Below, in pieces: positions 1-64,000 of a stretch of DNA of 64,000 nucleotides. Where the stretch lies: contig CAZWUJ010000013.1 of NCBI GenBank assembly GCA_964636705.1, positions 25,574 through 89,573 of the forward strand. Reading direction: 5' to 3'. The notes beneath the pieces are model-generated. The model did not search any database. It was not told the DNA's origin and worked only from the letters and a program-made list of their open reading frames with translations. This DNA is from an uncultured Vicinamibacteraceae bacterium (lineage in GTDB: Bacteria > Acidobacteriota > Vicinamibacteria > Vicinamibacterales > UBA8438). Made by a program: the position numbers and the translations under genes. The stretch's first letter is position 1; every line of letters starts with the position of its first letter.

Positions 1-4
1 TAAA

Positions 5-56
5 GGTCCGCCGGCGTCCACGCCGGCACCTTTGCCGGCCTGGAGGCCGGCGGACC
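5..56. repeat. Inverted pair of REP-like 23-nt hairpin units
   Basis: GGTCCGCCGGCGTCCACGCCGGC (5-27) and GCCGGCCTGGAGGCCGGCGGACC (34-56) are opposite-orientation copies of the unit that recurs at 20930, 33560, 36709 and 43388. Each unit has a 7-bp GC stem around a 4-nt loop. Confidence 0.8.
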
Positions 57-72
57 GTGGATAATCGGTGAC

Positions 73-1188
73 GTGCAACGGATCGGCGCCGCCCTCCTGT
101 TCGTTTGCCTGCTGCCCGCCGCGACGGCGGCGGCGCATCCGCTCAGCTTCACGCAGGTGACGCTGGCGCTGCAGCCGGACGGCACCTTTGCAGCGGAACT
201 CATCTACGACCTGGACGCCCTGGCGTTGGGTGTGCCGATCGACACCGACGACGCCGAGCTCGCCGCGGCGCTGGCGGAGCTGCCACCGGAGGATTTCGAA
301 CAGCGCGTCGACCGGCTGCGCACCCTGTTCGAACGCCGCGTCCGCGTCCGCTTCGACGGAGAGCCGGTCCCGTTCGATGTCGCCTTCCCGGACTACGGCA
401 CGTCCCGGGCCACCGAGGCGGAAATCCCGACGGTGCTCGGCCTGACGGCGCGCCTGACCGGCCGCGTCCCGGAGGGCGCGGCCAATGTCGGCTTCTTCGC
501 GTCGCGCGCATTCGGCGAGGTGCACCTGACGATGGTCGATGCCATGCGCGGCATCGAGGTCCGCTCCGTCCTCGAGGCGGGCGCCCGCAGCGATCCGTTT
601 GACCTGACGGCTCCGGTCGAGCCGCCGGCGCGAGCGGAGGTCGCGTGGCGCTACGCCCGGCTCGGCTTCGTTCATATCGTGCCGGAGGGAACGGATCACA
701 TACTCTTCGTCCTCGGCCTGTTTCTGCTGAGCGCGCGGCTGCGTCCCCTGGTCTGGCAGGTGACGGCGTTCACGTTGGCGCACGCGGTAACGCTGACCCT
801 CGCCGCCTTCGACGTCGTGACCCTGCCGCCCCGCGTGGTAGAGCCGCTCATCGCGCTGTCGGTGGCCTACGTCGCCATCGAGAACGTGTTGACCGACCGC
901 ATGACACGCTGGCGGCCGGGAGTGGTGTTCGCCTTCGGCCTGCTGCACGGCCTCGGCTTCGCGGGCGTCCTGGGGGAGCTGGGACTCCCCGAGGACGAGC
1001 GCCTGCTGGCCCTGCTGTCGTTCAATGCGGGCATCGAGGTCGGGCAGCTCGCCGTTATCGCCACCGCGGCGCTGGCCATCGGCTGGTGGCGAACGCGAGC
1101 GTGGTACCGCCGCCGGGTGACGGTGCCGGCGTCGCTGGCGATCGCCGTGGCCGGGGTGGTCTGGGCGGTGGAGCGCGCCTTCTACTGA
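73..1188 (+). CDS. HupE/UreJ-family membrane protein with N-terminal periplasmic extension
   Basis: 371-aa ORF with signal peptide 'LLFVCLLPAATAAAHP'. The C-terminal TM block 'DHILFVLGLFLL ... LLHGLGFAGVL ... FNAGIEVGQL' is typical of HupE/UreJ. Confidence 0.7.
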   Translation: MQRIGAALLFVCLLPAATAAAHPLSFTQVTLALQPDGTFAAELIYDLDALALGVPIDTDDAELAAALAELPPEDFEQRVDRLRTLFERRVRVRFDGEPVPFDVAFPDYGTSRATEAEIPTVLGLTARLTGRVPEGAANVGFFASRAFGEVHLTMVDAMRGIEVRSVLEAGARSDPFDLTAPVEPPARAEVAWRYARLGFVHIVPEGTDHILFVLGLFLLSARLRPLVWQVTAFTLAHAVTLTLAAFDVVTLPPRVVEPLIALSVAYVAIENVLTDRMTRWRPGVVFAFGLLHGLGFAGVLGELGLPEDERLLALLSFNAGIEVGQLAVIATAALAIGWWRTRAWYRRRVTVPASLAIAVAGVVWAVERAFY

Positions 1189-1242
1189 GGCGCCCCGTCG
1201 GCTGGACGCCACGCCCGACCGCGGCCCGCGCGCCGCGGCGCG

Positions 1243-1563
1243 TCAGGCGGTGGGCTCGCTCTCGGCGCGGCGGGCGATGAGTCGGCCGATCGCCTTCAGC
1301 TTGCTCCAGAAGAAATCGAACTGGCCGAGCAGCGCGCCGTAGCCCAGCAGGAGCAACTGGTAGATCGGCAGCATGATCACGAGGTAGATCAACCAGCCGA
1401 GCCAGCCCGGGGTGCCGGCCGGCAGCAGCCACGCCGTCACCGGCTCCTTCAGGCCCGCCGTGGTCATGCCGGCGAGAGAGAACGCGGTCAGGATGGCAAC
1501 CACACCGACGGGCCCAACGCCCCACCGGGACTTCATCCGCTGAACCAGTCCGCGTTGCGTCAT
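1243..1563 (-). CDS. Small integral membrane protein (hypothetical)
   Basis: 106-aa ORF with two or three hydrophobic helices ('VGVVAILTAFSLAGM', 'WLGWLIYLVIMLPIYQLLLLGYGALL'). It sits in an otherwise empty gap. No function recognised. Confidence 0.5.
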   Translation of the reverse strand: MTQRGLVQRMKSRWGVGPVGVVAILTAFSLAGMTTAGLKEPVTAWLLPAGTPGWLGWLIYLVIMLPIYQLLLLGYGALLGQFDFFWSKLKAIGRLIARRAESEPTA

Positions 1564-1738
1564 GAATCGGTCGTCTGGATGGAGCTGGGGTTGCCTCGGG
1601 TCGGAGTAAACGCCACGACGGAGCGCCGGGTCGGATCGTATCAGACCGGCTGCGGCCCGCCCTCGGCGCCGGGCGTTCGGGGGGTCGCGTGCTAGAATCG
1701 CGGTTTGGCTCCGGCTTCACTTGAGTGAGGGATTGGCA

Positions 1739-3961
1739 ATGATCAGGGTGACTTTTTCGGTGCCGCTGCGCGCCGCGGCCCTCGCTTCCTGCCTCGTCGC
1801 GACAGGACTGTTCCTGCCGGCGTCCGGCGCGGAGGCACAGGACTGGCCGAGCTGGCGCGGGCGGGCCCAGACCGGCGTCTCCGAGTTGACGGGGCTGCCG
1901 TCGAGCTGGTCGGTGGACGGCGAGAACCTCGTCTGGTTCCAGCCCTACATCGCGCGGTCGACGCCGGCCGTCTTCGACGGGCGCGTCTGCGCCAACGGGC
2001 GGACGGGCGAGGATGTCGAAAAGAAGGAGATCGTCACCTGCTGGAACGCCGAGGACGGCACCGAGCTCTGGGAGCACACCTTCAGCGTTCTGAACACGAC
2101 TGTCCCGTACAACCGGGTCGGCTGGGGGAGCGTCACCGGCGATCCCGAGACCGGCTATCTCTACGCGTTGAACGTCGACGGCCATCTGCATGCGTTCGAC
2201 CGTGACGGGGAGATCGTCTGGAGCTGGCGCCTGCACGAGGATCTGGGCCGCGCCTCGGGCTACGGCGGCCGGACATCGACCCCCGTCATCGACGAGGACC
2301 GGCTGATCCTCAGCGTCATCGGCTCGGCGTGGGGCGATCTCGGCGGTCCTCCCAGGCACCGCTACGTCGCGTTCAACAAGAGGAACGGCGACGTCGAGTG
2401 GGTCTCGACGCCCGGCGGCCAGCCGGCCGATCTGAACACCCAGTCGGTGCCGATCATCGCCGTGGTGAACGGCCAGCGGCTGATCATCGACGGCAACGCC
2501 GACGGCCGCATATACGCGCTGCAGGCCCGAACCGGCGCAAAGGTGTGGGAGTTTCACCTCAGCCAGCGCGGCATCAACGTCTCCCCGGTGATCGACGGAA
2601 CGACCGTCTACGTGGCCCACAGTGAAGAGAACATCGACGTGGGAACGATGGGACGTGTCGTGGCTCTCGATGCCACGCGCGAGGGCGACATCACGGAGAC
2701 CGGCGAGATCTGGCGGATCAACGAACTGGCGGTCGGGTTTTCCTCGCCGCTGATCCATGAGGGCCGCCTCTACCTGATCGACAACTCGGCCAATCTCTAC
2801 GCGATTGACGCATCGGACGGGACCGTGCTGTGGGAGGAGAGCGTCGGCAACGTCGGCAAGTCGTCGCCGGTGTGGGCGGACGGCAAGCTCTACGTCACCG
2901 AGGTCAACGGCAACGTCCACATCCTCCGGCCCGGCGATGACGGCGTCGAGTTTCTCGACAGCGACGAGCTGGAAGTCGAGGACGGCCGCTACGCCGAGAT
3001 ATATGGTTCCTTCGCCCCGGCTTACGGCCGGCTCTACGTCACGGCGGAATCAGGCATCTACTGCATAGGCGATCCCGCCGCCGCGTTCGCCGCGACACCA
3101 GGCGAGACCCCGCCGCTCGGCAACGAGACGGCCGCCACCGGAACGGTCGCAAGCATCCAGGTACACCCGGCCGAAGTAATCGCCAGCGCGGGTGAGACTC
3201 TCCGTTTCCGCGTCGAGGCATTCGATGCGAATGGGCGATCCCTGGGCGCGCGCGACGCCACCTGGTCGCTCGACGGACTGACCGGGGCCCGCCTCCGCGT
3301 CAACGGGGAGTTCCAGTCGCCTCCCCGGTCGGCCAACGAGGCGGGGCGCGTCGTCGCGACGGTCGGCAACGTCTCCGCCGCGGCACGCGTCCGGGTCTTC
3401 TCACCCCTCCCCTGGACGGAGACCTTCGAGAGCGGCCGGCCCGGGCACTGGATTGGTGGCGGCGGCAGCCTCGCGGCGGTCGACGAAGGGGGCGAGCAGC
3501 TCTTTCGCAAGGGTCCGTCGCGCACCGGGATCCACCGGCACGCCATCTACATCGGTCCGTCCCGCATGTCGAACTACACGGTCCAGGCGGACGTGATGTC
3601 GACGGAGAAAGGCCGCCGCCGCCCCGACATCGGCCTGATCAACAGCGGCTACACGATGGACCTGCAGGGCAACCACCAGCGGATCGAGGTCCGATCCTGG
3701 GCGGCGGAGCTGCGGATGGCGGAACGGTTCGATTTCGCCTGGGAGCCGAACGTCTGGTACACGCTGAAACTGCGCGTCGACACCGATGACGATCGCGCGC
3801 TGATCCGCGGCAAGGTGTGGCGCCGGGGCGAAGCGGAGCCGGAAGACTGGACCGTCACCGCAGAGGATCCTCAACCGGTCCGCAACGGCAGCCCCGGACT
3901 CATCGGCTATTCGCCCATCGACATCTACTACGACAACGTGCATGTAATGGAGAACCAATGA
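1739..3961 (+). CDS. Secreted PQQ-like beta-propeller repeat protein with Ig-like and concanavalin/LamG-like C-terminal domains
   Basis: Signal peptide, then 'DWPSWRG' and repeated 'G.LYALN.DG.L.A.D..TG..VW' blades. C-terminus reads 'NYTVQADV...GLINSGY...WYTLKLRV'. ATG at 1739 is preceded by GAGGGA; the ORF track starts at an upstream TTG (1721). Confidence 0.8.
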   Translation: MIRVTFSVPLRAAALASCLVATGLFLPASGAEAQDWPSWRGRAQTGVSELTGLPSSWSVDGENLVWFQPYIARSTPAVFDGRVCANGRTGEDVEKKEIVTCWNAEDGTELWEHTFSVLNTTVPYNRVGWGSVTGDPETGYLYALNVDGHLHAFDRDGEIVWSWRLHEDLGRASGYGGRTSTPVIDEDRLILSVIGSAWGDLGGPPRHRYVAFNKRNGDVEWVSTPGGQPADLNTQSVPIIAVVNGQRLIIDGNADGRIYALQARTGAKVWEFHLSQRGINVSPVIDGTTVYVAHSEENIDVGTMGRVVALDATREGDITETGEIWRINELAVGFSSPLIHEGRLYLIDNSANLYAIDASDGTVLWEESVGNVGKSSPVWADGKLYVTEVNGNVHILRPGDDGVEFLDSDELEVEDGRYAEIYGSFAPAYGRLYVTAESGIYCIGDPAAAFAATPGETPPLGNETAATGTVASIQVHPAEVIASAGETLRFRVEAFDANGRSLGARDATWSLDGLTGARLRVNGEFQSPPRSANEAGRVVATVGNVSAAARVRVFSPLPWTETFESGRPGHWIGGGGSLAAVDEGGEQLFRKGPSRTGIHRHAIYIGPSRMSNYTVQADVMSTEKGRRRPDIGLINSGYTMDLQGNHQRIEVRSWAAELRMAERFDFAWEPNVWYTLKLRVDTDDDRALIRGKVWRRGEAEPEDWTVTAEDPQPVRNGSPGLIGYSPIDIYYDNVHVMENQ

Positions 3962-5409
3962 CTCGACGCTCGCTGATCACCGGAACCTGCATCGCGCTCT
4001 TTGCCGCTCTGGCCGCGCCGGCCGCCGCGCAGCAGGTGGCGATGTTCGGGAACACGCCCGACCGCAACATGGTGTCCAACGAGACCGGCGTCGTCTCGGA
4101 ATGGGACGTCGACACCGGGCGGAACGTCCTCTGGTCGCAGCCGGTCGGATCGCAGGCCTACGGCGGGCCGGTGGTGGCCAACGGCCGGGTCTATGTCGGC
4201 ACGAACAACGAGGGACGGCGCGATCCGGCGATCGAGGGAGACAAGGGCGTCGTCATGGCGTTCGACGCCGCAAGCGGCGACTTCCTCTGGCAAATGGTCC
4301 ACCCGAAGCTGTCCTCGGGCCGCGTGAACGACTGGCCGCTGCAAGGCGTCTGCTCCACCGCGTTCATCGACGGGGACCGTATCTGGTACGTCTCGAACGA
4401 GGCGCACGTCGTCTGCCTCGACGCCAAGGGCCTCGCCGACGGTAACGAAGGACCGTTCATGGACGAGGAGAACATGGGCGACCAGCATGGCGACATCATC
4501 TGGTCCTACGACATGATCGGCGAGCTGGACGTTTTCCCCCACAACCTCGCCACCGGCTCACCCCTCATCGTCGGCGATGTCCTCTACACGGTGACCAGCA
4601 ACGGCGTCGACGAGGGGCACGTCAATATCCCGTCGCCCTTCTCGCCGGATTTCATTGCCCTCGACAAGAACACCGGCGAACTGCTCTGGGAATCGAACCC
4701 GGTGAGCGAGGGAATCCTCCACGGCGCCTGGACCAACCCCGCCTACGCGGTCATCGAGGGCCGCGCCCAGGTGATCTTCCCCGGCGGCAACGGCGTCATC
4801 TACAGCCTCGATCCGGAGACGGGCGACCTGCTCTGGGAGTTCGACTGCAACCCGGAAGACTCCGAGTGGATCCTGGGGGGGCGGGGCACGCGCAACAACA
4901 TCCTCTCGACGCCCGTGATCTACGACGACAAGGTCTACATCGGCGTCGGCCAGGATCCGGAGCACGGCGAGGCGCCGGGCCACTTCTGGGTGATCGACGC
5001 CACCGGCAGCGGCGACGTGACCGATACGCACGTCGTCTGGCACCGCGGCGGCGAGGACTTCTACCGGACGATGTCGACCGCCGCCATCGCCGACGGCGTC
5101 CTGTACATCTCGAGCCTCTCCGGCTTCCTGCACGCCCTCGACCCGCAGACCGGCGAGGAGTTCTGGACCTACGACACGTTCGCGGCCGTCTGGGGCTCGC
5201 CGTTCGTCGCCGATGGCAAGGTCTTCCTGGGCGACGAGGATGGCGACGTTGTTGTCCTCCGCGCCGGCCGCGAGATGGAGGTCATCGGCGAGTACAACCT
5301 GGGCGCCGCCGTCTACTGCACCCCGGTCGTCCGCGACGGCATCCTCTACGTCCTCACCCGGAACCGCCTGTGGGCGTTTCAGGAGGGCGCGCAGGGCGAA
5401 CCGTTCTGA
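3958..5409 (+). CDS. Secreted PQQ-like beta-propeller repeat protein
   Basis: Internal ATG at 3958 gives the signal peptide 'MTRRSLITGTCIALFAALAAPAAAQQ' and overlaps the upstream stop (ATGA). Propeller blades include 'DGVLYISSLSGFLHALDPQTGEEFW' and 'DGKVFLGDEDGDVVVL'. Confidence 0.8.
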   Translation: MTRRSLITGTCIALFAALAAPAAAQQVAMFGNTPDRNMVSNETGVVSEWDVDTGRNVLWSQPVGSQAYGGPVVANGRVYVGTNNEGRRDPAIEGDKGVVMAFDAASGDFLWQMVHPKLSSGRVNDWPLQGVCSTAFIDGDRIWYVSNEAHVVCLDAKGLADGNEGPFMDEENMGDQHGDIIWSYDMIGELDVFPHNLATGSPLIVGDVLYTVTSNGVDEGHVNIPSPFSPDFIALDKNTGELLWESNPVSEGILHGAWTNPAYAVIEGRAQVIFPGGNGVIYSLDPETGDLLWEFDCNPEDSEWILGGRGTRNNILSTPVIYDDKVYIGVGQDPEHGEAPGHFWVIDATGSGDVTDTHVVWHRGGEDFYRTMSTAAIADGVLYISSLSGFLHALDPQTGEEFWTYDTFAAVWGSPFVADGKVFLGDEDGDVVVLRAGREMEVIGEYNLGAAVYCTPVVRDGILYVLTRNRLWAFQEGAQGEPF

Positions 5410-6855
5410 TCACCGCAGGCCGACGAGGCCCGTTACCGACGCCGCGAGGGCCGGCGCGTCGTAGCCGACCCCTTCCTTGAAGACCAGGGTCACGTTGCGG
5501 ATCTCGGCCTCGCGGCGCACGGGGTCGCCATCGATGACGACGAGGTCGGCCAGCTTGCCCGGCTCGATGGAGCCGAACCGGGTGTCCTCACCCAGCACGA
5601 TGGCGCCGTTGAGCGTCATGATCTGGATGACCTGCTCCGGGCTGAAGCCGGACTCGAGTAGCAGCTCGTAGTTGCGCTGATCGCCGTAGCCGGGCAACGC
5701 CCCGCCCATGCCGGTGGGATCGACCCCGGCGGCGAGCAGTCCGCCCGCCTCAACGAACATCCGCTCGAACTCCTGCGCCTTCGGGAACAGCGTCGCCATC
5801 GGGGCATCGTCGCGTGAGGCGACATCGGCGCGCGACTGCAGGTACTCCTCGCGGGCGCCGGGAGCCAGCGCGTCGAGGACGCGTTGCTCCAGCGGCGGGC
5901 GGTTGGGGACGCCGAGCTCGTAGACGGGGAGCGTCGAGGTCATGGCGACGCCTGCTTCGACCATCGCACGGATGGTGGCCGCTACTTCCTCGCCTTCCAG
6001 GTCGACCTCCAGCAGGCTGCGCTGCACGCCGGGCGGGCACACGCCGGGTTGCTTGTTGGGGACGTAGTCGCTGTTGGTGAAGAAACCGTGCTCGATGTTG
6101 TCGATGCCGAGGGCCACCGCCTCCTGGAACGAGACCGAGCAGAGATGGCCGGTGACCTTCACGCCCCGGCGATGCGCCTCGTCGATGGCGGCGGCCAGCT
6201 CCTCGTCGCCGATGCGGGTATAGGCCTTGAACCAGTCGACGCCCTCGTCGGCCCAGTAGGCGACGACGCGGCGGGCATCCTCCGGCGTTCCGACCTGGAA
6301 CATCTGCGACATCGCGCCGGCCCCCGAGAGGTACGGCCCGGTGATGTACATCCGCGGACCGATCTCCTGGCCCTCCTGGATCGACCGCTTGAGGTTCAGC
6401 TCGCTGTAGGGCGAGAAGGCGCCAGTGGTGCGGATGGTAGTCACGCCACTGGCCAGATAGAGGCGGGGCGCGCTGAAGTTGAGCTGCACGCGCCGGCCGC
6501 GGGTCATGTAGAACGTGTGGTCGTGCAGGCCGATGAAGCCGGGGACCACGGTATGCCCATCAAGGGCAAGGACGCGGGCGCCGTCCGGTATCCCGACATC
6601 GCCCTCCGGGCCCACCGCGGCGATGCGGCCGTCGCGGATCAGGATGGTCTGCCCGCCGGCCGCGGGAGCGCCGGTCCCATCCACCACCTGTACGCCAGTC
6701 AGGGCCACCATCGGGTCGTCGACTTCGACGAACTCCCGCACCGCGGCGGAGAGCGACTCCGCCGATTGCGCCGCGGCGGGTGAAGCGGCGGCCAGCACGG
6801 CAACGGCGACCGCGAGGGCGGCGAAACGGACGCGTCCGGTATTCAGCATGCGCAT
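5410..6855 (-). CDS. Periplasmic amidohydrolase-family protein
   Basis: Start at 'MRMLNTGRVRFAALAVAVAVLAAASPAAAQ' (signal peptide). Metal-binding motif 'GFIGLHDHTF', then 'VTGHLCS', 'NIEHGFF' and 'LADLVVIDGDP'. Confidence 0.8.
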   Translation of the reverse strand: MRMLNTGRVRFAALAVAVAVLAAASPAAAQSAESLSAAVREFVEVDDPMVALTGVQVVDGTGAPAAGGQTILIRDGRIAAVGPEGDVGIPDGARVLALDGHTVVPGFIGLHDHTFYMTRGRRVQLNFSAPRLYLASGVTTIRTTGAFSPYSELNLKRSIQEGQEIGPRMYITGPYLSGAGAMSQMFQVGTPEDARRVVAYWADEGVDWFKAYTRIGDEELAAAIDEAHRRGVKVTGHLCSVSFQEAVALGIDNIEHGFFTNSDYVPNKQPGVCPPGVQRSLLEVDLEGEEVAATIRAMVEAGVAMTSTLPVYELGVPNRPPLEQRVLDALAPGAREEYLQSRADVASRDDAPMATLFPKAQEFERMFVEAGGLLAAGVDPTGMGGALPGYGDQRNYELLLESGFSPEQVIQIMTLNGAIVLGEDTRFGSIEPGKLADLVVIDGDPVRREAEIRNVTLVFKEGVGYDAPALAASVTGLVGLR

Positions 6856-6890
6856 GGTGGCTCCATCACGCGGCCGCGTTCCGGGACCGG

Positions 6891-9107
6891 TCAGCGGCGA
6901 CCCGGAGGCGGTCCGGCCGCGACGTCGAAGACGAGCTTCATCCCCGATTCCAGGTGCTCGGCGATGTGGCAATGTAGCATCCACCGCCCGGGGTTGGACA
7001 GTTCAAGCAGGAGGTCGGCGGTCGAGCCGGCCGGCAGCAGCGTGGTGTCCTTCCAGACCAGATTGTCGTTCGGCACGCCGTCGCGGCTCAGCACCAGGAA
7101 CCGCTGGCCGTGGATGTGAACCGGGTGTTGCATGGCGTGCACGGCGTTGCGGTCGTTGCGCAGGCGGATCCTGACCACGTCGCCCCGGGTGAAGCGCCAG
7201 TCGATGGCGTCGTTCTCGAGGCCGGTGTCGAGGTCGCGCAGGATCCACCGCACCTCATCGGCCGTCGTCACCCAGTTCATGCGCGGCATCGTGCCGCTCC
7301 ACTCGACCGGGTTGAAGAACGACCGGTCCACGTTCAGCAGCGGCTCGATCGGGTCCGGCAGCTCACCGATTTCCAGCGTCAGGAGCAGCCGGTGGTCGAC
7401 CGGCCGGTCGAACTCGTCGCGGTAGCGGTCGATGTCGACTGCGACGTCGGGGTGGCTCCGCAGCTCCCGGAAGCTCGCCGCATGGTCCGGCGCGGCTGGC
7501 GTGTCGGTCACGGTGACGGTGCCGAGCGTCACGTCGTCCGGGAAGTAGTTCCCGTAGACGTGGTCGATCGCCTGCACGCGGTTGACCAGCGGGATCTCCC
7601 CCGCTTCGGCGAAGTGGACCTCGACGATGTAGCGCTCGGCGGGCGCGATCACCACGCTGTCGACCCACGCCTGCCGCTCGAACCTGCCGATGTCGGACGC
7701 GACGAGCTTGATGGCGGCGCCGCCGAACGACAGGTTGAACGTGCGCGTGTTCGAGACGTTGGTCAGGAAGAACCGGACCACCTCGCCCCGTGCCACGGTC
7801 AGGCGGTAGGCGGGCTCGCCGTTGACGAGCAACAGGTTGCCGAAGCGCCCCATCATCGCGTGGGTTGCCCGCTCGCGGCCGAACGGGGCGAGGCCGGTCC
7901 CGCCGACGAGGAGGTCGTCGAGCATCAGCACCTCTTCCCGGTTGGCCGGCCCGAAGTAGTCCGGGTCGGACGCGTCCACCCGCAGGTTGCCGTATAGCCC
8001 CAGGTCCTGCTGCACGTCCTCGCGGTGGTGGGGGTGGTACCAGTAAAGGCCGGCGTCCGGGAAGTGGATCCGGTACTGGAACGTCTGTCCGGGCTCGATC
8101 GGCTCCTGCGTCAGGCCGGGGACGCCGTCGTAGCGGTTCTCGAGGCGGATGCCGTGCCAGTGAACGGCGGTCGCCAGACTGAGGCGGTTGGTGACGTTGA
8201 CCGTGATCGTGGCGTCCTGGGGAACCTGGATGACGGGACCCGGGTACTGCCCGTTGAAGCCGTACATCGTGAACGTGCGGCCGTCGATCGTGCGATCGAC
8301 GAGACCGGCTTCCAGGTCGAGCGTGCCGCCGTCGCCGAGCCGGACGATCTCGCGCGGGCGTGCCGCCGGCGGGCGCGCCGCCGGAGGCAGATCGTCAGCG
8401 GACGGCAGGAACGGATCGACGGGTGGGGTCAGGCGGCCGACGCCCGGCATCATTGCCACCGACGGATGCATCGGTGGCCGCGTCCAGCCGCGCGCGGGGA
8501 GCGGCAGCTCCGCGCCGGCCACCATCCCCGTCACGGCCAGCAGGTCCTCCGGCTCCATGCGCATGCCGGCCGACGTGCCCCGCAGCACGATGCGTCCGTT
8601 CCACGCCGGCGCGTCGGGATCCGCCTCGGCGCTGACGAGCACGACGAACTTGTCGAGGTCGACCGGCCCGACCGTCGTGCGGCCATTCGCCACCGGTCCC
8701 AGGTTCACGACCGGCCGGAGCCGCGGGGTGGTCGCCCAGGCGACGTAGCCGGTGTAGTCGCCGAGCGACGCCGGATCCGGCAGGCCGGCGATGTGCAACG
8801 TGAGATCGAACCGGTGATGGCCGTCCACCGTGACCGAGACGCCGAACGGAGAAGACGGCGGCGTGAGCTCCACGTAGCCGGCCGCACCCGGGAAATCGGG
8901 GGCGTGGATCAGCTCGATGCAGTACAGGTCCGGATCGGCGGCGGGGCCGCGCTCGTCCAAGGCCGGACAGCGCAGCGTGTCACCGGCTTCCTGCCCCGCT
9001 GCCGCGGGCGGGGCGAGGGCCGCGACCGGCGCGGCCACCAGCCACCCCGCGAAGCAGGCCAAGAGCATCGCCGCCGGCAGGGCGCCGTGGTCCCGGTGCA
9101 AGCCCAT
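6891..9107 (-). CDS. Multicopper oxidase family protein
   Basis: All four copper motifs are visible: 'VHWHG', 'WYHPHH', 'HPVHIHG' and 'HCHIAEHLESGM'. The start at M20 (9107) avoids overlap with the abiEii stop at 9127. Confidence 0.85.
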   Translation of the reverse strand: MGLHRDHGALPAAMLLACFAGWLVAAPVAALAPPAAAGQEAGDTLRCPALDERGPAADPDLYCIELIHAPDFPGAAGYVELTPPSSPFGVSVTVDGHHRFDLTLHIAGLPDPASLGDYTGYVAWATTPRLRPVVNLGPVANGRTTVGPVDLDKFVVLVSAEADPDAPAWNGRIVLRGTSAGMRMEPEDLLAVTGMVAGAELPLPARGWTRPPMHPSVAMMPGVGRLTPPVDPFLPSADDLPPAARPPAARPREIVRLGDGGTLDLEAGLVDRTIDGRTFTMYGFNGQYPGPVIQVPQDATITVNVTNRLSLATAVHWHGIRLENRYDGVPGLTQEPIEPGQTFQYRIHFPDAGLYWYHPHHREDVQQDLGLYGNLRVDASDPDYFGPANREEVLMLDDLLVGGTGLAPFGRERATHAMMGRFGNLLLVNGEPAYRLTVARGEVVRFFLTNVSNTRTFNLSFGGAAIKLVASDIGRFERQAWVDSVVIAPAERYIVEVHFAEAGEIPLVNRVQAIDHVYGNYFPDDVTLGTVTVTDTPAAPDHAASFRELRSHPDVAVDIDRYRDEFDRPVDHRLLLTLEIGELPDPIEPLLNVDRSFFNPVEWSGTMPRMNWVTTADEVRWILRDLDTGLENDAIDWRFTRGDVVRIRLRNDRNAVHAMQHPVHIHGQRFLVLSRDGVPNDNLVWKDTTLLPAGSTADLLLELSNPGRWMLHCHIAEHLESGMKLVFDVAAGPPPGRR

Positions 9108-9126
9108 GGAGGTCAGTCTGCCGCAA

Positions 9127-10005
9127 TTACGCCGCGCCTGCCAGATGCGCCGCCCGAGCGACATGGTCGACGGCCCGATCGAGATCGAACCTCGCCAGGT
9201 CGGCTTCCCGCAGAACGGGCTTCAATTGCGGCTCGATCTGACCACGCAGGCGCCTGACTCTCGCGGGTGACATGTCCACCGGTTCGGTCCCCGGCACGGA
9301 AAGCTTGTCTCTCAGCAGCTCGACGAGCGGCGCGTCGCTGACGTCGACTCTCCCGGATGTGATCGCGTGGTCCAGATCGAAGAAGTCACGAATAGCCGGC
9401 TCCGGTCGTGTTATGGCAGCTCGCAGCTTCTCGGCGTACGCTTCACGCACGGACAAGACCCGGGACGAGAAGACCGGGACGGCCGGCGCACCGCTGAAGG
9501 GGTCAACGAGCACGGTGTGGGTCCCGAGCAGGACGGCCGGTTCGACAATCGGCTCACGAAGGCTCACTTCGATCTTGATTGACTCGTCCTGTCCGGTGAC
9601 TTCCGACGCGTAGGTGATACGTGCTCCGTACTGGGTCGACTCGTTGAAGCCGTGCAACTCCCGCGCCAACCGCAGGCGCCGTTGTCGCGCTGGTAGACCG
9701 TTCAGGTGCTCCCTGATCGGGGCGATCCGGCGGCGCCGTTCGCCACGTGCCGAGGTCGTCGGCATGGAAACGGTGAAATCGAGATCCTCGCTGAGGCGGG
9801 AGTAGTCGGAGTGGACCTTGCTGAGGCAGGTTCCGCCCTTGAACACGGGTACGGTGCGGCCCAGTGTCCGCAGGTCAGCAAGAATCAGCGAGCAGTAGTA
9901 GTCCTTCTCGACGAGCCGTTGGCTGAACCCTGTCGCGGCGGCGGTGAACCGGAGAGCATCGCGGAACAACACGGCATCATGGTGATAGCCCGGCGGATCA
10001 TTCAT
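9127..10005 (-). CDS. Nucleotidyltransferase AbiEii/AbiGii-family toxin (type IV TA)
   Basis: 'EKDYYCSLILADL', 'FKGGTCLSKVH' and 'LSEDLDFTV' match the AbiEii family. ATG at 10005 overlaps the upstream antitoxin stop (ATGAATGA). Confidence 0.8.
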   Translation of the reverse strand: MNDPPGYHHDAVLFRDALRFTAAATGFSQRLVEKDYYCSLILADLRTLGRTVPVFKGGTCLSKVHSDYSRLSEDLDFTVSMPTTSARGERRRRIAPIREHLNGLPARQRRLRLARELHGFNESTQYGARITYASEVTGQDESIKIEVSLREPIVEPAVLLGTHTVLVDPFSGAPAVPVFSSRVLSVREAYAEKLRAAITRPEPAIRDFFDLDHAITSGRVDVSDAPLVELLRDKLSVPGTEPVDMSPARVRRLRGQIEPQLKPVLREADLARFDLDRAVDHVARAAHLAGAA

Positions 10006-10792
10006 TGAAGACGACACCCCACCGCCGGTCAACAGTGCCTTGCTTCGGACGCGTGGGACACCAGGGAATGAGCGCACTCGTCGCTCGCAACTCGCCTTCC
10101 AGTTTCTCGAGCACTACCGCGCTCACACCCTCGCGTTCGAGCAGTTTTCCGATGCGCCGGCGCGTGCTCGTGTTGCCGAACCGGACAGCGGCGTTCGCAA
10201 TATCGTCACCATCGATCTTCCCCTGCGCGAGTTCGTCGCGAATCCAGCCATAGGCTCTCGGCAGGCTGCCGAAGCGCGACCAGTCGTACACGGCGTCAAT
10301 CAGGCTCCGCGCCCGTGAAGAATAGACGGCCGTTGCCCCGTCCGGCGTCGTGAACGACTCGACACCACCCAACCTGGCGTCGCTCACCTTGATCAGGGTG
10401 AGGACGGTACTGCCGATCCGGCGTTCGCCGGACAGCCGATTGTTGTACGCGTATACCCGGTTGGGAACCTGCTCGTCCCAGCCGTAACGTTGAAAGGCGC
10501 TCGGACCGCACATCTGATAGCGCCCGCCGCGATCGGCCAGGAGCGTTTCGACAGCCATGAATTCGCTGGGGCTCCAGCGCCCTCCCGGGGGAATACGTGG
10601 CGGGACGAGGTATAGCCCTCGACGGACTCTGGCGATGAGGTTCCGTCGCGCCAGACGACTGAGAAGCTCGCGCGTCTGGACAGCCGTGATACGCAGGGCT
10701 CCGCTGATTTCCTCCGAGGCGACGGCCGGTTTGCCGCGCATCTGGATGTAGGCGAACGCCTGCGTCTCAAGCTTGCCAAGGACAGCGGACAT
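9998..10792 (-). CDS. AbiEi-family antitoxin / transcriptional regulator (type IV TA)
   Basis: N-terminal winged-helix region 'ITAVQTRELLSRLARRNLIARVRRGLYLV', then 'YQMCGPSAFQRYGWDEQVPNRVY'. Translationally coupled to abiEii. An alternative GTG start lies at 10810. Confidence 0.75.
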   Translation of the reverse strand: MSAVLGKLETQAFAYIQMRGKPAVASEEISGALRITAVQTRELLSRLARRNLIARVRRGLYLVPPRIPPGGRWSPSEFMAVETLLADRGGRYQMCGPSAFQRYGWDEQVPNRVYAYNNRLSGERRIGSTVLTLIKVSDARLGGVESFTTPDGATAVYSSRARSLIDAVYDWSRFGSLPRAYGWIRDELAQGKIDGDDIANAAVRFGNTSTRRRIGKLLEREGVSAVVLEKLEGELRATSALIPWCPTRPKQGTVDRRWGVVFNE

Positions 10793-10809
10793 GGGTGTAT
10801 TTCTTTTCA

Positions 10810-10836
10810 CGTAAATTGCTCATGAAGCAATTTACG
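10810..10836. promoter_or_regulatory. Perfect 11-bp inverted repeat, candidate AbiEi operator
   Basis: CGTAAATTGCT-catga-AGCAATTTACG sits in an AT-rich patch centred about 31 nt upstream of the abiEi ATG. Confidence 0.5.
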
Positions 10837-11128
10837 CAGATATTAACACACCGCCGCTACTGGCGGACGAGAACGTTCGCGTCAATCGCGCGCATGGGTG
10901 CGCCGCACGTGCGACCGAATACCCTCCTCCAGGCTCGCAAGGCTCCTGCGCACCGGAGGGCTGCTGAACACGGTCCGGTGAATGGCCAGGGACGTGATCC
11001 TCGATTCGGTCGTTGCCCTGTTCTCGTGTCCGTCGCACATTCCAAGATGGTCGCATGCATTACCCGGGTGATCAATCACCGGCGAAAGAACGCCCCCGAT
11101 GTGAGTATCATGGCGGCGGGAGTCCAAC

Positions 11129-12229
11129 ATGACGAAGCTGAAGGTCGCGATGCTCTCGGCGGGACTGGTCTTGAGTCACGCTGCGGTTCACGCGCAGAGC
11201 GGCGCGCCCGGTGCGTGGGACGCTCAGGGCGCCGCCGCCTACCTCGACCAGCGCGCGGACTGGTGGTCGGGCTGGGAGACGGCGGCGCGCGAACGCGGCA
11301 CGTTCTGTGTCTCGTGCCATACGACAGCTCCGTACGGTCTTGCCCGGCCGATGCTGCGACCGGCGGGCGCCGCCGGCGAGGTGACGCGGCACGAGCGCAC
11401 GGTCCTGGAGAGTGCGACGACGCGCGTCGCACTCTGGGGCGAGATTGAACCCTTCTACACGGACGAGCGCAACGGTCCGCCCAAGACAAGCGAATCGCTC
11501 GGTACGGAAGCGATCCTCAACGCCCTGATACTCGCCCGGCACGACGCCCGGAGAGGCGCGCTGAGCGACCCGACGCGTCAGGCGTTCGACCACCTCTGGG
11601 CGCTGCAACAGACGAGCGGTGACGCCGCGGGCGCCTGGCCCTGGCTGTACTTCAACCTCGCGCCGTGGGAATCGAAAGAGGGGCCGTACCACGGGGCGGC
11701 GCTGGCCGCCGTTGCCGTCGGAGCCGCACCGGAGAACTACGGCGCCCGCCCCGCCATCCAGGAGAATGTCGAACGGCTCCGCGACTACCTGCGACGGCAA
11801 CTCGACGGCCAGCCGCCGTTCAATCGCGCCATGGCGCTGTGGGCGTCCGGCGCACTGCCCGGGCTGCTGACGGACAAGCAACGGCAGGCAGTTGTCGACG
11901 AGATCGCCGCCCTTCAGCAGGACGACGGCGGCTGGAGCCTGTCGTCGCTGGGAGACTGGTCCCGCCGCGACGACACTCCGGTGGACACGAACAGCGACGG
12001 CTATGCGACCGGATTGGTCACGTTCGCCCTGCAGCAGGCGGGCCTGTCACGAGATCACGACGTGGTCGCGAGCGGGCTCGCCTGGCTCGTCCGGAACCAG
12101 GACGCCGACGGATCGTGGCCTGCCGCGTCGCTCAACCGGAAGCACGATCCGGGGTCGGACCGTGGTCGCTTCATGCGTGATGCCGCCACCGCGCATGCCG
12201 TCCTCGCCCTCACCGGCGGCGAGCCGTAG
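11129..12229 (+). CDS. Secreted protein with one CXXCH haem-c motif and prenyltransferase/terpene-cyclase-like repeats
   Basis: Signal peptide 'MLSAGLVLSHAAVHAQ', motif 'FCVSCHTT', and alpha/alpha-toroid-like repeats 'DDGGWSL', 'DGYATGLVTFALQQAGL' and 'WLVRNQDADGSWPA'. Confidence 0.6.
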   Translation: MTKLKVAMLSAGLVLSHAAVHAQSGAPGAWDAQGAAAYLDQRADWWSGWETAARERGTFCVSCHTTAPYGLARPMLRPAGAAGEVTRHERTVLESATTRVALWGEIEPFYTDERNGPPKTSESLGTEAILNALILARHDARRGALSDPTRQAFDHLWALQQTSGDAAGAWPWLYFNLAPWESKEGPYHGAALAAVAVGAAPENYGARPAIQENVERLRDYLRRQLDGQPPFNRAMALWASGALPGLLTDKQRQAVVDEIAALQQDDGGWSLSSLGDWSRRDDTPVDTNSDGYATGLVTFALQQAGLSRDHDVVASGLAWLVRNQDADGSWPAASLNRKHDPGSDRGRFMRDAATAHAVLALTGGEP

Positions 12230-12462
12230 CCGGAAGGCCCTTGCCAGAGCGGCGGGAACGTGACAAGCTAACCCAGCTACTTTTCTGAGACCTGCCGCTG
12301 ATTCTCGGCGTTCTGCCGAAGCTGAAGCTCCAATCCTCACCAAAGCGGCTATCTACGCGCGCGCGGCTTCATGAGGAAGCTGAGAGGCATTGCCGTCAAC
12401 TTGACAATCTCCTCGGCGCGTTCGCGGCCAATGGCGGCCGAACTCACTGAGAGGACTCACAC

Positions 12463-12666
12463 ATGTCAACCACGACCGGCACGATCAAGCGCATGACGGA
12501 CAGGGGCTTCGGCTTCATCGCCGCACCCGATGGCGTCGAGTACTTCTTCCACCGCTCCGCGTGCACGAGCACGCCATTCGACGCGCTGCGCGAAGGCGAT
12601 AGCGTGACATTTACGCTCGGCCGAGGCCCGAAGGGTCCGCGGGCCGAGAACGTCACCCCGGCCTGA
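12463..12666 (+). CDS. Cold-shock domain protein (CspA family)
   Basis: 67 aa. 'GTIKRMTDRGFGFI' carries the RNP1-like motif and 'EYFFH' is RNP2-like. GAGAGG lies upstream of the ATG. Confidence 0.9.
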   Translation: MSTTTGTIKRMTDRGFGFIAAPDGVEYFFHRSACTSTPFDALREGDSVTFTLGRGPKGPRAENVTPA

Positions 12667-12762
12667 CCGGATCATTCGGATCCGCTCTCGGCGGCCCATC
12701 AGGGTCGCTCACGCCCGCAAGACGCTGCCCGGCGGCTGCCGGTCCGGCTGACGCCGGCCCGT

Positions 12763-14385
12763 TCACTGCGCGAGCAGGAGATAGCAGCCGACCGAGCAGA
12801 CGCTCACGAACACCGCCAGCGCTTTCGCGTGCTTCCAGGGCGTCATGTCCACCGGCGCCGCGCCAGGCTCTGCGGCACGGCTCCGGGCGGGCCGGAGCCT
12901 GGCAGAGACCAGCATGAAAGCGGCCACCGCCACGAAGACGATCGCGAGGAAGTGCAGGAAGTGGATTTCGTGTGTCGTGCCCAACACGCCCTGCAGGAAC
13001 GCCTGCACGGGATCGTCGAACGAGAAGACCATCAGGAAGAACAGGACCGGGCCGCCGACCAGGCCCGCCTTGGCCGCGAACGCCGAGACCCGCGCTGAGA
13101 ACATGCCCAGCAGGATCACCGCAAGCATCGGACCGAAGAACGCCGCGTTGATCGTCTGCAGATAGTTGTACAGGCTGCCCGACGTGTCGAGCATCGGCGC
13201 GACGAGCATCGCGGCCGCCGCGATCGCGATACTGCACGCGCGGCCAGCACGGACGAACTCGCGCGGGGAGGCATCCGGCCGCATGACCGAACCGTAGATG
13301 TCGCGGCAGAACAGCGTGGCGGACGAGTTCAGCACGCTGTTGAATGTGCTCAGCACGGCGCCCACCATGACCGCGGCGAAGAAACCGGTCAGCCAGTCCG
13401 GCAGAACCGCCCTCACGAGCGTCGGGTAGGCCAGCAGGTAGTCCTCGGGCCCCAGCGTGTCCTTGAACATGTGGTAGGCGATCACACCCGGCAGCACGAC
13501 GATGAGAGGGCCCACCAGCTTGAAGCACGCGGCGATCAGGACTCCCTTCTGCCCTTCCTTGAGATTCCTGGCCCCCAGACCCCGCTGGATGAACTGCTGC
13601 CCGGTGCACCAGGCGAAGGCCTGGTTGACGACCATGCCCGTGAACAGGGCGCCGAACGGCAGGAACGAGCCCGGCTCGTCGCCCGTGATGTCGAACTTCG
13701 GATGCTCCTCCACGTACACGGTCTCGAGCCCCGCCCAGGGATTCCCGTTTCCGATCTGGATCAGCGCCAGCAGGGGAATCAGCAGGCCGCCCAGGAGGAA
13801 CCCGACGCCATTGATCGTGTCCGATATCGCGACAGCCTTGAGGCCCCCGAGAATCGCGTAGAGCGAACCCAGCGTTCCGACACCCCAGACGAGGAGCCAG
13901 ATCACCTGCGCCTGGCTCAGGCCGAACGCCTCCTGCAAGCCGAACAGGCTGTCGATGCCGGTGGCTCCGGACAGCAGCACCACGGGCAGGATCGCGAGCA
14001 CGTACGAGAACAGGAACACGCTCGCGGCGATCACGCCGGTGGCCCTGTCGTAGCGGGCGGCAAGGTACTCCGGTATGGTCGACAGGCCCATGCGCAAGAA
14101 GCGGGGCAGGAAGAAGAGCGCGGTTGCGACCATCGCGATCGCTGCGGTCGTCTCCCAGGCGGTGACGGCGATGGTGTGGTTGAAGGCGTCCCCGTTCAGG
14201 CCGATCAGGTGCTCGGTCGAGAGGTTGGTGAGCATCAGCGAGCCGGCAATGACCCAGGCTGACAGGCTGCGGCCTCCAAGGAAGTACGCGTCCCAGGTCG
14301 TCATCCTGTCGTGTCGCGTGCAGGCGTAGGAAACCGCCGCGACCAGCAGGGTGAAGCCCAGGAAAGACACGGTAGTCACAAGCAC
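12763..14385 (-). CDS. Sodium:solute symporter (SSS/SLC5) family transporter
   Basis: 540 aa with about 13 hydrophobic segments. 'AYFLGGRSLSAWVIAGSLMLTNLSTEHLIGLNG' is typical of the SSS N-terminus. Confidence 0.85.
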   Translation of the reverse strand: MLVTTVSFLGFTLLVAAVSYACTRHDRMTTWDAYFLGGRSLSAWVIAGSLMLTNLSTEHLIGLNGDAFNHTIAVTAWETTAAIAMVATALFFLPRFLRMGLSTIPEYLAARYDRATGVIAASVFLFSYVLAILPVVLLSGATGIDSLFGLQEAFGLSQAQVIWLLVWGVGTLGSLYAILGGLKAVAISDTINGVGFLLGGLLIPLLALIQIGNGNPWAGLETVYVEEHPKFDITGDEPGSFLPFGALFTGMVVNQAFAWCTGQQFIQRGLGARNLKEGQKGVLIAACFKLVGPLIVVLPGVIAYHMFKDTLGPEDYLLAYPTLVRAVLPDWLTGFFAAVMVGAVLSTFNSVLNSSATLFCRDIYGSVMRPDASPREFVRAGRACSIAIAAAAMLVAPMLDTSGSLYNYLQTINAAFFGPMLAVILLGMFSARVSAFAAKAGLVGGPVLFFLMVFSFDDPVQAFLQGVLGTTHEIHFLHFLAIVFVAVAAFMLVSARLRPARSRAAEPGAAPVDMTPWKHAKALAVFVSVCSVGCYLLLAQ

Positions 14386-14439
14386 GTCGGTATCTTAAGA
14401 ACTTCAGGAAAACATAAGAAGAACTTCAGCAAGCCTTCA

Positions 14440-16130
14440 GATACCGCCGCCCTGCTCCACCTACGCGGAGCTCGGACTCTCGACAACCACCGGATCCGAC
14501 GGAACCTTCGTCATCCGCGAGATCCCCGCTGGCAGCTACAGCCTGACCGTGACCCGACAGGGATTCGCTCCCCTCACCTCCCGCATCACCGTGGCGGCGG
14601 GAGCGCCGATCCGGCTCGACCTGCGCCTCCCGGCCGCGGCGTTTCAGGAAGCGGTGGTGGTCACCGGGATTCGAAGCGAGCTGGCCCTCGCCGAAGAGAC
14701 GGACACGGGCAGCCGCCTGGGCTTGACCGCCATGGAAGTCCCGGCGTCACTCAATGTCGTCGACAGTTCGGGGGCTACGTCCAACGGATGAACCCAAGCT
14801 CGTCCAACGTCACCGGCAGTCTTCTGTGCTGCTGCCGGAGGCCCACGTCGTCGAACCCCTCGACGTCATCACGACGACGACGGGGGAAGGCATCGACGCG
14901 CGCACGCGCTTCCTCAACTACAACGTGGGGGACGCCATCAACGATTCGCGCCAGCTCCTGGTCCGCTCCGACGCGGAGTTCCGCCTGAGCGACCAGGTCA
15001 CGCTCCGCAACACGGCGTACGGGTTCGGCGCCGATCGAGACTGACAGAACGGCGACGGCTTCGCCTACTGCACCTCCGTCGTCGACGTGTGCAAGCGGGT
15101 CGGCGAGGTCCAGCGGTACTACGGCTACTTCTGGCTCGACCACGATCAGCGGCTCTACGGCGACCGGCTGTTCCTCGACGTGCGCACGCCGACGGCGGCG
15201 GGCGAGAACCGGGCGACGATCGGCTTCGAAGTCTCCGCGCTCGACTTCGAGCGCACGCGCGGCTTCCGGATCAACGTGCCGCAAGTGCCTGGCGACGGCG
15301 TCGATCTGCTGAACCCGGTGCCGGGTGTCTATGGGACGCGGGAGCTCCGCGGGATCGCGCCGACCACCATCGACTCGCGGGCGTTCTTCATCGAAGACTC
15401 CCTGTCGGTCACCAGTCGCCTGCGCGTCACCGGAGCCCTGCGCTACGAGGGGATGGACCTGGAGCGCGTGAACCTGAACGCGAGGCGCGAGGTCGAGGGC
15501 GGCGGCTTTACACGCGCGCTCCGGTGGTGGAGCTGGCGTGCCGGGACCGTCGTGGACCTGCGCAGCGACCTGGTCGCCTACGCGCAGATGAGCAATGCGA
15601 AGGACCCCGTGGACGCCAACATCTTCCTCGTCAATGCGAGCCGGGACTTCGACCTGACTGACGCCCGCCAATGGGAGGTCGGACTGAAGGCGGATCTGGC
15701 CGGCGGCCGGACGCAGGTCACCGCCGCATGGTTCGATATCGAGCGCGACGACGTGCTGGAGCAGTTCGCCCGCGACAGCGCGACCACCATTGGCGGGATC
15801 GCCTCGCGCGGGTTCGAACTCGCCGCGGCGGCCAACCCGTCGGAAGGCGTGCGCATCGGCGCCAGCCTGGCCGTCACCGACGCGGTATTCCTGCCGTCGG
15901 CCAACTTCGTGCAGTTCGCCGGGAACACGCCGCCGAACGTGCCGACCATGCTGACGAACCTCTGGGCCAGCGCCCGGGACATCGGCGGAACGCCGGTCGA
16001 GATCGGCGGCGCGGTGCGAGTGGTCGGCGACCGCCAGGCCAACAACGCCAACACGATTGTCCTGAACGGCTACGCGCTGGCCGACGCCTGGGTCGCATGG
16101 GCGAATGACCGCGTGCGAGGTTCACGGTCA
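14440..16130 (+). pseudogene. Degraded TonB-dependent receptor with CarboxypepD_reg-like N-terminus
   Basis: The homology is split over three frames (14549-14791, 14754-15044, 15087-16187). Recognisable pieces are 'DGTFVIREIPAGSYSLTVTRQGF', the plug start 'EAVVVTG...LTAMEVPASLNVVD', and barrel strands 'QVTAAWFDIERDDVL' and 'GFELAAAANP'. There is an in-frame TGA at 15042-15044. Most of the plug and the C-terminal strand are missing, and the total is about 560 codons where 900 or more are expected. Confidence 0.6.
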
Positions 16131-17563
16131 TGGGTCCGCGCAACGGGTCGGCGACACGTATCGCGGCCAGCTTGCGGCGCGGGTTGATCTGGACGCACCG
16201 CTACGTCGGGATTCCCCTCAGCCCGCTGTTCATACTCTGGTTCCTCACCGGTGTCGTCATGATGTACACCGGCGGCATGCCGGAGCTGGCGCCGGAGCAG
16301 CGGATCGAGCGCAGGGAGCCGCTCGATCTCTCCCGGATCCGCTTGACCCCGGAGGCCGCCGCGGAGCGCGGCGAAGTCCGCCGGCCGCCAACGCAAGCGA
16401 AGTTGCTATCGGTTGTGGGGCGGCCCGCGTACCGCTTCGACAGCGTCACCGTCTTTGCCGACACCGGCGAGCGGCTTTCCCCGCTGGAGCCGCAGGAAGC
16501 CGTGAAGGTGGTGCGCCAGTTCATTGGCGCGCCGCAGGCGAGCATCTCGCATGCCCGCCTGGTCGTGGAGCCGGATCAGTGGATGCTGATCGCGCAGCAG
16601 TTCCTGCCGGCGCACAAGTTCCTGGTGTCCGACGCCGCCGGCACGGAGGTCTACGTCGAACAGTGGACGGGCGAGGTGGGGATGGTCACGACCCGAGGGA
16701 GCCGGGCCCTGGCCTGGATCGGCGCAATCCCGCACTGGTTCTATCTGCCCGCCCTCCGGATCGACCGCCCGCTGTGGGAAGCGGTCATCGTCTGGACCTC
16801 GGCGATCGGCTGCCTGATCGCGATCGCCGGCCTGCTGCTCGGACTGATTCAGTTCCGGTGGAAGCGGACCCAGCGCAACCAATCGCGAATTCCCTACGCC
16901 GGCTGGCTCCGGTGGCACTACCTCACCGGCGTCGTCTTCGGCGTCGTCACGCTGACGTGGGTCTTCAGCGGGCTGTTGTCGGTTCAGCCGTTCGCGTGGA
17001 TGACGGCGGAGGGCCTGCACGTTCCGCCCGAGGCGGTCAGCGGTGGCGTGCTGGATCTGGGCGACTTCCCGCCCATCGATCCGGCGGCCTGGGACCAGGC
17101 GACATCAGGGAGGGCGGTCAAGGAAGTCGAGTTGCTTCGGATCGAGGGCGTGGCGCACTACGACGTCCTGATGGCAGGCGAATCGGCGGCGTCAGACGGC
17201 CAAAGCCCACCTGGCCGCCTGCTGGTCGGCCCGGACCGTCCCCCGCTGCCCGCCGTGCGGATTCGCTTTGCCGACCCGATGCGGACGTGGGTGTACGTGG
17301 ACCCCGCCACGAGCCGGCTCCTCCAGACGGTCACCCGTTGCGGCCGGCTCGAGCGCTGGCTGTTCAACGGGCTGCACAGCCTGGACTTCAACTTCTGGTA
17401 CGACCGCCGGCCGCTCTGGGACCTCGGGTTGATCGCGCTGATGACGGGCGGCCTCGTGTCCAGCGGAAATCGGCCTCTGGCTGGGCGCGGGCCGGATTCG
17501 CCGCGCGCTGCGGCGGCCATAGGCCTTGCGGGCCCGCGGTTCACTCCCGCGCGCGGGGAATGA
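16130..17563 (+). CDS. PepSY-associated TM helix protein (PiuB-like)
   Basis: 'LIWTHRYVGIPLSPLFILWFLTGVVMMY' and 'IPHWFYLPALR' are hallmarks of PepSY_TM proteins, which usually partner siderophore receptors. Confidence 0.8.
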   Translation: MGPRNGSATRIAASLRRGLIWTHRYVGIPLSPLFILWFLTGVVMMYTGGMPELAPEQRIERREPLDLSRIRLTPEAAAERGEVRRPPTQAKLLSVVGRPAYRFDSVTVFADTGERLSPLEPQEAVKVVRQFIGAPQASISHARLVVEPDQWMLIAQQFLPAHKFLVSDAAGTEVYVEQWTGEVGMVTTRGSRALAWIGAIPHWFYLPALRIDRPLWEAVIVWTSAIGCLIAIAGLLLGLIQFRWKRTQRNQSRIPYAGWLRWHYLTGVVFGVVTLTWVFSGLLSVQPFAWMTAEGLHVPPEAVSGGVLDLGDFPPIDPAAWDQATSGRAVKEVELLRIEGVAHYDVLMAGESAASDGQSPPGRLLVGPDRPPLPAVRIRFADPMRTWVYVDPATSRLLQTVTRCGRLERWLFNGLHSLDFNFWYDRRPLWDLGLIALMTGGLVSSGNRPLAGRGPDSPRAAAAIGLAGPRFTPARGE

Positions 17564-19364
17564 GCTCGAGGGTGATCCGCTCGCCGTCGCGGTCGACGAT
17601 CACCTCGGCAGGCTGGTCGACGCGGAGCAGATCGAGGGCGAACATGTAGTCGTAGATGTCGCCCACCTCGCGGCCGGCGAGGCTGACGATGACGTCACCC
17701 CCTTCGATTCCCGCTTCCGCCGCGGGACCTCCGGCGACGACCCCCGAGAGCGCGAGCCCCTCCGTTTCCTGCGTGTAATCCGGGATGGTGCCAGTATAGA
17801 TGCGCATCATCGCGGTGCCGCCCTGCTGTTCCTCGCGCTCCACCTCGACGAAGTCGGGCGGCTCCGGACGGAGGGCGAGGCTGCCGGTGACGGCGGCGGC
17901 GAGGTCGACGATCTTCGCGATGCCATCGTAGTTGAGCGTGTGCGCGTCGTCGCTCGGCCGGTGATATTCCTCGTGCGAGCCGGTGAAGAAGTTGAGGCTC
18001 GGGACGCCGGCGTCGTTCAGGCTGCGGACATCGGTCGGCAAGTACGGGTCGGCCACGAACGACAGCGTCAGTCCGACCGGCTCGTTGAGCTCCTCCACCA
18101 GATCGGTCCAGATGGAGCTGCTGCCCACCGCCTGCACGTTGACGGTGTTCTCGCGCAGGCGGCCCACCATGTCGAAGTTGAGGTAGGCGGCGATCTCGTC
18201 GGCCGGCACCAGCTCCCGCTCGACGAAGTCGTCGGAGCCGAGGAGTCCCAGCTCCTCCCCCGACCAGAACGCCAGGATGACGCCCCGGTCGCGCTCGACG
18301 GCGCCCATCCGCTCGCCGATCGCGAGGACGGCGGCGGTGCCGGACGCGTTGTCGTCGGCGCCGTTGTGGATCTCGCCCACTTCGTCGTCACGCGCCAGCG
18401 AATCGCCGCCGCGGCCTCGGCCCAGATGGTCGTAGTGGGCGCCGAGCAGGAGGTACGGCTTGTCCACCTCCGCGTCGTTGGTCGGCGGCAGCCAGCCGAT
18501 CACGTTGTGGCCGGTGCCCGGCTGCCGCTCCAGGCGGACGTCGAGTGACGCGCTAAGCGGCAGATCGAAGCCGGCGATGTGGGGGTTGGCGGTGTCGAGC
18601 TCCGCCTGCACCTCGGCGAGGGAGCGGCCGGCGCTCTCGACAATCGCGGCGCCGAGCGCGCCATCGACCGTCGCCGCGACCAGGCCGGCGTCGCCCATCG
18701 CGTTGTCGAAGGTGAGCGGCGCGAGTTCTCCCGCGTTGGGCGACGTCGGACCCGTCACCACGATCAGGCCCACCGCGCCGCGCTCGCGCGCCACGAACGC
18801 CTTGTTGCGAAGTCCCGCGACGCGCGACAGCTCGCCGCGTACGTCGCCCTCCGATTCCTCCGGAAAGTAGCGGAGGACGACGGCGATCTTTCCTTCGACA
18901 TCGAGGGTCGCGTAGCTGTCGTAGCTGAAGCCGTCGGCGGCCTCCGGAACCGACAGGCCGTAGCCCGCGAAGACGAGCGGCGCCTCGACGGCGGCGGTCT
19001 CGGAGAAGGCGAGGCCACGGACGGGCGAGCCCTCGCCGGCGGACGGAGCGGGCAACTCGACGGGCGCGCCGTCGGCATCGCTTAGCGCGATCGTGGTGCC
19101 GCTGTCCTCGATTCCCGACGTGAACGTGAACTCGTGGCGGTAGGCGTCGTAGCCCGGCAGCGGCTCGGCGCCGATCGACTGCAACTGGCCGATCAGATAG
19201 TGCGCCGCCATCTGCTCGCCCGTCGATCCCGTGAGGCGGCCTTCGTAGTCGTCACTTGCCAGGATCTCGACGACCGTCCGCGTGTCGTCCGGCGGGGGCG
19301 GGCCGCAGGCGGCCGCAAGGACGAAGAATCCAATCAGTGACCCGGCGCACGCGCGTGTTCTCAT
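17541..19364 (-). CDS. M28-family aminopeptidase with PA and C-terminal PDZ domains
   Basis: Metal ligand motifs 'LLLGAHYDHLG', 'DDNASGTAAVL' and 'SGEELGLLGS'. C-terminal PDZ region 'GGPAAEAGIEGGDVIVSLAG'. Confidence 0.85.
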   Translation of the reverse strand: MRTRACAGSLIGFFVLAAACGPPPPDDTRTVVEILASDDYEGRLTGSTGEQMAAHYLIGQLQSIGAEPLPGYDAYRHEFTFTSGIEDSGTTIALSDADGAPVELPAPSAGEGSPVRGLAFSETAAVEAPLVFAGYGLSVPEAADGFSYDSYATLDVEGKIAVVLRYFPEESEGDVRGELSRVAGLRNKAFVARERGAVGLIVVTGPTSPNAGELAPLTFDNAMGDAGLVAATVDGALGAAIVESAGRSLAEVQAELDTANPHIAGFDLPLSASLDVRLERQPGTGHNVIGWLPPTNDAEVDKPYLLLGAHYDHLGRGRGGDSLARDDEVGEIHNGADDNASGTAAVLAIGERMGAVERDRGVILAFWSGEELGLLGSDDFVERELVPADEIAAYLNFDMVGRLRENTVNVQAVGSSSIWTDLVEELNEPVGLTLSFVADPYLPTDVRSLNDAGVPSLNFFTGSHEEYHRPSDDAHTLNYDGIAKIVDLAAAVTGSLALRPEPPDFVEVEREEQQGGTAMMRIYTGTIPDYTQETEGLALSGVVAGGPAAEAGIEGGDVIVSLAGREVGDIYDYMFALDLLRVDQPAEVIVDRDGERITLELIPRARE

Positions 19365-19389
19365 CGTCGATCTCCCGCTGGTAGCGCGA

Positions 19390-22300
19390 TCATTCTTGCA
19401 CGGCGGCCGCGCCGGCGGCGACCGGGGCGGGCGGCAGCAACTCGACCATCTCGCCCGAGAGAGTGCTCACGCGCGCCCCGGGCGTAACGATGCCCGCCAG
19501 GTTCATCGGGTCGGCGGCGGCGACGCGAACCCCGCGGCCCTGATCGATACGGCCGCCGTCGCGGCGGACGATGCGCAGCAGCTCCACCGCGTCGGGCCGC
19601 GCGAACTGCTCTCCCACGAAGCCGGCGACGAAGCGGCCGCCGCGCACCTCGCCGCGGGCCTCCATCCGGCGGAGGGACGCAAGCAGATCGCGCCACGGCG
19701 GCATCAGTGTCTCGCGACGGACGAGGTCACGGAAGACGACGCCCCAGCGCAGCAGCAACTGGCGCGCGAAGGCATCGGCGCGCTCGCGTTCGGCGGCGCG
19801 GTCCGGTTGGGCGCCGGGGTCGCCGGCCGATGCGCCGGCTTCCGCCCCTGCCGCGGTTCCGGCCTGAGCGCCCGTGCGTCCCGGCGCGAGCAGCGCCCAG
19901 CGGCCCGCGGTATGACGCGGGCGGGCGGCGCGGAAGCGGCCCTCTCCGCGACGGCGCTTCGGGTTGGTCAAAGCCCGCAGGTTGTCGAAACCGTCGGCCG
20001 TAACGAGGCCGGCCGCGACCAGTTCCCAGAGTCCGTCCTCGACCTCGCTCGGCAACCGGCGCGTCTCCTGCACGAGCTCGCGAAGGAACGACGCGCCCCG
20101 CCGCTGGAGGGCATCGAGCACGGCCTGGGCGGGATGCGAGAGGACCGGCGGATGCGCATCCTCCCGATGGCCGCCGGGCGGGAGCAGCCAGTCGAGGTCT
20201 TCCCGCAGGAAGAGAGCGACTGGCGCGACGCGGGTGGGGCGGACGCGGCGCGCGCGGCCTCCGGCCGCCTCGCCGTTCTCGCCACCGTTCCGGGACTCGA
20301 AGGCCGGATGCGGCGACAACCGTCCCCACATCACTTCGCCCGACAGGCACAACTGGTCGAGCATCTCCGGGTCGTACTTCGCCATGCGGGCGGCAAGCAC
20401 GTCGCGTTCCCAGGCGGCGGCCGACACCTCGCAGCCCTGCAGTTGCTGAATCACCTGCAACAGGCCGGCGGCGCCGTGCAGCCTCGTCCCGTCCGAAAGA
20501 CGCTGCCAGCGCGCGAGGAAGCGGACGAGATCGGCCGACGTCACCGGTTCGATCTCGCGGCGGAGGCGGCCGAGGGTGAGGCGATGGATCCTCGCGAGGA
20601 CGCGCCGGTTGCACCATTCCGTCGGTGCCCCTTCGGCGCGGCCGGCCGCCGTGAAGCGGCCCCGGAGCACCTGGCCCTCGCCCTCGAGGCGGGTGAGCGC
20701 CGCCGTGATCCGATCCTCGGGAATGGCGAGAGTGGCGGCGAGGGCGGGCGCGGTCATCGGGCCCACCGAGTCGAGCCAGCCGCGCAGGATCTCGACCACG
20801 GCGGCGTCGGCGGTGTCCGGCGTCGGCTGATCGATGTCGGGAGGATCCGGATCGACGGCGGCGGCCGGGTGGACGAGGCGCGCGGTGCGGAGGCGTTCGG
20901 TGGCGACCCAGAAGGTGGGAGGTGCGGGTGCCGGCCTGGAGGCCGGCGGACCAGGGGCCGGCCTGGAGGCCGGCGGACCAGGGGCCGGCGTGGAGGCCGG
21001 CGGACCTTGTGCCGGCCTGGAGGCCGGCGGACCGGGGGGCGGACCGGTGAGGGTGGTGGCGCGGCCGGTGTCGGCGAGACTGGCGAACCATTCGCGCCAG
21101 GCGTCGCGCGGCGGGACGAGGATGAGCGTCAGCAGGGCGTCATGGAGCTCCTCGGGGTCGCGCACGACGGGCCATGCTTCGTCCGCCACCTCCCGGATCG
21201 CCGCCTCGTCGAGCGCGCCCATCTCGCCGCCGTCGTCCCCGAGCGTCCGGCGCAACTGGACGGCGCGCGCGCGGCGTTCCTCGAGCGGGGCATCGTCGAG
21301 GAAGGCGTAGGGGTTCGCGTTCAGAATCTCGTGGCCGAGGGGCGACGGTTCGGCCGTGTCGATGGCGTGCGTCGCGACCGTGCCGTCCTCGATGCCGGCA
21401 ACCAGGTCGCGCAATCCGTCGATGTCCATCGCCTCGTGCAGGCAGTCGCGGATGGTCTCGTCCACCAGGGGGTGGTGCGGGATCCGGATCTCGCCGCTCA
21501 GGTTCTCGGCGCACGCCACCTGGTCGGGGAAGACCGCCGCAAGGAGATCGTCGGATCGCATCCGCAGGATGGGCGGCGGCACCTTCTTGCCGCCCGCGAA
21601 GCGGAGGATGGCGAGGGAGCGCGACGCGTTCCAGCGCCAGCGCGCCCCGAACATCGGCGACGGAAGCATCGCCTGGGTCAGCACGTCCTCCACCGTTTCC
21701 GGATGCAGGAAGCGGAAGACCACCTCGAGGGGAAAGCTGTGCTGCTCGGCCAGCGAGATCACGAGGCCGTTGTCGGTGGCCGCCGCCTGGAGCTCGACGT
21801 TGAAGCTGCGGCAGAAGCGCTTGCGGAGCGCGAGCCCCCAGGCGCGGTTGACGCGGGCGCCGAGCGGTGCGTGCAGCACGAGTTGCATGCCGCCGCTCTC
21901 GTCGAAGAACCGTTCCGCAACCAACGTGCGGTTCGACGGCACCGCGCCCAGCACGCCCACGCCCGCCCGCACGTAGGCGACGGCCTGCTCGGCCCCGGAA
22001 CGGTCCAGGCCGCATTCCCGGACGAGAAACGCGACCGCATCATCGTCGGCGTCCGCCGCGGCAACGTGCTCACGGATGCGGGACACCTCGTCCGACAGCT
22101 CGCGCGTTCTCCCCGGCGCTTCTCCGAGCCAGAACGGCACGGACGGCGCGGCGCCGTGCGCATCCTCCACCCGGACGCGCCCCGCCTCGACCCGGCGGAT
22201 CCGCCACGATGTCGTCCCGAGCAGGAAGACGTCGCCGGCCAGGCTCTCGACGGCGAAGTCCTCGTCGACCGTTCCCACAGTCGTTCCCTCCGGCTCCGCC

Positions 22301-23820
22301 ACCACCTGGTAGTTGGCGTTGTCCGGGATCGCGCCGCCCGACGTGATCGCCGCCAGGCGCGCGCCGCGGCGGCCGCGCACGACGCCGTTCACCCGATCGC
22401 GGTGCAGCCAGGCTCCATTCCGGCCCCTCGACGAGGCGATGCCGTCCGACAGCATCGTCACCACCTCGTCGAATATCCCGCGCGGCAGGTCGCGGTACGG
22501 GTAGGCGCTCCGCACCAGGTCGAAGAGCTCGTCCTCGTTCCAGTCGCCGGCGCCCGCCGCCGCGACGACCTGCTGCGCCAGCACGTCGCGCGGCCACGGC
22601 ATCACCGTCCGCTCGTCGAGCAGTCCGCCCCGAATGGCGCTCACCAGCGCCGCGCATTCGATCAGCTCGTCGCGCGTCGCCGGGAAGAAGCGGCCCTTCG
22701 GGACGAACGCCCGATCCACCTTGTGGCCGGAACGGCCGATGCGCTGCAGCGCGACGGCGATCGAGCGGGGCGTGCCGATCTGGCAGACCAGATCGACCGA
22801 ACCGATGTCGATGCCGAGTTCGAGCGACGCGGTGGCGACGATGGCCCGGAGCCGTCCCTCCTTGAGCGCCGTCTCGGCCGCCTGCCGCAGCCGCCGGGAC
22901 AGGCTGCCATGATGCGACAGCACCGCGTCGTCGCCCAGGCGCTCCGCCAGTTGATGCGCCACGCGTTCGGCGAGGCGCCGCGTGTTGACGAAGACGATCG
23001 TCGTCCGGTGCGACAGGATGAGCTCCGCGATCCGGTCGTAGATCTCTCCCCACATGCCGGTCGTGGCGACGGCCCCCAGTTCTTCCTGCGGCGCCTCGAC
23101 CGCGAGGTCCAGTTCGCGGCGGTGACCCGAATCGACGACCGCGGTCTCGCCGCCGTCCACCTCCCCGGTGAGGAACGACGCGACCTCCGAGATGGGCTTC
23201 ACCGTCGCGGACAGTCCGATGCGCTGCGGGCGCGCGCCGCCGGTGGATCTCACGAGGTGGTCGAGCCGGGCCAGACTGATGGCGAGGTGCGCGCCCCGCT
23301 TGTCGTCCAGCACGGCGTGGATCTCGTCGACGATCACCGTCGTTGCGGTCGAGAGCATCGCCCGGCTCCGCTCCGCGGTCAGCAGAATGAACAGCGACTC
23401 GGGTGTCGTGACGAGGATGTGCGGCGGCCGCCGCACCATCTGCTCGCGATCCCAGGCCGGCGTATCGCCGGTCCGGATCGCGGTGCGGATGTCCGCCAAC
23501 TCGGCGCCGGACGCCTCCGCCAGCGCACCCAACTCCGCGAGCGGCTCCTGGAGGTTCCGGTGGATGTCGTTGCTGAGCGCCTTGAGCGGCGAGACGTAGA
23601 CGACCGAGGTCCGATCTTCCAGCCGCCCTTCGAGCCCTTCGGACACCAGGCGATCGATGCAGCTCAGGAACGCCGCCAGCGTCTTGCCCGAGCCGGTCGG
23701 GGCCGAGATCAGCAGGTCGCTCCCCTCCCGGATCAGCGGCCATGCCTCCGCCTGAGCTGGCGTCGCCTGCCCGAACTTCCCCCTGAACCACTCCGCCGTC
23801 AGCGAACAGAAACCGTCCAT
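19390..23820 (-). CDS. lhr: ATP-dependent helicase Lhr (large DEAD/DEAH helicase)
   Basis: 'ATPAQAEAWPLIREGSDLLISAPTGSGKTLAAF', 'VIVDEIHA' and 'HHGSLS' are visible, and the length is about 1480 aa. Start is either ATG 23820 or GTG 23832. Confidence 0.9.
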   Translation of the reverse strand: MDGFCSLTAEWFRGKFGQATPAQAEAWPLIREGSDLLISAPTGSGKTLAAFLSCIDRLVSEGLEGRLEDRTSVVYVSPLKALSNDIHRNLQEPLAELGALAEASGAELADIRTAIRTGDTPAWDREQMVRRPPHILVTTPESLFILLTAERSRAMLSTATTVIVDEIHAVLDDKRGAHLAISLARLDHLVRSTGGARPQRIGLSATVKPISEVASFLTGEVDGGETAVVDSGHRRELDLAVEAPQEELGAVATTGMWGEIYDRIAELILSHRTTIVFVNTRRLAERVAHQLAERLGDDAVLSHHGSLSRRLRQAAETALKEGRLRAIVATASLELGIDIGSVDLVCQIGTPRSIAVALQRIGRSGHKVDRAFVPKGRFFPATRDELIECAALVSAIRGGLLDERTVMPWPRDVLAQQVVAAAGAGDWNEDELFDLVRSAYPYRDLPRGIFDEVVTMLSDGIASSRGRNGAWLHRDRVNGVVRGRRGARLAAITSGGAIPDNANYQVVAEPEGTTVGTVDEDFAVESLAGDVFLLGTTSWRIRRVEAGRVRVEDAHGAAPSVPFWLGEAPGRTRELSDEVSRIREHVAAADADDDAVAFLVRECGLDRSGAEQAVAYVRAGVGVLGAVPSNRTLVAERFFDESGGMQLVLHAPLGARVNRAWGLALRKRFCRSFNVELQAAATDNGLVISLAEQHSFPLEVVFRFLHPETVEDVLTQAMLPSPMFGARWRWNASRSLAILRFAGGKKVPPPILRMRSDDLLAAVFPDQVACAENLSGEIRIPHHPLVDETIRDCLHEAMDIDGLRDLVAGIEDGTVATHAIDTAEPSPLGHEILNANPYAFLDDAPLEERRARAVQLRRTLGDDGGEMGALDEAAIREVADEAWPVVRDPEELHDALLTLILVPPRDAWREWFASLADTGRATTLTGPPPGPPASRPAQGPPASTPAPGPPASRPAPGPPASRPAPAPPTFWVATERLRTARLVHPAAAVDPDPPDIDQPTPDTADAAVVEILRGWLDSVGPMTAPALAATLAIPEDRITAALTRLEGEGQVLRGRFTAAGRAEGAPTEWCNRRVLARIHRLTLGRLRREIEPVTSADLVRFLARWQRLSDGTRLHGAAGLLQVIQQLQGCEVSAAAWERDVLAARMAKYDPEMLDQLCLSGEVMWGRLSPHPAFESRNGGENGEAAGGRARRVRPTRVAPVALFLREDLDWLLPPGGHREDAHPPVLSHPAQAVLDALQRRGASFLRELVQETRRLPSEVEDGLWELVAAGLVTADGFDNLRALTNPKRRRGEGRFRAARPRHTAGRWALLAPGRTGAQAGTAAGAEAGASAGDPGAQPDRAAERERADAFARQLLLRWGVVFRDLVRRETLMPPWRDLLASLRRMEARGEVRGGRFVAGFVGEQFARPDAVELLRIVRRDGGRIDQGRGVRVAAADPMNLAGIVTPGARVSTLSGEMVELLPPAPVAAGAAAVQE
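20930..21045. repeat. Four REP-like units with 27-nt period inside the lhr ORF
   Basis: Units lie at 20930-52, 20957-79, 20984-21006 and 21011-33, with a partial GGCGGACC at 21038-45. They are translated on the minus strand as 'GPPPGPPASRPAQGPPASTPAPGPPASRPAPGPPASRPAPAPP'. Confidence 0.85.
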
Positions 23821-23888
23821 CGCGTCCCCCACAGTCTACGCCGGGCCGCCCCGCCGCCATCCGGACCCTTGGAACAAGAGTAGGATGG

Positions 23889-25934
23889 ATGCCGTCGGGA
23901 TACACGATGGCGCGCGACGAGCACTATCTCAAGACCGAGCTGTACGAGCTGGTTCGGAAGGACCCGGCGATCTTCGAGTTCCTGCAGGCAGGCTCCCTCG
24001 ACGGGATCTGGTACTGGGACGTCGAGCGGCAGGACCAGGAGTGGATGAGCCCCCGGTTCAAGGAGGTCTTCGGCTACCGGGACGACGAGATCCCCAACAC
24101 GTCCGACTGGTGGCAAGCAAACATCCATCCGGACGATCTGGCGGTCGCGCTCGACAACTTCGGGAAGCACCTGGAGGACCCGAGCCATCCGTACGATCAG
24201 ATCGTCCGGTACCGCCACCGCGACGGGGGCACCGTCTGGGTCAGGTGCCGCGGCCTGGCGATCCGGGACGACGACGGGCAACCGATCCGCCTGCTCGGCT
24301 GTCACACCGACGTCACCGCCCTGAAGCGGGCCGAAGAGGACCTGCGGCGGCAGGCGAACGAGCTGCGGGAGGCACGCGACAGCGCCCAGCGGGCCAACCG
24401 GGCCAAGAGCACGTTCCTGGCGAACGTGAGCCATGAGATCCGGACACCCCTCAACGCCGTGATCGGAAGCGCGGAGTTGCTCGGCGACACCGACCTGACA
24501 CCCGACCAGCAGTGCCACGTGGAGGCGATCCACATCTCGGCCGAGGCGTTGCTCGACATCCTCAACGACATCCTCGACTTCTCGAAGCTCGAGGCGGGCC
24601 GTGTAGAAGCCGACTCCTGCCCCTTCCGACTCCGGGAGCGGATCGAGGCGTGGGTCCGCTCGCTCGCGCCCCGCCTGCATGACAAGCCGGTCAACCTCGT
24701 CACCGACATCGCCCCGGACGTCCCCGAGGCACTCGTCGGCGACGAACGCCTGCTGCGGCAGGTGCTGGCGAACCTGCTCTCGAATGCGATCAAGTTCACC
24801 GCGACCGGGCGAATCGCCCTGCGCGTCTGGACCGAGTCGCACGACGGCGACGACGTTGCCCTCAGGTTCGAAGTGGAGGACACCGGGATCGGCATCCCGC
24901 CGGAAAAGCAACGGGTGATCTTCGAGGAGTTCGTACAGGGCGATGCCTCGACAACCCGCCACTACGGCGGTACCGGACTCGGCTTGGCCATCGCGGCGCG
25001 CCTGGTCGACGTGTTGGGAGGCGATATCGGACTCGTGAGCGAGCCGGGCCGGGGCAGCACCTTCCACTTCACAGCGCGCTTCGTGCAGCCGTCGCTCGAC
25101 GCCCCCGGAGTCGACACCGGCGCCGAGCCGGCCAGCGAAGCGGTCGCCCTGGGACCGCTGCGCATCCTCGTCGTGGAGGACAGCGTCGCCAATCAGCAGG
25201 TGGCCATCGGGATGCTGGAGAAGCGCGGCCATGCCGTCGACGTGGTCGCCAGCGGCGGCGATGCCGTGGAGGCGACGTCCGACGCGCCCTACGATGTCGT
25301 CCTGATGGATCTGCAGATGCCCGAGATGGACGGCTACGAGGCGACGCGCCTCATCCGGCGGCGCGAAGCGGCAACGGGCGCCGCGCCGGCGGCGATAGTC
25401 GCCCTCACCGCCCGGGCGTCACGGGGCAGCGAGGCGTACTGCCTGCAGTCCGGATTCGACGGCTATCTGCTCAAACCGTACCGGTCACGCGAGTTGTTCG
25501 ACGTGATAGCCACGGCAGTGGGAATCGGGCGCGCGGCGGCGACGTCCGATGGCGGGGCCGAGGCTGACACGCGACCCGTTCCCGCGCCCGAGGCCGGCGC
25601 GCGCCTCGACTGGGACGCCGCGCTGGCCGCGGTGGACGGCGAGAGCGAGTTGCTGCGCAAGGTGATCGGCGGCTACCTGGGTCAGCAGACGGCCCTGGTC
25701 GACGAACTGCGCGCCGCCCTTGTCGGGAATGACCTGGCCATCGCGCAGCGCGTCGCGCACACGATCGCCGGATCGCTTCGCCTCTTCGAGGAGGCACGCG
25801 TCGTTGCGCTCGCGCATGAACTGGAGGACCGGGCGCGCGAGGGCGACTCGGGAGGCGCGGGCCGGGCCTGGGCCGTTCTGGAACCGGAGCTGAACGCCGT
25901 CGAGACCGAACTGCGGGCCTGGAACGGAAACTGA
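23889..25934 (+). CDS. Hybrid sensor histidine kinase (PAS-HisKA-HATPase-REC-Hpt)
   Basis: PAS region 'WYWDVERQDQEWMSPRFKEVFGY', H-box 'FLANVSHEIRTPLNAV', G-box 'GTGLGLAI', REC 'VLMDLQMPEMDG' and Hpt 'HTIAGSLRLF'. Confidence 0.9.
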   Translation: MPSGYTMARDEHYLKTELYELVRKDPAIFEFLQAGSLDGIWYWDVERQDQEWMSPRFKEVFGYRDDEIPNTSDWWQANIHPDDLAVALDNFGKHLEDPSHPYDQIVRYRHRDGGTVWVRCRGLAIRDDDGQPIRLLGCHTDVTALKRAEEDLRRQANELREARDSAQRANRAKSTFLANVSHEIRTPLNAVIGSAELLGDTDLTPDQQCHVEAIHISAEALLDILNDILDFSKLEAGRVEADSCPFRLRERIEAWVRSLAPRLHDKPVNLVTDIAPDVPEALVGDERLLRQVLANLLSNAIKFTATGRIALRVWTESHDGDDVALRFEVEDTGIGIPPEKQRVIFEEFVQGDASTTRHYGGTGLGLAIAARLVDVLGGDIGLVSEPGRGSTFHFTARFVQPSLDAPGVDTGAEPASEAVALGPLRILVVEDSVANQQVAIGMLEKRGHAVDVVASGGDAVEATSDAPYDVVLMDLQMPEMDGYEATRLIRRREAATGAAPAAIVALTARASRGSEAYCLQSGFDGYLLKPYRSRELFDVIATAVGIGRAAATSDGGAEADTRPVPAPEAGARLDWDAALAAVDGESELLRKVIGGYLGQQTALVDELRAALVGNDLAIAQRVAHTIAGSLRLFEEARVVALAHELEDRAREGDSGGAGRAWAVLEPELNAVETELRAWNGN

Positions 25935-25938
25935 AGCG

Positions 25939-26829
25939 GTGGCGACCATCCTTGTCGTGGACGACTCGGCAGCCGATAGGAGACTGGCTCAGCATCTCCT
26001 GGAGAAGCAGTCGTGGGACGTGCTGCAGGCGGAACACGGGCAGCAGGCGCTGGACCGGATGGCGACAGCCGAAGTCGATCTGGTGCTCACCGACCTCGTG
26101 ATGCCGGAGATGGACGGTCTCGCCTTCGTCAAGCACGCGGCGGCCGACCACCCCCTGCTGCCGGTGGTGCTGATGACGGGACGCGGCAGCGAAGAGATTG
26201 CGGTGAAGGCGCTCGAGGCCGGCGCAGCGAGCTACGTCCCGAAGAAGCTGCTCGCGCGCGACCTGATCGAGGTGGTGGAACGGATCCTCGAAACCTCGCG
26301 CGAGCGGCGCAGCTACAAGCGGCTGCTGGGGCGCCTGCGGAACGCGTCGTTCGTCCTGGAAAACGACCTCCGGCTGATCGCTTCACTCGTCAGCTACCTG
26401 ACCGGCATCCTGCGCGACTCCGGAATCTTCAACGAATCGGATTGCCACGGCGTCTCGACCGCGCTCGACGAGGCCCTGACCAACGCCTACTTCCACGGCA
26501 ACCTGGAGGTTTCTTCCAAGATCCGAGAACACGACCCGCGGGCCTACCGTGCCCTGGCCGAGGAACGCCGTCAGGTTGCACCGTACCGCGACCGCCGCAT
26601 CGTGGTTCGCGCCGCCCTGAGCGACGACGACGTACGCTTCGTAGTCTCGGACGAGGGACAGGGCTTCGACGTCGACGCCGTACCCGATCCGACGCTGCCG
26701 GAGAACCTCATTCAGCCCAGCGGAAGGGGTATCTTCCTGATGCGGACGTTCCTCGACGAAGTGAACTACAACGACGCCGGGAACGAGGTAACGCTACTCA
26801 AGCGCCGGCCGCCGCGGCGGAACGACTGA
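25939..26829 (+). CDS. Response regulator receiver fused to an RsbW/SpoIIAB-like HATPase domain
   Basis: REC region 'ILVVDDSAADRR...LVLTDLVMPEMDG'. C-terminus 'LDEALTNAYFHGN ... SDEGQGFD ... GRGIFLMRTFLDEV'. GTG start lies 4 nt after the kinase stop. Confidence 0.8.
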   Translation: MATILVVDDSAADRRLAQHLLEKQSWDVLQAEHGQQALDRMATAEVDLVLTDLVMPEMDGLAFVKHAAADHPLLPVVLMTGRGSEEIAVKALEAGAASYVPKKLLARDLIEVVERILETSRERRSYKRLLGRLRNASFVLENDLRLIASLVSYLTGILRDSGIFNESDCHGVSTALDEALTNAYFHGNLEVSSKIREHDPRAYRALAEERRQVAPYRDRRIVVRAALSDDDVRFVVSDEGQGFDVDAVPDPTLPENLIQPSGRGIFLMRTFLDEVNYNDAGNEVTLLKRRPPRRND

Positions 26830-26894
26830 CGCGGCCGGCCGTCCAACGGACCTAGCCACACCCGGGCCGCGGAGCCGCAGGCGACGATGCCCGG

Positions 26895-29246
26895 TCAGAC
26901 CTCGCGAAACGCCTGATCGCACGCCCGCTGGAACCGGCGGTCCAGCGCGGACGCATCAGCACCGCGGACGGACCCAAGCTGGCGCCGCGCAGCCACCAGG
27001 CGCTTCACTTCCTCGCGCGCGGCGCGCCGGCGGGCAACCTGGTCGCCCCTCAGGCCTATGGTGTTGGAGGCCATCTGCTCTCGCCACCGCCGCGCGAGCA
27101 TCGCGGCGGGCGATTCGCGAGACGGCGCTTCCCTTGCCGGTTGATCGTCCGGCAGCAGCTTCTCGGCCCGGTCGCAAAGTTCCATCAGCCGGGCAAGCTG
27201 CTGCTCGCGGTCGACGGCGGGCGGCGACGGACGCTTGCCGTTCTTCGGGCTGTTCCGCAAGCTCTCCCTGTGGCGCTCGAACAGCACGTCGCAGGCCGCC
27301 CGGAAACGCTTCCAGATCGCGTCGGCTCGTGATCGCCTGACCGGGCCGACCGATTTCCACTCCGCCTGGGCCTGCTTCGTTTCGTTGATGGCGGCGGTCA
27401 GATCCTCCGCGCCCGCGAGCGCCTCGATCCGCTCGCAAAGCGCCGTCTTCTTGTCGAAGTTCTCCGCCCAGACCTGCTTGCGCTCCGCGAGGTCCGCCTT
27501 GCGCCGCTCGAAGAAGGTCCCGCTCGCCTTGCGGAAGCGATCCCAGAGCTTCCGTTGCGCCTTGTACGGCGCGGAGCCGAGAGACTTCCAATCCTTCTGC
27601 AGCTCGGTCATCCGCTCGACCGTCTTCAGCCAGTCGTCCGACGTGGCCAGCCGCTCCGCTTCTTCGACGAGCTCCCGGCGGCGTTTCAGATTCTTCGCCT
27701 GCTCCTCCTTGCGGGCGGCGAAATAGGCCTCGCACAACGGGTACACGCGATCGTGCGCGGCCTTGAAACGCTCCCAGAGCGCCTGTCCGCGCGCCTTCGG
27801 CACGTCGGCCGCCTGCCGCCACCGCTTCATGATGTCGCTGAAGGCGCCCGCCAGTGCGGCTTCGTCCTTCGGGGATCCGTCGTCCGACGCCAGCACCTCC
27901 ATCTCGCGGCAGAGCCCTTCCTGCACGCCGAGGTTGGCCCACTGCTGCCAGTCGGCGAACTCGCGGAGCTCCCGCACCGTAACCGTGAGCTTGGTGGCGC
28001 GCGCGCGGAGCTTCTTCGTGATGGCTTCCCGGTCGTGCCGCGACGGGAGCGGCGGCATCTCCTTGAGTGCTTGCCGAACCGTCCGGAGCAGCCTCTCCGC
28101 CTCGCCGAGCGACATGCCCTTGTCGCCGGTCATCACCGTCGCGGCCTTGTCCAGCAACGCCTCGAGCTGCGTCAGGTTGTCGCGCGCCTCCTTCTTGCGC
28201 GCCGCCTTTGCTTCCGCCGCTTCCAGCCTGCGCTGTTCCTCTTCCGCCGCCGCCGCGAGTCGCCGCTCCTCCGCGGCTTCCGCCGCGGCTTGCCGGCGCT
28301 CCGCCTCGACGGCCGCCTCCGCCGCCTTCCGCTCGGCCGCCCGGCGCGTTTCGACCACCGCCCGGTCCAGCGCGAGGAGGCGATCCTCGGCCGCGGTCCG
28401 CGCCTCCGCGAAGCGCGCGCTGACGGCCTGATCGACCGGCCCGTCGAGATTGGACCAAGCCTCCAGAATGGCATCGAGGTCGCGGCGCCCCTGCTCCAGA
28501 TCGTTCGTCGACCCGGCCAGCGATTCGAGCCGTTCGCACTCGGCAACCCCGGCGTTCGGATCCGGCTCCGGCTGGGATGGCGTCTCCGGGGCCGCGGGCT
28601 CGGCCCGCGCCTCGAGCTGCGCGCGCGCCCACCGGGCGGACGCCTTGCTGCGCGCGGTACGAGCGACCAGATCGAGCGTTGCCCCGTCGAGGGTGGCCGT
28701 CGACAGCCGTTCGCAGGCGGCCAGGGCGGGGCCCTTCGACTCGGCCTTGACCGCGACGGCCAGCAGTTCGTCGTGGCTCACGATGCGGGCTACTGCCTCG
28801 ACCGCCATGTCGGCCCGCTCCGCGCGGCGCGCAATCGAACCGAGCGTCGGTTCGTCGGTTACGCGTTCGAGCGCCGCCCGCGCCACCACTTCCGATCTCG
28901 CGGACCGGGCTACCCGGGCTAGATCCTGCTCGTCGGTCAGCACTTCCAAGGCGTCAGTCATGTCAATGTCGTCCCTTGCCGCGATCAACGTTTCCCGGAC
29001 GCCCTCCACCGCCTCGACCCGCGCTGCCGCATCGTCTCCCGGATCCTGGAGAAACCCGACGAGCGTTCGGAGGTTGGGCATCTGCTCCACCGCCGTGAGA
29101 CGCACCTCCGGCGAGGGATCCTCGCGTGCGATCTCGATCAGCAGTTCAACCGCGTCGTCGTCCAGACTGCGCACCGCCGCAACGCGCGCTTGCGGGTCGT
29201 CGCTCTGCCAGGAAGGCTGCGACCGAAGGCGTTCCAGAAGCTTCAT
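26895..29246 (-). CDS. DUF349 repeat protein with N-terminal HEAT-like repeats
   Basis: Repeated 'W.....A..LW.RF..A.D.....R' modules, for example 'EWKSVGPVRRSRADAIWKRFRAACDVLFER' and 'DWKSLGSAPYKAQRKLWDRFRKASGTFFERR'. Confidence 0.75.
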   Translation of the reverse strand: MKLLERLRSQPSWQSDDPQARVAAVRSLDDDAVELLIEIAREDPSPEVRLTAVEQMPNLRTLVGFLQDPGDDAAARVEAVEGVRETLIAARDDIDMTDALEVLTDEQDLARVARSARSEVVARAALERVTDEPTLGSIARRAERADMAVEAVARIVSHDELLAVAVKAESKGPALAACERLSTATLDGATLDLVARTARSKASARWARAQLEARAEPAAPETPSQPEPDPNAGVAECERLESLAGSTNDLEQGRRDLDAILEAWSNLDGPVDQAVSARFAEARTAAEDRLLALDRAVVETRRAAERKAAEAAVEAERRQAAAEAAEERRLAAAAEEEQRRLEAAEAKAARKKEARDNLTQLEALLDKAATVMTGDKGMSLGEAERLLRTVRQALKEMPPLPSRHDREAITKKLRARATKLTVTVRELREFADWQQWANLGVQEGLCREMEVLASDDGSPKDEAALAGAFSDIMKRWRQAADVPKARGQALWERFKAAHDRVYPLCEAYFAARKEEQAKNLKRRRELVEEAERLATSDDWLKTVERMTELQKDWKSLGSAPYKAQRKLWDRFRKASGTFFERRKADLAERKQVWAENFDKKTALCERIEALAGAEDLTAAINETKQAQAEWKSVGPVRRSRADAIWKRFRAACDVLFERHRESLRNSPKNGKRPSPPAVDREQQLARLMELCDRAEKLLPDDQPAREAPSRESPAAMLARRWREQMASNTIGLRGDQVARRRAAREEVKRLVAARRQLGSVRGADASALDRRFQRACDQAFREV

Positions 29247-29490
29247 TCAACCGGTCGAGTGGACAGGTCTCGATGGATTATGCATACTCGGGGCCAGTTT
29301 TGGAGAAGCGGCAAGTCGGGACCAAAATGCCGCAAACAGACCACTTTTGGCGGATCAGGGCAGCGATCACCCTTCGGGCACCGAATTGAGTCCCGGTTCT
29401 TTGGATCTGGAAATTCAAAGTATTGAATACTCCAGCCGCCTTGGGGAGCAGCGGCACGCTGCCACGAACAGCCGCAAAGGAGCAGGACCG

Positions 29491-30060
29491 ATGTCGTTTC
29501 GCAACGCAGTCATCGGCGGCATGTTGGGCATCATGATGGCAGTACCCGGACAGGCAGCAGCGCAGAACCCCACCGTGGTGATGGAGACCAGCATGGGCAA
29601 CATCACCATCGAGCTTCTCCAGCAGGAGGCGCCGATCACCGTGGAAAACTTCCTCCAGTACGTCGATGACGGCTTCTTTGGGGGAACCGTCTTCCACCGG
29701 GTGATCGAGGGCTTCATGATCCAGGGCGGCGGGCTCACCGCCAACCTCACGGAGAAGCAGACCCGCGCCCCGATCACGAACGAAGCGAACAACGGCGTCA
29801 GCAACGCGCGCGGGACGATCGCGATGGCGCGAACCAACGTGGTCGACAGCGCTACCGCGCAGTTCTTCATCAACACCGTCGACAATGCCCGCAGCCTCGA
29901 TCACCAGGGTCCACAGAACTACGGCTACGCCGTCTTTGGCCGCGTGACCGAGGGCATGGACGTGGTGGACGCGATCGCCGGGGTCGCGACAGGGCGGCAG
30001 GGTCCGCACCAGAACGTCCCCGTCGAGCCGATCACCATCAACGCCGTTACGCGACAGTAG
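29491..30060 (+). CDS. Secreted cyclophilin-type peptidyl-prolyl isomerase
   Basis: 'METSMGNITIELLQQEAPITVENFLQY', 'FHRVIEGFMIQGGG' and 'GTIAMART...SATAQFFIN'. Signal peptide 'MLGIMMAVPGQAAAQ'. Confidence 0.9.
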   Translation: MSFRNAVIGGMLGIMMAVPGQAAAQNPTVVMETSMGNITIELLQQEAPITVENFLQYVDDGFFGGTVFHRVIEGFMIQGGGLTANLTEKQTRAPITNEANNGVSNARGTIAMARTNVVDSATAQFFINTVDNARSLDHQGPQNYGYAVFGRVTEGMDVVDAIAGVATGRQGPHQNVPVEPITINAVTRQ

Positions 30061-30070
30061 CCGGATTCCC

Positions 30071-30685
30071 ATGATGTATTGCACCCGCCGGAGTAGCTTC
30101 GCCGCCGTTGTCTGCCTTGCGTTCCTCCTTGCCGTCTCCGGTCCCCTGCCGGCGGCGGCCCAGGAGCCGCCCCCCAATCCGCGCGTCGTCGTCGAAACCT
30201 CGATGGGCGACTTCACCATCGAGCTGCTGCGACCCGATGCGCCGGCGTCGGTCGCCAACTTCCTCACCTACGTCCAGGACGGCTACTACGACGGCACGGT
30301 CTTCCACCGGGTGCTCCGGGGTGTGATCATCCAGGGTGGAGGACTGACCGAAGACCTGATGCCGAAGCTCGAGGGGCTACGGGGGCCCATACTGAACGAG
30401 GCCACCAACCGCGTGCCGCACCGGCGCGGAACCGTAGCCATGGCCCGGCTCGGGGAACCGAATACCGCCCGCTCGCAGTTCTTCATCAATATCGACCACA
30501 ACGACACGTTCAATCACCGGGATCGGACCACCCGGGGTTACGGCTACGCCGTCTTCGGACGGGTCGTCGACGGAATGGACGTGGTGGAAGACATATCGCG
30601 GGTCCGAACCACACGCGTCGATCGGATGCAGGACGTCCCCCGCGAAACGGTCTTCATCGAGACCATCCGCCGCGTCGAGCCCTGA
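30071..30685 (+). CDS. Secreted cyclophilin-type peptidyl-prolyl isomerase (paralog)
   Basis: 'ETSMGDFTIELLRPDAPASVANFLTY', 'FHRVLRGVIIQGGG' and 'GTVAMARLGEPNTARSQFFIN'. Confidence 0.9.
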   Translation: MMYCTRRSSFAAVVCLAFLLAVSGPLPAAAQEPPPNPRVVVETSMGDFTIELLRPDAPASVANFLTYVQDGYYDGTVFHRVLRGVIIQGGGLTEDLMPKLEGLRGPILNEATNRVPHRRGTVAMARLGEPNTARSQFFINIDHNDTFNHRDRTTRGYGYAVFGRVVDGMDVVEDISRVRTTRVDRMQDVPRETVFIETIRRVEP

Positions 30686-30708
30686 CGAACGCCGCAACCA
30701 TTCGCGGC

Positions 30709-33543
30709 ATGCCTTCAGCGTCAGGCGTCGGCCCGAACGTGGAGGAGCGTGTCCTCGACGTCATTGCCGAGCTGGCTGGCGAGTTGCGCGGCGGGGCGGA
30801 GGGCGGCGCGGTTGAGGTCAAGAGCGGCGACTCGCTGGAACGCGACCTCGGAATCAGCAGCCTGGAACGGGTAGAGCTGCTGATCCGCCTGGAGCGCAGT
30901 TTCGGCATCCGCCTGGGCGACGACGCCATGATGGCGGCGGAGACGCCGGCCGACCTGGCCGCGGCCATCGCCCGGGCCGCTGCCGCGCCGGCCGTCGCGA
31001 AGACGCCTGCTTCCGGGGTTGGCGCGCTCGGGGAGGCGGCGCCCGCCGCCGAATCGAGAGTCGCCACTCCCTCGGCGGAGGGCCCGCCGGCGCATGCGCA
31101 GACCATTATCGAGGCGCTTGCCTGGCACGTCGAGCGGACGCCCGACCGCGTCCACATGCACCTGCGCGAGGACGACGGCAACGAGGTCACGCTGACCTAC
31201 GGCTGGCTCTGGGACGAAGCCCGCGCCGTGGCCGGCGGTCTGACGGCGCGCGGCCTCGGACGGGGCGACCGCGTCGCCCTCATGCTCAGAACCGAGCGGG
31301 CGTTCTTTCCCACCTTCATCGGGACGCTGATGGCGGGCTGTGTTCCCGCGCCCCTCTACCCGCCGTTCCGGGCCGACCGGATCGAGGAGTACGCGGCGCG
31401 GCAGGTGGCCATTCTCCGCAACGCGGGCGCGCGGCTCCTGGTCGCGTTCGCCGAGGTGCAGCGCGTGGCGGCGCTGCTGAAGCAGCAGGCGCCGTCGCTC
31501 GAGGCGGTCGTCGGAACGGACGAGCTCCCGGGCGAGGCGCGGCGCCCGGTCCCGACCACGGGAGACGACCCCGCGCTCATCCAGTACACCTCCGGCAGCA
31601 CCGGCGAGCCGAAGGGCGTCCTGCTCACCAACGCCAACGTGCTGGCCAACATCCGGGCCATCATCGAGCGCCTCGGCTTTGCAGGGAATGACGTTGGCGT
31701 GAGCTGGCTGCCGCTCTACCACGACATGGGGCTGATCGGCGCCTGGCTGGGCACGCTCTACACCGGCGCGCCGCTCGTGCTGATGTCGCCGCTCGCGTTT
31801 CTCGCGCGTCCCGTCCGCTGGCTGCAGGCGCTCTCCACGCACCGCGGCACCGTCTCGCCGGCGCCCAACTTCGCTTACGACCTCTGCGTGTCGCGCATTT
31901 CCGATGACGAACTGGACGGACTGGATCTGCGCTCGGTACGCACCCTGCTCAACGGATCCGAGGCGGTCTCGCCCGACACGCTGCGACGCTTCAACGAGCG
32001 GTTCGCACCGTACGGACTCGATCCGACGGCGATCCTGCCCGTCTACGGCCTTGCCGAATGCACGGTCGGACTCGCCACGCCGACGGTTGGAACGCCGTTC
32101 CGGATCGATCGGATCGACCGGGAACGCTACGAGTTGTCAGGCGAGGCGGCAGCGGCGGCAGCGGACGACGCCCACGCGCTGGAGTTCGTCTCGTGCGGCC
32201 GGGTGCTGGCAGGCCACGACATGGCGGTGGTCGACGACGCGAACGCCCGGGTGCCGGAACGCCGCCGCGGCCGAATCCGATTCCGCGGCCCATCGGCAAC
32301 ACGGGGCTACTTCCGCAACCCGGAGGCGACCAGCACGCTGATCGGCGACGACGGCTGGCTCGAGACGGGCGACGTCGGCTACATCGCGGACGGCGATCTC
32401 TTCATCACCGGCCGTTCGAAGGACCTGATCATCAAGGCCGGCCGCAACCTCGCGCCGCCCGAAGCAGAAGAGCTGGCCAGCGCCGTCGACGGCATCCGCG
32501 CCGGCTGCGTCGCCGCCTTCGGCGTGCGCGATGAGGCACGGGGAACCGAACAGTTCATCGTCGTCGCAGAGACTCGCGTAACCGATGCCAAGGCGCGAAC
32601 CACACTCCGCCAGGCAGTGAACCGGGCGATCACCGGCGCGATGGGCGTCGCCCCGGATCGGATTGTGCTGGCGCCGCCGGGATCGGTCCTCAAGACGTCG
32701 AGCGGCAAGATTCGCCGCGGCGCAACGCGCGACGCCTGGCTCAGCGGAGCCATCGACCGGGGCCGCTCCAACATGGTGGCTCAGTGGATCCGCCTCGGGG
32801 CCGGGGCGGCGGGCGCGATGGTAGGCCGGGTAGCCGGACGCGCGGGACACATCCTTTTTTCCGGCTATGCCTACACGCTCGTGTTCGGCACCGCCATCCC
32901 CGCTTCGGTGCTCCTGCGGTTCTGGCCCCGCAGCCGGCCATCGGATGCGCTCATCGGCCGCTGGACGCGTTTCGTAATGGCGCTCACGCGATGCCCGATC
33001 GACGTGGTGATGCCGGAAAGCGGACGGATCGAGCCGCCCGTCGTCTTCGTCGCCAATCACGCCAGCTTCCTCGATCCGCCGGTGATGATGGCGACTCTGC
33101 CGGTCCCCGCCCGTTTCGCGGCCAAGGCCAAGCTAGCGCGCTATCCGGTGGTCGGCCCCGCGATCCGCAAGGGCGGCCACATCCGCCTGCACAAGACGGA
33201 TCAGGCCCAGCGCATCGAGGATGCGGGCACCATCCGCGGGCCGCTCGACGCGGGCGAGGCGCTCTTCGTCTTCCCCGAGGGAACCTTCGAGCGGGCGCCG
33301 CGCCTCCTCCCCTTCCGGCTCGGCGCCTTCCGCGCCGCCGTCGACGCCGGCTGCCCCATCGTCCCCGTCGCCATCCACGGCACCCGCTACATCTGGCCCG
33401 CCAACACGCTGCTGCTTCGACCCGCCCGCATCACCGTCACGTTCGGAGAGCCGCTACACCCGCGGGGAACCGACTGGTCGGAGATCGTGCGCCTGCGCGA
33501 CGAGGCGCGAGCCTTCATCTCCACGCACTGCCGCGAGCCCTAG
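30709..33543 (+). CDS. Tri-domain ACP / fatty-acyl-AMP ligase / lysophospholipid (PlsC-type) acyltransferase
   Basis: Carrier-protein site 'DLGISSLERVELL', adenylation motifs 'IQYTSGSTGEPKGV', 'YGLAECT' and 'GDVGY...GRSKDLIIKAGRN', and acyltransferase motifs 'ANHASFLDPP' and 'FPEGTF'. Confidence 0.8.
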   Translation: MPSASGVGPNVEERVLDVIAELAGELRGGAEGGAVEVKSGDSLERDLGISSLERVELLIRLERSFGIRLGDDAMMAAETPADLAAAIARAAAAPAVAKTPASGVGALGEAAPAAESRVATPSAEGPPAHAQTIIEALAWHVERTPDRVHMHLREDDGNEVTLTYGWLWDEARAVAGGLTARGLGRGDRVALMLRTERAFFPTFIGTLMAGCVPAPLYPPFRADRIEEYAARQVAILRNAGARLLVAFAEVQRVAALLKQQAPSLEAVVGTDELPGEARRPVPTTGDDPALIQYTSGSTGEPKGVLLTNANVLANIRAIIERLGFAGNDVGVSWLPLYHDMGLIGAWLGTLYTGAPLVLMSPLAFLARPVRWLQALSTHRGTVSPAPNFAYDLCVSRISDDELDGLDLRSVRTLLNGSEAVSPDTLRRFNERFAPYGLDPTAILPVYGLAECTVGLATPTVGTPFRIDRIDRERYELSGEAAAAAADDAHALEFVSCGRVLAGHDMAVVDDANARVPERRRGRIRFRGPSATRGYFRNPEATSTLIGDDGWLETGDVGYIADGDLFITGRSKDLIIKAGRNLAPPEAEELASAVDGIRAGCVAAFGVRDEARGTEQFIVVAETRVTDAKARTTLRQAVNRAITGAMGVAPDRIVLAPPGSVLKTSSGKIRRGATRDAWLSGAIDRGRSNMVAQWIRLGAGAAGAMVGRVAGRAGHILFSGYAYTLVFGTAIPASVLLRFWPRSRPSDALIGRWTRFVMALTRCPIDVVMPESGRIEPPVVFVANHASFLDPPVMMATLPVPARFAAKAKLARYPVVGPAIRKGGHIRLHKTDQAQRIEDAGTIRGPLDAGEALFVFPEGTFERAPRLLPFRLGAFRAAVDAGCPIVPVAIHGTRYIWPANTLLLRPARITVTFGEPLHPRGTDWSEIVRLRDEARAFISTHCREP

Positions 33544-33559
33544 CCGCTGCCCCGGCCTT

Positions 33560-33690
33560 GGTCCGCCGGCCTCCAGGCCGGCCTTGGTGCTCCCGCATTG
33601 GTCCGCCGGCCTCCAGGCCGGCACGGTTCCCACGGTCCGCCGGCCTCCAGGCCGGCACGGTTCCCACGGTCCGCCGGCCTCCAGGCCGGC
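33560..33690. repeat. Array of four REP-like hairpin units
   Basis: GGTCCGCCGGCCTCCAGGCCGGC occurs at 33560-82, 33600-22, 33634-56 and 33668-90, with spacing 40, 34 and 34 nt. The spacer ACGGTTCCCAC is repeated. The array starts 16 nt after the stop of the tri-domain gene. Confidence 0.85.
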
Positions 33691-33738
33691 ACTAGCTCCT
33701 CCGAAAGCTCCTTGAAGAGACCGAGGATTCGCTCGCGA

Positions 33739-34155
33739 TCAAGGAACCCACTTATGCCGTTCTCCACCCCGGCTGTCGAGATCACGCGGGTCTGGTAGCG
33801 CCCCGTGCCGCAGGAACGCGCCCGGCGCGAATACCAACGCGTTCATCCGAATCGACCGGATAGGTGACACGACCCAGGTCCTGTCGAGGAACCGTTCCGG
33901 CTCGTCCACCCATGCCGGCGGTTCGTGCCCGTGAAGTCGCGCCACGTGCTCCACCACCGCGGCCAGGAGCGCGTCCCACTTGGTGTGCGTCAGTGGCACC
34001 CGCTCCGCCAGCGCTTCCCTTTGCTCCGCCTCGCTACAGGCATGGAATCCCCGCGGCAAGCCGTGCACGACCATCCGATAGATGTCCGTTTCCGGCCAAC
34101 CCTCCGCGACTCCCTTGATGTAGTTCGACAAAGAGAAACGCAATGTTCCGCTCAT
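33739..34155 (-). CDS. Hypothetical protein
   Basis: ORF read from ATG 34155 ('MSGTLRFSLSNYIKGVAEGW...'). No motif recognised. The coding call rests only on length and position. Confidence 0.4.
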   Translation of the reverse strand: MSGTLRFSLSNYIKGVAEGWPETDIYRMVVHGLPRGFHACSEAEQREALAERVPLTHTKWDALLAAVVEHVARLHGHEPPAWVDEPERFLDRTWVVSPIRSIRMNALVFAPGAFLRHGALPDPRDLDSRGGERHKWVP

Positions 34156-34244
34156 CGTTAGCAAAGTACACCCTTGAGTAGCGCGACGGCGTGAGCCGAT
34201 TCCTCCCTCGTTTGCGCACCACCAAACAGGGGGAGGAAACACCG

Positions 34245-34814
34245 ATGCGGAGCTCACCGATCGCCCTGTCTGCCGTCGCCAGCACCCTGGCGCTTGCCGT
34301 CCTGGCCCCGTGGCCGGCCAACGGCCAGACCCGAGCCCCCGACGTCCGGGTCACGTGGGGCTACAACTTCGGCCTGGATGACACACCGCCTCATGGCCTC
34401 GTCGGCGGTCTCTCGGTTACGACCCCGGTCACGGATCACATTCGCGTCGGCGGCGAAGCCCAGAAGGTCAACCAGTTCGGCCCTTACTACGACTACAAGG
34501 GCCGCGCGCTGCTCGCGCGCGCCCTCGTCGAGTACGAACTGCTCCCGGGACGGCGTTTCAACCCCTACTGGATGGTCGGCGCCGGCCCCACGCAATACCG
34601 CACGCGCTATCCGGTCGGCTACGTCTACGACGAGGCCCTCGACGACTACATCCCGATCGACGCCTTCGAATGGGATGTCCAGCACCGTTTCCATTTCACG
34701 GGCGGCATCGGCCTCCGCGCCTATGTCAGCGACCACATCTTCGTGAATCCCGAACTACGTCTCGGACTTCTTCCGCTCGTTCAGGGAACCATCGCGGTTG
34801 GGGTCTCGTTCTGA
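34245..34814 (+). CDS. Small outer-membrane beta-barrel protein
   Basis: GGGAGGA lies upstream of ATG 34245. Signal peptide 'ALSAVASTLALAVLAPWPANGQ'. Alternating aromatic beta-strand pattern with terminal 'GTIAVGVSF'. Confidence 0.6.
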   Translation: MRSSPIALSAVASTLALAVLAPWPANGQTRAPDVRVTWGYNFGLDDTPPHGLVGGLSVTTPVTDHIRVGGEAQKVNQFGPYYDYKGRALLARALVEYELLPGRRFNPYWMVGAGPTQYRTRYPVGYVYDEALDDYIPIDAFEWDVQHRFHFTGGIGLRAYVSDHIFVNPELRLGLLPLVQGTIAVGVSF

Positions 34815-34842
34815 GAGCGCCGCCCGACAGGAGAGCAAAACC

Positions 34843-35343
34843 ATGACACATGCACGCACCCCGACACGCTTCACCGTCCTGCTGGCGGCGATCACGCTGC
34901 TGACCGGCTGCGCCACGCTGCGCCCGGCGACATTGCCGCAACCTGTTCCCGACAACACTCCGGACCTGACGCGCTGGGAACGCGTGCAGGTGCTGACTCC
35001 GGGTTCCCGCATCCGCGTCGAACTGGACACGGGCGGGTGGATGCGAGCCCGCTACCGCGATGCGGACGCCGAGACGCTGACCGTGATCAACGGGACCCGG
35101 TCGACCGTGCTGCAGCGGTCGGACGTGAAGCGCGTGCGTCTGGTCAGCACGCGCGCGGGTGAGTTCAGCATGTGGGGCCTGGGCGCCGGCAGCGCGGCCG
35201 GCGCCGTCCTGGGCATGCTCGTCGACGAGGCGGGCGGTGGCGCGGTTGCGTTCACCACCCCGTGGTTCGGTGGCGTCGGCGCCGCGGCGGGCGCGTTGCT
35301 CGGGCTGACGCCGCTGGAGTCGACCGTCTACGAGGCGCCGTGA
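34843..35343 (+). CDS. Lipoprotein with C-terminal Gly-zipper
   Basis: Lipobox 'LLTGC' after 'MTHARTPTRFTVLLAAITLL'. C-terminus 'GLGAGSAAGAVLGMLV...GGVGAAAGALLGL'. Confidence 0.6.
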   Translation: MTHARTPTRFTVLLAAITLLTGCATLRPATLPQPVPDNTPDLTRWERVQVLTPGSRIRVELDTGGWMRARYRDADAETLTVINGTRSTVLQRSDVKRVRLVSTRAGEFSMWGLGAGSAAGAVLGMLVDEAGGGAVAFTTPWFGGVGAAAGALLGLTPLESTVYEAP

Positions 35344-35431
35344 AGCCCGTGATATCGTTTGCCCACGCGCACCCAGGTGGCATAGGAAGGCGACGGCGGC
35401 ACTCGCGATTCCCCCTCCCCGGCGCGGATCC

Positions 35432-36465
35432 GTGACGCCGTGGCCCGGCCTGTCGTTCCTTGCCGAGCCGCGTCCGAGCCGCAGCGACCCGACGGGCGTG
35501 CGCCAACCGACGCTGGCGCAGGTGTTCGACGACTCGCTGTTCCTGGTGCAGTCGCACGAAGAGGACAGCGGCGGACGCTTCGCGGCGTGGGGGTGCGCCG
35601 ACTACCAGAACCTGAGCGGTGGCGGCGGCCCCGGGCGCGTCAACTGGAACGGCGACGTATCGAGCTGGCAAGCGGGGGCCGACGCGCGCATCAACCCCGA
35701 CCTTCTGGCCGGCGTCTCCGTGTCGCGGTCGCGGGGCTCGTTCGACTACCAGGGGGTTGGCCGGAACCGGGACGGCGCCGCCGGCTACGAGCTGAAGCTG
35801 ACCAGTTTGCATCCCTATCTGAGCTGGTCGGCCTTGCCGGACCTGGACGTGTGGGGAACCGCCGGCCACGGTTGGGGACGGCTCGTGATCCTGGACGAGC
35901 ATGCGGGAGAGGTCCATGCGAGCCCCGCCACGCTGGACTCGGGCATGGTGGGCGTGAACGGCCGGGTGCTGTCGCGCGGTGCGACGACGTTGAGGTTGAA
36001 GGGCGAATGGGCACTTGCGCAGATGGACGTCGCCCGCTCCCCCGAGGCGTTCGAGGTCCCAACGATGAACATGCGGCGGCTGCGGGTGGGCACTGAAGTC
36101 AACCGCCAGCACGTGTACGCCTCCGGCGTGTCGCTGACTCCCTGGGGGGAGTTCGGCCTGCGCCATGACGGGGGCGACGGGGAGACCGGCTCCGGGCTGG
36201 AACTGGGCGGCGGACTCCGCTACCGGAATCGCGAGGCAGGCCTGATCGCGGAAAGCTACGGCCGCTGGCTCACCGCGCGCAAGGGCACGCTCCGGGAATG
36301 GGGCTTCGGTGCGCTCGTCCGTTTCGCGCCGGGGACCGGCGGCCTCGGCCCGTCGGTGAGCCTGATGCCGTCCTGGGGTGAGACCGCGAGCGGCGTGCGG
36401 CGCCTGTGGGAACGCGGGGCTGCCGACCCGCTGCCTTACGACACGCCGGGCGAGCGTATGCGAAG
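35432..36465 (+). pseudogene. Orphan autotransporter beta-barrel domain, lacking signal peptide and passenger and truncated at the 3' end
   Basis: 'RFAAWGCADYQNLSG', 'WQAGADARINPDLLAGVSVSRSRGSFDY', 'LTSLHPYLSW' and 'GLELGGGLRYRN' look like an autotransporter translocator. Similarity ends near 36460, where the antisense DUF433 gene begins to match. Confidence 0.55.
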
Positions 36466-36659
36466 CAGGCTCGGATGTCGTCACGTTCGAGCCAAGGGTA
36501 GCCCTCCAGCAAGGTCTCGAACGTATCGCCGGCAGCCAGCATGCCAATTACGTGTTCGACCGCCAAGCGCCGATTCCTGATGATGGGCTTTCCGCCGAAG
36601 ATGTCGGGATTCGACGGGATTCGCCGGAGCAGAGCCGCTTCGTCGACGTTGGGTGTCAT
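36270..36659 (-). CDS. DUF433-domain protein with an aberrant C-terminal tail
   Basis: 'IPSNPDIFGGKPIIRNRRLAVEHVIGMLAAGDTFETLLEGYPWLERDDIRACFAYA' is a complete DUF433 domain. The remaining ~50 codons are antisense to the autotransporter remnant. Confidence 0.6.
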   Translation of the reverse strand: MTPNVDEAALLRRIPSNPDIFGGKPIIRNRRLAVEHVIGMLAAGDTFETLLEGYPWLERDDIRACFAYARPACRKAAGRQPRVPTGAARRSRSHPRTASGSPTGRGRRSPARNGRAHRSPIPGACPCAR

Positions 36660-36708
36660 CGCGGGTATCCGTTCATTCTCATGCTACTCGATCGCCGATT
36701 CGCCGACT

Positions 36709-36856
36709 GCCGGCCTGGAGGCCGGCGGACCGACGGAATGCCGGTCTGGAGGCCGGCGGACCGACGGAATGCCGGTCTGGAGGCCGGCGGACCGACGGAA
36801 TGCCGGCGTGGACGCCGGCGGACCAGTAAGAATGCCGGCGTGGACGCCGGCGGACC
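36709..36856. repeat. Array of five REP-like hairpin units (31-32 nt period)
   Basis: Units lie at 36709-31, 36740-62, 36771-93, 36802-24 and 36834-56. The spacer GACGGAAT repeats three times. Stem variants are GCCGGTC/GGCCGGC (T.G) and GCCGGCG/CGCCGGC (compensated). The array ends 1 nt before the topoisomerase B stop codon (36858-36860). Confidence 0.9.
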
Positions 36857-36857
36857 G

Positions 36858-38813
36858 CTAGACGTCGAGGTCGAGGGCCTGGTCGGCCCGTTCCATGATG
36901 AAGCGGAAGCGGGCTGACGGGTCCTTGCCCATGAGGTTGGCGATCACCCGGTCGGTGCGGTGCTGATCGTCGACGGCGACGCGCAGCAGGCGGCGGGTCT
37001 CGGGGTTGAGCGTGGTCTCCCAGAGCACCTTCGGCATCATCTCGCCGAGCCCCTTGAAGCGCGTGATCTCGGGGTTGCCGCGGCCGTTGTTGCGGGCGTT
37101 GACGATGGCGTCGCGGTGGGCGTCGTCGAGCGCCCAGTGGGTCTCCTTGCCGATGTCGACCCGGTAGAGCGGGGGCTGGGCGAGGTAGACCTTGCCGTGC
37201 GCGATCAATTCGGGGAGGAAACGGTAGAAGAAGGTGAGCAGCAGCGTCGCGATGTGGTTCCCGTCGGAGTCCGCGTCGGCCAGGATGATGATGCGGTCGT
37301 AGCGCAGCCGGTCGATATCGAACGTCTTGCCGATGCCGCAGCCGAGCGCGGTGACGAGGTCGGACAGCTCCTTGTTCTCGAAGACCTTCGACGGGGCCGC
37401 GCTCTCGACGTTCAGCACCTTGCCGCGCAGTGGGAGGATGGCCTGGCGCGTCCGGTCGCGCCCCTGCTTCGCCGACCCGCCGGCGGAGTCCCCCTCCACG
37501 ATGAACAGCTCGCTCCCGCCGCGCGCGCTCCCCGTGCAGTCGCTCAGCTTGCCCGGCAGGTTCAGCCGGTTGGTGGTGGCGCTCTTGCGCGTGACCGCCT
37601 GCTGCGCGGCGCGGCTCGCCTGCCGCGCCCGCGCGGCCAGGATGATGCGGGCGACGATGGCCTCGGCCGAGCTGATGTTGTGGTTCAGCCAGTGCTCCAG
37701 TGCGGGACGGATGGCGCCGTCGACAATCGGGGCCAGCTCGGGGTTGTTCAGCCGGTCCTTGGTCTGTCCCTGGAACTGCGGGTCCAGCAGGAAGACGCTG
37801 AGCACCCCGGCCAGTCCTTCCCGGATGTCGTCGGCGGTGAGCGCCACGCCCTTCGGCGTGAGGTTGTGCGTCTCGATGAAGTTGCGGACCGCCTTGCCCA
37901 GTCCCGCGCGCAGTCCGGTCTCGTGGGTGCCGCCGGAGCCGGTCGGGATGCCGTTGACGTAGCTGCGGAACCGCTCGTCGGTCGCCTCGGTCCAGCGCAG
38001 CGCCACCTCGATGCGCGTCCCGCTCTCGGCATGGTCGCGCTGGAGGACGAACGCGGCGTCGTGCACCGGCGCGGCGTCCATCTCCTTGACGATCCGGGCG
38101 AGATAGTCGGGCAGCCCGTCGTCGTGGCGGAACTTCTCCTCGGTCCCGCGCGCCTCGTTCTCGAAGATGAACTCGACGCCACCGTGGATGTAGCTCGCAA
38201 TCTCGATCCGCTCCCGGAGCAGCGCCTCGTCGAACGCCGTCTTCGGAAAGATGCGCGGGTCGGGCCGGAACCGGACGGTCGTGCCGGAGCCGCGCGCCGC
38301 CTTCACCCTGGCGAGCGGCCCGGCCGGCTTGCCGCGCCGGAACGTCTGCCGCCACAGCGCGCCGTCGCGCTTCGACTCCGCCACCAGCTCTGCCGACAGC
38401 GCGTTCACGACGCTGGCCCCGACGCCGTGCAGGCCGCCCGCGGCCCGGTACGACCCGTTCCCGAACTTCCCGCCGGCGTGCAGCGTCGTGAAGATCACCT
38501 CCAGCGCGCTCTTGCGGCTGCCCTTGTGCTGATCCACCGGGATGCCGCGGCCGTCGTCCGACACCGTGATCGCCGACCCCTTCGCGTGCAGCGTCAGGCG
38601 CACCTGCCGGGCATGGCCGTTCATCGCCTCGTCGACCGCGTTGTCGAAGATCTCCCAGACCAGGTGGTGCAGGCCGGCGGGTCCGACGCCGCCGATGTAC
38701 ATCCCGGGCCGCTTGCGGACGGGCGCGAGGCCTTCGAGAACGGTGATGTCCTTCGCCGTATATGACTGCGCCACGGTCCTGTCCGTCCGGAGGGGGGATC
38801 CGAAGCTTACCAT
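36858..38813 (-). CDS. Type IIA topoisomerase subunit B (GyrB/ParE family)
   Basis: 'LEGLAPVRKRPGMYIGG', 'GLHHLVWEIFDNAVDEA', 'DDGRGIPV', Toprim 'ELFIVEGDSAGGSAKQGRDR' and 'IIILADADSDGNHI'. Confidence 0.9.
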   Translation of the reverse strand: MVSFGSPLRTDRTVAQSYTAKDITVLEGLAPVRKRPGMYIGGVGPAGLHHLVWEIFDNAVDEAMNGHARQVRLTLHAKGSAITVSDDGRGIPVDQHKGSRKSALEVIFTTLHAGGKFGNGSYRAAGGLHGVGASVVNALSAELVAESKRDGALWRQTFRRGKPAGPLARVKAARGSGTTVRFRPDPRIFPKTAFDEALLRERIEIASYIHGGVEFIFENEARGTEEKFRHDDGLPDYLARIVKEMDAAPVHDAAFVLQRDHAESGTRIEVALRWTEATDERFRSYVNGIPTGSGGTHETGLRAGLGKAVRNFIETHNLTPKGVALTADDIREGLAGVLSVFLLDPQFQGQTKDRLNNPELAPIVDGAIRPALEHWLNHNISSAEAIVARIILAARARQASRAAQQAVTRKSATTNRLNLPGKLSDCTGSARGGSELFIVEGDSAGGSAKQGRDRTRQAILPLRGKVLNVESAAPSKVFENKELSDLVTALGCGIGKTFDIDRLRYDRIIILADADSDGNHIATLLLTFFYRFLPELIAHGKVYLAQPPLYRVDIGKETHWALDDAHRDAIVNARNNGRGNPEITRFKGLGEMMPKVLWETTLNPETRRLLRVAVDDQHRTDRVIANLMGKDPSARFRFIMERADQALDLDV

Positions 38814-38821
38814 GCGCCCCG

Positions 38822-41170
38822 TCAGCCTCCGTTCAGCGCCGGCACCGTAACCGGCCGCGGCACGACGCGGGTGAAACCGCCCCGCTGCGTCAGCTCGCGT
38901 CCCTTGCCGCCCCGGCCCACGACCTCGTACTTCGCGGTGCTGATGTTCTGGGTGGCGCCACGGTCCGTCTCGACCGTCAGCAGGTCGCGGGCGCCGGACG
39001 ACGCGACGAATCCGATCACCTGGTCCCCATCCAGCAGCCGGATCAAGCGCACGCCCTTGCCGGGACCCGACAGGAAGTTGACCTCGCGCGCCTGGCAGAG
39101 GATGGCGCGTCCCTGGCGGGTGGCGGCGATCAGCACTTCGTTTCCGTTCATGGGGACGACCCCCAGGACCTCGCTCTTCCCCGCCGGCCGCGCGAACCTG
39201 CGGCCCGCCCGCGTGCTCGGCTCGGCGAACGGCGCCAGGCTGAACCGCAGGCTGTAGCCGTCGGTGGTGACGGCCACCGCATGCGTGCGCGGCTCGGGCT
39301 GGTCCGGCGCGTCCGCGATGCCGGGGGCGAGGCGCGGGTCCAGGCTGAGCACCGACACCACCCGCTCGCCGTCCTTCAGCTTGAAGAGGCGCTGGATCGG
39401 CTCGCCGTAGCCGGTGGTGGCCGGGACATCGATCAGGCGGCACGAGTACGCCGTCCCGAAGTTGGTGAAGCAGACCATCACGGCGCGCGTGCTGCCGGCC
39501 ACGGCGGTCAGCAGGGCGTCGCCCTCGCGCAGCCGCGTCGCCGACGGGTCCTTGACTTCGCGCTGCCGCTTCACCCAGCCGTCGCGCGACACCAGGACAA
39601 CCGCGTTCTCGTCCACGATCAGGTCGTCCGCGCTGTAGGTCGCCTCGTCCGCGTCCGGCCCCTCGATCCGGGTCAGCCGCGGATTCAGCTTCGGGCCGCC
39701 ATAGGTCTTCCGGATCTCGACCAGCTCCTCGCGGACGATCGCCCAGCGGCTGTCCTCATCGCGGAGCTGTTGCGTGATCGTGTGGGCGCGGGTCCGCTTC
39801 TCCTTCAGTTCCTGCCGGATCAGGAGGATCTCGAGGCGCGCGAGCCGGTAGATTTTCAGCTCCAGGATCGCGTCGGTCTGCTCGGCGTCGAGCGGGAACC
39901 GCTCCATGATGCGCTTCGCCGCGTCCGCCTTCCCCTCCGAACGCCGGATCAGCGCGATGATCTCGTCCAGCGCGTCGAAGACCAGGGTGAAGCCCTCCAG
40001 CAGGTGGATCCGCTTCGTGAGGGCGGCCAGCTCGTGCTCCAGCCGTAGAGTCACCACATCCAGACGGAAGTGGAGGAAGTGGCTGAGCACGGCCTTCAGG
40101 TCGAGCCGCTCGGGGCGTCCGACGCCCGCATGCTCGGTCGGCACGAGGCACGTGAGGTTGACCGGGAAGGTGGACTGCAGCGGCGTGTGGCGGAAGAGGT
40201 ACGCCATCACCTTCCGCTCGTCGGCATCCCGCTTCAGCTCCAGCTCGATCCGGACGTCGTCGGTCGAGACGTCCTTCACGTCGAGCAGATGCGGCAGCTT
40301 CCGGCCGATCACGACCTCGGCGATCCGCTCGACCAGTTGCGCCTTGTTGACGCCGTAGGGCACCGACGTGATGTGGACCGTCTTCGACCCGCGGTGCGCC
40401 CGCGCCGGCTCCCAGGTCGCCCGGATCCGCAGGGTGCCCGCGCCCGTCACGTAGATCTGCCGTAGCTCGTCCGCGGTGTTCACCAGCGTCCCGCCGGTCG
40501 GGAAGTCAGGTCCCTTGACCCAGCGCGCCAACTCGGCGCTCGTCAGTTCGAGGTTGTCGACGAGATGCACGAGCGCCGTCGAGACCTCGCCCAGGTTGTG
40601 GGGCGGGATGTTGGTCGCCATGCCGACGGCGATGCCGGTGGCGCCGTTCACCAGCAGGTTCGGCATCCGCGCCGGCAGCACGACCGGTTCCTGCCGGGTG
40701 CCGTCGTAGTTGGGCTGGAAGGGGACGGTGTCCCGATCGATCTCGGCCAGCAGCTCGGCGCTGATCGGCGCGAGGCGGCACTCCGTGTAGCGCATCGCCG
40801 CGGCGCCGTCGCCGTCCAGCGATCCGAAGTTGCCGGATCCGTCGATGAGCGGCGCGCGCAGGGTGAACGGCTGCGCCATCCGGACCAGGGTGTCGTAGAT
40901 CGCGGTGTCGCCATGCGGGTGGTAGCTCCCCATCACGTCGCCCACCACCTTCGCGCACTTCCGCGGCTTCGCATCGGCGCGGAGCCGCTGCTGCCACATC
41001 GTGTAGAGGATGCGGCGCTGCACCGGCTTCAACCCGTCGCGCACGTCGGGCAGCGCCCGCGACGTGATGACCGACAGCGCGTAGTTGAGGTAGCGCGACT
41101 CCGCCGCGGCGTCGAGGCTTACGACTTCGTCGCGGCCGCCCCGGCGCGCGAGAAGGTCCATCTGAGTCAT
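38822..41170 (-). CDS. Type IIA topoisomerase subunit A (GyrA/ParC family, ParC-like signatures)
   Basis: '[32 protein letters not shown]', 'HPHGD' and active-site 'AAMRYTE'. The gene lies 8 nt upstream of the B subunit. Confidence 0.9.
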
Positions 41171-41249
41171 CGCATGCAGCCCTCTTGCTTCCGGTTTCTC
41201 TTATCGGACGATCCGTGCAGTTTCGTGCCGATCTGCGCGGACTCGGAGG

Positions 41250-41906
41250 TCACCATGGATCGCGCGGCCCGAGGCCGAGCAGGGCCAGCAGTTCACCCAG
41301 GACCATGGCCGTCGCTCCCCAGACCCGCTCGTTGCGCAACGCGAAGTACGGCACGTCGAACCACTGATCGCGGCGCCAGCGGACGCCGAGCCGAAGATTC
41401 TCCGGATCCGCAACCTCGTCGAGCGGCACCGGCAGCAGGCGCGCCACCTCCGCCGCCCCGCGGCGCATGGCTGGCATGTGGCCGGCCACGCCGACCACCG
41501 GGTGGAGCACGTAGCCGCTGACGTTGATGTAGATCGGGGTCAGCTCCCCCACGAGACCGACGCCCGCGGCAGCGACGCCGGCTTCCTCGAACGCCTCGCG
41601 CAGCGCCGCCTGCTGCACCGTCTCGCCCGGTTCCACCAGCCCGCCGGGGAACGACACCTGCCCCGCGTGGAGGCGAAGCCGTCCATCGCGGACCGTCAAC
41701 AGAATGTGCGGCGCGTCGTCCTGTAAATACAGCAGCACGAGCGCGGCGGCGGCCTTGGCATCGTCCGGGATCTCGCCCGGCCGCCAGCCGTGCCGCAGCG
41801 GCTTCGGCGCCAGCAGGGCGTGCGCGTCCAGCCCCGTGCGCGACGCGTGGGCGGCGTCCTGAAAGCGCAAGGCGATCTGATACAGTGGCGCGGAATCGAC
41901 CGGCAC
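41250..41906 (-). CDS. Nudix hydrolase (CoA pyrophosphatase-like)
   Basis: Nudix box 'FPGGLVEPGETVQQAALREAFEEAGV'. Confidence 0.8.
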   Translation of the reverse strand: MPVDSAPLYQIALRFQDAAHASRTGLDAHALLAPKPLRHGWRPGEIPDDAKAAAALVLLYLQDDAPHILLTVRDGRLRLHAGQVSFPGGLVEPGETVQQAALREAFEEAGVAAAGVGLVGELTPIYINVSGYVLHPVVGVAGHMPAMRRGAAEVARLLPVPLDEVADPENLRLGVRWRRDQWFDVPYFALRNERVWGATAMVLGELLALLGLGPRDPW

Positions 41907-41953
41907 GGTAGGACACCTAATCTTACTGCGGCCCGCACCGACAGTTCCTCGCG

Positions 41954-43375
41954 ATGAGCGACAGCGACACGGGCCGACCCAAACGAACCTTCGATCGCGC
42001 GATCGTCGAGGGCCCGCTTCCCCGCGCCGTCTGGCGCATCGCCTGGCCCACCATGCTGCAGAACGTCATTGGCGGGATGCAGGGGATCATCGACCAGGCG
42101 ATGGTCGGCAACGTCGTGGGCCACATCGGCAACGCGGCGATCGGCGTCAGCACCCAGATATTCATCCTGGTGATCGTCTTCGTCGCCTCCGTCTTCAGCG
42201 GGATGGGGGTGCTCGTCGCCCGCTTCGCCGGCGCCAACGATTCCGACAAGGTGAACCGCGTCGTCTACCAGGCGTTCCTCACCGCGGTCGTGATGTCGCT
42301 GCTGATCCTGGCGCCCATCGGCTACGTCGCGGCGCCGGCGCTGCTCGCGATGGTGAACGCGGCGCCGGAGGTCCAGTCCGAAGCCCTGCCCTACCTCCGC
42401 ATCATGTTCGTGTTCAGCATCGGCATGCTGATCTTCTTCATGATGAGCGGCGCGCTCCGCTCCGCCGGCGATGCCCGGACGCCGCTCCGCCTGGGCGTGG
42501 TGATGACCGCGCTCAACATCGTGCTGAACGTCATCCTGATTGGCGGACTGGGTCCGATTCCGGCGTTCGGAACCATCGGGGCGGCGATGGGCACCGCGAT
42601 TGCGACCGGTGCGACCGCGCTGGTCTTCCTCTGGCTGCTCTTCTCGGATCGCCTCGTCGTCCACTTCTCCTGGCGGATGTCGTTCGCGCCCGACTGGCAG
42701 ATCATCCGCGAGCTGTTCCGCTTCGGCCTGCCGACCGGCTTCCAGGGGATCGTGATGAACATTGCCGGCCTGCTGCTCATCCGGTTCGTCGGATCGCTCG
42801 CCCAGAGCGCCGAGGCCCAGGCCGCCTATGCGGTCGGCTACACGCAGCTCTTTGCTCTAATCACCTGGACGTCGGTCGGGCTGATGGCCGCCACGGCGGC
42901 GGTGGCGGGACAGAACCTGGGCGCGGGCCGGCCGGAGCGAAGCACGCGCGCCGCGGTGGTCGCCGCCGGTTACGGCGTGGGTGGCGCGGCTGCGATCGGC
43001 GCGGCATTCCTGGCGTTTCCAGGTCCGCTGCTCGCCGTCTTCGGCATGACCAGCGGGCCGGCGTTCGACCTGGGACGGCAACTGCTCGCGTACCTTTCCA
43101 TTTCCGCCATCTTCGTCACCGTCGCGCTCATCTACACCGGCGGCCTGCAGGGGACCGGCGACACGCGGAGCCCGCTCTACATCTCGATCGTCTCGCAGGT
43201 GATCATTCCGATTGGCCTCTGCACCTACCTCCAGGCGACCACCGGCCTGGAAGCGTCCGACATCTGGCTGGCGATAGTGCTGGGCCATGTCACCCGCGCC
43301 TCGCTGAGCGTCGCCCGCTTCCACCAGGGCAAGTGGCGCGACATCGCCGTCGACATCGGACCGGCGCGGGCGTAG
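41954..43375 (+). CDS. MATE-family efflux transporter
   Basis: 473 aa with about 12 TM segments. 'LPRAVWRIAWPTMLQNVIGGMQGIIDQAMVG' is a typical MATE N-terminus. Confidence 0.85.
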   Translation: MSDSDTGRPKRTFDRAIVEGPLPRAVWRIAWPTMLQNVIGGMQGIIDQAMVGNVVGHIGNAAIGVSTQIFILVIVFVASVFSGMGVLVARFAGANDSDKVNRVVYQAFLTAVVMSLLILAPIGYVAAPALLAMVNAAPEVQSEALPYLRIMFVFSIGMLIFFMMSGALRSAGDARTPLRLGVVMTALNIVLNVILIGGLGPIPAFGTIGAAMGTAIATGATALVFLWLLFSDRLVVHFSWRMSFAPDWQIIRELFRFGLPTGFQGIVMNIAGLLLIRFVGSLAQSAEAQAAYAVGYTQLFALITWTSVGLMAATAAVAGQNLGAGRPERSTRAAVVAAGYGVGGAAAIGAAFLAFPGPLLAVFGMTSGPAFDLGRQLLAYLSISAIFVTVALIYTGGLQGTGDTRSPLYISIVSQVIIPIGLCTYLQATTGLEASDIWLAIVLGHVTRASLSVARFHQGKWRDIAVDIGPARA

Positions 43376-43387
43376 TCTCGCCGAGCT

Positions 43388-43410
43388 GGTTCGCCGCCCT
43401 CCAGGCCGGC
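43388..43410. repeat. Single degenerate REP-like unit
   Basis: GGTTCGCCGCCCTCCAGGCCGGC lies between the MATE stop and the next gene. The left stem arm is degenerate. Confidence 0.5.
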
Positions 43411-43452
43411 ATTGGATCGGCCCCGTTCCCTCCGGTATACACTCCCGCTCCT

Positions 43453-44610
43453 ATGTCCGAGCTTCCTCCCAATCAGCAACCTTCCACGATTGCCGCCCAG
43501 GCGGGCGGATGGATCGATCCACCCACCGGCGGACTCGTCCCGCCCATCCATACCGCGGTGCAGTATCAGCGGACGCCGGAAGGTGAGGCGACGGCGGGGC
43601 GCATCTACACGCGCGATCAGAATCCGACCTACGAACCGCCCGAGCGGCTGCTCGCCACGCTGGAGGGCGGGAGCGCCGCGATGCTGTTCAGCTCCGGCGT
43701 ATCGGCCGCCATCAGCGCGTTCGAGACCCTGGAGATCGGCGCGCACGTCGTTGCGCCGGTCGAGATGTACTGGATGCTGCGCCGCTGGCTCGAGATGCAG
43801 CACGAACGGAAGCGGCTCGAGCTGGAGCTGGTGCCGAACGGCGACCTGGACGCCCTGCGCGCGGCGCTCCGCCCGGGCGAGACGCGCATCGTCTGGGCCG
43901 AGACTCCCGCCAACCCCGGCGGCGTCATCACCGACCTGCGCGCCGCGGCGGAGATCGCGCACGCCGCGGGCGCGCGCCTCGGCGTGGACAACACGGTGCC
44001 GACTCCTGTCCTGACGCGGCCCATCGAGCATGGCGCGGACCTCGTCATGCACTCCGCGACCAAGCAGCTCAACGGCCACTCCGACGTGCTCGCGGGCGCC
44101 CTCGTCACGGCCGAGGAAGACGACTTCTGGAGGGCGTGCCGCCGCGAGCGGGCGTTTCGCGGCGCCGTGCTCGGCCCCTTCGAGAGCTGGCTGCTGCTGC
44201 GCGGCATGCGGACCGTCGTTCTGCGCGTCAAGGCGTCGGCCCGGAACGCCCAGCGGATTGCCGAGCACTTCGTCGGCCATCCCGCCGTCGCGGACGTGCG
44301 CTATCCCGGGCTGCCCGGCTTTCCGGGACACGCCATCGCAGCGCGCCAGATGGACGGGGGCTTCGGAGCCGTCGTGTCCATGCGGATGGCAGGGGGCGCG
44401 ACGGCGGCGGCGCAGGTCGTCCGGTCGTTCCGCGTGTTCCACAACGCCACGTCGCTCGGCGGCGCCGAGAGCCTCGCCGAGCAGCGCCGGATGTCGGAGG
44501 GGCCGGGCTCCCCTGTTCCCGACGACCTCGTGCGCTTTTCCGTCGGCATCGAGGCGGCCGAGGATCTCATCGCCGACATCGAACAGGCGTTCGACCGCGT
44601 GACCGCCTGA
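43453..44610 (+). CDS. Cys/Met-metabolism PLP-dependent enzyme (cystathionine gamma-synthase/lyase family)
   Basis: 'YTRDQNPT', PLP-lysine context 'HSATKQLNGHSDVLAG' and 'SLGGAESL'. ATG at 43453. Confidence 0.85.
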   Translation: MSELPPNQQPSTIAAQAGGWIDPPTGGLVPPIHTAVQYQRTPEGEATAGRIYTRDQNPTYEPPERLLATLEGGSAAMLFSSGVSAAISAFETLEIGAHVVAPVEMYWMLRRWLEMQHERKRLELELVPNGDLDALRAALRPGETRIVWAETPANPGGVITDLRAAAEIAHAAGARLGVDNTVPTPVLTRPIEHGADLVMHSATKQLNGHSDVLAGALVTAEEDDFWRACRRERAFRGAVLGPFESWLLLRGMRTVVLRVKASARNAQRIAEHFVGHPAVADVRYPGLPGFPGHAIAARQMDGGFGAVVSMRMAGGATAAAQVVRSFRVFHNATSLGGAESLAEQRRMSEGPGSPVPDDLVRFSVGIEAAEDLIADIEQAFDRVTA

Positions 44611-44649
44611 GGAGCCCGACCGCCTGTCCGCCTGAGGAAACTGACCGCC

Positions 44650-45171
44650 ATGGCCCAGCCTGACGCAACCCGCCGTAACGACCCGGCGACCTTCCGGATC
44701 GACCCGGCGACGCCGGCCGACGTCCCGCTCATCCTCGCGCTCATCCGGGAGCTGGCCGAGTACGAAGCGCTTCTGGACGACGTCGTGGCGACCGACCAAA
44801 TGATCCACGACGCGCTCTTCGGCGACTCGCCGCACGCCGAGGCGGTGGTCGCCCGCGTCGGCGACGAACCCGTCGGCTTCGCCCTCTACTTCCACACCTT
44901 CTCGACCTTCCTCGCGCGCCCCGGCCTCTACCTGGAGGACCTCTACGTCCGGCCGGCGCACCGCGGAAACGGCTACGGCCGCCGGCTGCTCGTGCACCTC
45001 GCCCGCATCGCGGTCGAGCGCGGCTGCGGCCGGTTCGAGTGGTCCGTTCTCGACTGGAACGAGCTGGCGCAGGGCACCTACCGGCGAGCCGGCGCGGTGC
45101 CGATGGATGAGTGGACCGTCTGGCGGCTGACCGGGGAGGCGTTGCGGAGGCTGGCCGACGAGGGGGATTGA
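44650..45171 (+). CDS. GNAT-family N-acetyltransferase
   Basis: 'IDPATPADVPLILALIRELAEYE' and motif A 'LYVRPAHRGNGYGRRLL'. Confidence 0.85.
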   Translation: MAQPDATRRNDPATFRIDPATPADVPLILALIRELAEYEALLDDVVATDQMIHDALFGDSPHAEAVVARVGDEPVGFALYFHTFSTFLARPGLYLEDLYVRPAHRGNGYGRRLLVHLARIAVERGCGRFEWSVLDWNELAQGTYRRAGAVPMDEWTVWRLTGEALRRLADEGD

Positions 45172-45272
45172 CGGCGTCGCGCGTTCACAATCAAGGCGGC
45201 TGCCAAGCTCAACCGGATCGTGCACGAAGTCGGGGCCCGCGCCAACCCTCGTCAAACAACGCGAACAAGTCA

Positions 45273-45684
45273 GCACGGAATCCCGGGCGCTGGCGAGAGC
45301 CGCAAGGGCCTGCGCCCTGGTCACTGACGGGAATTGGTCGAGGAACTCTTCAAGCGACTCGCCGCCCTCCAGGTAATCGAACAGCGTCCGGGCCGGCACC
45401 CGAGTACCACGAAATACTGGCGTGCCACCGGAAATCTCCGGGTCGCTGTGAACGATCGACTCCGAGACAGTCGGTACGTCGGCCAGCTCCCCGCCGGCGG
45501 CGAACGCAAGACAGGCGCGAATGTCCTCGCGTTCCAGGTCGGGGAAGTCCCGCAGAATGTCGCCCTCGGATATGCCGGACGCCAGGTAGTCGAGCACGTC
45601 GGAGACCGTCATGCGCAAGCCGCGGATGCAGGGCTCATCGCCGCGCTTTCCGGGCTCAATCGTGATCCGGTCCAGGTGCGCCAT
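45273..45684 (-). pseudogene. Tandem DUF433-DUF433 ORF that has lost its stop codon
   Basis: 'ITIEPGKRGDEPCIRGLRMTVSDVLDYLASGISEGDILRDFPDLEREDIRACLAFAA' is followed by 'DPEISGGTPVFRGTRVPARTLFDYLEGGESLEEFLDQFPSVTRAQALAALA'. The frame then runs antisense through the GNAT and PLP genes to 43225. The paralogous remnant at 52180 keeps the stop that is lost here through a 2-nt length difference. Confidence 0.55.
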
Positions 45685-45699
45685 CGGCTCGGCCTACGG

Positions 45700-45895
45700 A
45701 TTCCCATGCTCGACTCTGGAGTCCAGATGCTTGACTTCGTGTTCCAGGACCGCCTTGACCTGCCTCTACGGTTGCGCCTTCCGCCAGGTTCGCGAACAGG
45801 CTCGATACGGGCACCCGGCTGTCCTTGAATACCCACGCGCCGCTGAGCCTTCCCGGTACGCTCTCCACCGCAGGGCACGTTGTCCAATCCGCCAT
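45700..45895 (-). pseudogene. DUF433-like gene with internal deletion and frameshift
   Basis: 'SGAWVFKDSRVPVSSLFANLAEGATVE' is in one frame and the C-terminal 'VKAVLEHEVKHLDSRVEHGNP*' is in another. Confidence 0.5.
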
Positions 45896-46132
45896 GTCGT
45901 TACCTCTCGAACCGGAAGCCGGTCATGCACATGCTCGCCCGCCATCGAACGATACGCGAAATAGCAGGCAGCCCGGCACTCTGGTCCAGTGAACGCCCAG
46001 GCCGCACTGATCCTGCCGAGGTTTCGTTGCGATCCGGAACTGCGTCACTCAGGGTCGATGGTCGTCGCGGTAGGCTCCTTCCCCGCTGTTTGCTCTGCTG
46101 TGCCGTCCTGAGACGCGACGCGGCGCGGCTCA

Positions 46133-47449
46133 TCATTCCCCGGCCGCGTAGATCGTGAGCATGAGTTCTGCTTCGTCGACAAGGCGATATTCCGGCGTTC
46201 TCCCGGACAGTTGTTCACTGTTCTCCAGGATCAGGCGCACGCCCTCGCCGCGCCGGTCCGTGAGGGCGCGGCGGTCGGTGCCGAGCCAGGGAACCTCGGC
46301 CGGCACCGCGCACCTTGCCAGCAGGCTCATGACAACGTCGTTGCGGGTGGACTGCAAGTAGGCGAGATTCTCGACCGTCATTCCGTTCGGGATCGCACCG
46401 GGAGAGTGGAGCTCCAGCCGATTCTCGAACAACTGCAATCTGACTTTGGCCCCGTGAATCGCGTAGTCTCGATGGGCGACAGCATTGACGACGGCTTCGA
46501 ACACAGCCGTCATGTCGAAACACGGGATGTCCCTGCGCCCGAGGTCCTTGACCGCCGCCACCTTCATGTTTCTCGTGACGAAACGGCACGCACCCTCAAT
46601 CTGAGCATCCAGCGGCCCGGTGATGTCGGCGGCATCAAGCTGGTAGGGCGCCCCCGTTGCGTCCGGCCGAATCGCATCACCCCGGTAGGCGACGGCCTGC
46701 ACGTAGGCGTTCGGCAGCCAGCGGCGCGGGTCGCGCGTCCCGATGAGCACGCCAGCTACGGTGGGTCGCGCCATGCCGTCGTCATCCCGGCGCGCCAAGC
46801 CAAGCTTTGCCAGAAACGTCTCCCGATCCTCATCGGAGCGGGGCCCCCTAAAGCGCTCCCAGAGATCCGCGTCCAAGTCGTCGATCCGGGCGTTGGACAC
46901 GATCTGCTCATCAAAGCGGATGAGCCGCGTCTGGCTACGCTGCTGGAATAGCCGCGCCAGATACTCGGGAGACATGACGCGTCGTGCGCTGCCGACGCGG
47001 TACAGGTAGCCTCCGGGGCTCCGGTGCACGAAGAGACTGCGTGGCACGTCGATCCTGATGACCGGCACGTCTTCGCCCGTGGTCGTGGGAAGTTCCAGTC
47101 GCTCGATAGCGGCGGTGAGGGGTGGTTCCACCGAGTCGTGACACAACTCGTGGACGAAGCGCTCGACCGTGTCGAGGCAGTGGAGGGGAATCCCCAGCAC
47201 CTCACGCGTGCGGTCTTCGATGCCCAGAATCAGGACGCCCCCACGACTGTTGGCGAAGGCAGCCAGCTCGTCGGCCAGTGACTCCCGCCGCGGTTCGGAG
47301 ACGCGATCGCCTGTGAAGCGAACCTCCTTGCATTCGAGGAACGAGTCCTCACCCAATCGGATCTTGTCGAGCAGCTCCTTCCGACTGTCAAACACCAGCC
47401 GGCTCCCGTCCCAACCGGCGGTACCGGCGTCCGAACGCCTCGCGGCCAC
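46133..47449 (-). CDS. AlbA_2 (Schlafen-like) DNA-binding domain protein with HATPase_c_4-like C-terminus
   Basis: 'EDSFLECKEV...LADELAAFANSRGGVLILGIED' (AlbA_2) and 'AVFEAVVNAVAHRDYAIHGAKVRLQLFENRLELHSPG'. An alternative GTG start at 47395 overlaps the upstream stop (GTGTTTGA). Confidence 0.75.
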   Translation of the reverse strand: MAARRSDAGTAGWDGSRLVFDSRKELLDKIRLGEDSFLECKEVRFTGDRVSEPRRESLADELAAFANSRGGVLILGIEDRTREVLGIPLHCLDTVERFVHELCHDSVEPPLTAAIERLELPTTTGEDVPVIRIDVPRSLFVHRSPGGYLYRVGSARRVMSPEYLARLFQQRSQTRLIRFDEQIVSNARIDDLDADLWERFRGPRSDEDRETFLAKLGLARRDDDGMARPTVAGVLIGTRDPRRWLPNAYVQAVAYRGDAIRPDATGAPYQLDAADITGPLDAQIEGACRFVTRNMKVAAVKDLGRRDIPCFDMTAVFEAVVNAVAHRDYAIHGAKVRLQLFENRLELHSPGAIPNGMTVENLAYLQSTRNDVVMSLLARCAVPAEVPWLGTDRRALTDRRGEGVRLILENSEQLSGRTPEYRLVDEAELMLTIYAAGE

Positions 47450-50243
47450 CCTCCATCACCCGGCAGATCTCTTCCCGCATCGCTGCGTCCTGCAGGGATC
47501 CCTTCTGGATGACCCGGCACTGCCCGTGAACAAAGTCCAGAGCGTGCAACATCTCGGCGTCGCCGTTCACCACGATGTTGGGGTTGTGCGTCACGACGAT
47601 GATTTGCCGTCGGACCTTGTTCTCCCGGATCTGCCGCACGATCAGGTCATAGATCAGGTGGTTGTCCAGATCGTCCTCAGGCTGATCCAGCACGAGCGGC
47701 TCGCTGCCATGTGCGAGGAGGAAGGCCAGCATCGCGGCTGAACGCTGGCCGGCCGATGCCTGGGTGATGGGGCGAAAGTCCTGCCCATCACCCGCCCGGC
47801 TGTATTCAACGCTCAGGCCGTCCTCGGGGAACCAGGTCAGGAGGTTGTCGAGCAACTCCGGCTTTCGCTCTGACTCCCGCGCGAGATGGTTGTTGAAGTG
47901 GCCGCCGAAGTCGCCGTTGCCTTTGCACGCGCGCGTCAGCCGGTCCTTGAGCGTCGCGATGCGCTGCCCGAGCTCCGTCGCGCGTTGCGAGGGATCGTCG
48001 GGCAGCTTCTTGAGGAGATCCGCCACGATGCCGCCCGTCGGTCGGTCGTTCTCCATGACGAGGATGTCGCCCGTGAACCGATCGTCCAGGACATCGAGGG
48101 CCTCACGCAGCGAACGTTCGATAGCGCGTGGATCGTTGCCGTACATCACGCTGCGGATTCGCACGAAGTCGTTCTGAGACAGTGTCTGCTCCAGGAACTC
48201 ATCCCGGGCGCGACTCACTTCGCGGCGCGCTGCCTCGACTCTCCCCCACTGCAGACGCATCCGGTCCATCAGTTGGTTGCGTTCTTCGCCCATTGACTCC
48301 AGGCGCTTCGTCTCGCTGTCGAGGAGCTGTCGTTCCTGCGCCAGACGACCATACTCACTCGGGTCAGCAACACCTTCCGCACGCAGCGCATCCACGAGGT
48401 TGTTGTAGGCATCGCTCGCTTGCTGCGCAGCCACTTGCCATGCGCTCTCGTTCAAATCCCTGCGTCGTGCCGCTACAGTCTCGCGCAGCTCTTGCGCACT
48501 GCGCCGCATATTCTCGGTGGTGTTGCGCACCGCGGTCGCGAGGCCTTCCACGATCTCGAGCACGCGCCGCTCTTCGTCCACGCTCGTATCGAGCAGATCG
48601 TCGGGCAGGTCCTCAGGCTGCAGCCCTGCGGCAGTTGCTTCGACGCGATCGGCGATAGCGGTCGCCCCACCAAGCTGACGCTCGACCTCCGCGTGCTGAC
48701 GCCGACGGCGACCGTAGGTCGTCAGGACAGTGGAATGCCCGGCCTCCTCGAAACGCTTCAACTTGCGTTCGACGTCCTGCTGACGGACAGCGACGTTGTT
48801 TCGCTGGCCCAGCATTCCTTCTAGTTCGCGGATCTTGGCCCGCGATGCGAGAAAAGCGTCTCGCGCCGCGTTCAGGTTCTCTCGGTGCGCGTCCACGCCC
48901 GCCGCCTGGTCGATCAAGTGCATCAACGCCTGCTGGTTCTCCCCCGAGAGCGCGGCGATCTGCCCCTGGCTGAACAGCCGGAGCGGGAACCGATCCGGTG
49001 TGACGCCCTGAACGGACGAGGGCTTCCAGCCGTCCTCCTGCTGCTCTTCTACCATCACGTCGTTCCCGCCGCCGCTCCATTCGATGCGGTGTCGCACGCC
49101 GTCTCGCATCACGGTCCATCGGATCTTCGTCGCTGTCTCCAATCCTCCTCTGTCCATACGGTGTGTTGGCACGCGATTGAACCGCTCAAAGGTCCGGCGA
49201 GGTTCACTGGCTTCGTCCAGATTCATCAACTCCGGCTCCCGTCGTGCGACGAGCCGTAGTGTATGAAGGACCGTGGACTTGCCTGTACCGCGCCCGCCCA
49301 CCAACGCATTGAGCCACGGGGTGAATGCGAACGTAGCCGGATTGCCGTGACCCATGTACCGCGCGCCTTCGATTTCGATCATTTCAACGAAATGCTCCGG
49401 CAGAACCCACGGGGCGAATGGCTGTGACTCGTCGCTACGTCGAATCGAAAAGCCGTCGCCGTCCAGCAGTGCGAGCCGAAGCCCTCCCAACGACGGCGCC
49501 GCCATCTTCACCCACGTGTAGTGCGATCCGGGAAAGCAAGTCCCGTCAACGCCGGTAGGGTGGTGCGAGTCTGACCCCAGCACCTCCGCCCAGGCGAGCT
49601 TCCGCTGACGATACAGATCTGGCTTCGCGGACCCGCGATCGAGGACCTCCATGGCGAACAGCCCCGGTGTGTCGAGCAATGGCATGAGCACGTTTCCCTG
49701 AAGTTTCCACGCACCCGAGGGTCGGTCGACGTGCGCGAGAATCGGTATGCCCCCCGCCTTGGTAATCGCCTCGGTGACGCCTCGCGGGTCGGCCTCGGCC
49801 ACCGTGTCGCACGCGCCCCGTGTTCCCCGATATCCGACGTCACCGAGCAACGTCGCTATATCGGCAGAAGTCCTGTCCATGTCCAGTATCGCCAGCACGT
49901 GAGTCCCGGTGCTCGCCGTGATCTCCACTCCAGGAAATAGACGCAACGGTCGGAAATCCGGGTGATTCTTGGTCTCCAGTTCGCGGAGTGCATTCTTGAG
50001 CCTGTCGATCCAGTCTCCGGAGTTGTGGTCCGTGACCGCCACGCAATCGATGCCCGCCCGCATGAAGGCGAGCAACCATTCCTCCGGCGAGATCTTGCGA
50101 ACTGCGGTTTGTCCCGCACCCTTGCCGTAGTCGCTGGACGCGGGCGTGTGGGCGTGGAGATCGAACTTCCACCATCGGGCCCCTGGGTAGCACCAGTTCC
50201 GACCGCGATCGGCTTGCGAAGACGGGCTGGAGTTCCCAGTCAT
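47388..50243 (-). CDS. PHP-domain phosphoesterase fused to an SMC/Rad50-like ABC ATPase with a long coiled coil
   Basis: PHP motifs 'FDLHAHTP', 'VTDHN', 'GVEI' and 'ILAHVD'. Walker A 'GGRGTGKST', then about 280 aa rich in heptad-like E/R/L. Signature 'SAGQRS', Walker B 'LVLDQPEDDLD' and 'VVTHNPN'. Confidence 0.8.
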   Translation of the reverse strand: MTGNSSPSSQADRGRNWCYPGARWWKFDLHAHTPASSDYGKGAGQTAVRKISPEEWLLAFMRAGIDCVAVTDHNSGDWIDRLKNALRELETKNHPDFRPLRLFPGVEITASTGTHVLAILDMDRTSADIATLLGDVGYRGTRGACDTVAEADPRGVTEAITKAGGIPILAHVDRPSGAWKLQGNVLMPLLDTPGLFAMEVLDRGSAKPDLYRQRKLAWAEVLGSDSHHPTGVDGTCFPGSHYTWVKMAAPSLGGLRLALLDGDGFSIRRSDESQPFAPWVLPEHFVEMIEIEGARYMGHGNPATFAFTPWLNALVGGRGTGKSTVLHTLRLVARREPELMNLDEASEPRRTFERFNRVPTHRMDRGGLETATKIRWTVMRDGVRHRIEWSGGGNDVMVEEQQEDGWKPSSVQGVTPDRFPLRLFSQGQIAALSGENQQALMHLIDQAAGVDAHRENLNAARDAFLASRAKIRELEGMLGQRNNVAVRQQDVERKLKRFEEAGHSTVLTTYGRRRRQHAEVERQLGGATAIADRVEATAAGLQPEDLPDDLLDTSVDEERRVLEIVEGLATAVRNTTENMRRSAQELRETVAARRRDLNESAWQVAAQQASDAYNNLVDALRAEGVADPSEYGRLAQERQLLDSETKRLESMGEERNQLMDRMRLQWGRVEAARREVSRARDEFLEQTLSQNDFVRIRSVMYGNDPRAIERSLREALDVLDDRFTGDILVMENDRPTGGIVADLLKKLPDDPSQRATELGQRIATLKDRLTRACKGNGDFGGHFNNHLARESERKPELLDNLLTWFPEDGLSVEYSRAGDGQDFRPITQASAGQRSAAMLAFLLAHGSEPLVLDQPEDDLDNHLIYDLIVRQIRENKVRRQIIVVTHNPNIVVNGDAEMLHALDFVHGQCRVIQKGSLQDAAMREEICRVMEGGREAFGRRYRRLGREPAGV

Positions 50244-50299
50244 CCGCTCCCCAAGCTCTCGCGGCCCGCGCCCGCAACAAGCTCTCCGCGCATCGCCAT
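50240..50299 (-). other. Possible 19-codon leader ORF overlapping the PHP-ATPase start (ATGA)
   Basis: ATGGCGATGCGC...GGATGA encodes 'MAMRGELVAGAGRESLGSG'. The first 11 nt and 22 upstream nt are shared with the small ORF at 57444. Confidence 0.3.
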
Positions 50300-50321
50300 G
50301 TCACAACGATAGCCGATGCCG

Positions 50322-50597
50322 TTATCTTGAGCGCCTTGCAAGGGATCGTTCGCGCTGAGTAGGCGTGAATCGCAACAGTGCACTCCGCCTCATGCAAACG
50401 ACGACCTTCTCGTCTCGATAGTCATCACCGGCTGCGGCCAGAGCATCCCGTCGATTGAACTCGAGCGCCTCAGCAAGAGCATCGGCAAGGCTCTGCCGCA
50501 ATTCCTCGTGGGTGCGTTCCTGGCAGTTGACGCTCGGCTCTTCGTTGACGCACGTCTCCTCGGTCTGTCCCTCCACGTGCAGCAGCAACCGGCTCAC
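50322..50597 (-). pseudogene. Chimeric ORF made of a DUF4276 N-terminal stub joined to a HicB/UPF0150-like fragment
   Basis: 'SRLLLHVEGQTEETCVNE' is the DUF4276 start. It is followed directly by 'CQERTHEELRQSLADALAEALEF', which resembles a HicB-type fold. Confidence 0.35.
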
Positions 50598-51080
50598 GGC
50601 ACGGGCCCGTTCTCGTGATCTTCACGCATTGACCGTCCGCCGAACTGGTTCTTCTCCCACAGTTGACCGAGGCTGTAGTCCTCCAGCCACGTCTCCAGCG
50701 CGGCGCCGTCAAGCCGGGTGAATTGTGTCTGCCCTCCCGCACGTTTAGCCACGAGGACGTCCTCCGGTCGGAAGTGATCCAGTAGCAGCGGCGACTGGGT
50801 CGCCTACACGACCTGGGTCCTGAACCGAAGCGAACCATCGGAAAGGGACGATGCAGCGAAGTAAGCGTCCGACGTTTGATGTTTCCATTCGAGACGAATC
50901 GTGTCTTCGTTGAGGGCCAGCGGCTCCAGGCGGAAATCATCGAAGAAGGGCGCAACAAGCTGGACGGTCCGCCGGATCAGAGCGTAGCAATCGGCGTGCT
51001 TTAGGGACAGGGATTGGCGTCAGAGGCAAGCGCTCGATGCACTTGATGCTCCTGAATCCTTCTACGGTGATGCAGTCGGC
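50594..51080 (-). pseudogene. Fragments of an AAA_15/21-type ATPase, the usual DUF4276 partner
   Basis: Pieces lie in different frames: 'ITVEGFRSIKCIERLPL', 'FRLEPLALNEDTIRLEWKH...SLSDGSLRF' and 'SPLLLDHFRPEDVLVAKRAGGQTQFTRLD...WLEDYSLGQLWEKNQFGGR'. There is an internal TAG, and Walker A is missing. Confidence 0.5.
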
Positions 51081-51115
51081 ACCGTCGCTGCGGACCTCCC
51101 CGGTGGTCGGGTAAG

Positions 51116-51263
51116 AGCGGTTGCGCCGTTCGTAGGCGACCTGGACGGGGCTCTGCGCGGACCGGTCCATCACCGACCGGAGCTCGGCCGTCGGGGTGTT
51201 CTTGCGCGACGCCTCCTCGTGCTTCAGAGTCGCGACGATCTTGTGGGACGGCCTCTTGGGCAT
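51116..51263 (-). pseudogene. N-terminal stub of a type III-like DNA methyltransferase
   Basis: 'MPKRPSHKIVATLKHEEASRKNTPTAELRSVMDRSAQSPVQVAYERRNR' resembles the conserved N-terminus of adenine-specific mod methylases. Homology stops after about 49 codons. Confidence 0.45.
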
Positions 51264-51283
51264 GCGGGCAGGACCACGGACGC

Positions 51284-51499
51284 TCAGACGGCCCTATAGG
51301 AGCGTACGGGCAAGGCGCGGGTTTCGACCGTGGCCAGATCGTGCTTCGCGGCGGCGCCGTCGATATCGAACCCCACGACGTTTCCCTCGGCGTCGAGATC
51401 GACGTTGATCCCGGCGGACACTTCACGTGTTTCCACGCCAGGGCCGGCCTTGAGCTCGAAGTACAGACTGTCGGTTTCGGGGTAGTAGTGAAGCTTCAT
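51284..51499 (-). CDS. DUF2283-domain protein
   Basis: 'MKLHYYPETDSLYFELKAGPGVETREVSAGINVDLDAEGNVVGFDIDGAA'. Confidence 0.75.
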   Translation of the reverse strand: MKLHYYPETDSLYFELKAGPGVETREVSAGINVDLDAEGNVVGFDIDGAAAKHDLATVETRALPVRSYRAV

Positions 51500-51572
51500 G
51501 ACGCATCCCTTCGAAAGCCACGGTCGAAGCACGCATTGTGGATTGTCTCAAAGTCGTCCAGGGTCCGACTGA

Positions 51573-52154
51573 TGGCCGCGCCTGTGCTTCAGAAGCCCCG
51601 CCGTCTCCGGCGTCACCTTCCAGGAGTTCGGATCCGGAAGCTCGCGCCACCGATCCACGCGCGGCCTGCGTGGCCTCGTCGAAGACCAAGCCGCGCCCGC
51701 CGACGTCCCGCTCATCCTCGCGCTCATCCGGGAGCTGGCCGAGTACGAGAAGCTCCTGGACGCGGTCGTAGCGACAGAGGAACTGATCCATGTCGCGCTC
51801 TTCAGCGACACGCCGCACGCCGAGGCGGTAGTCGCCCGCGTCGGCGACGAATCGGTCGGTTTCGCCCTCTACTTCCGCACCTTCTCGACCTTCCTCGCGC
51901 GCCCCGGCCTGTACCTGGAACACCTCTGCGGCCGCCCGGCGCACCGCGGCAACGGCTACGGCCGGCGGCTGCTCGTGCACCTTGCCCGCATCGCCGTCGA
52001 CAGCGGCTGCGGCCGGTTCGAGTGGTCCGTCCTTGACTGGAACGAGCTGGCGCAGGCTACCTACCGGCGGGCTGGCGCGGTGCCGATGGAGGAGTGGACT
52101 GTCTGGCGGCTTACCGGGGAGCCGTTGCGGAAACTGGCCGACGAGGCGGATTGA
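51573..52154 (+). pseudogene. GNAT paralog without a canonical start codon
   Basis: From 51702 to the stop at 52152-54 it is colinear with the GNAT at 44719-45171 (constant offset of 6983 nt). The open frame upstream has no ATG or GTG. Motif A is altered ('LEHLCGRPAHRG' versus 'LEDLYVRPAHRG'). Confidence 0.55.
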
Positions 52155-52179
52155 GGGCGAGCCTGGTGGCAGACTCTCG

Positions 52180-52331
52180 TCAAGCAGAGCGCGCACGAGT
52201 CAGGACGGAGTCCCGGGCGCTGGCGAGAACCGCAAGGGCCTGCGCCCTGGTCACCGACGGGAATTGGTCGAGGAACTCTTCGAGCGACTCGCCGCCCTCC
52301 AGGTAATCGAACAGCGTCCGGGCCGGCACCG
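52180..52331 (-). pseudogene. 3' remnant of a DUF433 gene plus the first codons of a DUF5615-like partner
   Basis: 'PARTLFDYLEGGESLEELLDQFPSVTRAQALAVLASARDSVLTRARSA*'. The overlapping GTG at 52196 opens 'VRALLDESLPPGS', which then runs into antisense GNAT. Confidence 0.45.
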
Positions 52332-52489
52332 GCTCGCTCTCAACGTGGCCAGCCTCTCTCGGATGTCCCGAGCCACTTCATCGACTTCGCGCGCCACTCG
52401 GGGCTCGCGTCCAAGCTCGCGCTCCAGAGCCGTAGTCAGGGGCAACAGGAGATCGGCGGCCGGCGACGCCTGAATTGGAACGCAACTCC

Positions 52490-52775
52490 GGAAGCGCAAG
52501 GACGGCCTCGACGTCGCGCTCGCACGCTGACTGATCACCGAGACCGATGAGCGCTTTGGCCCGAATCAGGTGGCCCCGCAGTCGCTGTGCCGGCGATCCT
52601 CTGTCCCGTCGTTCGACCAACAGTCCGGCCGTTTCGGCGGCCTTCTCGTACTGCCGGTTCTCGATCTCAATCTCTGCTCGCCTCAGCAGCGCGTCCTTGA
52701 CCTTCACACCGAGCGCTGGCGACGCGCTCTCTCCGAAGCGGCGGACCACCTCGTCGTAGGCCCTCAGCGCCTTCT
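52490..52775 (-). pseudogene. TPR-like protein fragment
   Basis: 'ALRAYDEVVRRFGESASPALGVKVKDALLRRAEIEIENRQYEKAAETAGLLVER...LIRAKALIGLGDQSACERDVEAVLAL' has no start and is fused out of frame to the HicB fragment. Confidence 0.3.
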
Positions 52776-52789
52776 TCCTGCATTGCGAC

Positions 52790-53044
52790 GTAGAGCGCCC
52801 CCTTGACCGCGACGTGAACCGGGACCGCAACAAGCACCTGTCCCGACTCCAAAGGACTCGGTGCGGGAATCTCAGCGCGGTCCACGATGCGTGCGCCGAT
52901 GGTTTCCGCAAGACAATCGGCGGCCATCGCAAGGGCATCGTCTCGATCCTCGCCCTGCGTGATTGCATCCGGCAGGTCCGGGAACGTTACCGTATAGCGA
53001 CCGTCGAGTTCGCGTTTCAGATGTGCCGGGTAAGCGAAATCCAT
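52790..53044 (-). pseudogene. HicB-family antitoxin, N-terminal domain only
   Basis: 'YPAHLKRELDGRYTVTFPDLPDAITQGEDRDDALAMAADCLAETIGARIVDRAEIPAPS' is present. The expected C-terminal DNA-binding part is replaced by unrelated sequence. Confidence 0.5.
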
Positions 53045-53087
53045 GTCGGTTTACCAATGGCCACGATTCACGCCGGCGAAAGCGATC

Positions 53088-53391
53088 TCACCCGCGCCGC
53101 CGGTGTGCATCATTCATCAATATGGTACGTATCCGTACTACATCAAGCGGCGGGGACTTGCGGCAACGGTACTGAGCGCGAATGGACTCGATGACCCCGC
53201 AGCGCCTGCGAAGGACTGAGCGGGTCCGCGCGGATGGCTCGGGTGACCTGTCAGTAGCGCTCCTGAAGCACGTGGACCGACACGGCCAGGCCGCCTTCCC
53301 GCAGTAGGCGCTACGCCCTGCGCCGCTTCTCGGCATCCTCGGCGGACGGACTCGCGGCGTAGATCAGGACGTTGATGTCAACGAACCGAAC
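53088..53391 (-). pseudogene. VapC-type PIN toxin pseudogene
   Basis: 'VRFVDINVLIYAASPSAEDAEKRRRA*RLLREGGLAVSVHVLQERY*' has in-frame stops at 53311-13 (TAG) and 53251-53 (TGA), then a frameshift. The first codon is GTT, which is not a start codon. Confidence 0.6.
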
Positions 53392-53674
53392 GCCGGTCGT
53401 GCAGAGCTTCGCGACTGAGATTGTCGGCCGCCCTGAATCCGCTACGGGTCGCGCAGATATCTTCGAAGATCTCGTCCAACAACCGCCCTCGGCGTTCGCC
53501 CTCGGTCTCCGCGTCCGGCCCGCGCGCACCGCTTTCGTCGGAACCGTCCCGAACGAGACGTTCGAGGAAGTCCCGCACGAGTGCCGACACGGAGGTGTCC
53601 AACTCCGCAGCGCGAATGCGGGACTGCCGATACGTGTCGTCGTCCACCGACACCGTGATGTTCCTCATCGGCAA
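53378..53674 (-). CDS. Ribbon-helix-helix (CopG/VapB-like) antitoxin
   Basis: 'MRNITVSVDDDTYRQSRIRAAELDTSVSALVRDFLERLV'. Its stop overlaps the beginning of the PIN pseudogene. Confidence 0.65.
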   Translation of the reverse strand: MPMRNITVSVDDDTYRQSRIRAAELDTSVSALVRDFLERLVRDGSDESGARGPDAETEGERRGRLLDEIFEDICATRSGFRAADNLSREALHDRRSVR

Positions 53675-53787
53675 AGCCTCACAGTTTCAGCGTATCGCAG
53701 GAGCGGAGCAGCACATCTGCCTGCCTGCCTGGGCGGACCGAGAATGCCGCGGGGCGACCTCGGCGGCCCGAGAGGTCGCGGGCAGCT

Positions 53788-53976
53788 TCATACCGCGATG
53801 GCCTCCTCCCGAACGAGAAGCAACCGGATCACGCGCGGCGCCCTGTCCTTGTCGAAGTGACAGCGCACGGCGTCTCTCGCCATCTCCTTCAGATCCTCCC
53901 AGTTCTCTCCCTGCGTGCAGATGCTGTAGCCGAGCGCCCTCCTGTCAGTCATTGGCCACTCCGTTGCGCTTGTCAT
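53788..53976 (-). CDS. Small HicB/UPF0150-like protein, N-terminally short
   Basis: 'GYSICTQGENWEDLKEMARDAVRCHFDKDRAPRVIRLLLVREEAIAV' resembles the small HicB-like family but lacks about 15 N-terminal residues. Confidence 0.45.
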   Translation of the reverse strand: MTSATEWPMTDRRALGYSICTQGENWEDLKEMARDAVRCHFDKDRAPRVIRLLLVREEAIAV

Positions 53977-54013
53977 CGCGCCGAGTCAGACCCACCGGCC
54001 ATTCGCGCAGCGT

Positions 54014-55102
54014 CTACAAGGCAAAGCAGAAGTCGTGCTCCTCGAAGCGCGACACCTTCGAGCCGCGAAACACGTTCGCCTGCGTCTTGCCGACTTCGGT
54101 CGTCACGCCATCGTCGACGAGTTGAACGTCGCGCCCCAGACCAAGAGTGAGCGACTGCAACAAGCCGGCGCGAAGTTCCAACTTCTGCAAGCGGCGTCCG
54201 CCGATTCGAATCACTAGCCGTGCGCGTGCCGCCAGCAGAGGCGCCAGCCCCCGCATCGACGCCTGGATGAACGTCCAGTAGTTCTCCGGGTTGTAGTGCC
54301 GGTCATCCCCGCGACCGCGGGGCACGAGCGGCTCGCCGCCCAGAAACCAGAGGCGCAGCCACTGGTCCTCCCGGTAGTTCGTGGTGTCGAGGTACGGCGG
54401 CGAGGTGATTACGTCGGTGACACGGCCCTCAAGGGAGGGGAACGCTGCAGAAACCCGGCGAGCGTCCGCTTGAACGACCACAGCGGAACCATCCGGAGGT
54501 CGGGTCCGAAAGCGGTAATCGAGCATCCTTTCGAGGATTTCGAAGACATCCCGCGGCGGAGGCTTGTACTCCCGCTCAGTCCACCACCGAACCGAGTAGT
54601 CGGGTTTGGTGCTGATCGTTCGCGGCATGCGGTTACTGAAGCAGTTGGGTGATCGGTGGGATTCGCCGTGCAGCGCCCCGAGGCATAGCGCCGCAATGAA
54701 ACGATCGTCCTTCCGATTGCGCCAGTCCAGGACGGAACGCAGATAGCGCACCTGCAACAGCGTTTCCCGATGGAAGCAGAGTTCGAAGAACCGACCGAGA
54801 TCCCCCTGCCACGCGCCGTCGTTCGGCTCGCCGCATCCGCGACGAAGCTCGCCCAGGCGCGCCCGGGCGCCCGACAGCGCGGGCGGATCACCCTTCGCGC
54901 CGGAGATACACACTGCCACTGGATTCAGGTCCGCGCCGGCCGACTCCCGTCCCTGCAACAGCGCCTGAAACACGGTGGTTCCTCGCCCGCTGTACGGGTC
55001 AAAGACGACCCCGTCGTGCGGACTCGCGACAAGGTGCTTCTCGACGAACGTCTCAGGGAACATCGCGAAGTACGGACAGATCGAATGGAATCTATGCCTC
55101 AT
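54014..55102 (-). CDS. DNA methyltransferase (N6-A/N4-C type, motif I before motif IV)
   Basis: AdoMet motif 'VFDPYSGRGTTVFQAL' near the N-terminus and catalytic 'VITSPPYLD' about 190 residues later. The start overlaps the upstream stop (ATGA). Confidence 0.75.
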   Translation of the reverse strand: MRHRFHSICPYFAMFPETFVEKHLVASPHDGVVFDPYSGRGTTVFQALLQGRESAGADLNPVAVCISGAKGDPPALSGARARLGELRRGCGEPNDGAWQGDLGRFFELCFHRETLLQVRYLRSVLDWRNRKDDRFIAALCLGALHGESHRSPNCFSNRMPRTISTKPDYSVRWWTEREYKPPPRDVFEILERMLDYRFRTRPPDGSAVVVQADARRVSAAFPSLEGRVTDVITSPPYLDTTNYREDQWLRLWFLGGEPLVPRGRGDDRHYNPENYWTFIQASMRGLAPLLAARARLVIRIGGRRLQKLELRAGLLQSLTLGLGRDVQLVDDGVTTEVGKTQANVFRGSKVSRFEEHDFCFAL

Positions 55103-56097
55103 GCCGCCGCTCCCGTCCGGCTGCGATAGTCCGAGACCCAGCGCGCGGCCTCCGCCAGCCGATCGTACCCTTCGATCGCAACGCCTGCGTCAACCAACCC
55201 CGCGGCCTCCTCCACGCGACGCGGAACCCGCAACCGGTGCAGCACGTTGCCCATCACGCGAACATCGTCCACGAACTGATTGTCGGCCGTTGCGAACGGT
55301 ACAACCATATAGGGGATGAATTCGGTCACCGGCTGCGTCCCGAACCATCGGCTCTTGAACGCACCCAGATGCCCCTTCAGCGACTTCTCCCTTGCGTTCC
55401 GGCCCGTCGCGACCTGCGCGGCGGCGAGCGGGAAGCCCGGCAGCCGATCGAGGTGCGGGCGGGCGGCAAAGACATCGACCTGATCGTCCTTCGGCAGCCG
55501 GGGCACGCCGGCCTGCGCCTCAACGCGACCGTCGCCGAGCTGCAGCCAGATCTGCTCCAGTTTGTGGAGAAACGGAGAACGGTCCGGCCGCGGAAACCCG
55601 AATGACCACGCATGCCCCTGCACCTCCGCCGCCATGGCCGCAGTTGCGAAGAACTGGAAGTACTCCCGCAGACGTGGCACCTCGGCATCGCCTGGATGCA
55701 GGTCCGAACCCTCGAGTATCGGCGTCACTGCCCGCAGATTGGACAGCACGAGGCTGAGCACATACGCGGTCTGCCCGAACGACTCCTCATTCAACTCGCA
55801 GGTCAGAACATCGCCGCGACCATCGAGCACGAACGGATACGCCGTGCCGAGTGCGTCCCGCCGCGTCTGGATCCGGGACGCGGCGCTGCATACGATTTCC
55901 TCCTCGCCGTCGAACATCTCGGCCTGCACGTCGACGTGATCTTCGGCTGCGCCGAGAGAGGCTGCGTTCGCGAGGTCGGACGTTCGAGCTGTACTGTCGG
56001 CGGCGAAGAAGGCGGTGAGCTCAAGATAGTCGGCGGCCAGATCGACGTCGATCGAAGAGCCGGTTACCGCGTCCGTGGGCAGGTAAAGGGCGAGCAT
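55099..56097 (-). CDS. Unknown 332-aa protein, possible nuclease-fold effector
   Basis: No family recognised. 'PKDDQVDVFAARPH...AAAQVATGRNAREK' loosely recalls a D...(D/E/Q)xK nuclease core, but the lysine is not evident. Coupled to both neighbours by overlapping start and stop codons. Confidence 0.6.
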   Translation of the reverse strand: MLALYLPTDAVTGSSIDVDLAADYLELTAFFAADSTARTSDLANAASLGAAEDHVDVQAEMFDGEEEIVCSAASRIQTRRDALGTAYPFVLDGRGDVLTCELNEESFGQTAYVLSLVLSNLRAVTPILEGSDLHPGDAEVPRLREYFQFFATAAMAAEVQGHAWSFGFPRPDRSPFLHKLEQIWLQLGDGRVEAQAGVPRLPKDDQVDVFAARPHLDRLPGFPLAAAQVATGRNAREKSLKGHLGAFKSRWFGTQPVTEFIPYMVVPFATADNQFVDDVRVMGNVLHRLRVPRRVEEAAGLVDAGVAIEGYDRLAEAARWVSDYRSRTGAAA

Positions 56098-57245
56098 CAG
56101 TCCGACGAACGTGCGTGCCGGCGCTTCTTCGCCATGCGCGCATGCACGGCTTCGGCCGTCTCCTTGATGTCCTCCGCGATGTCAAGGAGTGACTGGTCCC
56201 GCCCGTCGTAGGCTCGCAGCGAGCCGGCTGCGTCCCCGATAGCCTCCCGCGCGCGGAGCAGCGACGCCGTGAACCGCGTGTCCACGGATTCTGTGCTTGC
56301 GTGCGCCTCGTCCAGATCGCCCGTCTGCTTCAGGACGTGTAGCGACTCGGCGTGGACGAGCACTTCACCGAGACGCTTGATGTCAGGGTTCTGCTTTTGG
56401 ACGACCGGCGCCACGTCGTCGGCCTTCGAGCCGTATATCCAGACCAGCACCTGCTTCAGCCGAGGGAGTCTGTCCCGCGGGACCTGATCCGGCGTCGGAT
56501 CATGGCGCGACCACGCGGCTTCCAGACCCAGGTAGTCCATGTACTGAGAGCGCGAGAGCGCCGTGTACAGATGTGAGAAACCGAACTTCGGAGGGTATCG
56601 GTCCTCGATATCGAACAGCCCTTGCTCTCGCGCCTGGTCCAGCACGTAGATGGCCGACACCATGCGTTTGATCGTGTCGTGCCTATCGCCGATGGCCTGC
56701 GCTATCTGTTCCAGGCCGATCCCATTCTCGCGGCCTTTCTGGTACCAGTCCGCCGCAAACCGAGCCTTCGCGTAGGCGTCCCATTTCTGCGGACCGTTGA
56801 TGTGCTTGAAGCCGATGAAGGCGCGAGCCCGTTGCCGGCTTGCGACGGGATACACGGAAACCTCGTCGAGCGTCTGCTGGACCCCGTCGTCGATCTCCGG
56901 AACGGTGATACGCGTGCTCTCAGCGGCTGCGATCCTTCGCACCAGGGCCGGTTCCCGCAGGAGACGCAGCGTTGCAAGCCGCCGGTTGCCCTCCAAGACA
57001 ATCAGCGCGTCATCGTCGGCGTCGTCTTCCATCACGACGAGGGGCTCGATGTCGAGGTAGCCGTTGGCGGAGATTGACTGCAGGAGCTCGTCGAGCTCCG
57101 CCGACCGATAGAGCCGCGCGATGATCCATTCGTCGGACGCATCCGTTGCCTCGCCGACCAGCCGCGGATTCCCCCGGTCCAGCCGCAGCCGCTCGACCGG
57201 AACCTTCGCGGTCGTCTCAAGTACCATGCTCACCCCGCTGTGCAC
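56097..57245 (-). CDS. ParB/Srx N-terminal-domain protein
   Basis: 'RLDRGNPRL', 'NGYLDIEPLVV' and 'LIVLEGNRRLATLRLL' (the ParB GxxR box), followed by a helical C-terminal region. An alternative start lies at 57227. Confidence 0.75.
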   Translation of the reverse strand: MHSGVSMVLETTAKVPVERLRLDRGNPRLVGEATDASDEWIIARLYRSAELDELLQSISANGYLDIEPLVVMEDDADDDALIVLEGNRRLATLRLLREPALVRRIAAAESTRITVPEIDDGVQQTLDEVSVYPVASRQRARAFIGFKHINGPQKWDAYAKARFAADWYQKGRENGIGLEQIAQAIGDRHDTIKRMVSAIYVLDQAREQGLFDIEDRYPPKFGFSHLYTALSRSQYMDYLGLEAAWSRHDPTPDQVPRDRLPRLKQVLVWIYGSKADDVAPVVQKQNPDIKRLGEVLVHAESLHVLKQTGDLDEAHASTESVDTRFTASLLRAREAIGDAAGSLRAYDGRDQSLLDIAEDIKETAEAVHARMAKKRRHARSSD

Positions 57246-57444
57246 CGTCGCCTGACGGTGGTTCCTCCGCTTCCTGCCCGCGCGCGACCCGCCGCGGTGG
57301 GTAGCTCACGTACTCGATACCGGACTCGGCCTCCCGTTTCCGGATGCGTCGGAAGATCTCCTTGACGTCGTTGCCGCACTCCGCAGCGAACTTGTCGCGT
57401 ATCGCAAGCACTTCAGCCACGACAGGATCATCCCGCATCGCCAT
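57217..57444 (-). CDS. Small hypothetical protein (75 aa) heading the ParB operon
   Basis: 'MAMRDDPVVAEVLAIRDKFAAECGNDVKEIFRRIRKREAESGIEYVSYPPRRV'. It overlaps the ParB-like start. Confidence 0.5.
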   Translation of the reverse strand: MAMRDDPVVAEVLAIRDKFAAECGNDVKEIFRRIRKREAESGIEYVSYPPRRVARGQEAEEPPSGDGAQRGEHGT

Positions 57445-57479
57445 GTCACAAAGATAGCCGATGCCGGCGGCCGCTCGGA

Positions 57480-57730
57480 CTCGGAACACCTTCATCACCT
57501 CGTCGCCGAGGTGATTGATGACCTGGACGGCGATGCGGCCCGACTCGGGGCGGCCGAACGGACGCCAGATGTCGCTGTGGAGCGAACGACCACGCGTCGG
57601 CGTTGATCTCGGCCTTGAGCGCCTTGTAGGGGTCGTTCGCAGCGAGGAAGTAGGCGTACCGGACGACGAAGCTCTCCTCGTCGTAGTCGGTGTCGCTGAA
57701 CCAAAACGCGATGCCGTCGATGTGGGCGGC
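57480..57730 (-). pseudogene. C-terminal remnant of a type III-like DNA methyltransferase
   Basis: 'IDGIAFWFSDTDYDEESFVVRYAYFLAANDPYKALKAEINADAWS', then after a frameshift 'RPFGRPESGRIAVQVINHLGDEVMKVFRV'. This is the typical C-terminus of mod-type methylases. Confidence 0.5.
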
Positions 57731-57744
57731 TAGCGTCGACCTGC

Positions 57745-57885
57745 CGCGAGGCGGAAGAGACCCGTTCTACGAGCGATTGAATCGTGTTCTTGACGAGGCG
57801 GGCCTCGACGACTTTGTCGAGAGCGCGTGCGCGAAGTTCTACGCGGGCGGGGTGGGCCGTCCGAGTCTGGCTCGGGCCGTGAATC
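57745..57885 (+). mobile_element. IS5/IS1182-type transposase N-terminal fragment (InsH-N/DUF772-like)
   Basis: 'RDPFYERLNRVLDEAGLDDFVESACAKFYAGGVGRPSLA'. No catalytic domain and no recognisable inverted repeats. Confidence 0.5.
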
Positions 57886-58371
57886 AGTTGAAGGAGGCCT
57901 TACAAGCTGAGGTCCTGCGCCGCGTTCTTGAAGCCCCGCCGGCATTCCTGGAGCAAATCGTCGTAGGTCTTCTGAATCAAAATGGGCTACGGCGGAGGTG
58001 ATGCTTCCATGGGCCGCGTCACCGGCGGCGCCGGCGACGGTGGGATCGACGGAACGATCCGGGAGGACAAGCTGGGACTGGATGAAGTCTACGTTCAGGC
58101 AAAGAAGTACGCCGACGGAAAGACCGTCGGTGAAGCCGAACTGCGGAACTTTGCGGGGGCCATCGACGCAGCGGGCACGACCAAGGGCGTATTCGTCACT
58201 ACGTCCAGATTCACGGACGCCGCGAAGCACTGCGTGGCGCGCAGTCCGAAGCGGATCGTCTTGATCGACGGGGAGGAACTGGCGCGTCTCATGGTCGAGC
58301 ACGGCGTCGGCGTGCGGCTCAGGGATCGTTACGAGGTCAAGAGGATCGACGAGGACTACTTCGACATGTGA
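57886..58371 (+). pseudogene. Mrr-family restriction endonuclease, N-terminally truncated and frameshifted
   Basis: 'PPAFLEQIVVGLL' is in one frame and 'MGYGGG...GDGGIDGTIREDKLGLDEVYVQAKKY...KGVFVTTSRFT...IVLIDGEELARLMVEHGVGV' is in another. The Mrr N-terminal winged-helix is absent. Confidence 0.65.
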
Positions 58372-58396
58372 TCCGGAACCAAGCCGGTCGTTCTCT

Positions 58397-59035
58397 CTAC
58401 CACAAGTCCTTCCGCAGCTGCCTCACGAGCCTGAACGTCCGACGGGCCGGCCGCGCCTTGAACATCTCAACGCCACAACTCTCACGAAGGGCGGATTCCA
58501 TCTCGTTGCGAGAAATGTCAGATTCGGCTCCTACGATTACTTGCTTGAGCGCAAGTTCGTCGGACAACCGGACGAAGTAGTGCTCGCCATCTCTCTTGCA
58601 CTTATGAAGCTGAACAACTGCGCGCCGTTCTTTTTCGTACCTCCAGTGCCAGAACTTCTTCAGAAACAGGCCCTGGGCGAAGTCCTGAGTTAACATTTCC
58701 CTCCGCGGAGGCGGGAATTCTCGCTTAGGAACATACACGACCGGGTGCACAAAGTCTTCGGGAACGTCGAATCCCAGGCAGACACCCTTGTGTTTGTCGG
58801 CATAGTGAGCCCACATCAGTGGGCTTCGCCACGTTTCGCTAAAGCAGACCAGTCCGTGGGTTCGTCCAAACCGGTGCTTTGTGTTCCGCAAGACCTGTCG
58901 AACACTCGGGTCGGAGAGTTTCACTGCAAGGAACTCAAAGGGGTCGTTCAGGTTCTCAATACACGAGACCTTCAGGCGTCTCTTTCGTAGATTCTCCACA
59001 CCGTAGTGCTTGCAGACGAAATGGTAAACGCGCAT
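58397..59035 (-). CDS. DUF2971-family protein
   Basis: 'VYHF...ENLNDPFEF', 'LVCFSETWRSPLMWAHYADKHKGVCLGF'. GGAGGA lies upstream of the ATG. The gene sits in a visibly lower-GC patch. Confidence 0.7.
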   Translation of the reverse strand: MRVYHFVCKHYGVENLRKRRLKVSCIENLNDPFEFLAVKLSDPSVRQVLRNTKHRFGRTHGLVCFSETWRSPLMWAHYADKHKGVCLGFDVPEDFVHPVVYVPKREFPPPRREMLTQDFAQGLFLKKFWHWRYEKERRAVVQLHKCKRDGEHYFVRLSDELALKQVIVGAESDISRNEMESALRESCGVEMFKARPARRTFRLVRQLRKDLW

Positions 59036-59319
59036 GAGTCATGTCCTCCCCGCTTCGCCACCCCGAGCCGAGGCACCCACTGGCTCTGCTGACTCAACGC
59101 ACGGGCGATCACATGCGCTCGACCAACCAACGCCTGGAACTGTGCCTTCAGCACGTCCTTCAAGTCCGGCTCCATCGTGTAGACCGTCCGATTGATCATG
59201 GACCGGGCCGACGAAACGCTGAACCTCGACGTCGACCCGGTGCAGGTGCGCCGGTGCGTAGCAAGACTGGCGATGGAGTAGCATGAGAGACGAACGGGAT
59301 GGGCATCGAGGGAGAAACA

Positions 59320-59559
59320 ATGACGAAGAGGAACACAGCCAAGTATCATTTCAAGGACGGCAATTTCATCGTGCACACTGGAATCACGACTGACCTTGAG
59401 AGGCGTGAAGCTGATCACCAACGAGAGTCAGGTGTGGACAGCGGCCACATCACGAAGGTTGGCCGCCTCACGACTCCTGAAGCAGCGAAAGAGTGGGAGC
59501 GAGAGCAACGAGACGCCGGAAAGCCAACCGAAGGGTACCGAACACGTCCCAGAAAATGA
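59320..59559 (+). CDS. Small GIY-YIG-like protein
   Basis: 'KYHFKDGNFIVHTGITTDLERREADH' resembles the GIY...YIG...R...E core. GGGAGA lies upstream of ATG 59320. Confidence 0.4.
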   Translation: MTKRNTAKYHFKDGNFIVHTGITTDLERREADHQRESGVDSGHITKVGRLTTPEAAKEWEREQRDAGKPTEGYRTRPRK

Positions 59560-59565
59560 CCTGCG

Positions 59566-61713
59566 CTAATCACCGACTCGAAGACGGTGTCGCTCATCAG
59601 CGGCATTCCCCGCACGCAGATCGTCCAGAAACTCCGAGCAAGGATCGACGCCGGTCACCAGTAGCCGGTCGCGTGCACGGGTGCACGCGACGTAGAGCAG
59701 GTGTCGTTCGGTGCCGTAAACCTCCTCGAGATCGGCGTCATCGCCAACGCGTTCGATCCGGGTCTGTAGCGGAATGACCTCGTCGTCGCAGGCGGCTACC
59801 GCGACCGCCCTGAACTCCAGCCCCTTGGCGAGGTGCATCGTGCCGACCGCGACCGATCCGGACACGCCGCCGGAACCGCCGTCGAGCCGCACAGCCCGCA
59901 TATCCGCCGCCTGCACAGCGGAGAGCGCTCGCTCGATCTGCTCCGACGACCTGACGAAGACGCCGATAGCTTGCGGCGCGTAGCCCTCGTCCCGTCGTGC
60001 TCGAAGCCAGTCCGCGATGGCCTCCGTCTCGTCCTCCGGCGAATCGAACGTCCTGACTTCGGGTGCCGGTCCGTTGAACACCGAGACCGTCGCTCCTCGA
60101 TGCTCCGCATCGCCGTCGACGTCTGCCAGCTCGGCCGGCAAGAGGCGGTCGGCCTGACGCCGGATCTGATGCGACGTACGGTAGTTGATCCGCAGCGTAT
60201 GGGATCGCCCGCGCACGTCGACGCCGAGCGCCCTCCAGGAGAACGGCGTCTGGAAGATCCGCTGTCCGAGATCACCGGCAAAGAACAAGCTGTTCGGCCG
60301 GCTCCCACCGAGGGCCGCCAGAAACCGCAACTCTGGGACGCCGACATCCTGCGCCTCATCGATCACGCAGAAGTCGAACGGGGGATGCGCTGCCTCTGTC
60401 ATCTTCGCCGCCACCCGCGCGAACATGCCGGGCTCCGTCAGTTTCCCGTGTTCGGCGAGCGCAGACCGGACCCGCAAGAAGATCGACCAGAGCAACTCCC
60501 GCTGCTTCTCGGCCAAGCGGGTCTTGCGGCCGAGCCGCTGCACGTCGCGATAGTCCTCCCAACTCGCGAGCTGCCAGGCGTCGACCACAACGCTCCATTC
60601 CGTCCAGAGAAAGTGCGCACCGAAACGATGGCCTTCGACCTCGGCTGCCGCTTGCCGGAGCAGTGCCCGTGTCTCTTCGTCCGCCGCCAAGTTGAGGCGG
60701 CCGACATTCGCCGTGTAGAGACGCCGACCGATGTCGCTCATCGAATGCACTTCGAGACGCTCGGCGATCTTCGGCTCGTTCCCGATGAGGCGCCTGAGAC
60801 GCGTCCGTAACGCGCCGGCCAGCGCATCCGAGAAGGTCGCGAGCAGCACGCGGCTCTCCGGATGTGCGCGCGCCAAATGCACTGCCCGATGGAGCGCCAC
60901 GATGGTCTTGCCGGTGCCGGCCGAACCCGAGAGACGAGCCGGGCCGGTGTAGTCCCGTTCGACGAGTTGTCGCTGGGCAGGGTGCAGGAAGACGGTCCAC
61001 TTCTCCCACGGGTAGTCCAGCGCGCGCTCCAGCGATTCCACGTCCGCCATCACCCGGAAGCGGCGCTGCGCATCGGGATGTGCAAACGGATCCGCGCCCG
61101 CTACGGCAGGCGCCGGACGGTCAGGCGCACCGCCGGTCGCAAGCTGCAGGAGCGCCTCGGCAGCCTCGCCCGGCAGGTGATCGGCAAGGTCGAGCAGCGT
61201 GTCCTCGGTCGCCGCCCGCACGTCACCGAGCCACTCGACCGGCACGCCGTAGCCCAGTAGATCGTCGTCCGACGCGCCGGCGAAGATTGCCGTACCCGAC
61301 GCCGTTGGTCCGCCTGCCGCCGCGCCCCGACTGGGCGCCGGGAGGTTCACCTCCACATACCGCGGTACCGGAATCTCACGTACCGTCTCACGGATCTCGA
61401 CGAGTTGGGCGGCGCCTGTCGTCGGATGCCGTTCCAGCCGCCGCCGTTCGGCCCACTGATAGGCGGCGTCGTGATGGTCGACGTAGCAGAGCAGGAAGCT
61501 GGAGGCTGTCCGGTGGACGATCAGTCGGATGTCGCGACTGACCCGAGCGGACCAGAAGTCCTTGTCCTTCGCGCGGTCGACTTGGTGCAGCTTCAGCCCC
61601 GGATGCGCCGGGTTCATCTGCAGGTCGAAAGCCGCGGTCTTGACCGCCTTCTGCTCGTCGCCGGTCAGCTTGGCGAGGCTGTCGGTGAAGGTGTCGGCGA
61701 TGCGGAACTGCAT
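59566..61713 (-). CDS. UvrD/Rep-like SF1 helicase with a RelE/ParE-like N-terminal domain
   Basis: N-terminus 'FWSARVSRDIRLIVHRTASSFLLCYVDHHDAAYQWA'. Helicase motifs 'LSGSAGTGKT', 'CVIDEAQD', 'FFAGDLGQRIF', 'NYRTS', 'TMHLAKGLEFRAV' and 'LLYVACTRARDRL'. The start overlaps the S8 peptidase stop (TGATG). Confidence 0.8.
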   Translation of the reverse strand: MQFRIADTFTDSLAKLTGDEQKAVKTAAFDLQMNPAHPGLKLHQVDRAKDKDFWSARVSRDIRLIVHRTASSFLLCYVDHHDAAYQWAERRRLERHPTTGAAQLVEIRETVREIPVPRYVEVNLPAPSRGAAAGGPTASGTAIFAGASDDDLLGYGVPVEWLGDVRAATEDTLLDLADHLPGEAAEALLQLATGGAPDRPAPAVAGADPFAHPDAQRRFRVMADVESLERALDYPWEKWTVFLHPAQRQLVERDYTGPARLSGSAGTGKTIVALHRAVHLARAHPESRVLLATFSDALAGALRTRLRRLIGNEPKIAERLEVHSMSDIGRRLYTANVGRLNLAADEETRALLRQAAAEVEGHRFGAHFLWTEWSVVVDAWQLASWEDYRDVQRLGRKTRLAEKQRELLWSIFLRVRSALAEHGKLTEPGMFARVAAKMTEAAHPPFDFCVIDEAQDVGVPELRFLAALGGSRPNSLFFAGDLGQRIFQTPFSWRALGVDVRGRSHTLRINYRTSHQIRRQADRLLPAELADVDGDAEHRGATVSVFNGPAPEVRTFDSPEDETEAIADWLRARRDEGYAPQAIGVFVRSSEQIERALSAVQAADMRAVRLDGGSGGVSGSVAVGTMHLAKGLEFRAVAVAACDDEVIPLQTRIERVGDDADLEEVYGTERHLLYVACTRARDRLLVTGVDPCSEFLDDLRAGNAADERHRLRVGD

Positions 61714-64000
61714 CAAGTCTCTATCTCTATCGGCACACCGATCTGGTTCGCGACCTCCGTCCGCAGGTCCACGTTTACGTCTGGTGCACGTATGCTGACG
61801 ATCAGCGCATATCGCGCGGCCTGGTCGTACCTCTCGAGGGCCTGGCGGGTCTTCCACCAGCCCACCGCGGGGTAGACGGCGAGACACCCCCGACTCGCAA
61901 GGTCGGCTGCGCTACCTCGCCAGATGTCGCCATGCAGTGAACCTCGGTGACGGGTCTGCTTTCCAATAAGCCACTCGGGATCGTTGCCGTGCCCGGCGTG
62001 GGTCCCCTCCTCCTCGTTCCGTGCGGCCGCATTGATCCGCGTCCGGAAGTCATCGACCGACTCGTGCGGGCGCTTGACGTCGAAACGGAGACCATGGGAC
62101 TCGTAGCGGTACCGCGAACGCATCCCACGCCGTGACGGGTTCGGCTCGATGAAATAAGACAGGGTGATTCGCATCTCCACCTGCGTTGCTCCGAGGCCCT
62201 CCAGCGCTTCGCGTGGCCAAGGCAGGTTGTAGAGATGCATGTCCCGAAGCTTCGGTTGGTTCGATCCTTCACGCCGAAACGGATGCAGACGCTCCTCGAT
62301 CACCATCGCCAACGAGTTGTCGACACTCCAGAGCGCACGCTCAAGATCTGGAACTCCGAAGCCACAGCGCTGTACCAGATTTCGGTAGTGAGCCTTCGTG
62401 GCCGCGCCGGTTGTGGGCAACGAGGCTCGTCGCATGGCCTCGGTCCACTCCGCCGAATGCACGATCAGAGCGCGGACGGTCTCGGGCCACAACGTCGGAT
62501 AGGCGACCATGATTCGGGCAGCAAGCCGCGCAGCCAGCGCCATCGCCGCGCTCGTCGCGTTGGTCGTAGTGAAGATCCGTTCTGCGGGACGGTAATGCGT
62601 CGTCAGTAGGCTGAGGCTGTCCGCCGTCACTGCCGAGAGCAAGTCCTTGGCCGCATTGCCGCCTTCGAGCACCACGTCCGGCTTCAGCGGCCAGTACTTC
62701 TCCCAGGTAAGCGAGGTGGTGCTGAACGGGCTCAGACCTCCTCGTGGTGCGACCGGTGCGTAGTTTGCTGTGTCGGGCTCAGTAATCCGAACCAGTTCTG
62801 TGAACGCCCCTACCGTCAGTGCATTCCAAGCCTGCGCGGGATCATGCACGCCGTCGGTGTCATTCGAATACGGGTAGTTGCGCCATGCATCTGAATCCTG
62901 GACGTTCCCGGCCGACTGGACAAGCAGGCGCGGACGCTCGCCTGCCGCATCGGCGTCGGCCGCCAGTGCGTCCACGGCTGCCGACCACGCCGACGGGCGG
63001 CCTCGGTCGCGGTCGTCACGAGCCGTAACGGCCATGCCGAATACTCGAGGTCGCCTCGGAGCAGCGATCTCCGGACGCGCGACGGCTTCGACGGTGACGA
63101 AGCCGTGGTGCCGCGAGTCTCCGCCGCCCCCTGGCCCCGGTAGCAGCTTGACCGATTCCAGGCGGTGGTCGAGCACGACGATATCGTTGGCGTCGACAAG
63201 CGTCGTCAGATCCCCGGCAAGTGCGACGCCGGCCATCTGCGTCCCGTGGCCGTGCGTATCGTTCGTGCCCCAACCCGGCTCGACGGTGTGCAGATCTCCG
63301 GGGTCAAGTGCTCGCTGCAGAAATCGGTGACCGCGATTGACTCCTGTGTCGAGCAAACAAACGCGCGGCACCTCGTCAGCATCGGCAGGGAACTGGGTCC
63401 GCGCAAGCAGATCGTCGAGCCATTCCTGCTGCTCTTCGGGCCGCAGGGAGTCGAAGAACTCGGCTGTCTCCTTCGCCCGTCGAAGCTCCGCGATACTGTT
63501 GAGCGTCAGCATCGAGTGCTGCATCTGCTCCAGTGAAGCGGACACCAGTAGCACGGTGCGCTCGGGAAAGACCAACTCGCCTGGAACAAGGCGCATCCCC
63601 TGGGCTTCTGCTTGTCCTCGAAAGGACTCGACTACCGCCTGCCGGTCTCTCCGAACCGGCAGCCACACTTCCCACCAGAGTGAGCCTTCATCCTCTGTCG
63701 GGAACTCCGTAGCCGTGTCGGTCCACAGTGCTCGAAGACTCGCAGCACGAATCTCCTGAATCGCATCGACGAGCTTCCTGTTGTCGCGAGCGCGTCCGAT
63801 GCTGTCCCGCCGTTCTTCCAGATAGTGACGGACGAGCCGCTCGAAGTGATCGAGCTTTCCGTCGGGCACGAAAACGGTTGCGAACGTTCGATTGCCGGCT
63901 CGCCGGACGTTGAGCAGCTCTATCCCAGACCGCTCGCGCGCCAAGCTCTCGAAGGCCGGCTCGATGTCGGGAAAGCTCTGGAACTCGACGCGGAGGCCCA
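61713..64000 (-). CDS. S8 (subtilisin-like) serine peptidase with a large N-terminal domain; 5' end outside the window
   Basis: Catalytic 'CLLDTGVNRGH', 'HGHGTQMAG', 'SAGN' and 'NATSAAMALAA'. The frame stays open upstream of the TTG at 63944 to the window edge. Confidence 0.8.
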   Translation of the reverse strand, partial: GLRVEFQSFPDIEPAFESLARERSGIELLNVRRAGNRTFATVFVPDGKLDHFERLVRHYLEERRDSIGRARDNRKLVDAIQEIRAASLRALWTDTATEFPTEDEGSLWWEVWLPVRRDRQAVVESFRGQAEAQGMRLVPGELVFPERTVLLVSASLEQMQHSMLTLNSIAELRRAKETAEFFDSLRPEEQQEWLDDLLARTQFPADADEVPRVCLLDTGVNRGHRFLQRALDPGDLHTVEPGWGTNDTHGHGTQMAGVALAGDLTTLVDANDIVVLDHRLESVKLLPGPGGGGDSRHHGFVTVEAVARPEIAAPRRPRVFGMAVTARDDRDRGRPSAWSAAVDALAADADAAGERPRLLVQSAGNVQDSDAWRNYPYSNDTDGVHDPAQAWNALTVGAFTELVRITEPDTANYAPVAPRGGLSPFSTTSLTWEKYWPLKPDVVLEGGNAAKDLLSAVTADSLSLLTTHYRPAERIFTTTNATSAAMALAARLAARIMVAYPTLWPETVRALIVHSAEWTEAMRRASLPTTGAATKAHYRNLVQRCGFGVPDLERALWSVDNSLAMVIEERLHPFRREGSNQPKLRDMHLYNLPWPREALEGLGATQVEMRITLSYFIEPNPSRRGMRSRYRYESHGLRFDVKRPHESVDDFRTRINAAARNEEEGTHAGHGNDPEWLIGKQTRHRGSLHGDIWRGSAADLASRGCLAVYPAVGWWKTRQALERYDQAARYALIVSIRAPDVNVDLRTEVANQIGVPIEIET

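Follow-up and report, generated by a model that had tools for sequence, protein, structure and literature searches.

Palindromic repeats within coding sequences

Translated intragenic REP elements are already known, notably in DNA-repair and helicase genes, and the case described here, an in-frame array in the lhr (large helicase-related) gene of an uncultured member of the Acidobacteriota, is well resolved but ordinary. Codogenic REPs of the GTAG and CGTC super-families have been described by Di Nocera et al. 2013 (PMC3733652): as in the lhr case, these hairpins are mostly intergenic and located downstream of ORFs, yet some lie wholly within ORFs, in frame, often in genes for replication, repair and helicase proteins (uvrA, uvrB, dnaE2, recBCD, HrpA and a DEAD/DEAH helicase). 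Clusters of codogenic REPs may encode 43–82 residues, and shorter homologues reveal them as inserts (PMC3733652). The lhr case differs from those in that survey in several respects: both the Acidobacteriota and lhr lie outside its scope (a search of its supplement yields no Lhr protein); the lhr element carries the tag GT(C/G/T)C instead of GTAG or CGTC; its units are arranged in tandem, head to tail, an arrangement that the survey calls rare; and the lhr site can be traced through gain, expansion, decay and loss.

The element also resembles the REP/REPIN-RAYT systems (PMC3116915, PMC3337134, PMC8049555, bioRxiv 10.1101/2021.07.10.451892) in being a short, multi-copy palindrome whose 5' tag is conserved and one pair of which forms an inverted doublet, in the persistence of the family consensus across related genomes, and in the location of a RAYT gene between inverted copies of an identical 24-mer on the metagenomic contig L037. 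Unlike in those systems, most copies found here are in head-to-tail arrays and not in inverted REPIN doublets, the tag differs from GTAG, and no RAYT gene is found in the source-genome sequence examined. Rickettsia palindromic elements (RPEs), similarly to the lhr case, are found both between genes and in frame within conserved genes (PMC10969869, PMC1779305), where their translation adds peptide segments at positions that the fold can accommodate (PMC10969869). The RPE-1 types are AT-rich, single-copy elements of ~100–150 bp in an obligate intracellular alpha-proteobacterium, whereas the lhr unit is a GC-rich, tandemly repeated 24-mer. Given these differences in unit length and GC content, the relationship appears to be one of analogy rather than membership, and a sequence relationship between the two is unlikely. 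In-frame minisatellites, such as the mycobacterial MIRU-type loci, have units in multiples of 3 nt, the number of which varies between close strains while the frame is kept; the lhr unit differs from these in that it derives from a dispersed REP hairpin and not from local sequence, and no surface or antigenic variation is involved.

Although no new mechanism is revealed, the lhr case adds a clean, phylogenetically resolved and probable example of translated REPs, which have received little study, in a new phylum and in the DNA-repair helicase Lhr, and fits the previously unexplained abundance of REP inserts in genes for replication and repair. With the orthologous site at hand in ~10 related genomes, as well as in several population variants, one can read the history of the insert directly, from its entry into a loop and its tandem growth by multiples of 3 to decay, loss and, occasionally, breaking of the frame. 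For annotators and protein-family models, such an array will appear to be a low-complexity linker, and assemblies are likely to go wrong, or genes to be split, at this place.

The REP element and its intergenic copies

In the REP unit, the tag GGT(C/G/T)C (5 nt) is followed by a GC stem of 7 bp with a loop of 4 nt, and an A closes the unit, which adds up to 24 nt, or 8 codons; the unit contains no stop codon in any of the six frames. The 23-nt core, GCCGGCCTGGAGGCCGGCGGACC, matches 16 sites with at most 3 mismatches in the 64-kb stretch of DNA analysed here (hereafter, the window) compared to none in 100 shuffles. These 16 units belong to 6 loci, and 12 of them are intergenic. At three loci, the units lie directly 3' of stop codons, in the sense orientation. 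The array of four head-to-tail units at 33560..33691 (plus strand; starts at 33560, 33600, 33634 and 33668, spaced by 40, 34 and 34 nt) follows the stop of an AMP-binding/acyltransferase gene (30709–33543, plus strand), and that of five units at 36708..36856 (minus strand; starts at 36709, 36740, 36771, 36802 and 36834) follows the stop of gyrB (36858) and precedes a DUF433 gene. The spacing in the latter array is 31, 31, 31 and 32 nt, so that the first-pass annotation, which gave intergenic spacings of 31, 34 and 40 nt, is accurate except for a single interval. The third of these loci is a single degenerate unit at 43388..43411 (plus strand) that follows the stop of a MatE gene (41921–43375, plus strand). 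In addition, an inverted, REPIN-like pair (5..56, without assigned strand) is located upstream of a HupE/UreJ_2 gene. Across the intergenic arrays, the periods are 26, 31/32, 34/40 and 54 nt, and copy number is variable: the site orthologous to the 33560..33691 array carries four units of a compensated variant in L001 and a single unit in L002, and L004 has no unit there.

Covariation supports the hairpin: the loop-closing pair is C-G in 9 distinct units and G-C in 5, with both stem subtypes represented in the array downstream of gyrB. Overall, 92% of the stem cells are paired compared to 8–46% when the partners are slid. A CRISPR array or mini-array was considered and rejected given that the spacers are only 3–16 nt long and repeat along with the unit.

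Thus, within the 64-kb window, the element is an imperfect stem-loop palindrome in the 20–40 bp range characteristic of REPs and belongs to a dispersed, mainly intergenic and mostly ORF-downstream family. The tetranucleotide beside the stem is GT(C/G/T)C (tags GGTCC, GGTGC and GGTTC), which departs from the canonical GTAG/CGTC; CGTC is found 5' of the tag only in the 31-nt-spaced array, and the listed variants are GYAG, GYRG, GTRG, GTMG and GTGG (PMC3733652). The link to RAYTs comes from contig L037, where a gene whose product scores 99.7 bits against the NCBIfam profile REP_Tyr_transpos (cut-off 80) and also matches Pfam Y1_Tnp is flanked on either side by inverted arrays of the 24-mer GGTGCGCCGGCCTCCAGGCCGGCA, which is identical to the unit found in lhr of L002 and L007. 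Because an identical 24-mer flanks a RAYT gene, the element is, as far as sequence can tell, of a true REP type, in agreement with the original suggestion that a REP-like element was captured by a coding sequence. A search of the window and of the lhr loci detected no RAYT gene, no close homologue of the L037 RAYT was found, and L037 is not assignable to the clade that carries the lhr insert; therefore, a transposase cognate to the element is only putative in the source genome. A search with the REP core of the GTDB representative genomes, which do not cover the source genome or its close relatives, yielded two single, unrelated matches, in Propionibacterium and Phycisphaerales, that are attributable to chance. 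A search of the JGI metagenomes with a degenerate core yielded 51 loci, mostly single copies in unrelated GC-rich contigs, many of which lie inside unrelated ORFs, probably by chance; the only informative matches are L037 and a recurring variant, GCCGGCGTGGACGCCGGCGCACC (13 loci, mostly intergenic).

The lhr gene and its in-frame array

The lhr gene (19390..23832, minus strand) is a 1480-codon ORF with Pfam domains of Lhr; the annotated product, P0001, starts at Met5 of the ORF and consists of 1476 aa. The domains DEAD, Helicase_C, WH_Lhr, DEAD_assoc, WH3_Lhr and WH4_Lhr are all detected above the cut-offs, and the best PDB matches by sequence are 7lhl (E 1e-189) and 5v9x (E 1e-155). By these matches, the gene is confirmed as encoding a full-length Lhr, i.e., a core that consists of the SF2 motor, a winged helix and DEAD_assoc, followed by the winged-helix modules of the C-terminal domain (CTD).

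As stated in the first-pass annotation, four units lie within this ORF, with the cores starting at 20930, 20957, 20984 and 21011 and a spacing of exactly 27 nt, and they represent the same element as the intergenic arrays, with matches of 23/23 or 24/24 nt. Tandem Repeats Finder (TRF) delineates the array at 20930..21042, with a period of 27 nt, 4.2 copies, 89% matches, no indels and a score of 184. The entire REP-derived insert (20917..21045, minus strand; codons 930–972, GPPPGPPASRPAQGPPASTPAPGPPASRPAPGPPASRPAPAPP) leaves the ORF open, as originally noted, albeit with residues 930–972 involved and not about 930–967; the peptide at these residues reads ...TLTGPPPGPPASRPAQGPPASTPAPGPPASRPAPGPPASRPAPAPPTFW..., and the array, consisting of four full units and a partial one at 27-nt spacing, reads GPPPGPPASRPAQ...PAPAPP. 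A codon-level comparison with ten orthologues shows that the insert adds 39 codons relative to the empty-type site found in L001 and in the outgroup L064. Unit 1 (21010..21033, minus strand; sense GGTCCGCCGGCCTCCAGGCCGGCA, G P P A S R P A) matches the 24-mer without mismatches; units 3 (20956..20979, minus strand) and 4 (20929..20952, minus strand) also match the REP core or 24-mer. Unit 2 (20983..21006, minus strand; sense ...GCCTCCACGCC...) is a variant in which Arg is replaced by Thr; it carries the uncompensated stem change that had been reported for the unit at 20984, which reads GCCGGCGTGGAGGCCGGC and has a G-G mismatch at the loop-closing pair, i.e., an unpaired cell at pair 12–17 in the structure count. 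A fifth, partial unit that escaped the first-pass annotation is seen by direct reading of the sequence at 21034..21045 (minus strand; sense GGTCCGCCCCCC) and comprises the tag and a degenerate left arm but no hairpin.

The codon usage of the array betrays its origin: all three Arg codons are AGG (3% elsewhere in lhr), and all five Gly codons are GGT (5% elsewhere). The GC3 value, 0.89 in the lhr frame, is 0.72 in the insert versus 0.90 in the rest of the gene. Because the ORF is intact and dN/dS in the flanks is about 0.1, we infer that the array is translated as part of Lhr. Tryptic peptides predicted from the array are PAPGPPASR and PAQGPPASTPAPGPPASR. No other protein was retrieved when the repeat peptide (GPPASRPAP...) was used as a protein query, probably owing to composition filtering.

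Position of the insert in the predicted fold

In the AlphaFold2 model (pLDDT 79.7), three helices are followed by a strand at residues 925–929, a coil at 930–972 and a second strand at 973–977. The best structural match of the model is the Lhr CTD in 7lhl, followed by MarR-type winged helices. Thus, the insert is predicted to form the tip of the beta-hairpin wing in the first winged-helix module of the CTD, a surface loop that appears compatible with the fold. This model leads us to reject the originally proposed location as a linker joining the helicase core to the CTD, given that the insert is placed inside the CTD. For a coil, the insert is modelled with fairly high confidence, with block means of 74–86, so that the label "disordered" is not established. 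The aligned position in Mycobacterium smegmatis Lhr (~residue 965) is not among the listed tetramer-contact residues. The length of the wing loop varies in other Lhr proteins as well, e.g., in P0118. The ancestral Ala-Gly codons at this site read GCCGGC, identical to the six outermost base pairs of the REP stem.

Turnover at the orthologous site

The insert is found in P0001–P0004, P0006–P0008 and P0010, and none of the 110 listed Lhr homologues with identities of up to 77% has it, which bears out the suggestion that a segment of ~40 residues might be lineage-specific. No Pro-rich segment with unrelated DNA was seen in distant Lhr proteins, and in close relatives, the DNA of the insert is the same hairpin element. 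Thus, as with codogenic REPs, the element is both intergenic and located wholly inside an open, conserved ORF, some orthologues of which lack the segment. Synteny around lhr is kept among the relatives. The outgroup site is a 5-residue turn (LH-AGDAV-FW in L064), whereas the closest clade has from 0 to 5 or more REP units at this position, all of them in all lineages in one common frame. The length of the site varies from -4 to +44 residues within clusters at 90% identity or higher, and the insert persists in most lineages through ~12% amino-acid divergence of Lhr. L001 lacks the insert and is nested beside L002 and L004 in the neighbor-joining tree (3–4% amino-acid distance, dS 0.15); because of this nesting, the comparison indicates that its empty state is a secondary loss of the array. 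The origin of the L001 site from an L002-like array by one clean deletion was rejected since the flanking codons do not fit a single event. P0279 has almost no insert, the hairpins are degenerate or absent despite an intact lhr in L008, L063, L006 and L004 (units 2–3), and the expansion in the P0010 cluster involves half-REPs, which are unable to form the hairpin.

The periods of the lhr arrays are 27 nt (the window and L004), 33 nt (L005) and 30/15 nt (L065; ENA ERZ25067264, ctg818090), all multiples of 3. This regularity, for which selection on periodicity had been postulated, is best read as survivorship because, for a stop-free element, only the length matters; frame-broken alleles do occur, with two in one relative cluster, and the sole frameshift seen at the DNA level is a 4-nt deletion within a unit that leaves the unit number unchanged. 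A phase-variable contingency locus was considered and rejected, given that the lhr units of 27, 30/15 and 33 nt are multiples of 3.

For every clade orthologue compared with the lhr gene of the window, dN/dS in the flanks is 0.10–0.14, which indicates that the flanking lhr sequence is under purifying selection. In the test of unit conservation, which uses the best unit per lineage, the units of L002 and L007 are identical (24/24 nt) although 36% of the fourfold-degenerate sites in lhr differ (P = 2.4e-5), and the best unit of L005 differs from that of the window at one of 24 positions at a fourfold-site divergence of 37%. The comparisons of L008, L063 and of L004 with L002 fit neutral decay. 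The much greater conservation of some units than of fourfold sites could reflect selection on the hairpin rather than gene conversion; alternatively, gene conversion or re-seeding from the genomic pool of REPs would keep these units identical. At the protein level, the insert is assumed to be neutral or tolerated.

Alternative explanations and the likely history of the array

An ordinary low-complexity, Pro-rich region born within lhr, with the likeness to the repeat caused by chance or compositional convergence, can practically be dismissed. Pro/Ala-rich variable loops are frequent in high-GC genomes, and P0118 illustrates the variability of the wing loop in other Lhr proteins, but the exact match of 23–24 nt to dispersed copies includes the tag and the loop (0 expected), the rare codons are set by the REP sequence, and the same compensated stem subtype is found in lhr (of L002) and in intergenic copies; the exact repeat matches, absent from the shuffles, together with the codon signature effectively refute chance convergence. 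An assembly artefact in the array or its copy number is very improbable as well: the source is a metagenome-assembled genome, with P0001 on a single 98 kb contig, collapse and expansion are common for tandem repeats, and some related long-read assemblies (P0267, P0273) carry lhr frameshifts outside the array, but REP-derived inserts occupy the same codon in at least nine independent assemblies from different samples, multi-Mb contigs included, a typical short read is longer than the array (~117 nt), and the ORF is intact. That the Pro-rich loop is an adaptive protein feature whose length is tuned by selection and which would serve on the wing as, e.g., a flexible spacer or a binding motif, we regard as improbable. 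Its retention in most lineages, the single frame of all units and a model confidence that is moderate rather than noise-like are compatible with such a role; nevertheless, its length and sequence are free to vary (about 0 to +44 residues within the clusters at 90% identity or higher), L001 lacks it and P0279 nearly so, outgroups manage with a 5-residue turn, and no motif is conserved beyond what the REP nucleotides dictate.

More credence, while still unlikely, can be given to a selected role of the in-gene hairpins as nucleic acid, with the peptide as a by-product, e.g., as an mRNA structure in ribosome pausing or RNase protection between the Lhr core and the CTD, or, at the DNA level, as a protein-binding or RAYT site. 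Such a role is suggested by the best units being identical across lineages with a 36–39% difference at fourfold sites, by the retention of the disfavoured AGG and GGT codons, by an orientation relative to transcription that in lhr is the same as at all three one-directional intergenic loci of the window, and by the strong RNA fold of the lhr array (-77.8 kcal/mol, z = -5.2; the folding z of the REP arrays ranges from -4.2 to -6.6). Against it, the hairpins are degraded or missing with lhr intact in L008, L063, L006, L004 (units 2–3) and L001, the expansions in the P0010 cluster have no hairpin capacity, the divergence of units between L002 and L004 is close to the synonymous rate, 7 of the 9 unpaired stem cells are in lhr units (the rest are intergenic), and scans of the array yielded no terminator-like site, promoter signal or Rfam match.

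The explanation that we favour and consider likely is that a REP-type palindrome inserted, in sense, into the coding sequence of lhr in the ancestor of a small uncultured clade of Acidobacteriota. The entry point would be the wing turn of the first CTD winged helix, a surface loop of variable length among orthologues. Because the element lacks stops in any frame, any insert with a length that is a multiple of 3 would leave lhr open, and the Pro/Ala/Ser/Gly-rich segment encoded in the frame used, G-P-P-A-S-R-P-A, would be tolerated by the loop. After entry, the insert would behave as an in-frame variable-number tandem repeat, with whole or half units duplicated, presumably via slippage or unequal recombination, and with changes other than multiples of 3 purged by purifying selection on lhr. 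The units would then have decayed in some lineages and stayed pristine in others, and the whole array would have been lost in one nested genome.

A more speculative extension, to which we give little weight, is that the lhr array is a live member of the REP population of the genome that, in some lineages, is kept pristine by conversion or selection and that predisposes lhr to fission. When indels occur in the array, reading shifts into REP frame 2 (VRRPPGRH), which, in the P0010 cluster, ends at a TGA that overlaps the ATG of Met at ~residue 1026 (ATGA). Frame-2 alleles would give an Lhr-Core-like protein and a separately startable C-terminal fragment; if the frame-broken alleles are real and expressed, REP arrays would provide a route for the interconversion of full-length Lhr and stand-alone Lhr-Core.

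The array in lhr and the identity of its units

The lhr gene, which encodes a large helicase-related protein (19390..23832, minus strand, 1480 codons, all Pfam Lhr domains present), contains an array with a 27-nt period at 20930..21042 (Tandem Repeats Finder: 4.2 copies, 89% matches, no indels, score 184). The 23-nt core of this repeat, GCCGGCCTGGAGGCCGGCGGACC, has 16 matches in the window at no more than 3 mismatches, against 0 in each of 100 dinucleotide-preserving shuffles. Four units, at 20930, 20957, 20984 and 21011, are spaced exactly 27 nt apart within the minus-strand ORF. Four more, with spacings of 40, 34 and 34, form an intergenic array at 33560-33691, five others (31, 31, 31 and 32) an intergenic array just after gyrB (36708-36856), both arranged head to tail, and a single degenerate copy is located at 43388. 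A looser search of the window with a 24-mer (up to 6 mismatches) adds nothing credible; thus, lhr is the only coding locus among the six loci of this element in the window. The first-pass annotation had described an in-frame array in lhr, and this observation is confirmed with respect to the four units and their exact spacing, the frame that stays open through the array (residues 930-972 read GPPPGPPASRPAQGPPASTPAPGPPASRPAPGPPASRPAPAPP) and the uncompensated stem change in the unit at 20984. The intergenic spacings that it gave, 31, 34 and 40, are all found, except that one spacing in the 36709-36856 array is 32. A 1533-codon ORF that runs antisense across the whole of lhr (19282-23883, plus strand), a trap for gene callers, was rejected as a high-GC artefact: it has no family support, and the GC3 of the Lhr frame is 0.89.

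In the sense (mRNA) orientation the 24-nt (8-codon) unit is GGTCC-GCCGGCC-TCCA-GGCCGGC-A: a tag of 5 nt precedes a stem of 7 bp with a 4-nt loop, and an A trails the hairpin. In an alignment of 17 distinct units from the window, its relatives and one metagenomic contig, 92% of the stem cells pair, compared to 8-46% with the partners slid, and nine units close the loop with C-G and five with G-C, a change on both sides of the pair. The arrays fold much more stably than shuffled sequences, with z = -5.2 for lhr and -4.2 and -6.6 for the intergenic arrays. At the three one-directional intergenic loci, the unit lies directly 3' of the stop codon (of an AMP-binding/acyltransferase gene, gyrB and a MatE gene) and, relative to transcription, is oriented as it is in lhr. 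The metagenomic contig (L037, JGI Ga0194113_10290019, 1248 bp) encodes a protein with a score of 99.7 bits against NCBIfam REP_Tyr_transpos (cut-off 80), the profile of REP-associated tyrosine transposases (RAYT), and with a match to Pfam Y1_Tnp. Inverted arrays (period 54) of GGTGCGCCGGCCTCCAGGCCGGCA, a 24-mer identical to the lhr unit of two relatives, L002 and L007, bracket the gene on both sides and make up a complete 'REPtron' with it. Given this RAYT gene and its flanks, the hairpin and the orientation after stop codons, the element is of the REP (repetitive extragenic palindrome) type, with the caveats that its tag, GT(C/G/T)C, is not the canonical GTAG or CGTC, that no RAYT gene was found in the window or at the lhr loci, and that L037 could not be linked to the clade. 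At the very start of the window (5-56), upstream of the HupE/UreJ_2 gene, two inverted units, one per stem subtype, lie 5 nt apart as a REPIN-like doublet.

REPs located entirely within ORFs have been reported in several species (Di Nocera et al., PMC3733652): over half of them are dimers or groups, which specify 20-30 residues, stretches of 43-82 residues are encoded by clusters in Thauera and R. conorii, and a striking share reside in DNA synthesis and repair and helicase genes (uvrA, uvrB, dnaE2, recBCD, HrpA and a DEAD/DEAH helicase). Palindromic elements of Rickettsia are the classic example of in-frame insertion, and the lhr insert is analogous to them. The lhr array is therefore a further case of a known phenomenon, well documented here and ordinary for specialists in bacterial repeats. 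It differs from the surveyed REPs (PMC3733652) in that it comes from another phylum, Acidobacteriota, its host gene is absent from the table of that survey, its units form head-to-tail arrays, an arrangement there called rare, and the history of the site is readable at finer resolution. A CRISPR array was rejected, as the spacers repeat with the unit, and so was a classical phase-variation switch, as the unit lengths are multiples of 3.

Probable gain, decay and loss of the insert

By protein search, the window belongs to uncultured Acidobacteriota. Among 120 Lhr homologues aligned with MAFFT, all those with 77% identity or less lack the insert and have a short turn instead (e.g., RRAASLH-AGDAV-FWVATER); the Pro-rich insert, variable in length, is confined to the closest proteins (83-100% identity). 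Comparison of the DNA at ten syntenic orthologues reveals recognisably the same element, in the constant reading frame G-x-P-A-S-R-P-A, in every insert-bearing orthologue examined, so that the insert DNA in the relatives, too, is that of the intergenic repeat. L002 carries two intact units, one of them compensated (GCCGGCGTCCACGCCGGC); in L005 two intact units are spaced by 33 nt, and L007 has a single intact unit. The units are progressively degenerate in L004, L062, L063 and L008, and in L006 the remnant is barely recognisable. In the outgroup, L064, the site reads CAC GCC GGC GAC GCG GTC TTC TGG, where the ancestral Ala-Gly codons, GCCGGC, equal the six outermost base pairs of the REP stem and possibly provided microhomology for entry of the element. 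The lhr gene of L001 has no unit (ACC GCC GGC GCA TCC TCA TTC TGG, the same length as in the outgroup). In a neighbor-joining tree of 1408 gapless columns, L001 falls inside the insert-bearing clade, next to L002 and L004, from which it differs by an amino-acid distance of 3-4% and a dS of about 0.15. The most parsimonious scenario is that the insert was gained once, before the clade diversified, and was lost afterwards in L001, a loss for which a single clean deletion could not be reconstructed. As judged by these alignments, the insert is lineage-specific and old.

The dN/dS of the window lhr against each orthologue is 0.10-0.18 (dS 0.38-0.79), and 0.10-0.14 within the insert-bearing clade, values that indicate a functional gene. 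Codon usage inside the insert is foreign to the gene and dictated by the REP sequence: Arg is AGG in 3/3 cases (3% in the rest of lhr), Gly is GGT in 5/5 (5%), Ala is GCA in 33% (3%), and GC3 is 0.72 (0.90). A tandem of the unit contains zero stop codons in all six frames, so that the length of the insert alone decides whether lhr stays open.

Position in the Lhr protein

The Pfam DEAD_assoc match, part of the Lhr core, ends at residue 833, and the stretch FWVATER just C-terminal of the insert aligns to about residue 965 of Mycobacterium smegmatis Lhr (7lhl). An AlphaFold2 model of residues 850-1180 (55 homologues, mean pLDDT 79.7) contains three helices, a strand (925-929), a coil (930-972) and another strand (973-977). 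The insert is rich in Pro, Ala, Ser and Gly, a composition that usually gives extended, unstructured chains; with moderate model confidence in this region (74-86), disorder of the loop is not proven. In structural comparison the model matches the Lhr C-terminal domain (7lhl) best and MarR-type winged helices next. The insert is thus predicted to lie in the wing of WH2 (nomenclature of PMC8053096), the first winged-helix module of the C-terminal domain, rather than to link the helicase core to the C-terminal region as initially annotated. The tetramer contacts listed in PMC8053096 (residues 915/917, 1100, 1149-1288, 1314 and 1366) do not include the position of the insert (aligned to ~965). With these corrections of position and, as described below, of periodicity, the reading of a REP-like element captured by a coding sequence is supported.

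Copy-number dynamics and possible maintenance of the units

Within clusters of at least 90% identity, the site behaves as a variable-number tandem repeat. Proteins of the P0010 cluster (1504, 1508, 1533 and 1548 aa) differ solely at this site, by up to +44 residues of GAPAP/SAPTP repeats; the P0006 cluster ranges from almost no insert (P0279, LDAPAASLS) to +30 residues (P0280); P0003 and P0264 differ by 12 residues, and P0008 and P0242 by 4. L065, the DNA of a P0010-cluster allele, contains 6.3 copies of a 30-nt unit built from REP left halves (GGTGCGCCGGCTCCCAGTGCGCCGACCCCT), with an intact REP at the 3' end. All periods seen in lhr are multiples of 3 (27, 30/15 and 33); among the intergenic periods, 26 (L001), 31/32 and 34/40 (window) and 54 (L037), 1/5 is, the chance level. 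The first-pass annotation invoked selection on periodicity; the pattern is better explained as survivorship under purifying selection on lhr, where the unit is stop-free and only length matters.

The best-preserved unit is far more conserved than the fourfold-degenerate sites of lhr in several pairs, e.g., 0/24 differences between L002 and L007 at a fourfold divergence of 0.36 (P = 2.4e-5) and 1/24 between the window and L005 at 0.37 (P = 2e-4), and the excess persists when the choice of the best unit, from as many as four in a lineage, is allowed for. Neutral decay fits the other comparisons (L002 vs L004, 1/24 at 0.11; L008; L063). Direct selection on hairpins inside lhr, a minority alternative, would be compatible with the excess conservation; on the other side stand the structure count, in which 7/9 unpaired stem cells are in lhr units, and the P0010-cluster expansions, which consist of half-units unable to form a hairpin. 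Turnover is also seen at the orthologous intergenic site 3' of the acyltransferase gene, where the stem variants are compensated: the window has four units (33560-33691), L001 four of a different stem and loop variant (GCCGGCGCGGACGCCGGC, period 26, 246-347), L002 one (270-293) and L004 none (200-240). Comparison of these sequences shows rapid turnover with the hairpin preserved and the variants genome-specific. We favor a scenario in which the process that spreads the REPs, whatever it is, would keep the family consensus constant, as described for REPIN-RAYT systems (PMC8049555; bioRxiv 10.1101/2021.07.10.451892), and the lhr units would be renewed now and then by conversion or duplication and drift the rest of the time.

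Two products of the P0010 cluster, P0287 (1080 aa) and P0288 (1039 aa), switch to REP frame 2 (VRRPPGRH) at two different points of the array and end at a TGA overlapping the ATG (ATGA) of the Met of about residue 1026; the remainder is called as a 477-aa ORF (pairs P0287/P0285 and P0288/P0289). In L065 (3001-7673) the split is caused by a 4-nt deletion (TCCC) in the fifth unit. In the P0004 cluster, P0267, P0268 and P0273 are fragmented lhr products on a 21.6-kb contig, and the frameshifts of P0267 and P0273 lie outside the array; hence, some public long-read metagenome assemblies in the comparison contain indel errors. The split alleles are either real or errors of this kind. A role of the array as a REP site under active maintenance, one that predisposes lhr to break up into a core-like and a C-terminal piece, seems very improbable.

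Other features of the window

The longest gyrB ORF (36858-39443, minus strand) encodes 861 aa, and its ATPase domain does not begin before residue 256; translation probably starts ~200 codons farther downstream than the first candidate, unless the protein has an unusual N-terminal extension. Between 46000 and 64000, G+C falls from about 0.69 to about 0.60-0.67 (after ~46 kb), and the high-GC3 coding pattern seen elsewhere in the window is shown by few ORFs; this region may be of different origin. At 44592-44649, a 25-nt tandem repeat (2.3 copies; GACCGCCTGAGGA...) with TGA and GGAG/GGAA in its motif occupies a gene junction before the ATG at 44650 and looks like a duplicated stop-codon/ribosome-binding-site junction.

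Follow-up and report, generated by a model that had tools for sequence, protein, structure and literature searches.

A REP-type hairpin repeat family and its probable RAYT transposase in an uncultured acidobacterium of the order Vicinamibacterales

Short GC-rich hairpins recur, singly and in short arrays, in the 3.83-Mb draft genome of an uncultured Vicinamibacterales bacterium (G000; 60 contigs, 67.4% G+C), and we consider it highly probable that they constitute a REP family maintained by a single cognate RAYT transposase. The analysis started from a stretch of 64,000 nucleotides, positions 25574-89573 of contig C13, to which we refer as the window. An earlier note on this stretch, made from its letters alone, had described the repeat unit and its copies and likened them to a REP/BIME-type element; the observation is confirmed, and that interpretation is supported in substance. 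The note had also proposed that a RAYT be sought elsewhere in the genome, and such a gene was indeed found, flanked by inverted copies of the same hairpin repeat.

The hairpin repeat and its copies

An information profile of the genome copies delimits a conserved core of 24-25 nt, T-GCCGGCC-TGGA-GGCCGGC-G[C/G/a]ACC, surrounded by unconserved flanks. Read in the REP orientation, the unit consists of an unpaired 5-nt foot, GGT[G/C]C, a 7-bp GC stem, a 4-nt loop and a trailing A (stem and loop GCCGGCC-TCCA-GGCCGGC). At position 20 of the plus-orientation unit, 116 genome copies have C, 89 have G and 17 have A. Given that GCCGGC is its own reverse complement, the two stem arms repeat one another both directly and in inverted form. 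When folded as single-stranded DNA, the consensus C-type unit (from either strand) and the G-type unit yield the 7-bp hairpin with energies of about -9.4 to -10 kcal/mol, and the variants with a T.G pair form a weaker one at about -6 kcal/mol. A CT dinucleotide abuts the 5' side of the foot in 30% of copies, compared with 4.8% in the background, and C|T is the cleavage site of the E. coli RAYT (PMC3333891). Apart from this CT and the trailing A, no conserved target-site motif or duplication was found in a scan of the singletons, and the CTAG that stands beside some copies seems to originate from TAG stop codons. No Rfam 15 family matched anywhere in the window at the gathering threshold. The unpaired GT[AG]G 5' of the hairpin that marks the GTAG super-family was not found either, the foot GGT[G/C]C having the GT in common with it and lacking the AG. 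The tag of the CGTC super-family is likewise absent from the core, GACG being found only in the spacer of one array (array D, below), and the flanks vary genome-wide.

Within the window, the consensus is matched 16 times at up to three mismatches, against no match in 100 dinucleotide shuffles, and all 16 copies lie where the earlier note had placed them. Array D (36709-36856, plus strand) comprises five head-to-tail copies with a period of 31 and spacers of 8-9 nt, namely GACGGAAT three times and AGTAAGAAT once. Its first copy has a C-type stem, the next two (36740 and 36771) carry the T.G pair, and the final two (36802 and 36834) are of the G-type GCCGGCG/CGCCGGC form, which is also present at 5-27. 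The array is situated between the stop codon of a parE/gyrB-type gene for a type II topoisomerase B subunit (36858-38813, minus strand; Pfam HATPase_c, DNA_gyraseB, Toprim and DNA_gyraseB_C, with a start that was trimmed by the codon-bias caller) and the start of a downstream DUF433 gene (36270-36659, minus strand; Pfam DUF433, 75.5 bits), and the sense strand of both flanking genes reads GGTCC-hairpin-A. As minus-strand RNA it is predicted to fold at -105.1 kcal/mol (z = -6.6). Array C (33560-33690, minus strand) contains four head-to-tail C-type copies, with the spacer ACGGTTCCCAC occurring twice, and follows a gene with PP-binding, AMP-binding and acyltransferase domains in Pfam (30709-33543, plus strand). 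The repetition of both spacers and the short distances to the preceding genes, 1 nt from the topoisomerase stop codon at 36858-36860 and 16 nt from the end of the acyltransferase gene at 33543, are as the note had given them. Array B (20930-21033, plus strand) has four copies with a period of 27 and lies in frame within lhr. The remaining copies are an inverted pair at 5-56, in which a G-type copy on the minus strand (5-27) and a C-type copy on the plus strand (34-56) are 6 nt apart with their hairpin bodies facing and their feet outside, as in a BIME-like heterotypic dimer, and a degenerate single copy, GCCGGCCTGGAGGGCGGCGAACC (array E; 43388-43410, minus strand), 12 nt past the stop of a gene ending at 43375. 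Tandem Repeats Finder assigned periods of 27, 34 and 31 nt to the three window arrays.

As a side observation, the segment at about 33550-36850, which is edged by arrays C and D, varies in gene content among congeners and coincides with breaks in synteny.

Genome-wide, 206 copies were counted at up to three mismatches, distributed over 36 of the 60 contigs, while the reversed genome yielded none at this threshold and nine at four mismatches. Once weaker copies adjoining good ones are counted, the total becomes 224 copies in 120 clusters, 57 of which are singletons and none of which exceeds five copies. A covariance-model search gave at least 151 matches at E <= 0.01 and brought no gain over the pattern census. 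With 206-224 copies on 36 of 60 contigs, the family extends beyond the window, and the census that the note had proposed, like its other tests that were carried out, speaks for its reading.

The copies are not randomly placed with respect to genes. Using a crude, purpose-built codon-bias caller (3118 calls covering 90% of the genome, with unreliable starts), we found 96 of the 120 clusters outside gene calls, and many of the 24 "inside" ones are explained by mis-called starts. Clusters follow the upstream stop codon at a median distance of about 20 nt. The gaps that hold them are convergent in 40 cases, co-directional in 49 and divergent in 6, compared with about 15, 65 and 15 expected from how many gaps of each kind the same codon-bias gene calls contain (chi-square p ~1e-11); the bias toward sites after stops that the note had pointed out in the window therefore holds across the genome, together with an enrichment in convergent gaps. 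In co-directional gaps, the foot comes first on the sense strand in 32 clusters, and 9 are oriented the other way round (p = 4e-4). In contrast, REP orientation was not associated with local GC skew (p = 0.47), and no replication-strand signature of single-strand transposition was seen. This transcription-linked bias suggests a second constraint that acts at the RNA level or is coupled to transcription. One role of this kind may be that of 3' stem-loops shielding transcripts from exonucleases, by analogy with the REPs of E. coli, for which such protection has been demonstrated. Intrinsic terminators were considered as well and set aside, with a run of four or more T within 12 nt after the hairpin in only 4 of the 224 copies.

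A further set of copies is located inside genes. Among the "inside" clusters, those with Pfam confirmation on both sides were counted as intragenic, and at least eight arrays genome-wide lie in frame within genes. In the lhr helicase gene (19390-23832, minus strand), array B occupies residues ~933-967, in the stretch that separates the DEAD_assoc domain from WH3_Lhr, and Pfam domains likewise stand on either side of the insert in PurH, GltX, IspE and ThyX. A DnaE2-type polymerase carries inserts at two sites, with a single Pfam domain match spanning them. Less well supported are the cases of an acetyl-xylan-esterase-like protein, whose sole Pfam match follows the insert, and of a large membrane protein. 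The repeat is translated as AGLEAGAP in one orientation and as GPPASRPA in the other. In-frame, "codogenic" REPs have been documented before (PMC3733652).

Stem subtypes and array growth at fixed sites

The stem is preserved in pairing even where its sequence varies. At the loop-closing pair 7-12, CG was found in 168 copies, GC in 49, TA in 2 and AT in 1, with a non-Watson-Crick combination in only four copies, and pair 6-13 is CG in 205 copies and TA in 9. Among the 57 distinct sequences, 24 cells are changed on both sides, compared with 6.5 +/- 1.9 in shuffles, none of 500 of which reached 24, and the signal collapses in slid controls. Covariation, which the note had suggested should be examined formally, is therefore present above all 500 shuffles, at two loop-proximal pairs; such both-sided variation is limited to these two of the seven stem pairs. 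The GCCGGCG/CGCCGGC change had been described as compensatory. It is so in the sense that pairing is kept, but the 49 copies of this form make up a propagated subfamily that largely reflects one inherited event, and because the G-C form is such a subfamily, the number of independent covariation events is small. The further proposal that the T.G pairs point to plus-sense RNA, in which they would be tolerated as wobbles, was not borne out, given that departures of the G.T type (10) and of the A.C type (5) do not differ significantly genome-wide (p = 0.30). By analogy to E. coli, the RAYT would be expected to act on single-stranded DNA.

Neighbouring copies are arranged as 80 direct (head-to-tail) pairs and 24 inverted ones, the latter including 20 body-to-body and 4 with feet facing. 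G-type and C-type stems are combined in 13 of the 20 body-to-body inverted pairs, against an expectation of 33% (p = 0.003), while direct neighbours are nearly always of one stem type, with 7 of 80 heterotypic. Of the REP/BIME designation, the BIME half is thus partly apt: inverted pairs do tend to be heterotypic dimers, yet the alternation of orientation that would be typical of BIMEs is confined to a minority of the pairs.

Arrays change in place by duplication and deletion of "REP + spacer" units. Each array has a spacer of its own: among 80 spacers, 67 are distinct, and successive spacers within arrays are identical in 13 of 29 cases, with several others one base apart. In addition, 53% of neighbouring copies match each other exactly, compared with 13% of random pairs. 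We compared orthologous sites in four congeners (G001, G003, G004 and G005) with 85-92% DNA identity. At the array D site, after the topoisomerase gene, the five copies found here are matched by one in G003, by a half copy, GCCGGCGCACC, in G005 and by none in G001 and G004. At the array C site, after the acyltransferase gene, four copies here face a single one, of the G-type, in G003, while G001 and G004 have none. The degenerate copy at 43388 (array E site) is intact in G003 and absent from G001, G004 and G005, and copies or remnants occupy the same place in lhr as array B in all four congeners examined. The occurrence of none, half, one or five copies at orthologous sites, together with spacers that belong to individual arrays, argues for one seeding per site that was followed by expansion, contraction and decay in place. 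Half copies are not restricted to G005; ahead of 48 of 223 copies in the genome stand between one and three partial ones, composed of the foot and the 5' arm. These may result from slippage or deletion between the GCCGGC arms or, alternatively, from strand transfer by the RAYT at C|T, a reaction that has been modelled for the tandem amplification of BIMEs in E. coli (PMC3333891).

The transposase gene, its relatives and the origin of the repeats

The sole Pfam Y1_Tnp match in the genome lies outside the window, at C6:113485-113718 (44.8 bits), within an open frame of 214 aa at C6:113155-113799. Its product passes the NCBIfam model for REP-associated tyrosine transposases (NF047646, REP_Tyr_transpos) narrowly, with 81.2 bits at a cut-off of 80, and fails the NCBIfam IS200 model (28.6 against a cut-off of 55). 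Three minus-strand copies of the repeat stand upstream of the gene at distances of 21-113 nt and four plus-strand copies downstream at 4-180 nt, all with their feet outward. A RAYT gene bracketed in this way by inverted copies is a classic REPtron. The HUH motif N125-H126-V-H128, W165 and Y186 of YIRWNP are invariant across this protein and 31 homologues. While a sequence-only search of the PDB with the RAYT gave no match, the AlphaFold model (pLDDT 78.8) has as its best PDB match 4ER8_A, the E. coli RAYT with a REP hairpin (E 6e-7, TM 0.62 on target), followed in rank by IS200/IS605 transposases.

All seven genomes of one Vicinamibacterales genus contain the repeat, and none of 34 other genera searched in the family and order does. 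In three genomes with a RAYT that is 78-100% identical, 208, 196 and 150 copies were counted. G002, whose RAYT is 65% identical and lacks flanking repeats, has 21 copies, and three genomes of the genus in which no RAYT was found have 47, 8 and 3. Across these seven related and thus non-independent genomes, the pattern of copy numbers is consistent with decay of the repeat after loss of the enzyme. The closest transposases are from Vicinamibacterales metagenome-assembled genomes, namely OZ253543.1 (G005; 78%) and OZ252008.1 (G002; 64-65%), and the REPtron layout recurs in G003, in G005 and in other acidobacterial metagenome-assembled genomes. In a wider set of 81 homologous RAYT loci, 67 have next to the RAYT gene a hairpin whose foot reads GG[A/T]VC and whose stem starts with GC, and these loci span Acidobacteriota, Verrucomicrobiota, Planctomycetota and some Proteobacteria. 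Hairpins on both sides of the gene, pointing inward, are present at 47 of the 81 loci, and the stems differ widely between lineages, with GCCGGCC, GCGAGTC and GCGGGCG among them.

Taken by analogy to the TnpA-REP of E. coli, the HUH/Tyr RAYT would bind the folded hairpin and its foot on single-stranded DNA, cut near the hairpin and rejoin the strands, by which copies would be seeded at new sites. A seeded array then grows or shrinks locally, as the comparisons above show, through duplication or deletion of "REP + spacer" units, and partial copies arise owing to the presence of GCCGGC in both arms as a direct and an inverted repeat. Copies are kept where they do little damage, namely within about 20 nt past stop codons, chiefly in convergent gaps, or in frame within tolerant loops of proteins.

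Other origins of the repeats have to be weighed against this one. If the hairpins were primarily terminators or stabilisers of mRNA 3' ends, spread by ordinary duplication and selection with the transposase being incidental, one would understand why clusters lie about 20 nt past stops and are enriched in convergent gaps, why their orientation is biased by transcription and not by GC skew, and why array D folds so strongly as RNA; a weakly T-rich tail past the first copy after the topoisomerase gene fits as well. However, a T-run of the length required above is nearly absent after the hairpins. Moreover, the near-identity of 23 nt at 120 loci, including the unpaired foot, is unlike what convergent selection for a stem-loop would produce, and neither the eight or more arrays within coding sequences nor the bracketing of the genome's only Y1 transposase by seven copies agrees with such an origin. 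We therefore regard it as unlikely that termination or stabilisation is where the family comes from, but a function of this sort is compatible with the RAYT-maintained family as a secondary role rather than an alternative origin.

We also consider it very unlikely that the repeat is a MITE moved in trans by an IS of the DDE type, or a palindrome that is prone to slippage and recombination and has no dedicated enzyme. Local duplication and deletion within arrays indeed needs no transposase, and slippage between the GCCGGC arms can account for half copies. At the one orthologous site examined for a target duplication, that of array C, CTAGCC stands on both sides of the copy in G003. Yet the unit takes the form of one hairpin whose foot is asymmetric, and it has no terminal inverted repeats around a core, spreading to 120 separate loci requires a copying step, and the recurrence of the foot-plus-hairpin design beside 67 of 81 RAYT loci in several phyla is difficult to account for if the enzyme and the repeat do not belong with each other. 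Finally, short palindromic repeats with short spacers in arrays of up to five may resemble CRISPR-like or other spacer-acquiring loci. This resemblance is superficial enough to make such an identity extremely improbable: the spacers, at 4-30 nt, are identical or near-identical within an array instead of unique and ~30 nt long, the repeat has just 23 nt, half of the 120 loci are single-copy, and arrays are located in 3' untranslated gaps and inside genes. A REP family kept by its own RAYT thus remains the reading that we favor.

Relation to known REP systems

The system resembles the REP/BIME elements of E. coli (4ER8; PMC3333891; PMC2817692) in that a short GC-rich palindrome with an unpaired 5' foot is present in more than 100 copies, mostly located after genes. 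As in the E. coli REPtron, a single-copy HUH/Tyr transposase lies between inverted copies, and 4ER8 is the best match to the fold predicted for it. Just as the Y and Z REPs are joined in E. coli BIMEs, two stem subtypes are preferentially joined here in inverted dimers (13 of 20), units are amplified in tandem, and CT is enriched beside the element. Several features nevertheless set the two apart. The foot is GGT[G/C]C, whereas the E. coli enzyme needs a GTAG / GT[AG]G foot; all 7 bp of the stem are paired, free of mismatch or bulge, whereas binding in E. coli requires a stem mismatch (PMC3333891); and unlike in E. coli BIMEs, head-to-tail neighbours outnumber inverted ones (80 against 24). 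The enzyme itself, with 214 aa and an N-terminal extension, shares only 14% identity with 4ER8 when the structures are aligned, and its host is an acidobacterium of the Vicinamibacterales and not a proteobacterium. The in-frame translation of at least eight arrays is a further departure from textbook REPs.

With the GTAG and CGTC super-families described by Di Nocera et al. (2013, PMC3733652), the repeat shares its occurrence as tagged stem-loops in the form of singletons, dimers and clusters, and the in-frame intragenic copies, particularly in proteins of DNA metabolism; in contrast to both super-families, its core contains neither tag. Tyrosine transposases (TIRYT) are known from Acidobacteria, and most of those described by these authors have inverted repeats on their flanks that do not belong to repeat families, although those of one in Koribacter do (PMC3733652). 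The transposase described here differs from most of these in that its flanks are the genome's own 220-copy repeat. The inverted-repeat motif GGGGWSAS of the same authors, compared by eye, did not match the GGT[G/C]C foot. As with the REPINs of P. fluorescens (Bertels and Rainey 2011, PMC3116915), non-autonomous repeats are tied to a vertically inherited single-copy RAYT and are many in its presence and few in its absence. However, the replicating unit proposed for REPINs is an inverted doublet, and here 57 singletons and 80 direct pairs occur along with 20 body-to-body inverted ones.

By the classification of TnpA-Y1 proteins of Quentin et al. (2018, PMC6006769), the enzyme carries the class 2 signature, with NHVH as its HuH motif, Y---NP and an SS tail motif. 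REP types without a GT[AG]G foot are already recorded there, namely subclass 2.6 and class 3, the latter having CnGA as its foot in Acidobacteria and Planctomycetes. Compared by motifs, the set found here (NHVH, W-M, YIRWNP, 214 aa) corresponds exactly to no row of the table, and GG[A/T]VC is absent among the feet named in the text that was compared. The clade with the GG[A/T]VC foot may be either undescribed or part of a subclass that is already listed in supplementary tables. A literature search for REP or RAYT in Vicinamibacteria or Verrucomicrobia found nothing specific. We tentatively raise the possibility, which we judge to be real though not the probable outcome, that hairpins with a GG[A/T]VC foot constitute a third super-family of tagged REPs, next to GTAG and CGTC, with a RAYT clade of their own, a stem starting with GC, a loop of the TCC(A)/TTCA type and a trailing A, and that in the present lineage the family would be distinguished by mainly head-to-tail amplification and by repeated in-frame uptake as Pro/Ala/Gly-rich linkers in housekeeping enzymes.

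To our knowledge, nearly all of what has been established about REP elements and their domesticated transposases comes from Proteobacteria. The repeat and enzyme described here are a new REP family and RAYT in a little-studied phylum, which differ from the known systems in foot, perfect stem and head-to-tail habit, that is, in detail and not in kind. For annotation, the repeats matter as a source of spurious open reading frames, fragmented assemblies and low-complexity peptides in essential proteins. For the biology of the family, an uncultured soil and sediment lineage now offers a complete system, which comprises the repeat with its subtypes, the gene for the enzyme, and relatives that either carry or lack the latter. 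The presence of none, half, one or five copies at orthologous sites, along with array-specific spacers, is direct evidence that arrays grow in place, and the different foot and the perfectly paired stem provide a natural test of how a RAYT reads its substrate.

Hairpin design and the decay of REP copies

A common hairpin design adjoins 67 of the 81 homologous RAYT genes (the REP-associated tyrosine transposase homologues, at loci that include L002-L081), whose hosts are Acidobacteriota, Verrucomicrobiota, Planctomycetota and some Proteobacteria. This design consists of a GG[A/T]VC foot, a 6-7-bp stem with an initial GC, a TCC(A) or TTCA loop and a trailing A, while the stems themselves vary by lineage (GCCGGCC, GCGAGTC, GCGGGCG, GCGGAA and others).

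Because GCCGGC is self-complementary, the two arms of a REP are direct repeats as well. Genome-wide, one to three partial copies made up of the foot and the 5' arm (GGTGCGCCGGCC[T]) precede 48 of the 223 REP copies, as at window positions 33552-33559, just ahead of array C, and decayed REP sites in the congeners are recognisable by remnants of the 3' arm plus foot (GCCGGCGCACC). In the congener G003, inverted pairs of G-type and C-type REPs about 38 nt apart were seen at many sites (e.g. C8:20958/20996, C22:84162/84204 and C25:143673/143711) and are apparently much commoner than in the window's own genome. Species within one genus seem to differ in how far head-to-tail arrays or BIME-like dimers prevail.

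Surroundings of arrays C and D

The region from array C to array D (about 33550-36860) is not conserved when compared with the congeners G001, G003, G004 and G005. On this comparison, the two arrays border a variable island. In G005, the 3'-terminal 756 nt of the topoisomerase gene are duplicated, with the second copy being 89% identical and 2.3 kb away, and G001 carries a 122-nt fragment. In the window, the region holds small genes, together with an ORF with an Autotransporter beta-domain (35432-36580, plus strand; Pfam, 37 bits) and one with DUF433 (36270-36659, minus strand; Pfam, 75 bits). These two ORFs overlap convergently by about 310 nt; probably one or both have a misplaced boundary, or one ORF is decaying.

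Arrays within genes and their annotation

Housekeeping genes, both in the window and on contigs of the same genome (G000) outside it, contain in-frame REP arrays, which encode Pro/Ala/Gly-rich inserts of the AGLEAGAP or GPPASRPA type and account for part of the arrays of period 27, 30, 33 and 36. Pfam domains flank or span the insert in the genes for PurH (C6:106808-108514), GltX (C9:38429-40126), IspE (C6:86901-87911), ThyX (C4:12304-14091), a DnaE2-type polymerase with arrays at two sites (C17:27291-30704) and Lhr (array at window positions 20930-21033). In an AXE1-like protein (C16:15933-16982) the sole Pfam match is located after the insert, and a membrane protein gene (C6:95970-98066) is a further candidate for an in-frame array.

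Several reading frames run through the REP arrays without a stop codon, as in the call at window positions 33540-33785 (minus strand) and similar calls elsewhere, and the arrays produce spurious ORFs and over-extended gene starts. Automatic annotation of these REP-bearing genomes is likely to inherit such errors.

Follow-up and report, generated by a model that had tools for sequence, protein, structure and literature searches.

The window, i.e., the whole 64,000-nucleotide stretch of DNA from an uncultured Vicinamibacteraceae bacterium analyzed here, carries two overlapping genes whose features are collected in Table 1. We will refer to them as gene A, the product of which joins a PHP phosphoesterase to an SMC-like ABC ATPase, and gene B, which encodes its Schlafen partner. 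The open reading frame of gene A extends to a stop-to-stop limit at 50299, with an ATG at 50243; the listed frame of gene B begins with a GTG at 47449, and orthologs support the GTG at 47395 as its start. The resulting protein is identical to that of record P0121.

Table 1. Features of the two-gene module, with positions counted from the first letter of the window.
Feature	Position	Strand	Remarks
Gene B, prokaryotic Schlafen (AlbA_2) + histidine-kinase-like + winged-HTH protein	46133..47395	-	420 aa
C-terminal winged helix-turn-helix, residues ~371-420	46136..46285	-	AF2: H375-379, H384-397, E402-406, E410-416
Linker + GHKL/histidine-kinase-like domain, residues ~156-370	46286..46930	-	Invariant N-box-like residues; Foldseek
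Schlafen/AlbA_2 nuclease domain, residues ~1-155	46931..47395	-	E16-x4-E21-x-K23 active-site motif
Gene junction GTGTTTGA	47388..47395	-	Gene B GTG start overlaps gene A TGA stop, 8 nt
Gene A, TrlF-family (Ppl-superfamily) PHP phosphoesterase + SMC-like ABC ATPase	47388..50243	-	951 aa; ORF + translation
ABC ATPase head C-terminal lobe, residues ~689-951	47391..48179	-	Motifs; Pfam AAA_21 at 814-891
Antiparallel coiled-coil insertion, residues ~437-688	48180..48935	-	AF2 helices 437-540 and 556-688
ABC ATPase head N-terminal lobe, residues ~284-436	48936..49394	-	Walker A G316-T324; Q-loop-like SQGQ (Q426)
PHP metal-dependent phosphoesterase domain, residues ~21-280	49404..50183	-	Motifs, conservation, Foldseek

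Gene A matches the NCBIfam family NF045780 (“TrlF family AAA-like ATPase”) with 558.9 bits (E=3.4e-167); the curated cutoff is 350, and the alignment covers positions 2-944 of the 944-position model. The label “TrlF-like AAA ATPase”, mentioned in the earlier note, proved to be the correct one in this family HMM search. The PADLOC model of the defence protein Ppl also matches it end to end (E=2e-122), and together these two matches are not attributable to chance. On the other hand, the NCBIfam Ppl model gives 496.8, under its cutoff of 1000, and identity to PGAP-annotated Ppl proteins is 26-30% along the full length. Judged by its sequence, gene A is a member of the Ppl superfamily and a distant full-length relative of this single-gene defence protein; more than 3400 homologs were found.

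The 951-aa length and every gene A motif quoted in the earlier note were found in the translation, and the proposed fusion of a PHP domain to an SMC-like ABC ATPase was borne out by motifs, NCBIfam, AF2 and Foldseek. The PHP part contains DLHAHTP (28-34), VTDHN (70-74), GVEI (105-108) and ILAHVD (168-173), and its ligand residues (D28/H30/H32, D72-H73, E107, H115, H171/D173 and D225/H227) are invariant or at least 90% conserved among 56 homologs. Pfam did not detect this domain at E<0.01; the evidence for it consists of the motif set, weak NCBIfam matches (CehA/McbA metallohydrolase, 1.3e-10; RNase RNM, 5.2e-6) and Foldseek matches to the PHP enzymes RNase AM (7ug9, 9etk), BAD_1165 (3o0f) and EndoQ. 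The ATPase head, whose best Foldseek matches are the heads of JetC, SMC, MukB and Rad50, carries the Walker A motif GGRGTGKST (316-324), the signature SAGQRS (830-835), the Walker B/D-loop LVLDQPEDDLD (850-860) and the H-loop THNPN (885-889). The string LDQPEDDLD is invariant in TrlF and canonical Ppl alike, and its Q854 sits at the usual catalytic-Glu position of ABC ATPases. The coiled coil, previously estimated at about 280 aa, is shorter in the AF2 model, where it spans about 250 aa (residues 437-688); its apex, LQPEDLPDxLFD (541-552), is conserved, and its sequence contains no Cys and hence no zinc hook.

Gene B had been described as an AlbA_2 (Schlafen-like) DNA-binding protein with a HATPase_c_4 domain. 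Both domains are confirmed by Pfam, with SLFN_AlbA_2 at residues 16-141 (1.3e-14; 55.1 bits, cutoff 25.3) and HATPase_c_4 at residues 315-413 (2.8e-16), the C-terminal part of the latter match being the winged HTH; in Foldseek, 3LMM matches along the full length (4e-19). With an intact Ex4ExK, in agreement with the Ex4(E/D)xK catalytic motif of prokaryotic Schlafens (pSlfn) and SLFN11, the protein is better read as a putative Schlafen RNase than as “DNA-binding”. Foldseek matches its Schlafen domain to the N-domains of SLFN14/11/12/5/13, and its HK-like domain, in which the N-box-like residues E300, N304 and H308-R-D-Y311 are invariant among orthologs, to His-kinase and PDK catalytic domains (E about 1e-3).

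The two genes had also been proposed to form a single unit, with the stop of gene A overlapping the start region of gene B. The overlap at GTG 47395 is indeed 8 nt long, and a neighbourhood survey of 80 related loci from many phyla placed a gene B ortholog directly downstream, in fixed order and orientation, in 71 of them (2 of the 9 partner-less loci are truncated contigs). The spacing is -8 nt in 23/61 orthologous loci, +1 in 17/61 and -11 in 7/61, i.e., the genes overlap or abut in 47/61; the pairwise-identity matrices of both proteins correlate (r=0.79, Mantel p=0.001), and no other neighbour of the pair is conserved among homologous loci. These comparisons show two genes that are translationally coupled, co-inherited and co-evolving in many phyla. 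They also weigh against the alternative that the Ppl-like nuclease-ATPase and the Schlafen-HK-HTH RNase are each a single-gene defence system of its own, adjacent and co-transferred with no physical or regulatory coupling. Unrelated adjacent defence genes normally shuffle, whereas this pairing is kept between clades only about 21% identical (the IncC/Yersinia plasmid clade, with a TrlF 21-22% identical, still has it). Such independence is therefore unlikely, even if Ppl and certain prokaryotic Schlafen fusions each defend as single genes, Schlafen-HK-wHTH genes stand alone in BREX and other loci, with a PHP-ATPase going unmentioned in reports of the BREX ones, clustering of defence genes is general, and there are partner-less TrlF genes with no partner remnant. 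Canonical Ppl and a number of TrlF genes (E. coli IncF, P. aeruginosa, K. michiganensis, and loci L014, L022, L050, L069 and L074) function, or at least persist, in the absence of the partner, so that TrlF is not strictly dependent on it; the partner-less TrlF genes are scattered over the tree, which suggests that they arose by partner loss.

It is also rather improbable that gene B is a sensor or regulator, either a wHTH/nucleotide-binding adaptor recruiting or restraining TrlF or the transcriptional regulator of the operon, with a Schlafen fold that binds instead of cleaving. Its C-terminal winged HTH and the database names given to such proteins (“HTH transcriptional regulator” or “RNA/DNA-binding protein”) point in this direction, and so does the higher conservation of the partner (median identity of 60% vs. 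51% for TrlF), expected if the ligand recognised is invariant. Furthermore, the IncC/Yersinia partners carry Ex4QxK, in which the second acidic residue is missing, and yet remain paired. Nonetheless, E16, E21 and K23 are invariant in the 63 orthologs of the window's clade, arguing for retained catalysis; characterised Schlafens with the Ex4(E/D)xK motif are nucleases, and gene B lies downstream and translationally coupled, whereas defence regulators are usually upstream or divergent. The PHP site of the IncC/Yersinia clade is likewise substituted at catalytic positions (TDHN to TNHN, DSH to DAK) and, as the pair is kept despite changes in both proteins, its conserved core function may be sensing or regulation instead of two nucleases.

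The suggested defence-island setting is confirmed by the GC content, which is about 0.69 at first and only 0.60-0.67 from 46 kb on, and by the right flank in the window, where a type II MTase, a PD-Lambda-5_A-like gene, a type IV REase fragment, a NERD/UvrD-like helicase and an IetS-like subtilase are found; homologous loci also lie inside BREX and type I RM operons. PglX occurs in 14 of the homologous loci, BrxL in 10, PglZ in 9, HsdM in 8 and HsdR in 5. Locus L076 is a clean pglX-trlF-slfn-pglZ-brxL operon, the IncC locus reads hsdR-trlF-slfn-hsdS-prrC-hsdM, and an hsdR-linked form is present in 38 E. coli genomes. These arrangements, in which pglX and pglZ flank the pair in at least 9-14 loci, would suit accessory subunits of BREX or type I RM that lack autonomous activity and act as a “backup” on inhibition of the host system, like PrrC/PARIS. 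We regard this as very unlikely: neither BREX nor type I RM genes adjoin the window copy, only 36/80 loci have a member of any of 12 RM/BREX seed families within 8 kb, and the plasmid copies of Burkholderia and Yersinia are separate from BREX/type I RM systems. A housekeeping DNA-repair machine, an SbcCD/Mre11-Rad50 analogue with PHP replacing the Mre11 nuclease, would fit the Foldseek matches to coiled-coil-bearing heads of Rad50, RecN and SMC and the proofreading or repair exonuclease role of PolX and Pol III PHP domains, but is hardly credible for a relative of the demonstrated defence gene Ppl that is patchy across phyla (44-74% identity between distant lineages), is carried on conjugative plasmids, and sits in a lower-GC island and in variable neighbourhoods of mostly RM/BREX genes without conserved repair or replication neighbours. 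PGAP names the plasmid and E. coli homologs TrlF family. None of the homologous loci has a housekeeping context; the earlier note had named such a context without the partner, or a characterised non-defence role, as evidence against its reading, and neither was found.

We thus favor, as moderately probable, a horizontally mobile two-gene anti-phage (or anti-mobile-element) system of the Ppl superfamily, in which a Schlafen RNase effector is coupled to a Ppl-like sensor/exonuclease. We infer a functional coupling whereby gene A, as a DNA-end/NTP sensor and exonuclease, would drive the Schlafen effector. By analogy with Ppl, TrlF would be kept inactive by bound NTPs, the DQPE of its Walker B pointing to a nucleotide sensor and not a fast motor; phage infection would deplete NTPs and expose 3'-OH DNA ends, which a TrlF dimer would engage, its PHP domain then degrading ssDNA 3'->5'. 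Following the anatomy of the pair and the PARIS and RloC/PrrC analogues, the Schlafen partner would form a stoichiometric complex with TrlF, be released or allosterically activated by the same event, and halt translation by cutting tRNA (or other RNA). This cleavage would constitute an abortive-infection arm beside the DNA-degrading one, and the HK-like and wHTH domains of gene B could serve as a nucleotide/nucleic-acid-binding or docking part. The earlier view of a DNA-sensing and DNA-degrading immunity module is supported by kinship with the defence nuclease Ppl and by the defence context. Both proteins belong to known defence families, and their tight, widely conserved pairing itself appears to be undescribed: in the literature checked, the pairing with AlbA_2 is still without a functional description, and our search found no paper defining TrlF or its function.

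Ppl, reportedly named by Gao et al. 2020, shares with gene A, over the full length, an N-terminal PHP phosphoesterase and an ABC-type NTPase with a helical insertion, together with LDQPEDDLD, a (T/S)H(N/S)-loop followed by VVNGDAE, and a C-terminal MEGG..AF. Besides the low identity and the sub-cutoff NCBIfam score, gene A differs in a longer coiled-coil apex and, mainly, in its translationally coupled Schlafen partner, Ppl being stand-alone. The anti-phage activity of this single-gene system has been validated experimentally, and secondary citations describe Ppl as an NTP-inhibited ssDNA 3'-5' exonuclease sensing 3'-OH ends (PMC11482910; PMC12904381; Xu et al., Mol Cell 2026, cited in PMC13434339). 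NF045780 covers gene A over nearly the whole model, above its curated cutoff, but is an annotation label only, silent on the partner, with partnered as well as partner-less proteins among its members.

Prokaryotic Schlafens act against phages as tRNases bearing an Ex4(E/D)xK motif, 53% of them in the Slfn-HisKinase(-HTH) class; those that protected when tested were fusions to DUF262 or Ig-like domains and worked as single genes (bioRxiv 10.1101/2025.07.24.666596). Schlafen-HisKinase-HTH proteins are already catalogued as defence-associated, and neither source mentions an ATPase/PHP partner gene (bioRxiv 10.1101/2025.07.24.666596; NAR 2026 BREX survey PMC12839542). Gene B shares with this class the Ex4ExK Schlafen domain, a minimal HK-like domain, the wHTH and the defence-island/BREX association, but its presumed sensor is a separate co-translated protein.

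SMC-type machines (Rad50-Mre11/SbcCD, Wadjet JetC) also have an ABC head interrupted by an antiparallel coiled coil; that of gene A is much shorter, with no hinge or zinc hook, its Walker B has DQ in place of DE, it is accompanied by no kleisin or KITE partners, and its nuclease is the fused PHP domain instead of Mre11/SbcD or JetD. PARIS (AriA ABC ATPase + AriB TOPRIM tRNase) is likewise a two-gene module of an ABC-type ATPase and a nuclease (tRNA-cleaving in PARIS), often within BREX/RM loci, and the gene A C-lobe weakly resembles AriA (PADLOC 1.1e-10; PDB 8v46 1e-4). However, AriA is an OLD-family ABC ATPase without a PHP domain or long coiled coil, its effector is TOPRIM and not Schlafen, and its trigger, the DNA mimic Ocr, is not implied for the window pair. 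In RloC and PrrC an ABC-type NTPase governs a tRNase, as proposed for the window pair; RloC, with a Rad50-like coiled coil, is a DNA-dependent ATPase activated by DNA breaks, and PrrC is encoded within type I RM operons (PMC3458546, PMC3874168, PMC2610378), the IncC locus holding prrC and trlF-slfn in one hsd operon. RloC and PrrC carry their nuclease as a fused HEPN-type domain, and a zinc hook is present in RloC; in the window pair, the hook is absent, the putative RNase is a separate Schlafen protein, and the ATPase bears a PHP nuclease of its own.

The trlF-slfn pair, made up of gene A (trlF) and its downstream partner gene B (slfn), very probably constitutes a defence module, and on balance we favour the picture of a Ppl-like, NTP-gated DNA-end sensor and exonuclease coupled to a Schlafen RNase effector. 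Gene A falls within an annotated family, TrlF, that itself lies in a superfamily of characterised function (that of the single-gene anti-phage system Ppl), and gene B belongs to a catalogued, defence-associated Schlafen class. What appears to be new is trlF-slfn as an old and tightly coupled operon that has been transferred widely and is often nested in BREX or type I restriction-modification (RM) loci.

Gene A matches the NCBIfam family NF045780 ("TrlF family AAA-like ATPase") over its full length, with 558.9 bits (E=3.4e-167; residues 21-945 on positions 2-944 of the 944 in the model) against a curated cutoff of 350 bits; the label "TrlF-like AAA ATPase", given with reserve in the earlier note, was thus correct. 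The protein lies below the NCBIfam Ppl equivalog NF042955 (496.8 bits vs a curated cutoff of 1000) and is 26-30% identical to PGAP-annotated Ppl proteins; the PADLOC Ppl model PDLC02208 runs along it from end to end (E=2e-122; residues 21-944 on positions 4-892 of 894). All of the motifs that had been quoted from the sequence were located in the translation, both those of the phosphoesterase (DLHAHTP 28-34, VTDHN 70-74, GVEI 105-108 and ILAHVD 168-173) and those of the ATPase (the Walker A GGRGTGKST 316-324, SAGQRS 830-835, LVLDQPEDDLD 850-860 and THNPN 885-889). Pfam recognises the C-lobe of the ATPase alone (AAA_21, 6.3e-11), with SMC_N at 31.6 bits, under its cutoff of 40, and no match to PHP at E<0.01. 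Nonetheless, gene A belongs to the PHP phosphoesterase superfamily by its HxH, DH, E, H, H, DxH ligands and by its fold: the metal-ligand motifs are present and conserved (H30/H32, D72-H73, E107, H115, H171, D225/H227), being invariant or nearly so among homologs of the window's clade, and Foldseek relates the domain to RNase AM, BAD_1165 and EndoQ (E 1e-6 to 1e-4).

Three elements are visible in the AF2 model of gene A (pLDDT 78), namely the PHP domain, an ABC head and, at residues 437-688, a helical hairpin of ~250 aa; head and coiled coil together retrieve JetC, SMC, MukB, Rad50 and RecN in Foldseek. The coiled coil is free of cysteines, so that a zinc hook is absent, and with its ~250 aa it is not the long SMC/Rad50-type coiled coil with a hinge or CxxC hook; no Mre11/SbcD or kleisin genes were found near gene A. 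Gene A has Walker A, SAGQRS and H886; its Walker B reads LDQPE, with Gln in the position of the usual catalytic Glu, a replacement that is invariant across 56 homologs and also found in canonical Ppl. Such a Walker B would fit an ATPase that senses nucleotides better than one that hydrolyses them fast. The D-Q-P-E stretch (residues 853-856, window ~47676-47687) was found in all TrlF and Ppl sequences inspected, and is the natural equivalent of the experimental E-to-Q "ATP-trap" mutation in ABC ATPases. No solved Ppl or TrlF structure was found in the PDB by sequence, profile or fold.

Two observations concern gene models. The sole identical public model of gene A (P0001, 895 aa) starts ~56 residues downstream, which would remove the first PHP motif, D28/H30/H32 (window 50075-50243); this public start looks too short, since close homologs are all ~940-951 aa with a conserved N-terminus. 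Besides, two TrlF homologs (P0042 and P0079, 1453-1454 aa, 62-64% identical) are longer by ~500 aa at the N-terminus, where they have an ADP-ribosylglycohydrolase domain (PF03747); this may be a third-enzyme fusion or a gene-calling artefact.

Gene B was listed with a GTG start at 47449, and both its orthologs and the identical database protein P0121 favour GTG 47395. It contains a SLFN_AlbA_2 domain (residues 16-141; 55.1 bits vs a cutoff of 25.3), a HATPase_c_4 domain (315-413; 59.7 bits) and a C-terminal winged HTH. Along its full length the AF2 model (pLDDT 81) resembles 3LMM, a structural-genomics protein; it also matches the N-domains of SLFN14/11/12/5/13 and, weakly (~1e-3), histidine-kinase/PDK catalytic domains. 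The N-box-like E300/N304 and the HRDY motif are invariant, and the G1 position reads SPG, without the Asp. The catalytic motif E16-x4-E21-x-K23, which has the Ex4(E/D)xK form of Schlafen nucleases, is invariant in 63 orthologs, and by this conservation gene B would be a tRNA/RNA endonuclease.

Features of the window and of the distant plasmid loci
Feature	Location	Strand	Remarks
Gene A (trlF)	47388..50243	minus	ORF, 951 aa on translation
Gene B (slfn)	46133..47395	minus	Ortholog-supported GTG 47395 start; identical to database protein P0121, 420 aa
Left-flank genes			Type II topoisomerase subunits, NUDIX, MatE, PLP enzyme, GNAT
DUF433 protein	45300-45684	minus	Two DUF433 matches in one long ORF call
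DUF2283 protein	51284-51532	minus	Among small ORFs on the other side of the pair
GNAT gene			Also on the island side, after the pair and the small ORFs
Type II MTase	54014-55102
Gene of no named family	55099-56097		Overlaps the PD-Lambda-5_A-like gene
PD-Lambda-5_A-like gene	56097-57245
Type IV methyl-directed REase fragment	57982-58371		129 aa; C-terminal half matched alone
NERD/UvrD (GajB-like) helicase	59566-61911
IetS-like subtilase	61713-63998		Extends past the window end
IncC type I RM operon	L084:2399-13169		Order hsdR-trlF-slfn-hsdS-prrC-hsdM; two embedded modules
IncC trlF-slfn pair	L084:5365-9152		E. coli IncC resistance plasmid pNDM102337
Yersinia trlF-slfn pair	L085:4386-8140		Yersinia ruckeri plasmid

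The two genes meet at the junction GTGTTTGA, where the GTG start of gene B overlaps the stop of gene A by 8 nt. More than 3400 of the candidates scored are homologs of gene A (E<=1e-10). When a single genome was scanned for each species, at least 539 loci emerged; the analysis covers the 80 best-scoring ones (44-74% identity), in which ORF calling was crude. These extend over Acidobacteriota, Gamma-, Beta- and Alphaproteobacteria, Binatia, Latescibacterota, Chloroflexota, Actinomycetota, Spirochaetia, Gemmatimonadota, Bacteroidota, Verrucomicrobiota, Nitrospirota and Myxococcota, and many are sponge-symbiont MAGs. A gene B ortholog (53-86% identity by tblastn) lies immediately 3' of trlF in 71 of the 80 loci, and two of the nine partner-negative loci end at a contig edge. 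In the 61 loci with both genes complete, the spacing is -8 nt (n=23), +1 nt (n=17) or -11 nt (n=7), and otherwise within 15 nt. When the ORFs around the loci were clustered, trlF and slfn alone proved conserved. Furthermore, the pairwise identity matrices of TrlF and partner are correlated (r=0.79, Mantel p=0.001), the partner being the more conserved protein (median identity 60% vs 51%). The two genes are thus co-translated and co-evolving, strong purifying selection acts on both catalytic centres within the clade of the window, and the definition of Ppl as a single gene with no obligate partner does not describe a protein whose partner is coupled here and in those 71 loci. It is therefore improbable that these are two independent systems that happen to be neighbours, although TrlFs without partner, and Ppl itself, exist and speak against a coupled picture.

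Some features of these loci deserve separate record. The titles of the best 80 (L001-L080) show that many of the closest homologs come from sponge-associated or marine MAGs (Poriferisodalis, Poriferihabitaceae, Entotheonella, Binatia, Latescibacterota). A Thermoanaerobaculia MAG has the pair most similar to that of the window (TrlF 72%, partner 86% identity), a hint at the window's origin. Several loci have extra, divergent Schlafen-HK paralogs (28-55% identity) beside the TrlF-linked copy (L019:10813-14085, with up to three in tandem; L009:1573-2778 and 12096-13908; L011:12535-13236; L005 and L048 around 6400-7650). In three loci, insertions of 1.4-2.7 kb interrupt the partner gene (L015:11130-13854; L029:11043-12452; L005:11913-14381), the halves in L015 sharing ~8 residues of overlap, as after target-site duplication; these split genes suggest disruption by mobile elements.

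In an NJ tree built from uncorrected alignments and rooted on annotated Ppl proteins, partner-less TrlFs (E. coli IncF, P. aeruginosa megaplasmids, K. michiganensis, and the loci L014, L022, L050, L069 and L074) are dispersed among partnered ones, and no partner remnants were found in the partner-less loci. The simplest reading is an ancestral trlF-slfn pair with repeated loss of the partner. PGAP-annotated Ppl genes of Vibrio and Pantoea, located on plasmids, stand alone without a Schlafen partner, and a search of E. coli genomes for canonical Ppl by DNA similarity returned TrlF-annotated genes only. [quoted passage not shown]

The same arrangement is found in a distant TrlF clade (IncC plasmids, 38 E. 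coli genomes, and plasmids of Yersinia ruckeri and Pseudomonas avellanae), whose TrlF is 21-22% and whose partner is 28-31% identical to those of the window. In the IncC/Yersinia proteins, catalytic positions are substituted in TrlF (PHP TDHN to TNHN, DSH to DAK) and in the partner (Ex4ExK to Ex4QxK), yet the pair is retained; these residues raise the possibility that it has lost catalysis and serves for sensing alone. Retention despite substitution in both proteins counts against the coupled picture and would suit a core function in sensing or regulation. That the partner is a sensor or regulator rather than an effector is nevertheless a reading to which we assign a low probability, with the nuclease motif invariant in the orthologs of gene B.

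To the left of the pair, the window contains ordinary genes with ~69% GC; from ~45.3 kb onward, GC falls to 0.60-0.67. This lower GC, together with the MTase, the PD-Lambda-5_A-like gene, the REase fragment (probably a pseudogene), the helicase and the subtilase on the flank, bears out the "defence island" proposed in the earlier note. The search for a tRNA or integrase at the island border found no tRNA anywhere in the window, and a promoter/terminator scan gave nothing above the shuffled expectation. Small toxin-antitoxin-like genes (DUF433, DUF2283) are situated on both sides of the pair.

Recurrent neighbours in the homologous loci were identified by Pfam and PADLOC scans and counted by phmmer in the 80 loci. 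BREX genes are frequent (PglX in 14, PglZ in 9 and BrxL in 10), with a clean overlapping operon ...pglX-trlF-slfn-pglZ-brxL in one locus (L076), as are those of type I RM (HsdM in 8, HsdR in 5); GmrSD occurs in four, and PLD/SNF2 helicases and DUF499 plus DUF1156-type methylase systems also recur. At least 36 of the 80 loci have one or more of 12 seed families (BREX/RM etc.) within 8 kb by raw count. The 371-aa "AAA family ATPase" of the IncC operon is PrrC (PADLOC 5.3e-142), the trlF-slfn-hsdR arrangement recurs in 38 complete E. coli genomes, and the E. coli IncF copies of trlF lie after genes for a type I-like helicase and an N6 methylase. Such nesting could make the pair a BREX or type I RM accessory without autonomy, which we regard as quite unlikely. 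The family is present on many conjugative plasmids, and no full-length match was found in 50,697 phage records and only seven relatives, distant and partner-less, in 2.9 M viral contigs, a near-absence that marks the module as not typically phage-borne. Defence-gene neighbours and a patchy, horizontally transferred distribution, the generic marks of defence systems, are both seen here, over many phyla and on conjugative plasmids. The homolog survey returned none of the outcomes named beforehand as adverse (a housekeeping context, a missing partner, a non-defence role), and a housekeeping SbcCD-like repair machine, for all the Rad50-like head, is rejected by distribution and context and deserves hardly any weight.

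In databases and literature, Ppl counts as a one-gene system, and Schlafen-HisKinase-HTH proteins are taken for effectors that act alone. Here, the TrlF family emerges as a large branch of the Ppl superfamily, with a two-gene form including a Schlafen partner in many phyla and reaching clinically relevant IncC plasmids. If the two proteins do act jointly, the operon would offer a testable case for the regulation of the commonest bacterial Schlafen class, a simple bacterial model of Schlafen activation by DNA signals, and an example of DNA-directed and RNA-directed effectors combined within one module. Defence-system annotation would also improve, as current tools would report "ppl" alone. A literature search combining Schlafen, PHP, ATPase and phage gave nothing relevant, and one on the origin of the TrlF name only unrelated uses. 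The Aravind-lab classification of ABC ATPases (Krishnan et al. 2020), cited for "Schlafen-linked systems", may list the dyad.

Gene A preserves the PHP ligands and shares the DQPEDDLD motif with Ppl. Ppl was reportedly first described by Gao et al. in 2020. Experiments have validated Ppl, which has PHP and ATPase domains, as a defence system of one gene (PMC11482910). A 2026 review describes it as an ssDNA 3'-5' exonuclease, inhibited by NTPs bound to both PHP and NTPase domains and activated by 3'-OH ends from phage homing endonucleases (PMC12904381); PMC13434339 cites Xu et al., Mol Cell 2026, the primary paper on this mechanism. Prokaryotic Schlafens are reported to be anti-phage tRNases with an Ex4(E/D)xK active site, among which Slfn-HisKinase and Slfn-HisKinase-HTH are the commonest architectures (53% together; bioRxiv 10.1101/2025.07.24.666596), and BREX loci of at least 1017 taxa hold Schlafen + minimal His-kinase + wHTH proteins (PMC12839542); neither of these two papers mentions a PHP/ABC ATPase partner.

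By comparison with Ppl, TrlF would sense the 3' ends of DNA under the control of NTPs and degrade ssDNA through its PHP domain. Anatomy and analogues (PARIS, RloC, PrrC) suggest that the Schlafen partner could be seated on TrlF, that the same triggering event could free or activate it, and that it would then cut tRNA or other RNA as an added abortive-infection arm; this specific coupling is proposed tentatively. A guard-type complex, in which the SMC-like NTP-gated DNA-end sensor with its PHP exonuclease controls the Schlafen tRNase in trans, is a rather doubtful possibility, under which the IncC/Yersinia clade would be a derived sensor-only version. If true, sensing of DNA ends or NTP depletion would be wired straight to translation shutdown, as a bacterial counterpart of human SLFN11, which links DNA damage/ssDNA to tRNA cleavage. 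Known systems offer parallels: in PARIS, the ABC ATPase AriA holds the tRNase AriB; in RloC, an anticodon nuclease that responds to DNA breaks is under the control of a Rad50-like, DNA-dependent ATPase, and PrrC sits in type I RM operons (PMC3458546, PMC3874168, PMC2610378). Beside PrrC/RloC and PARIS, such a guard complex would be a third backup for BREX or type I RM disabled by phage.
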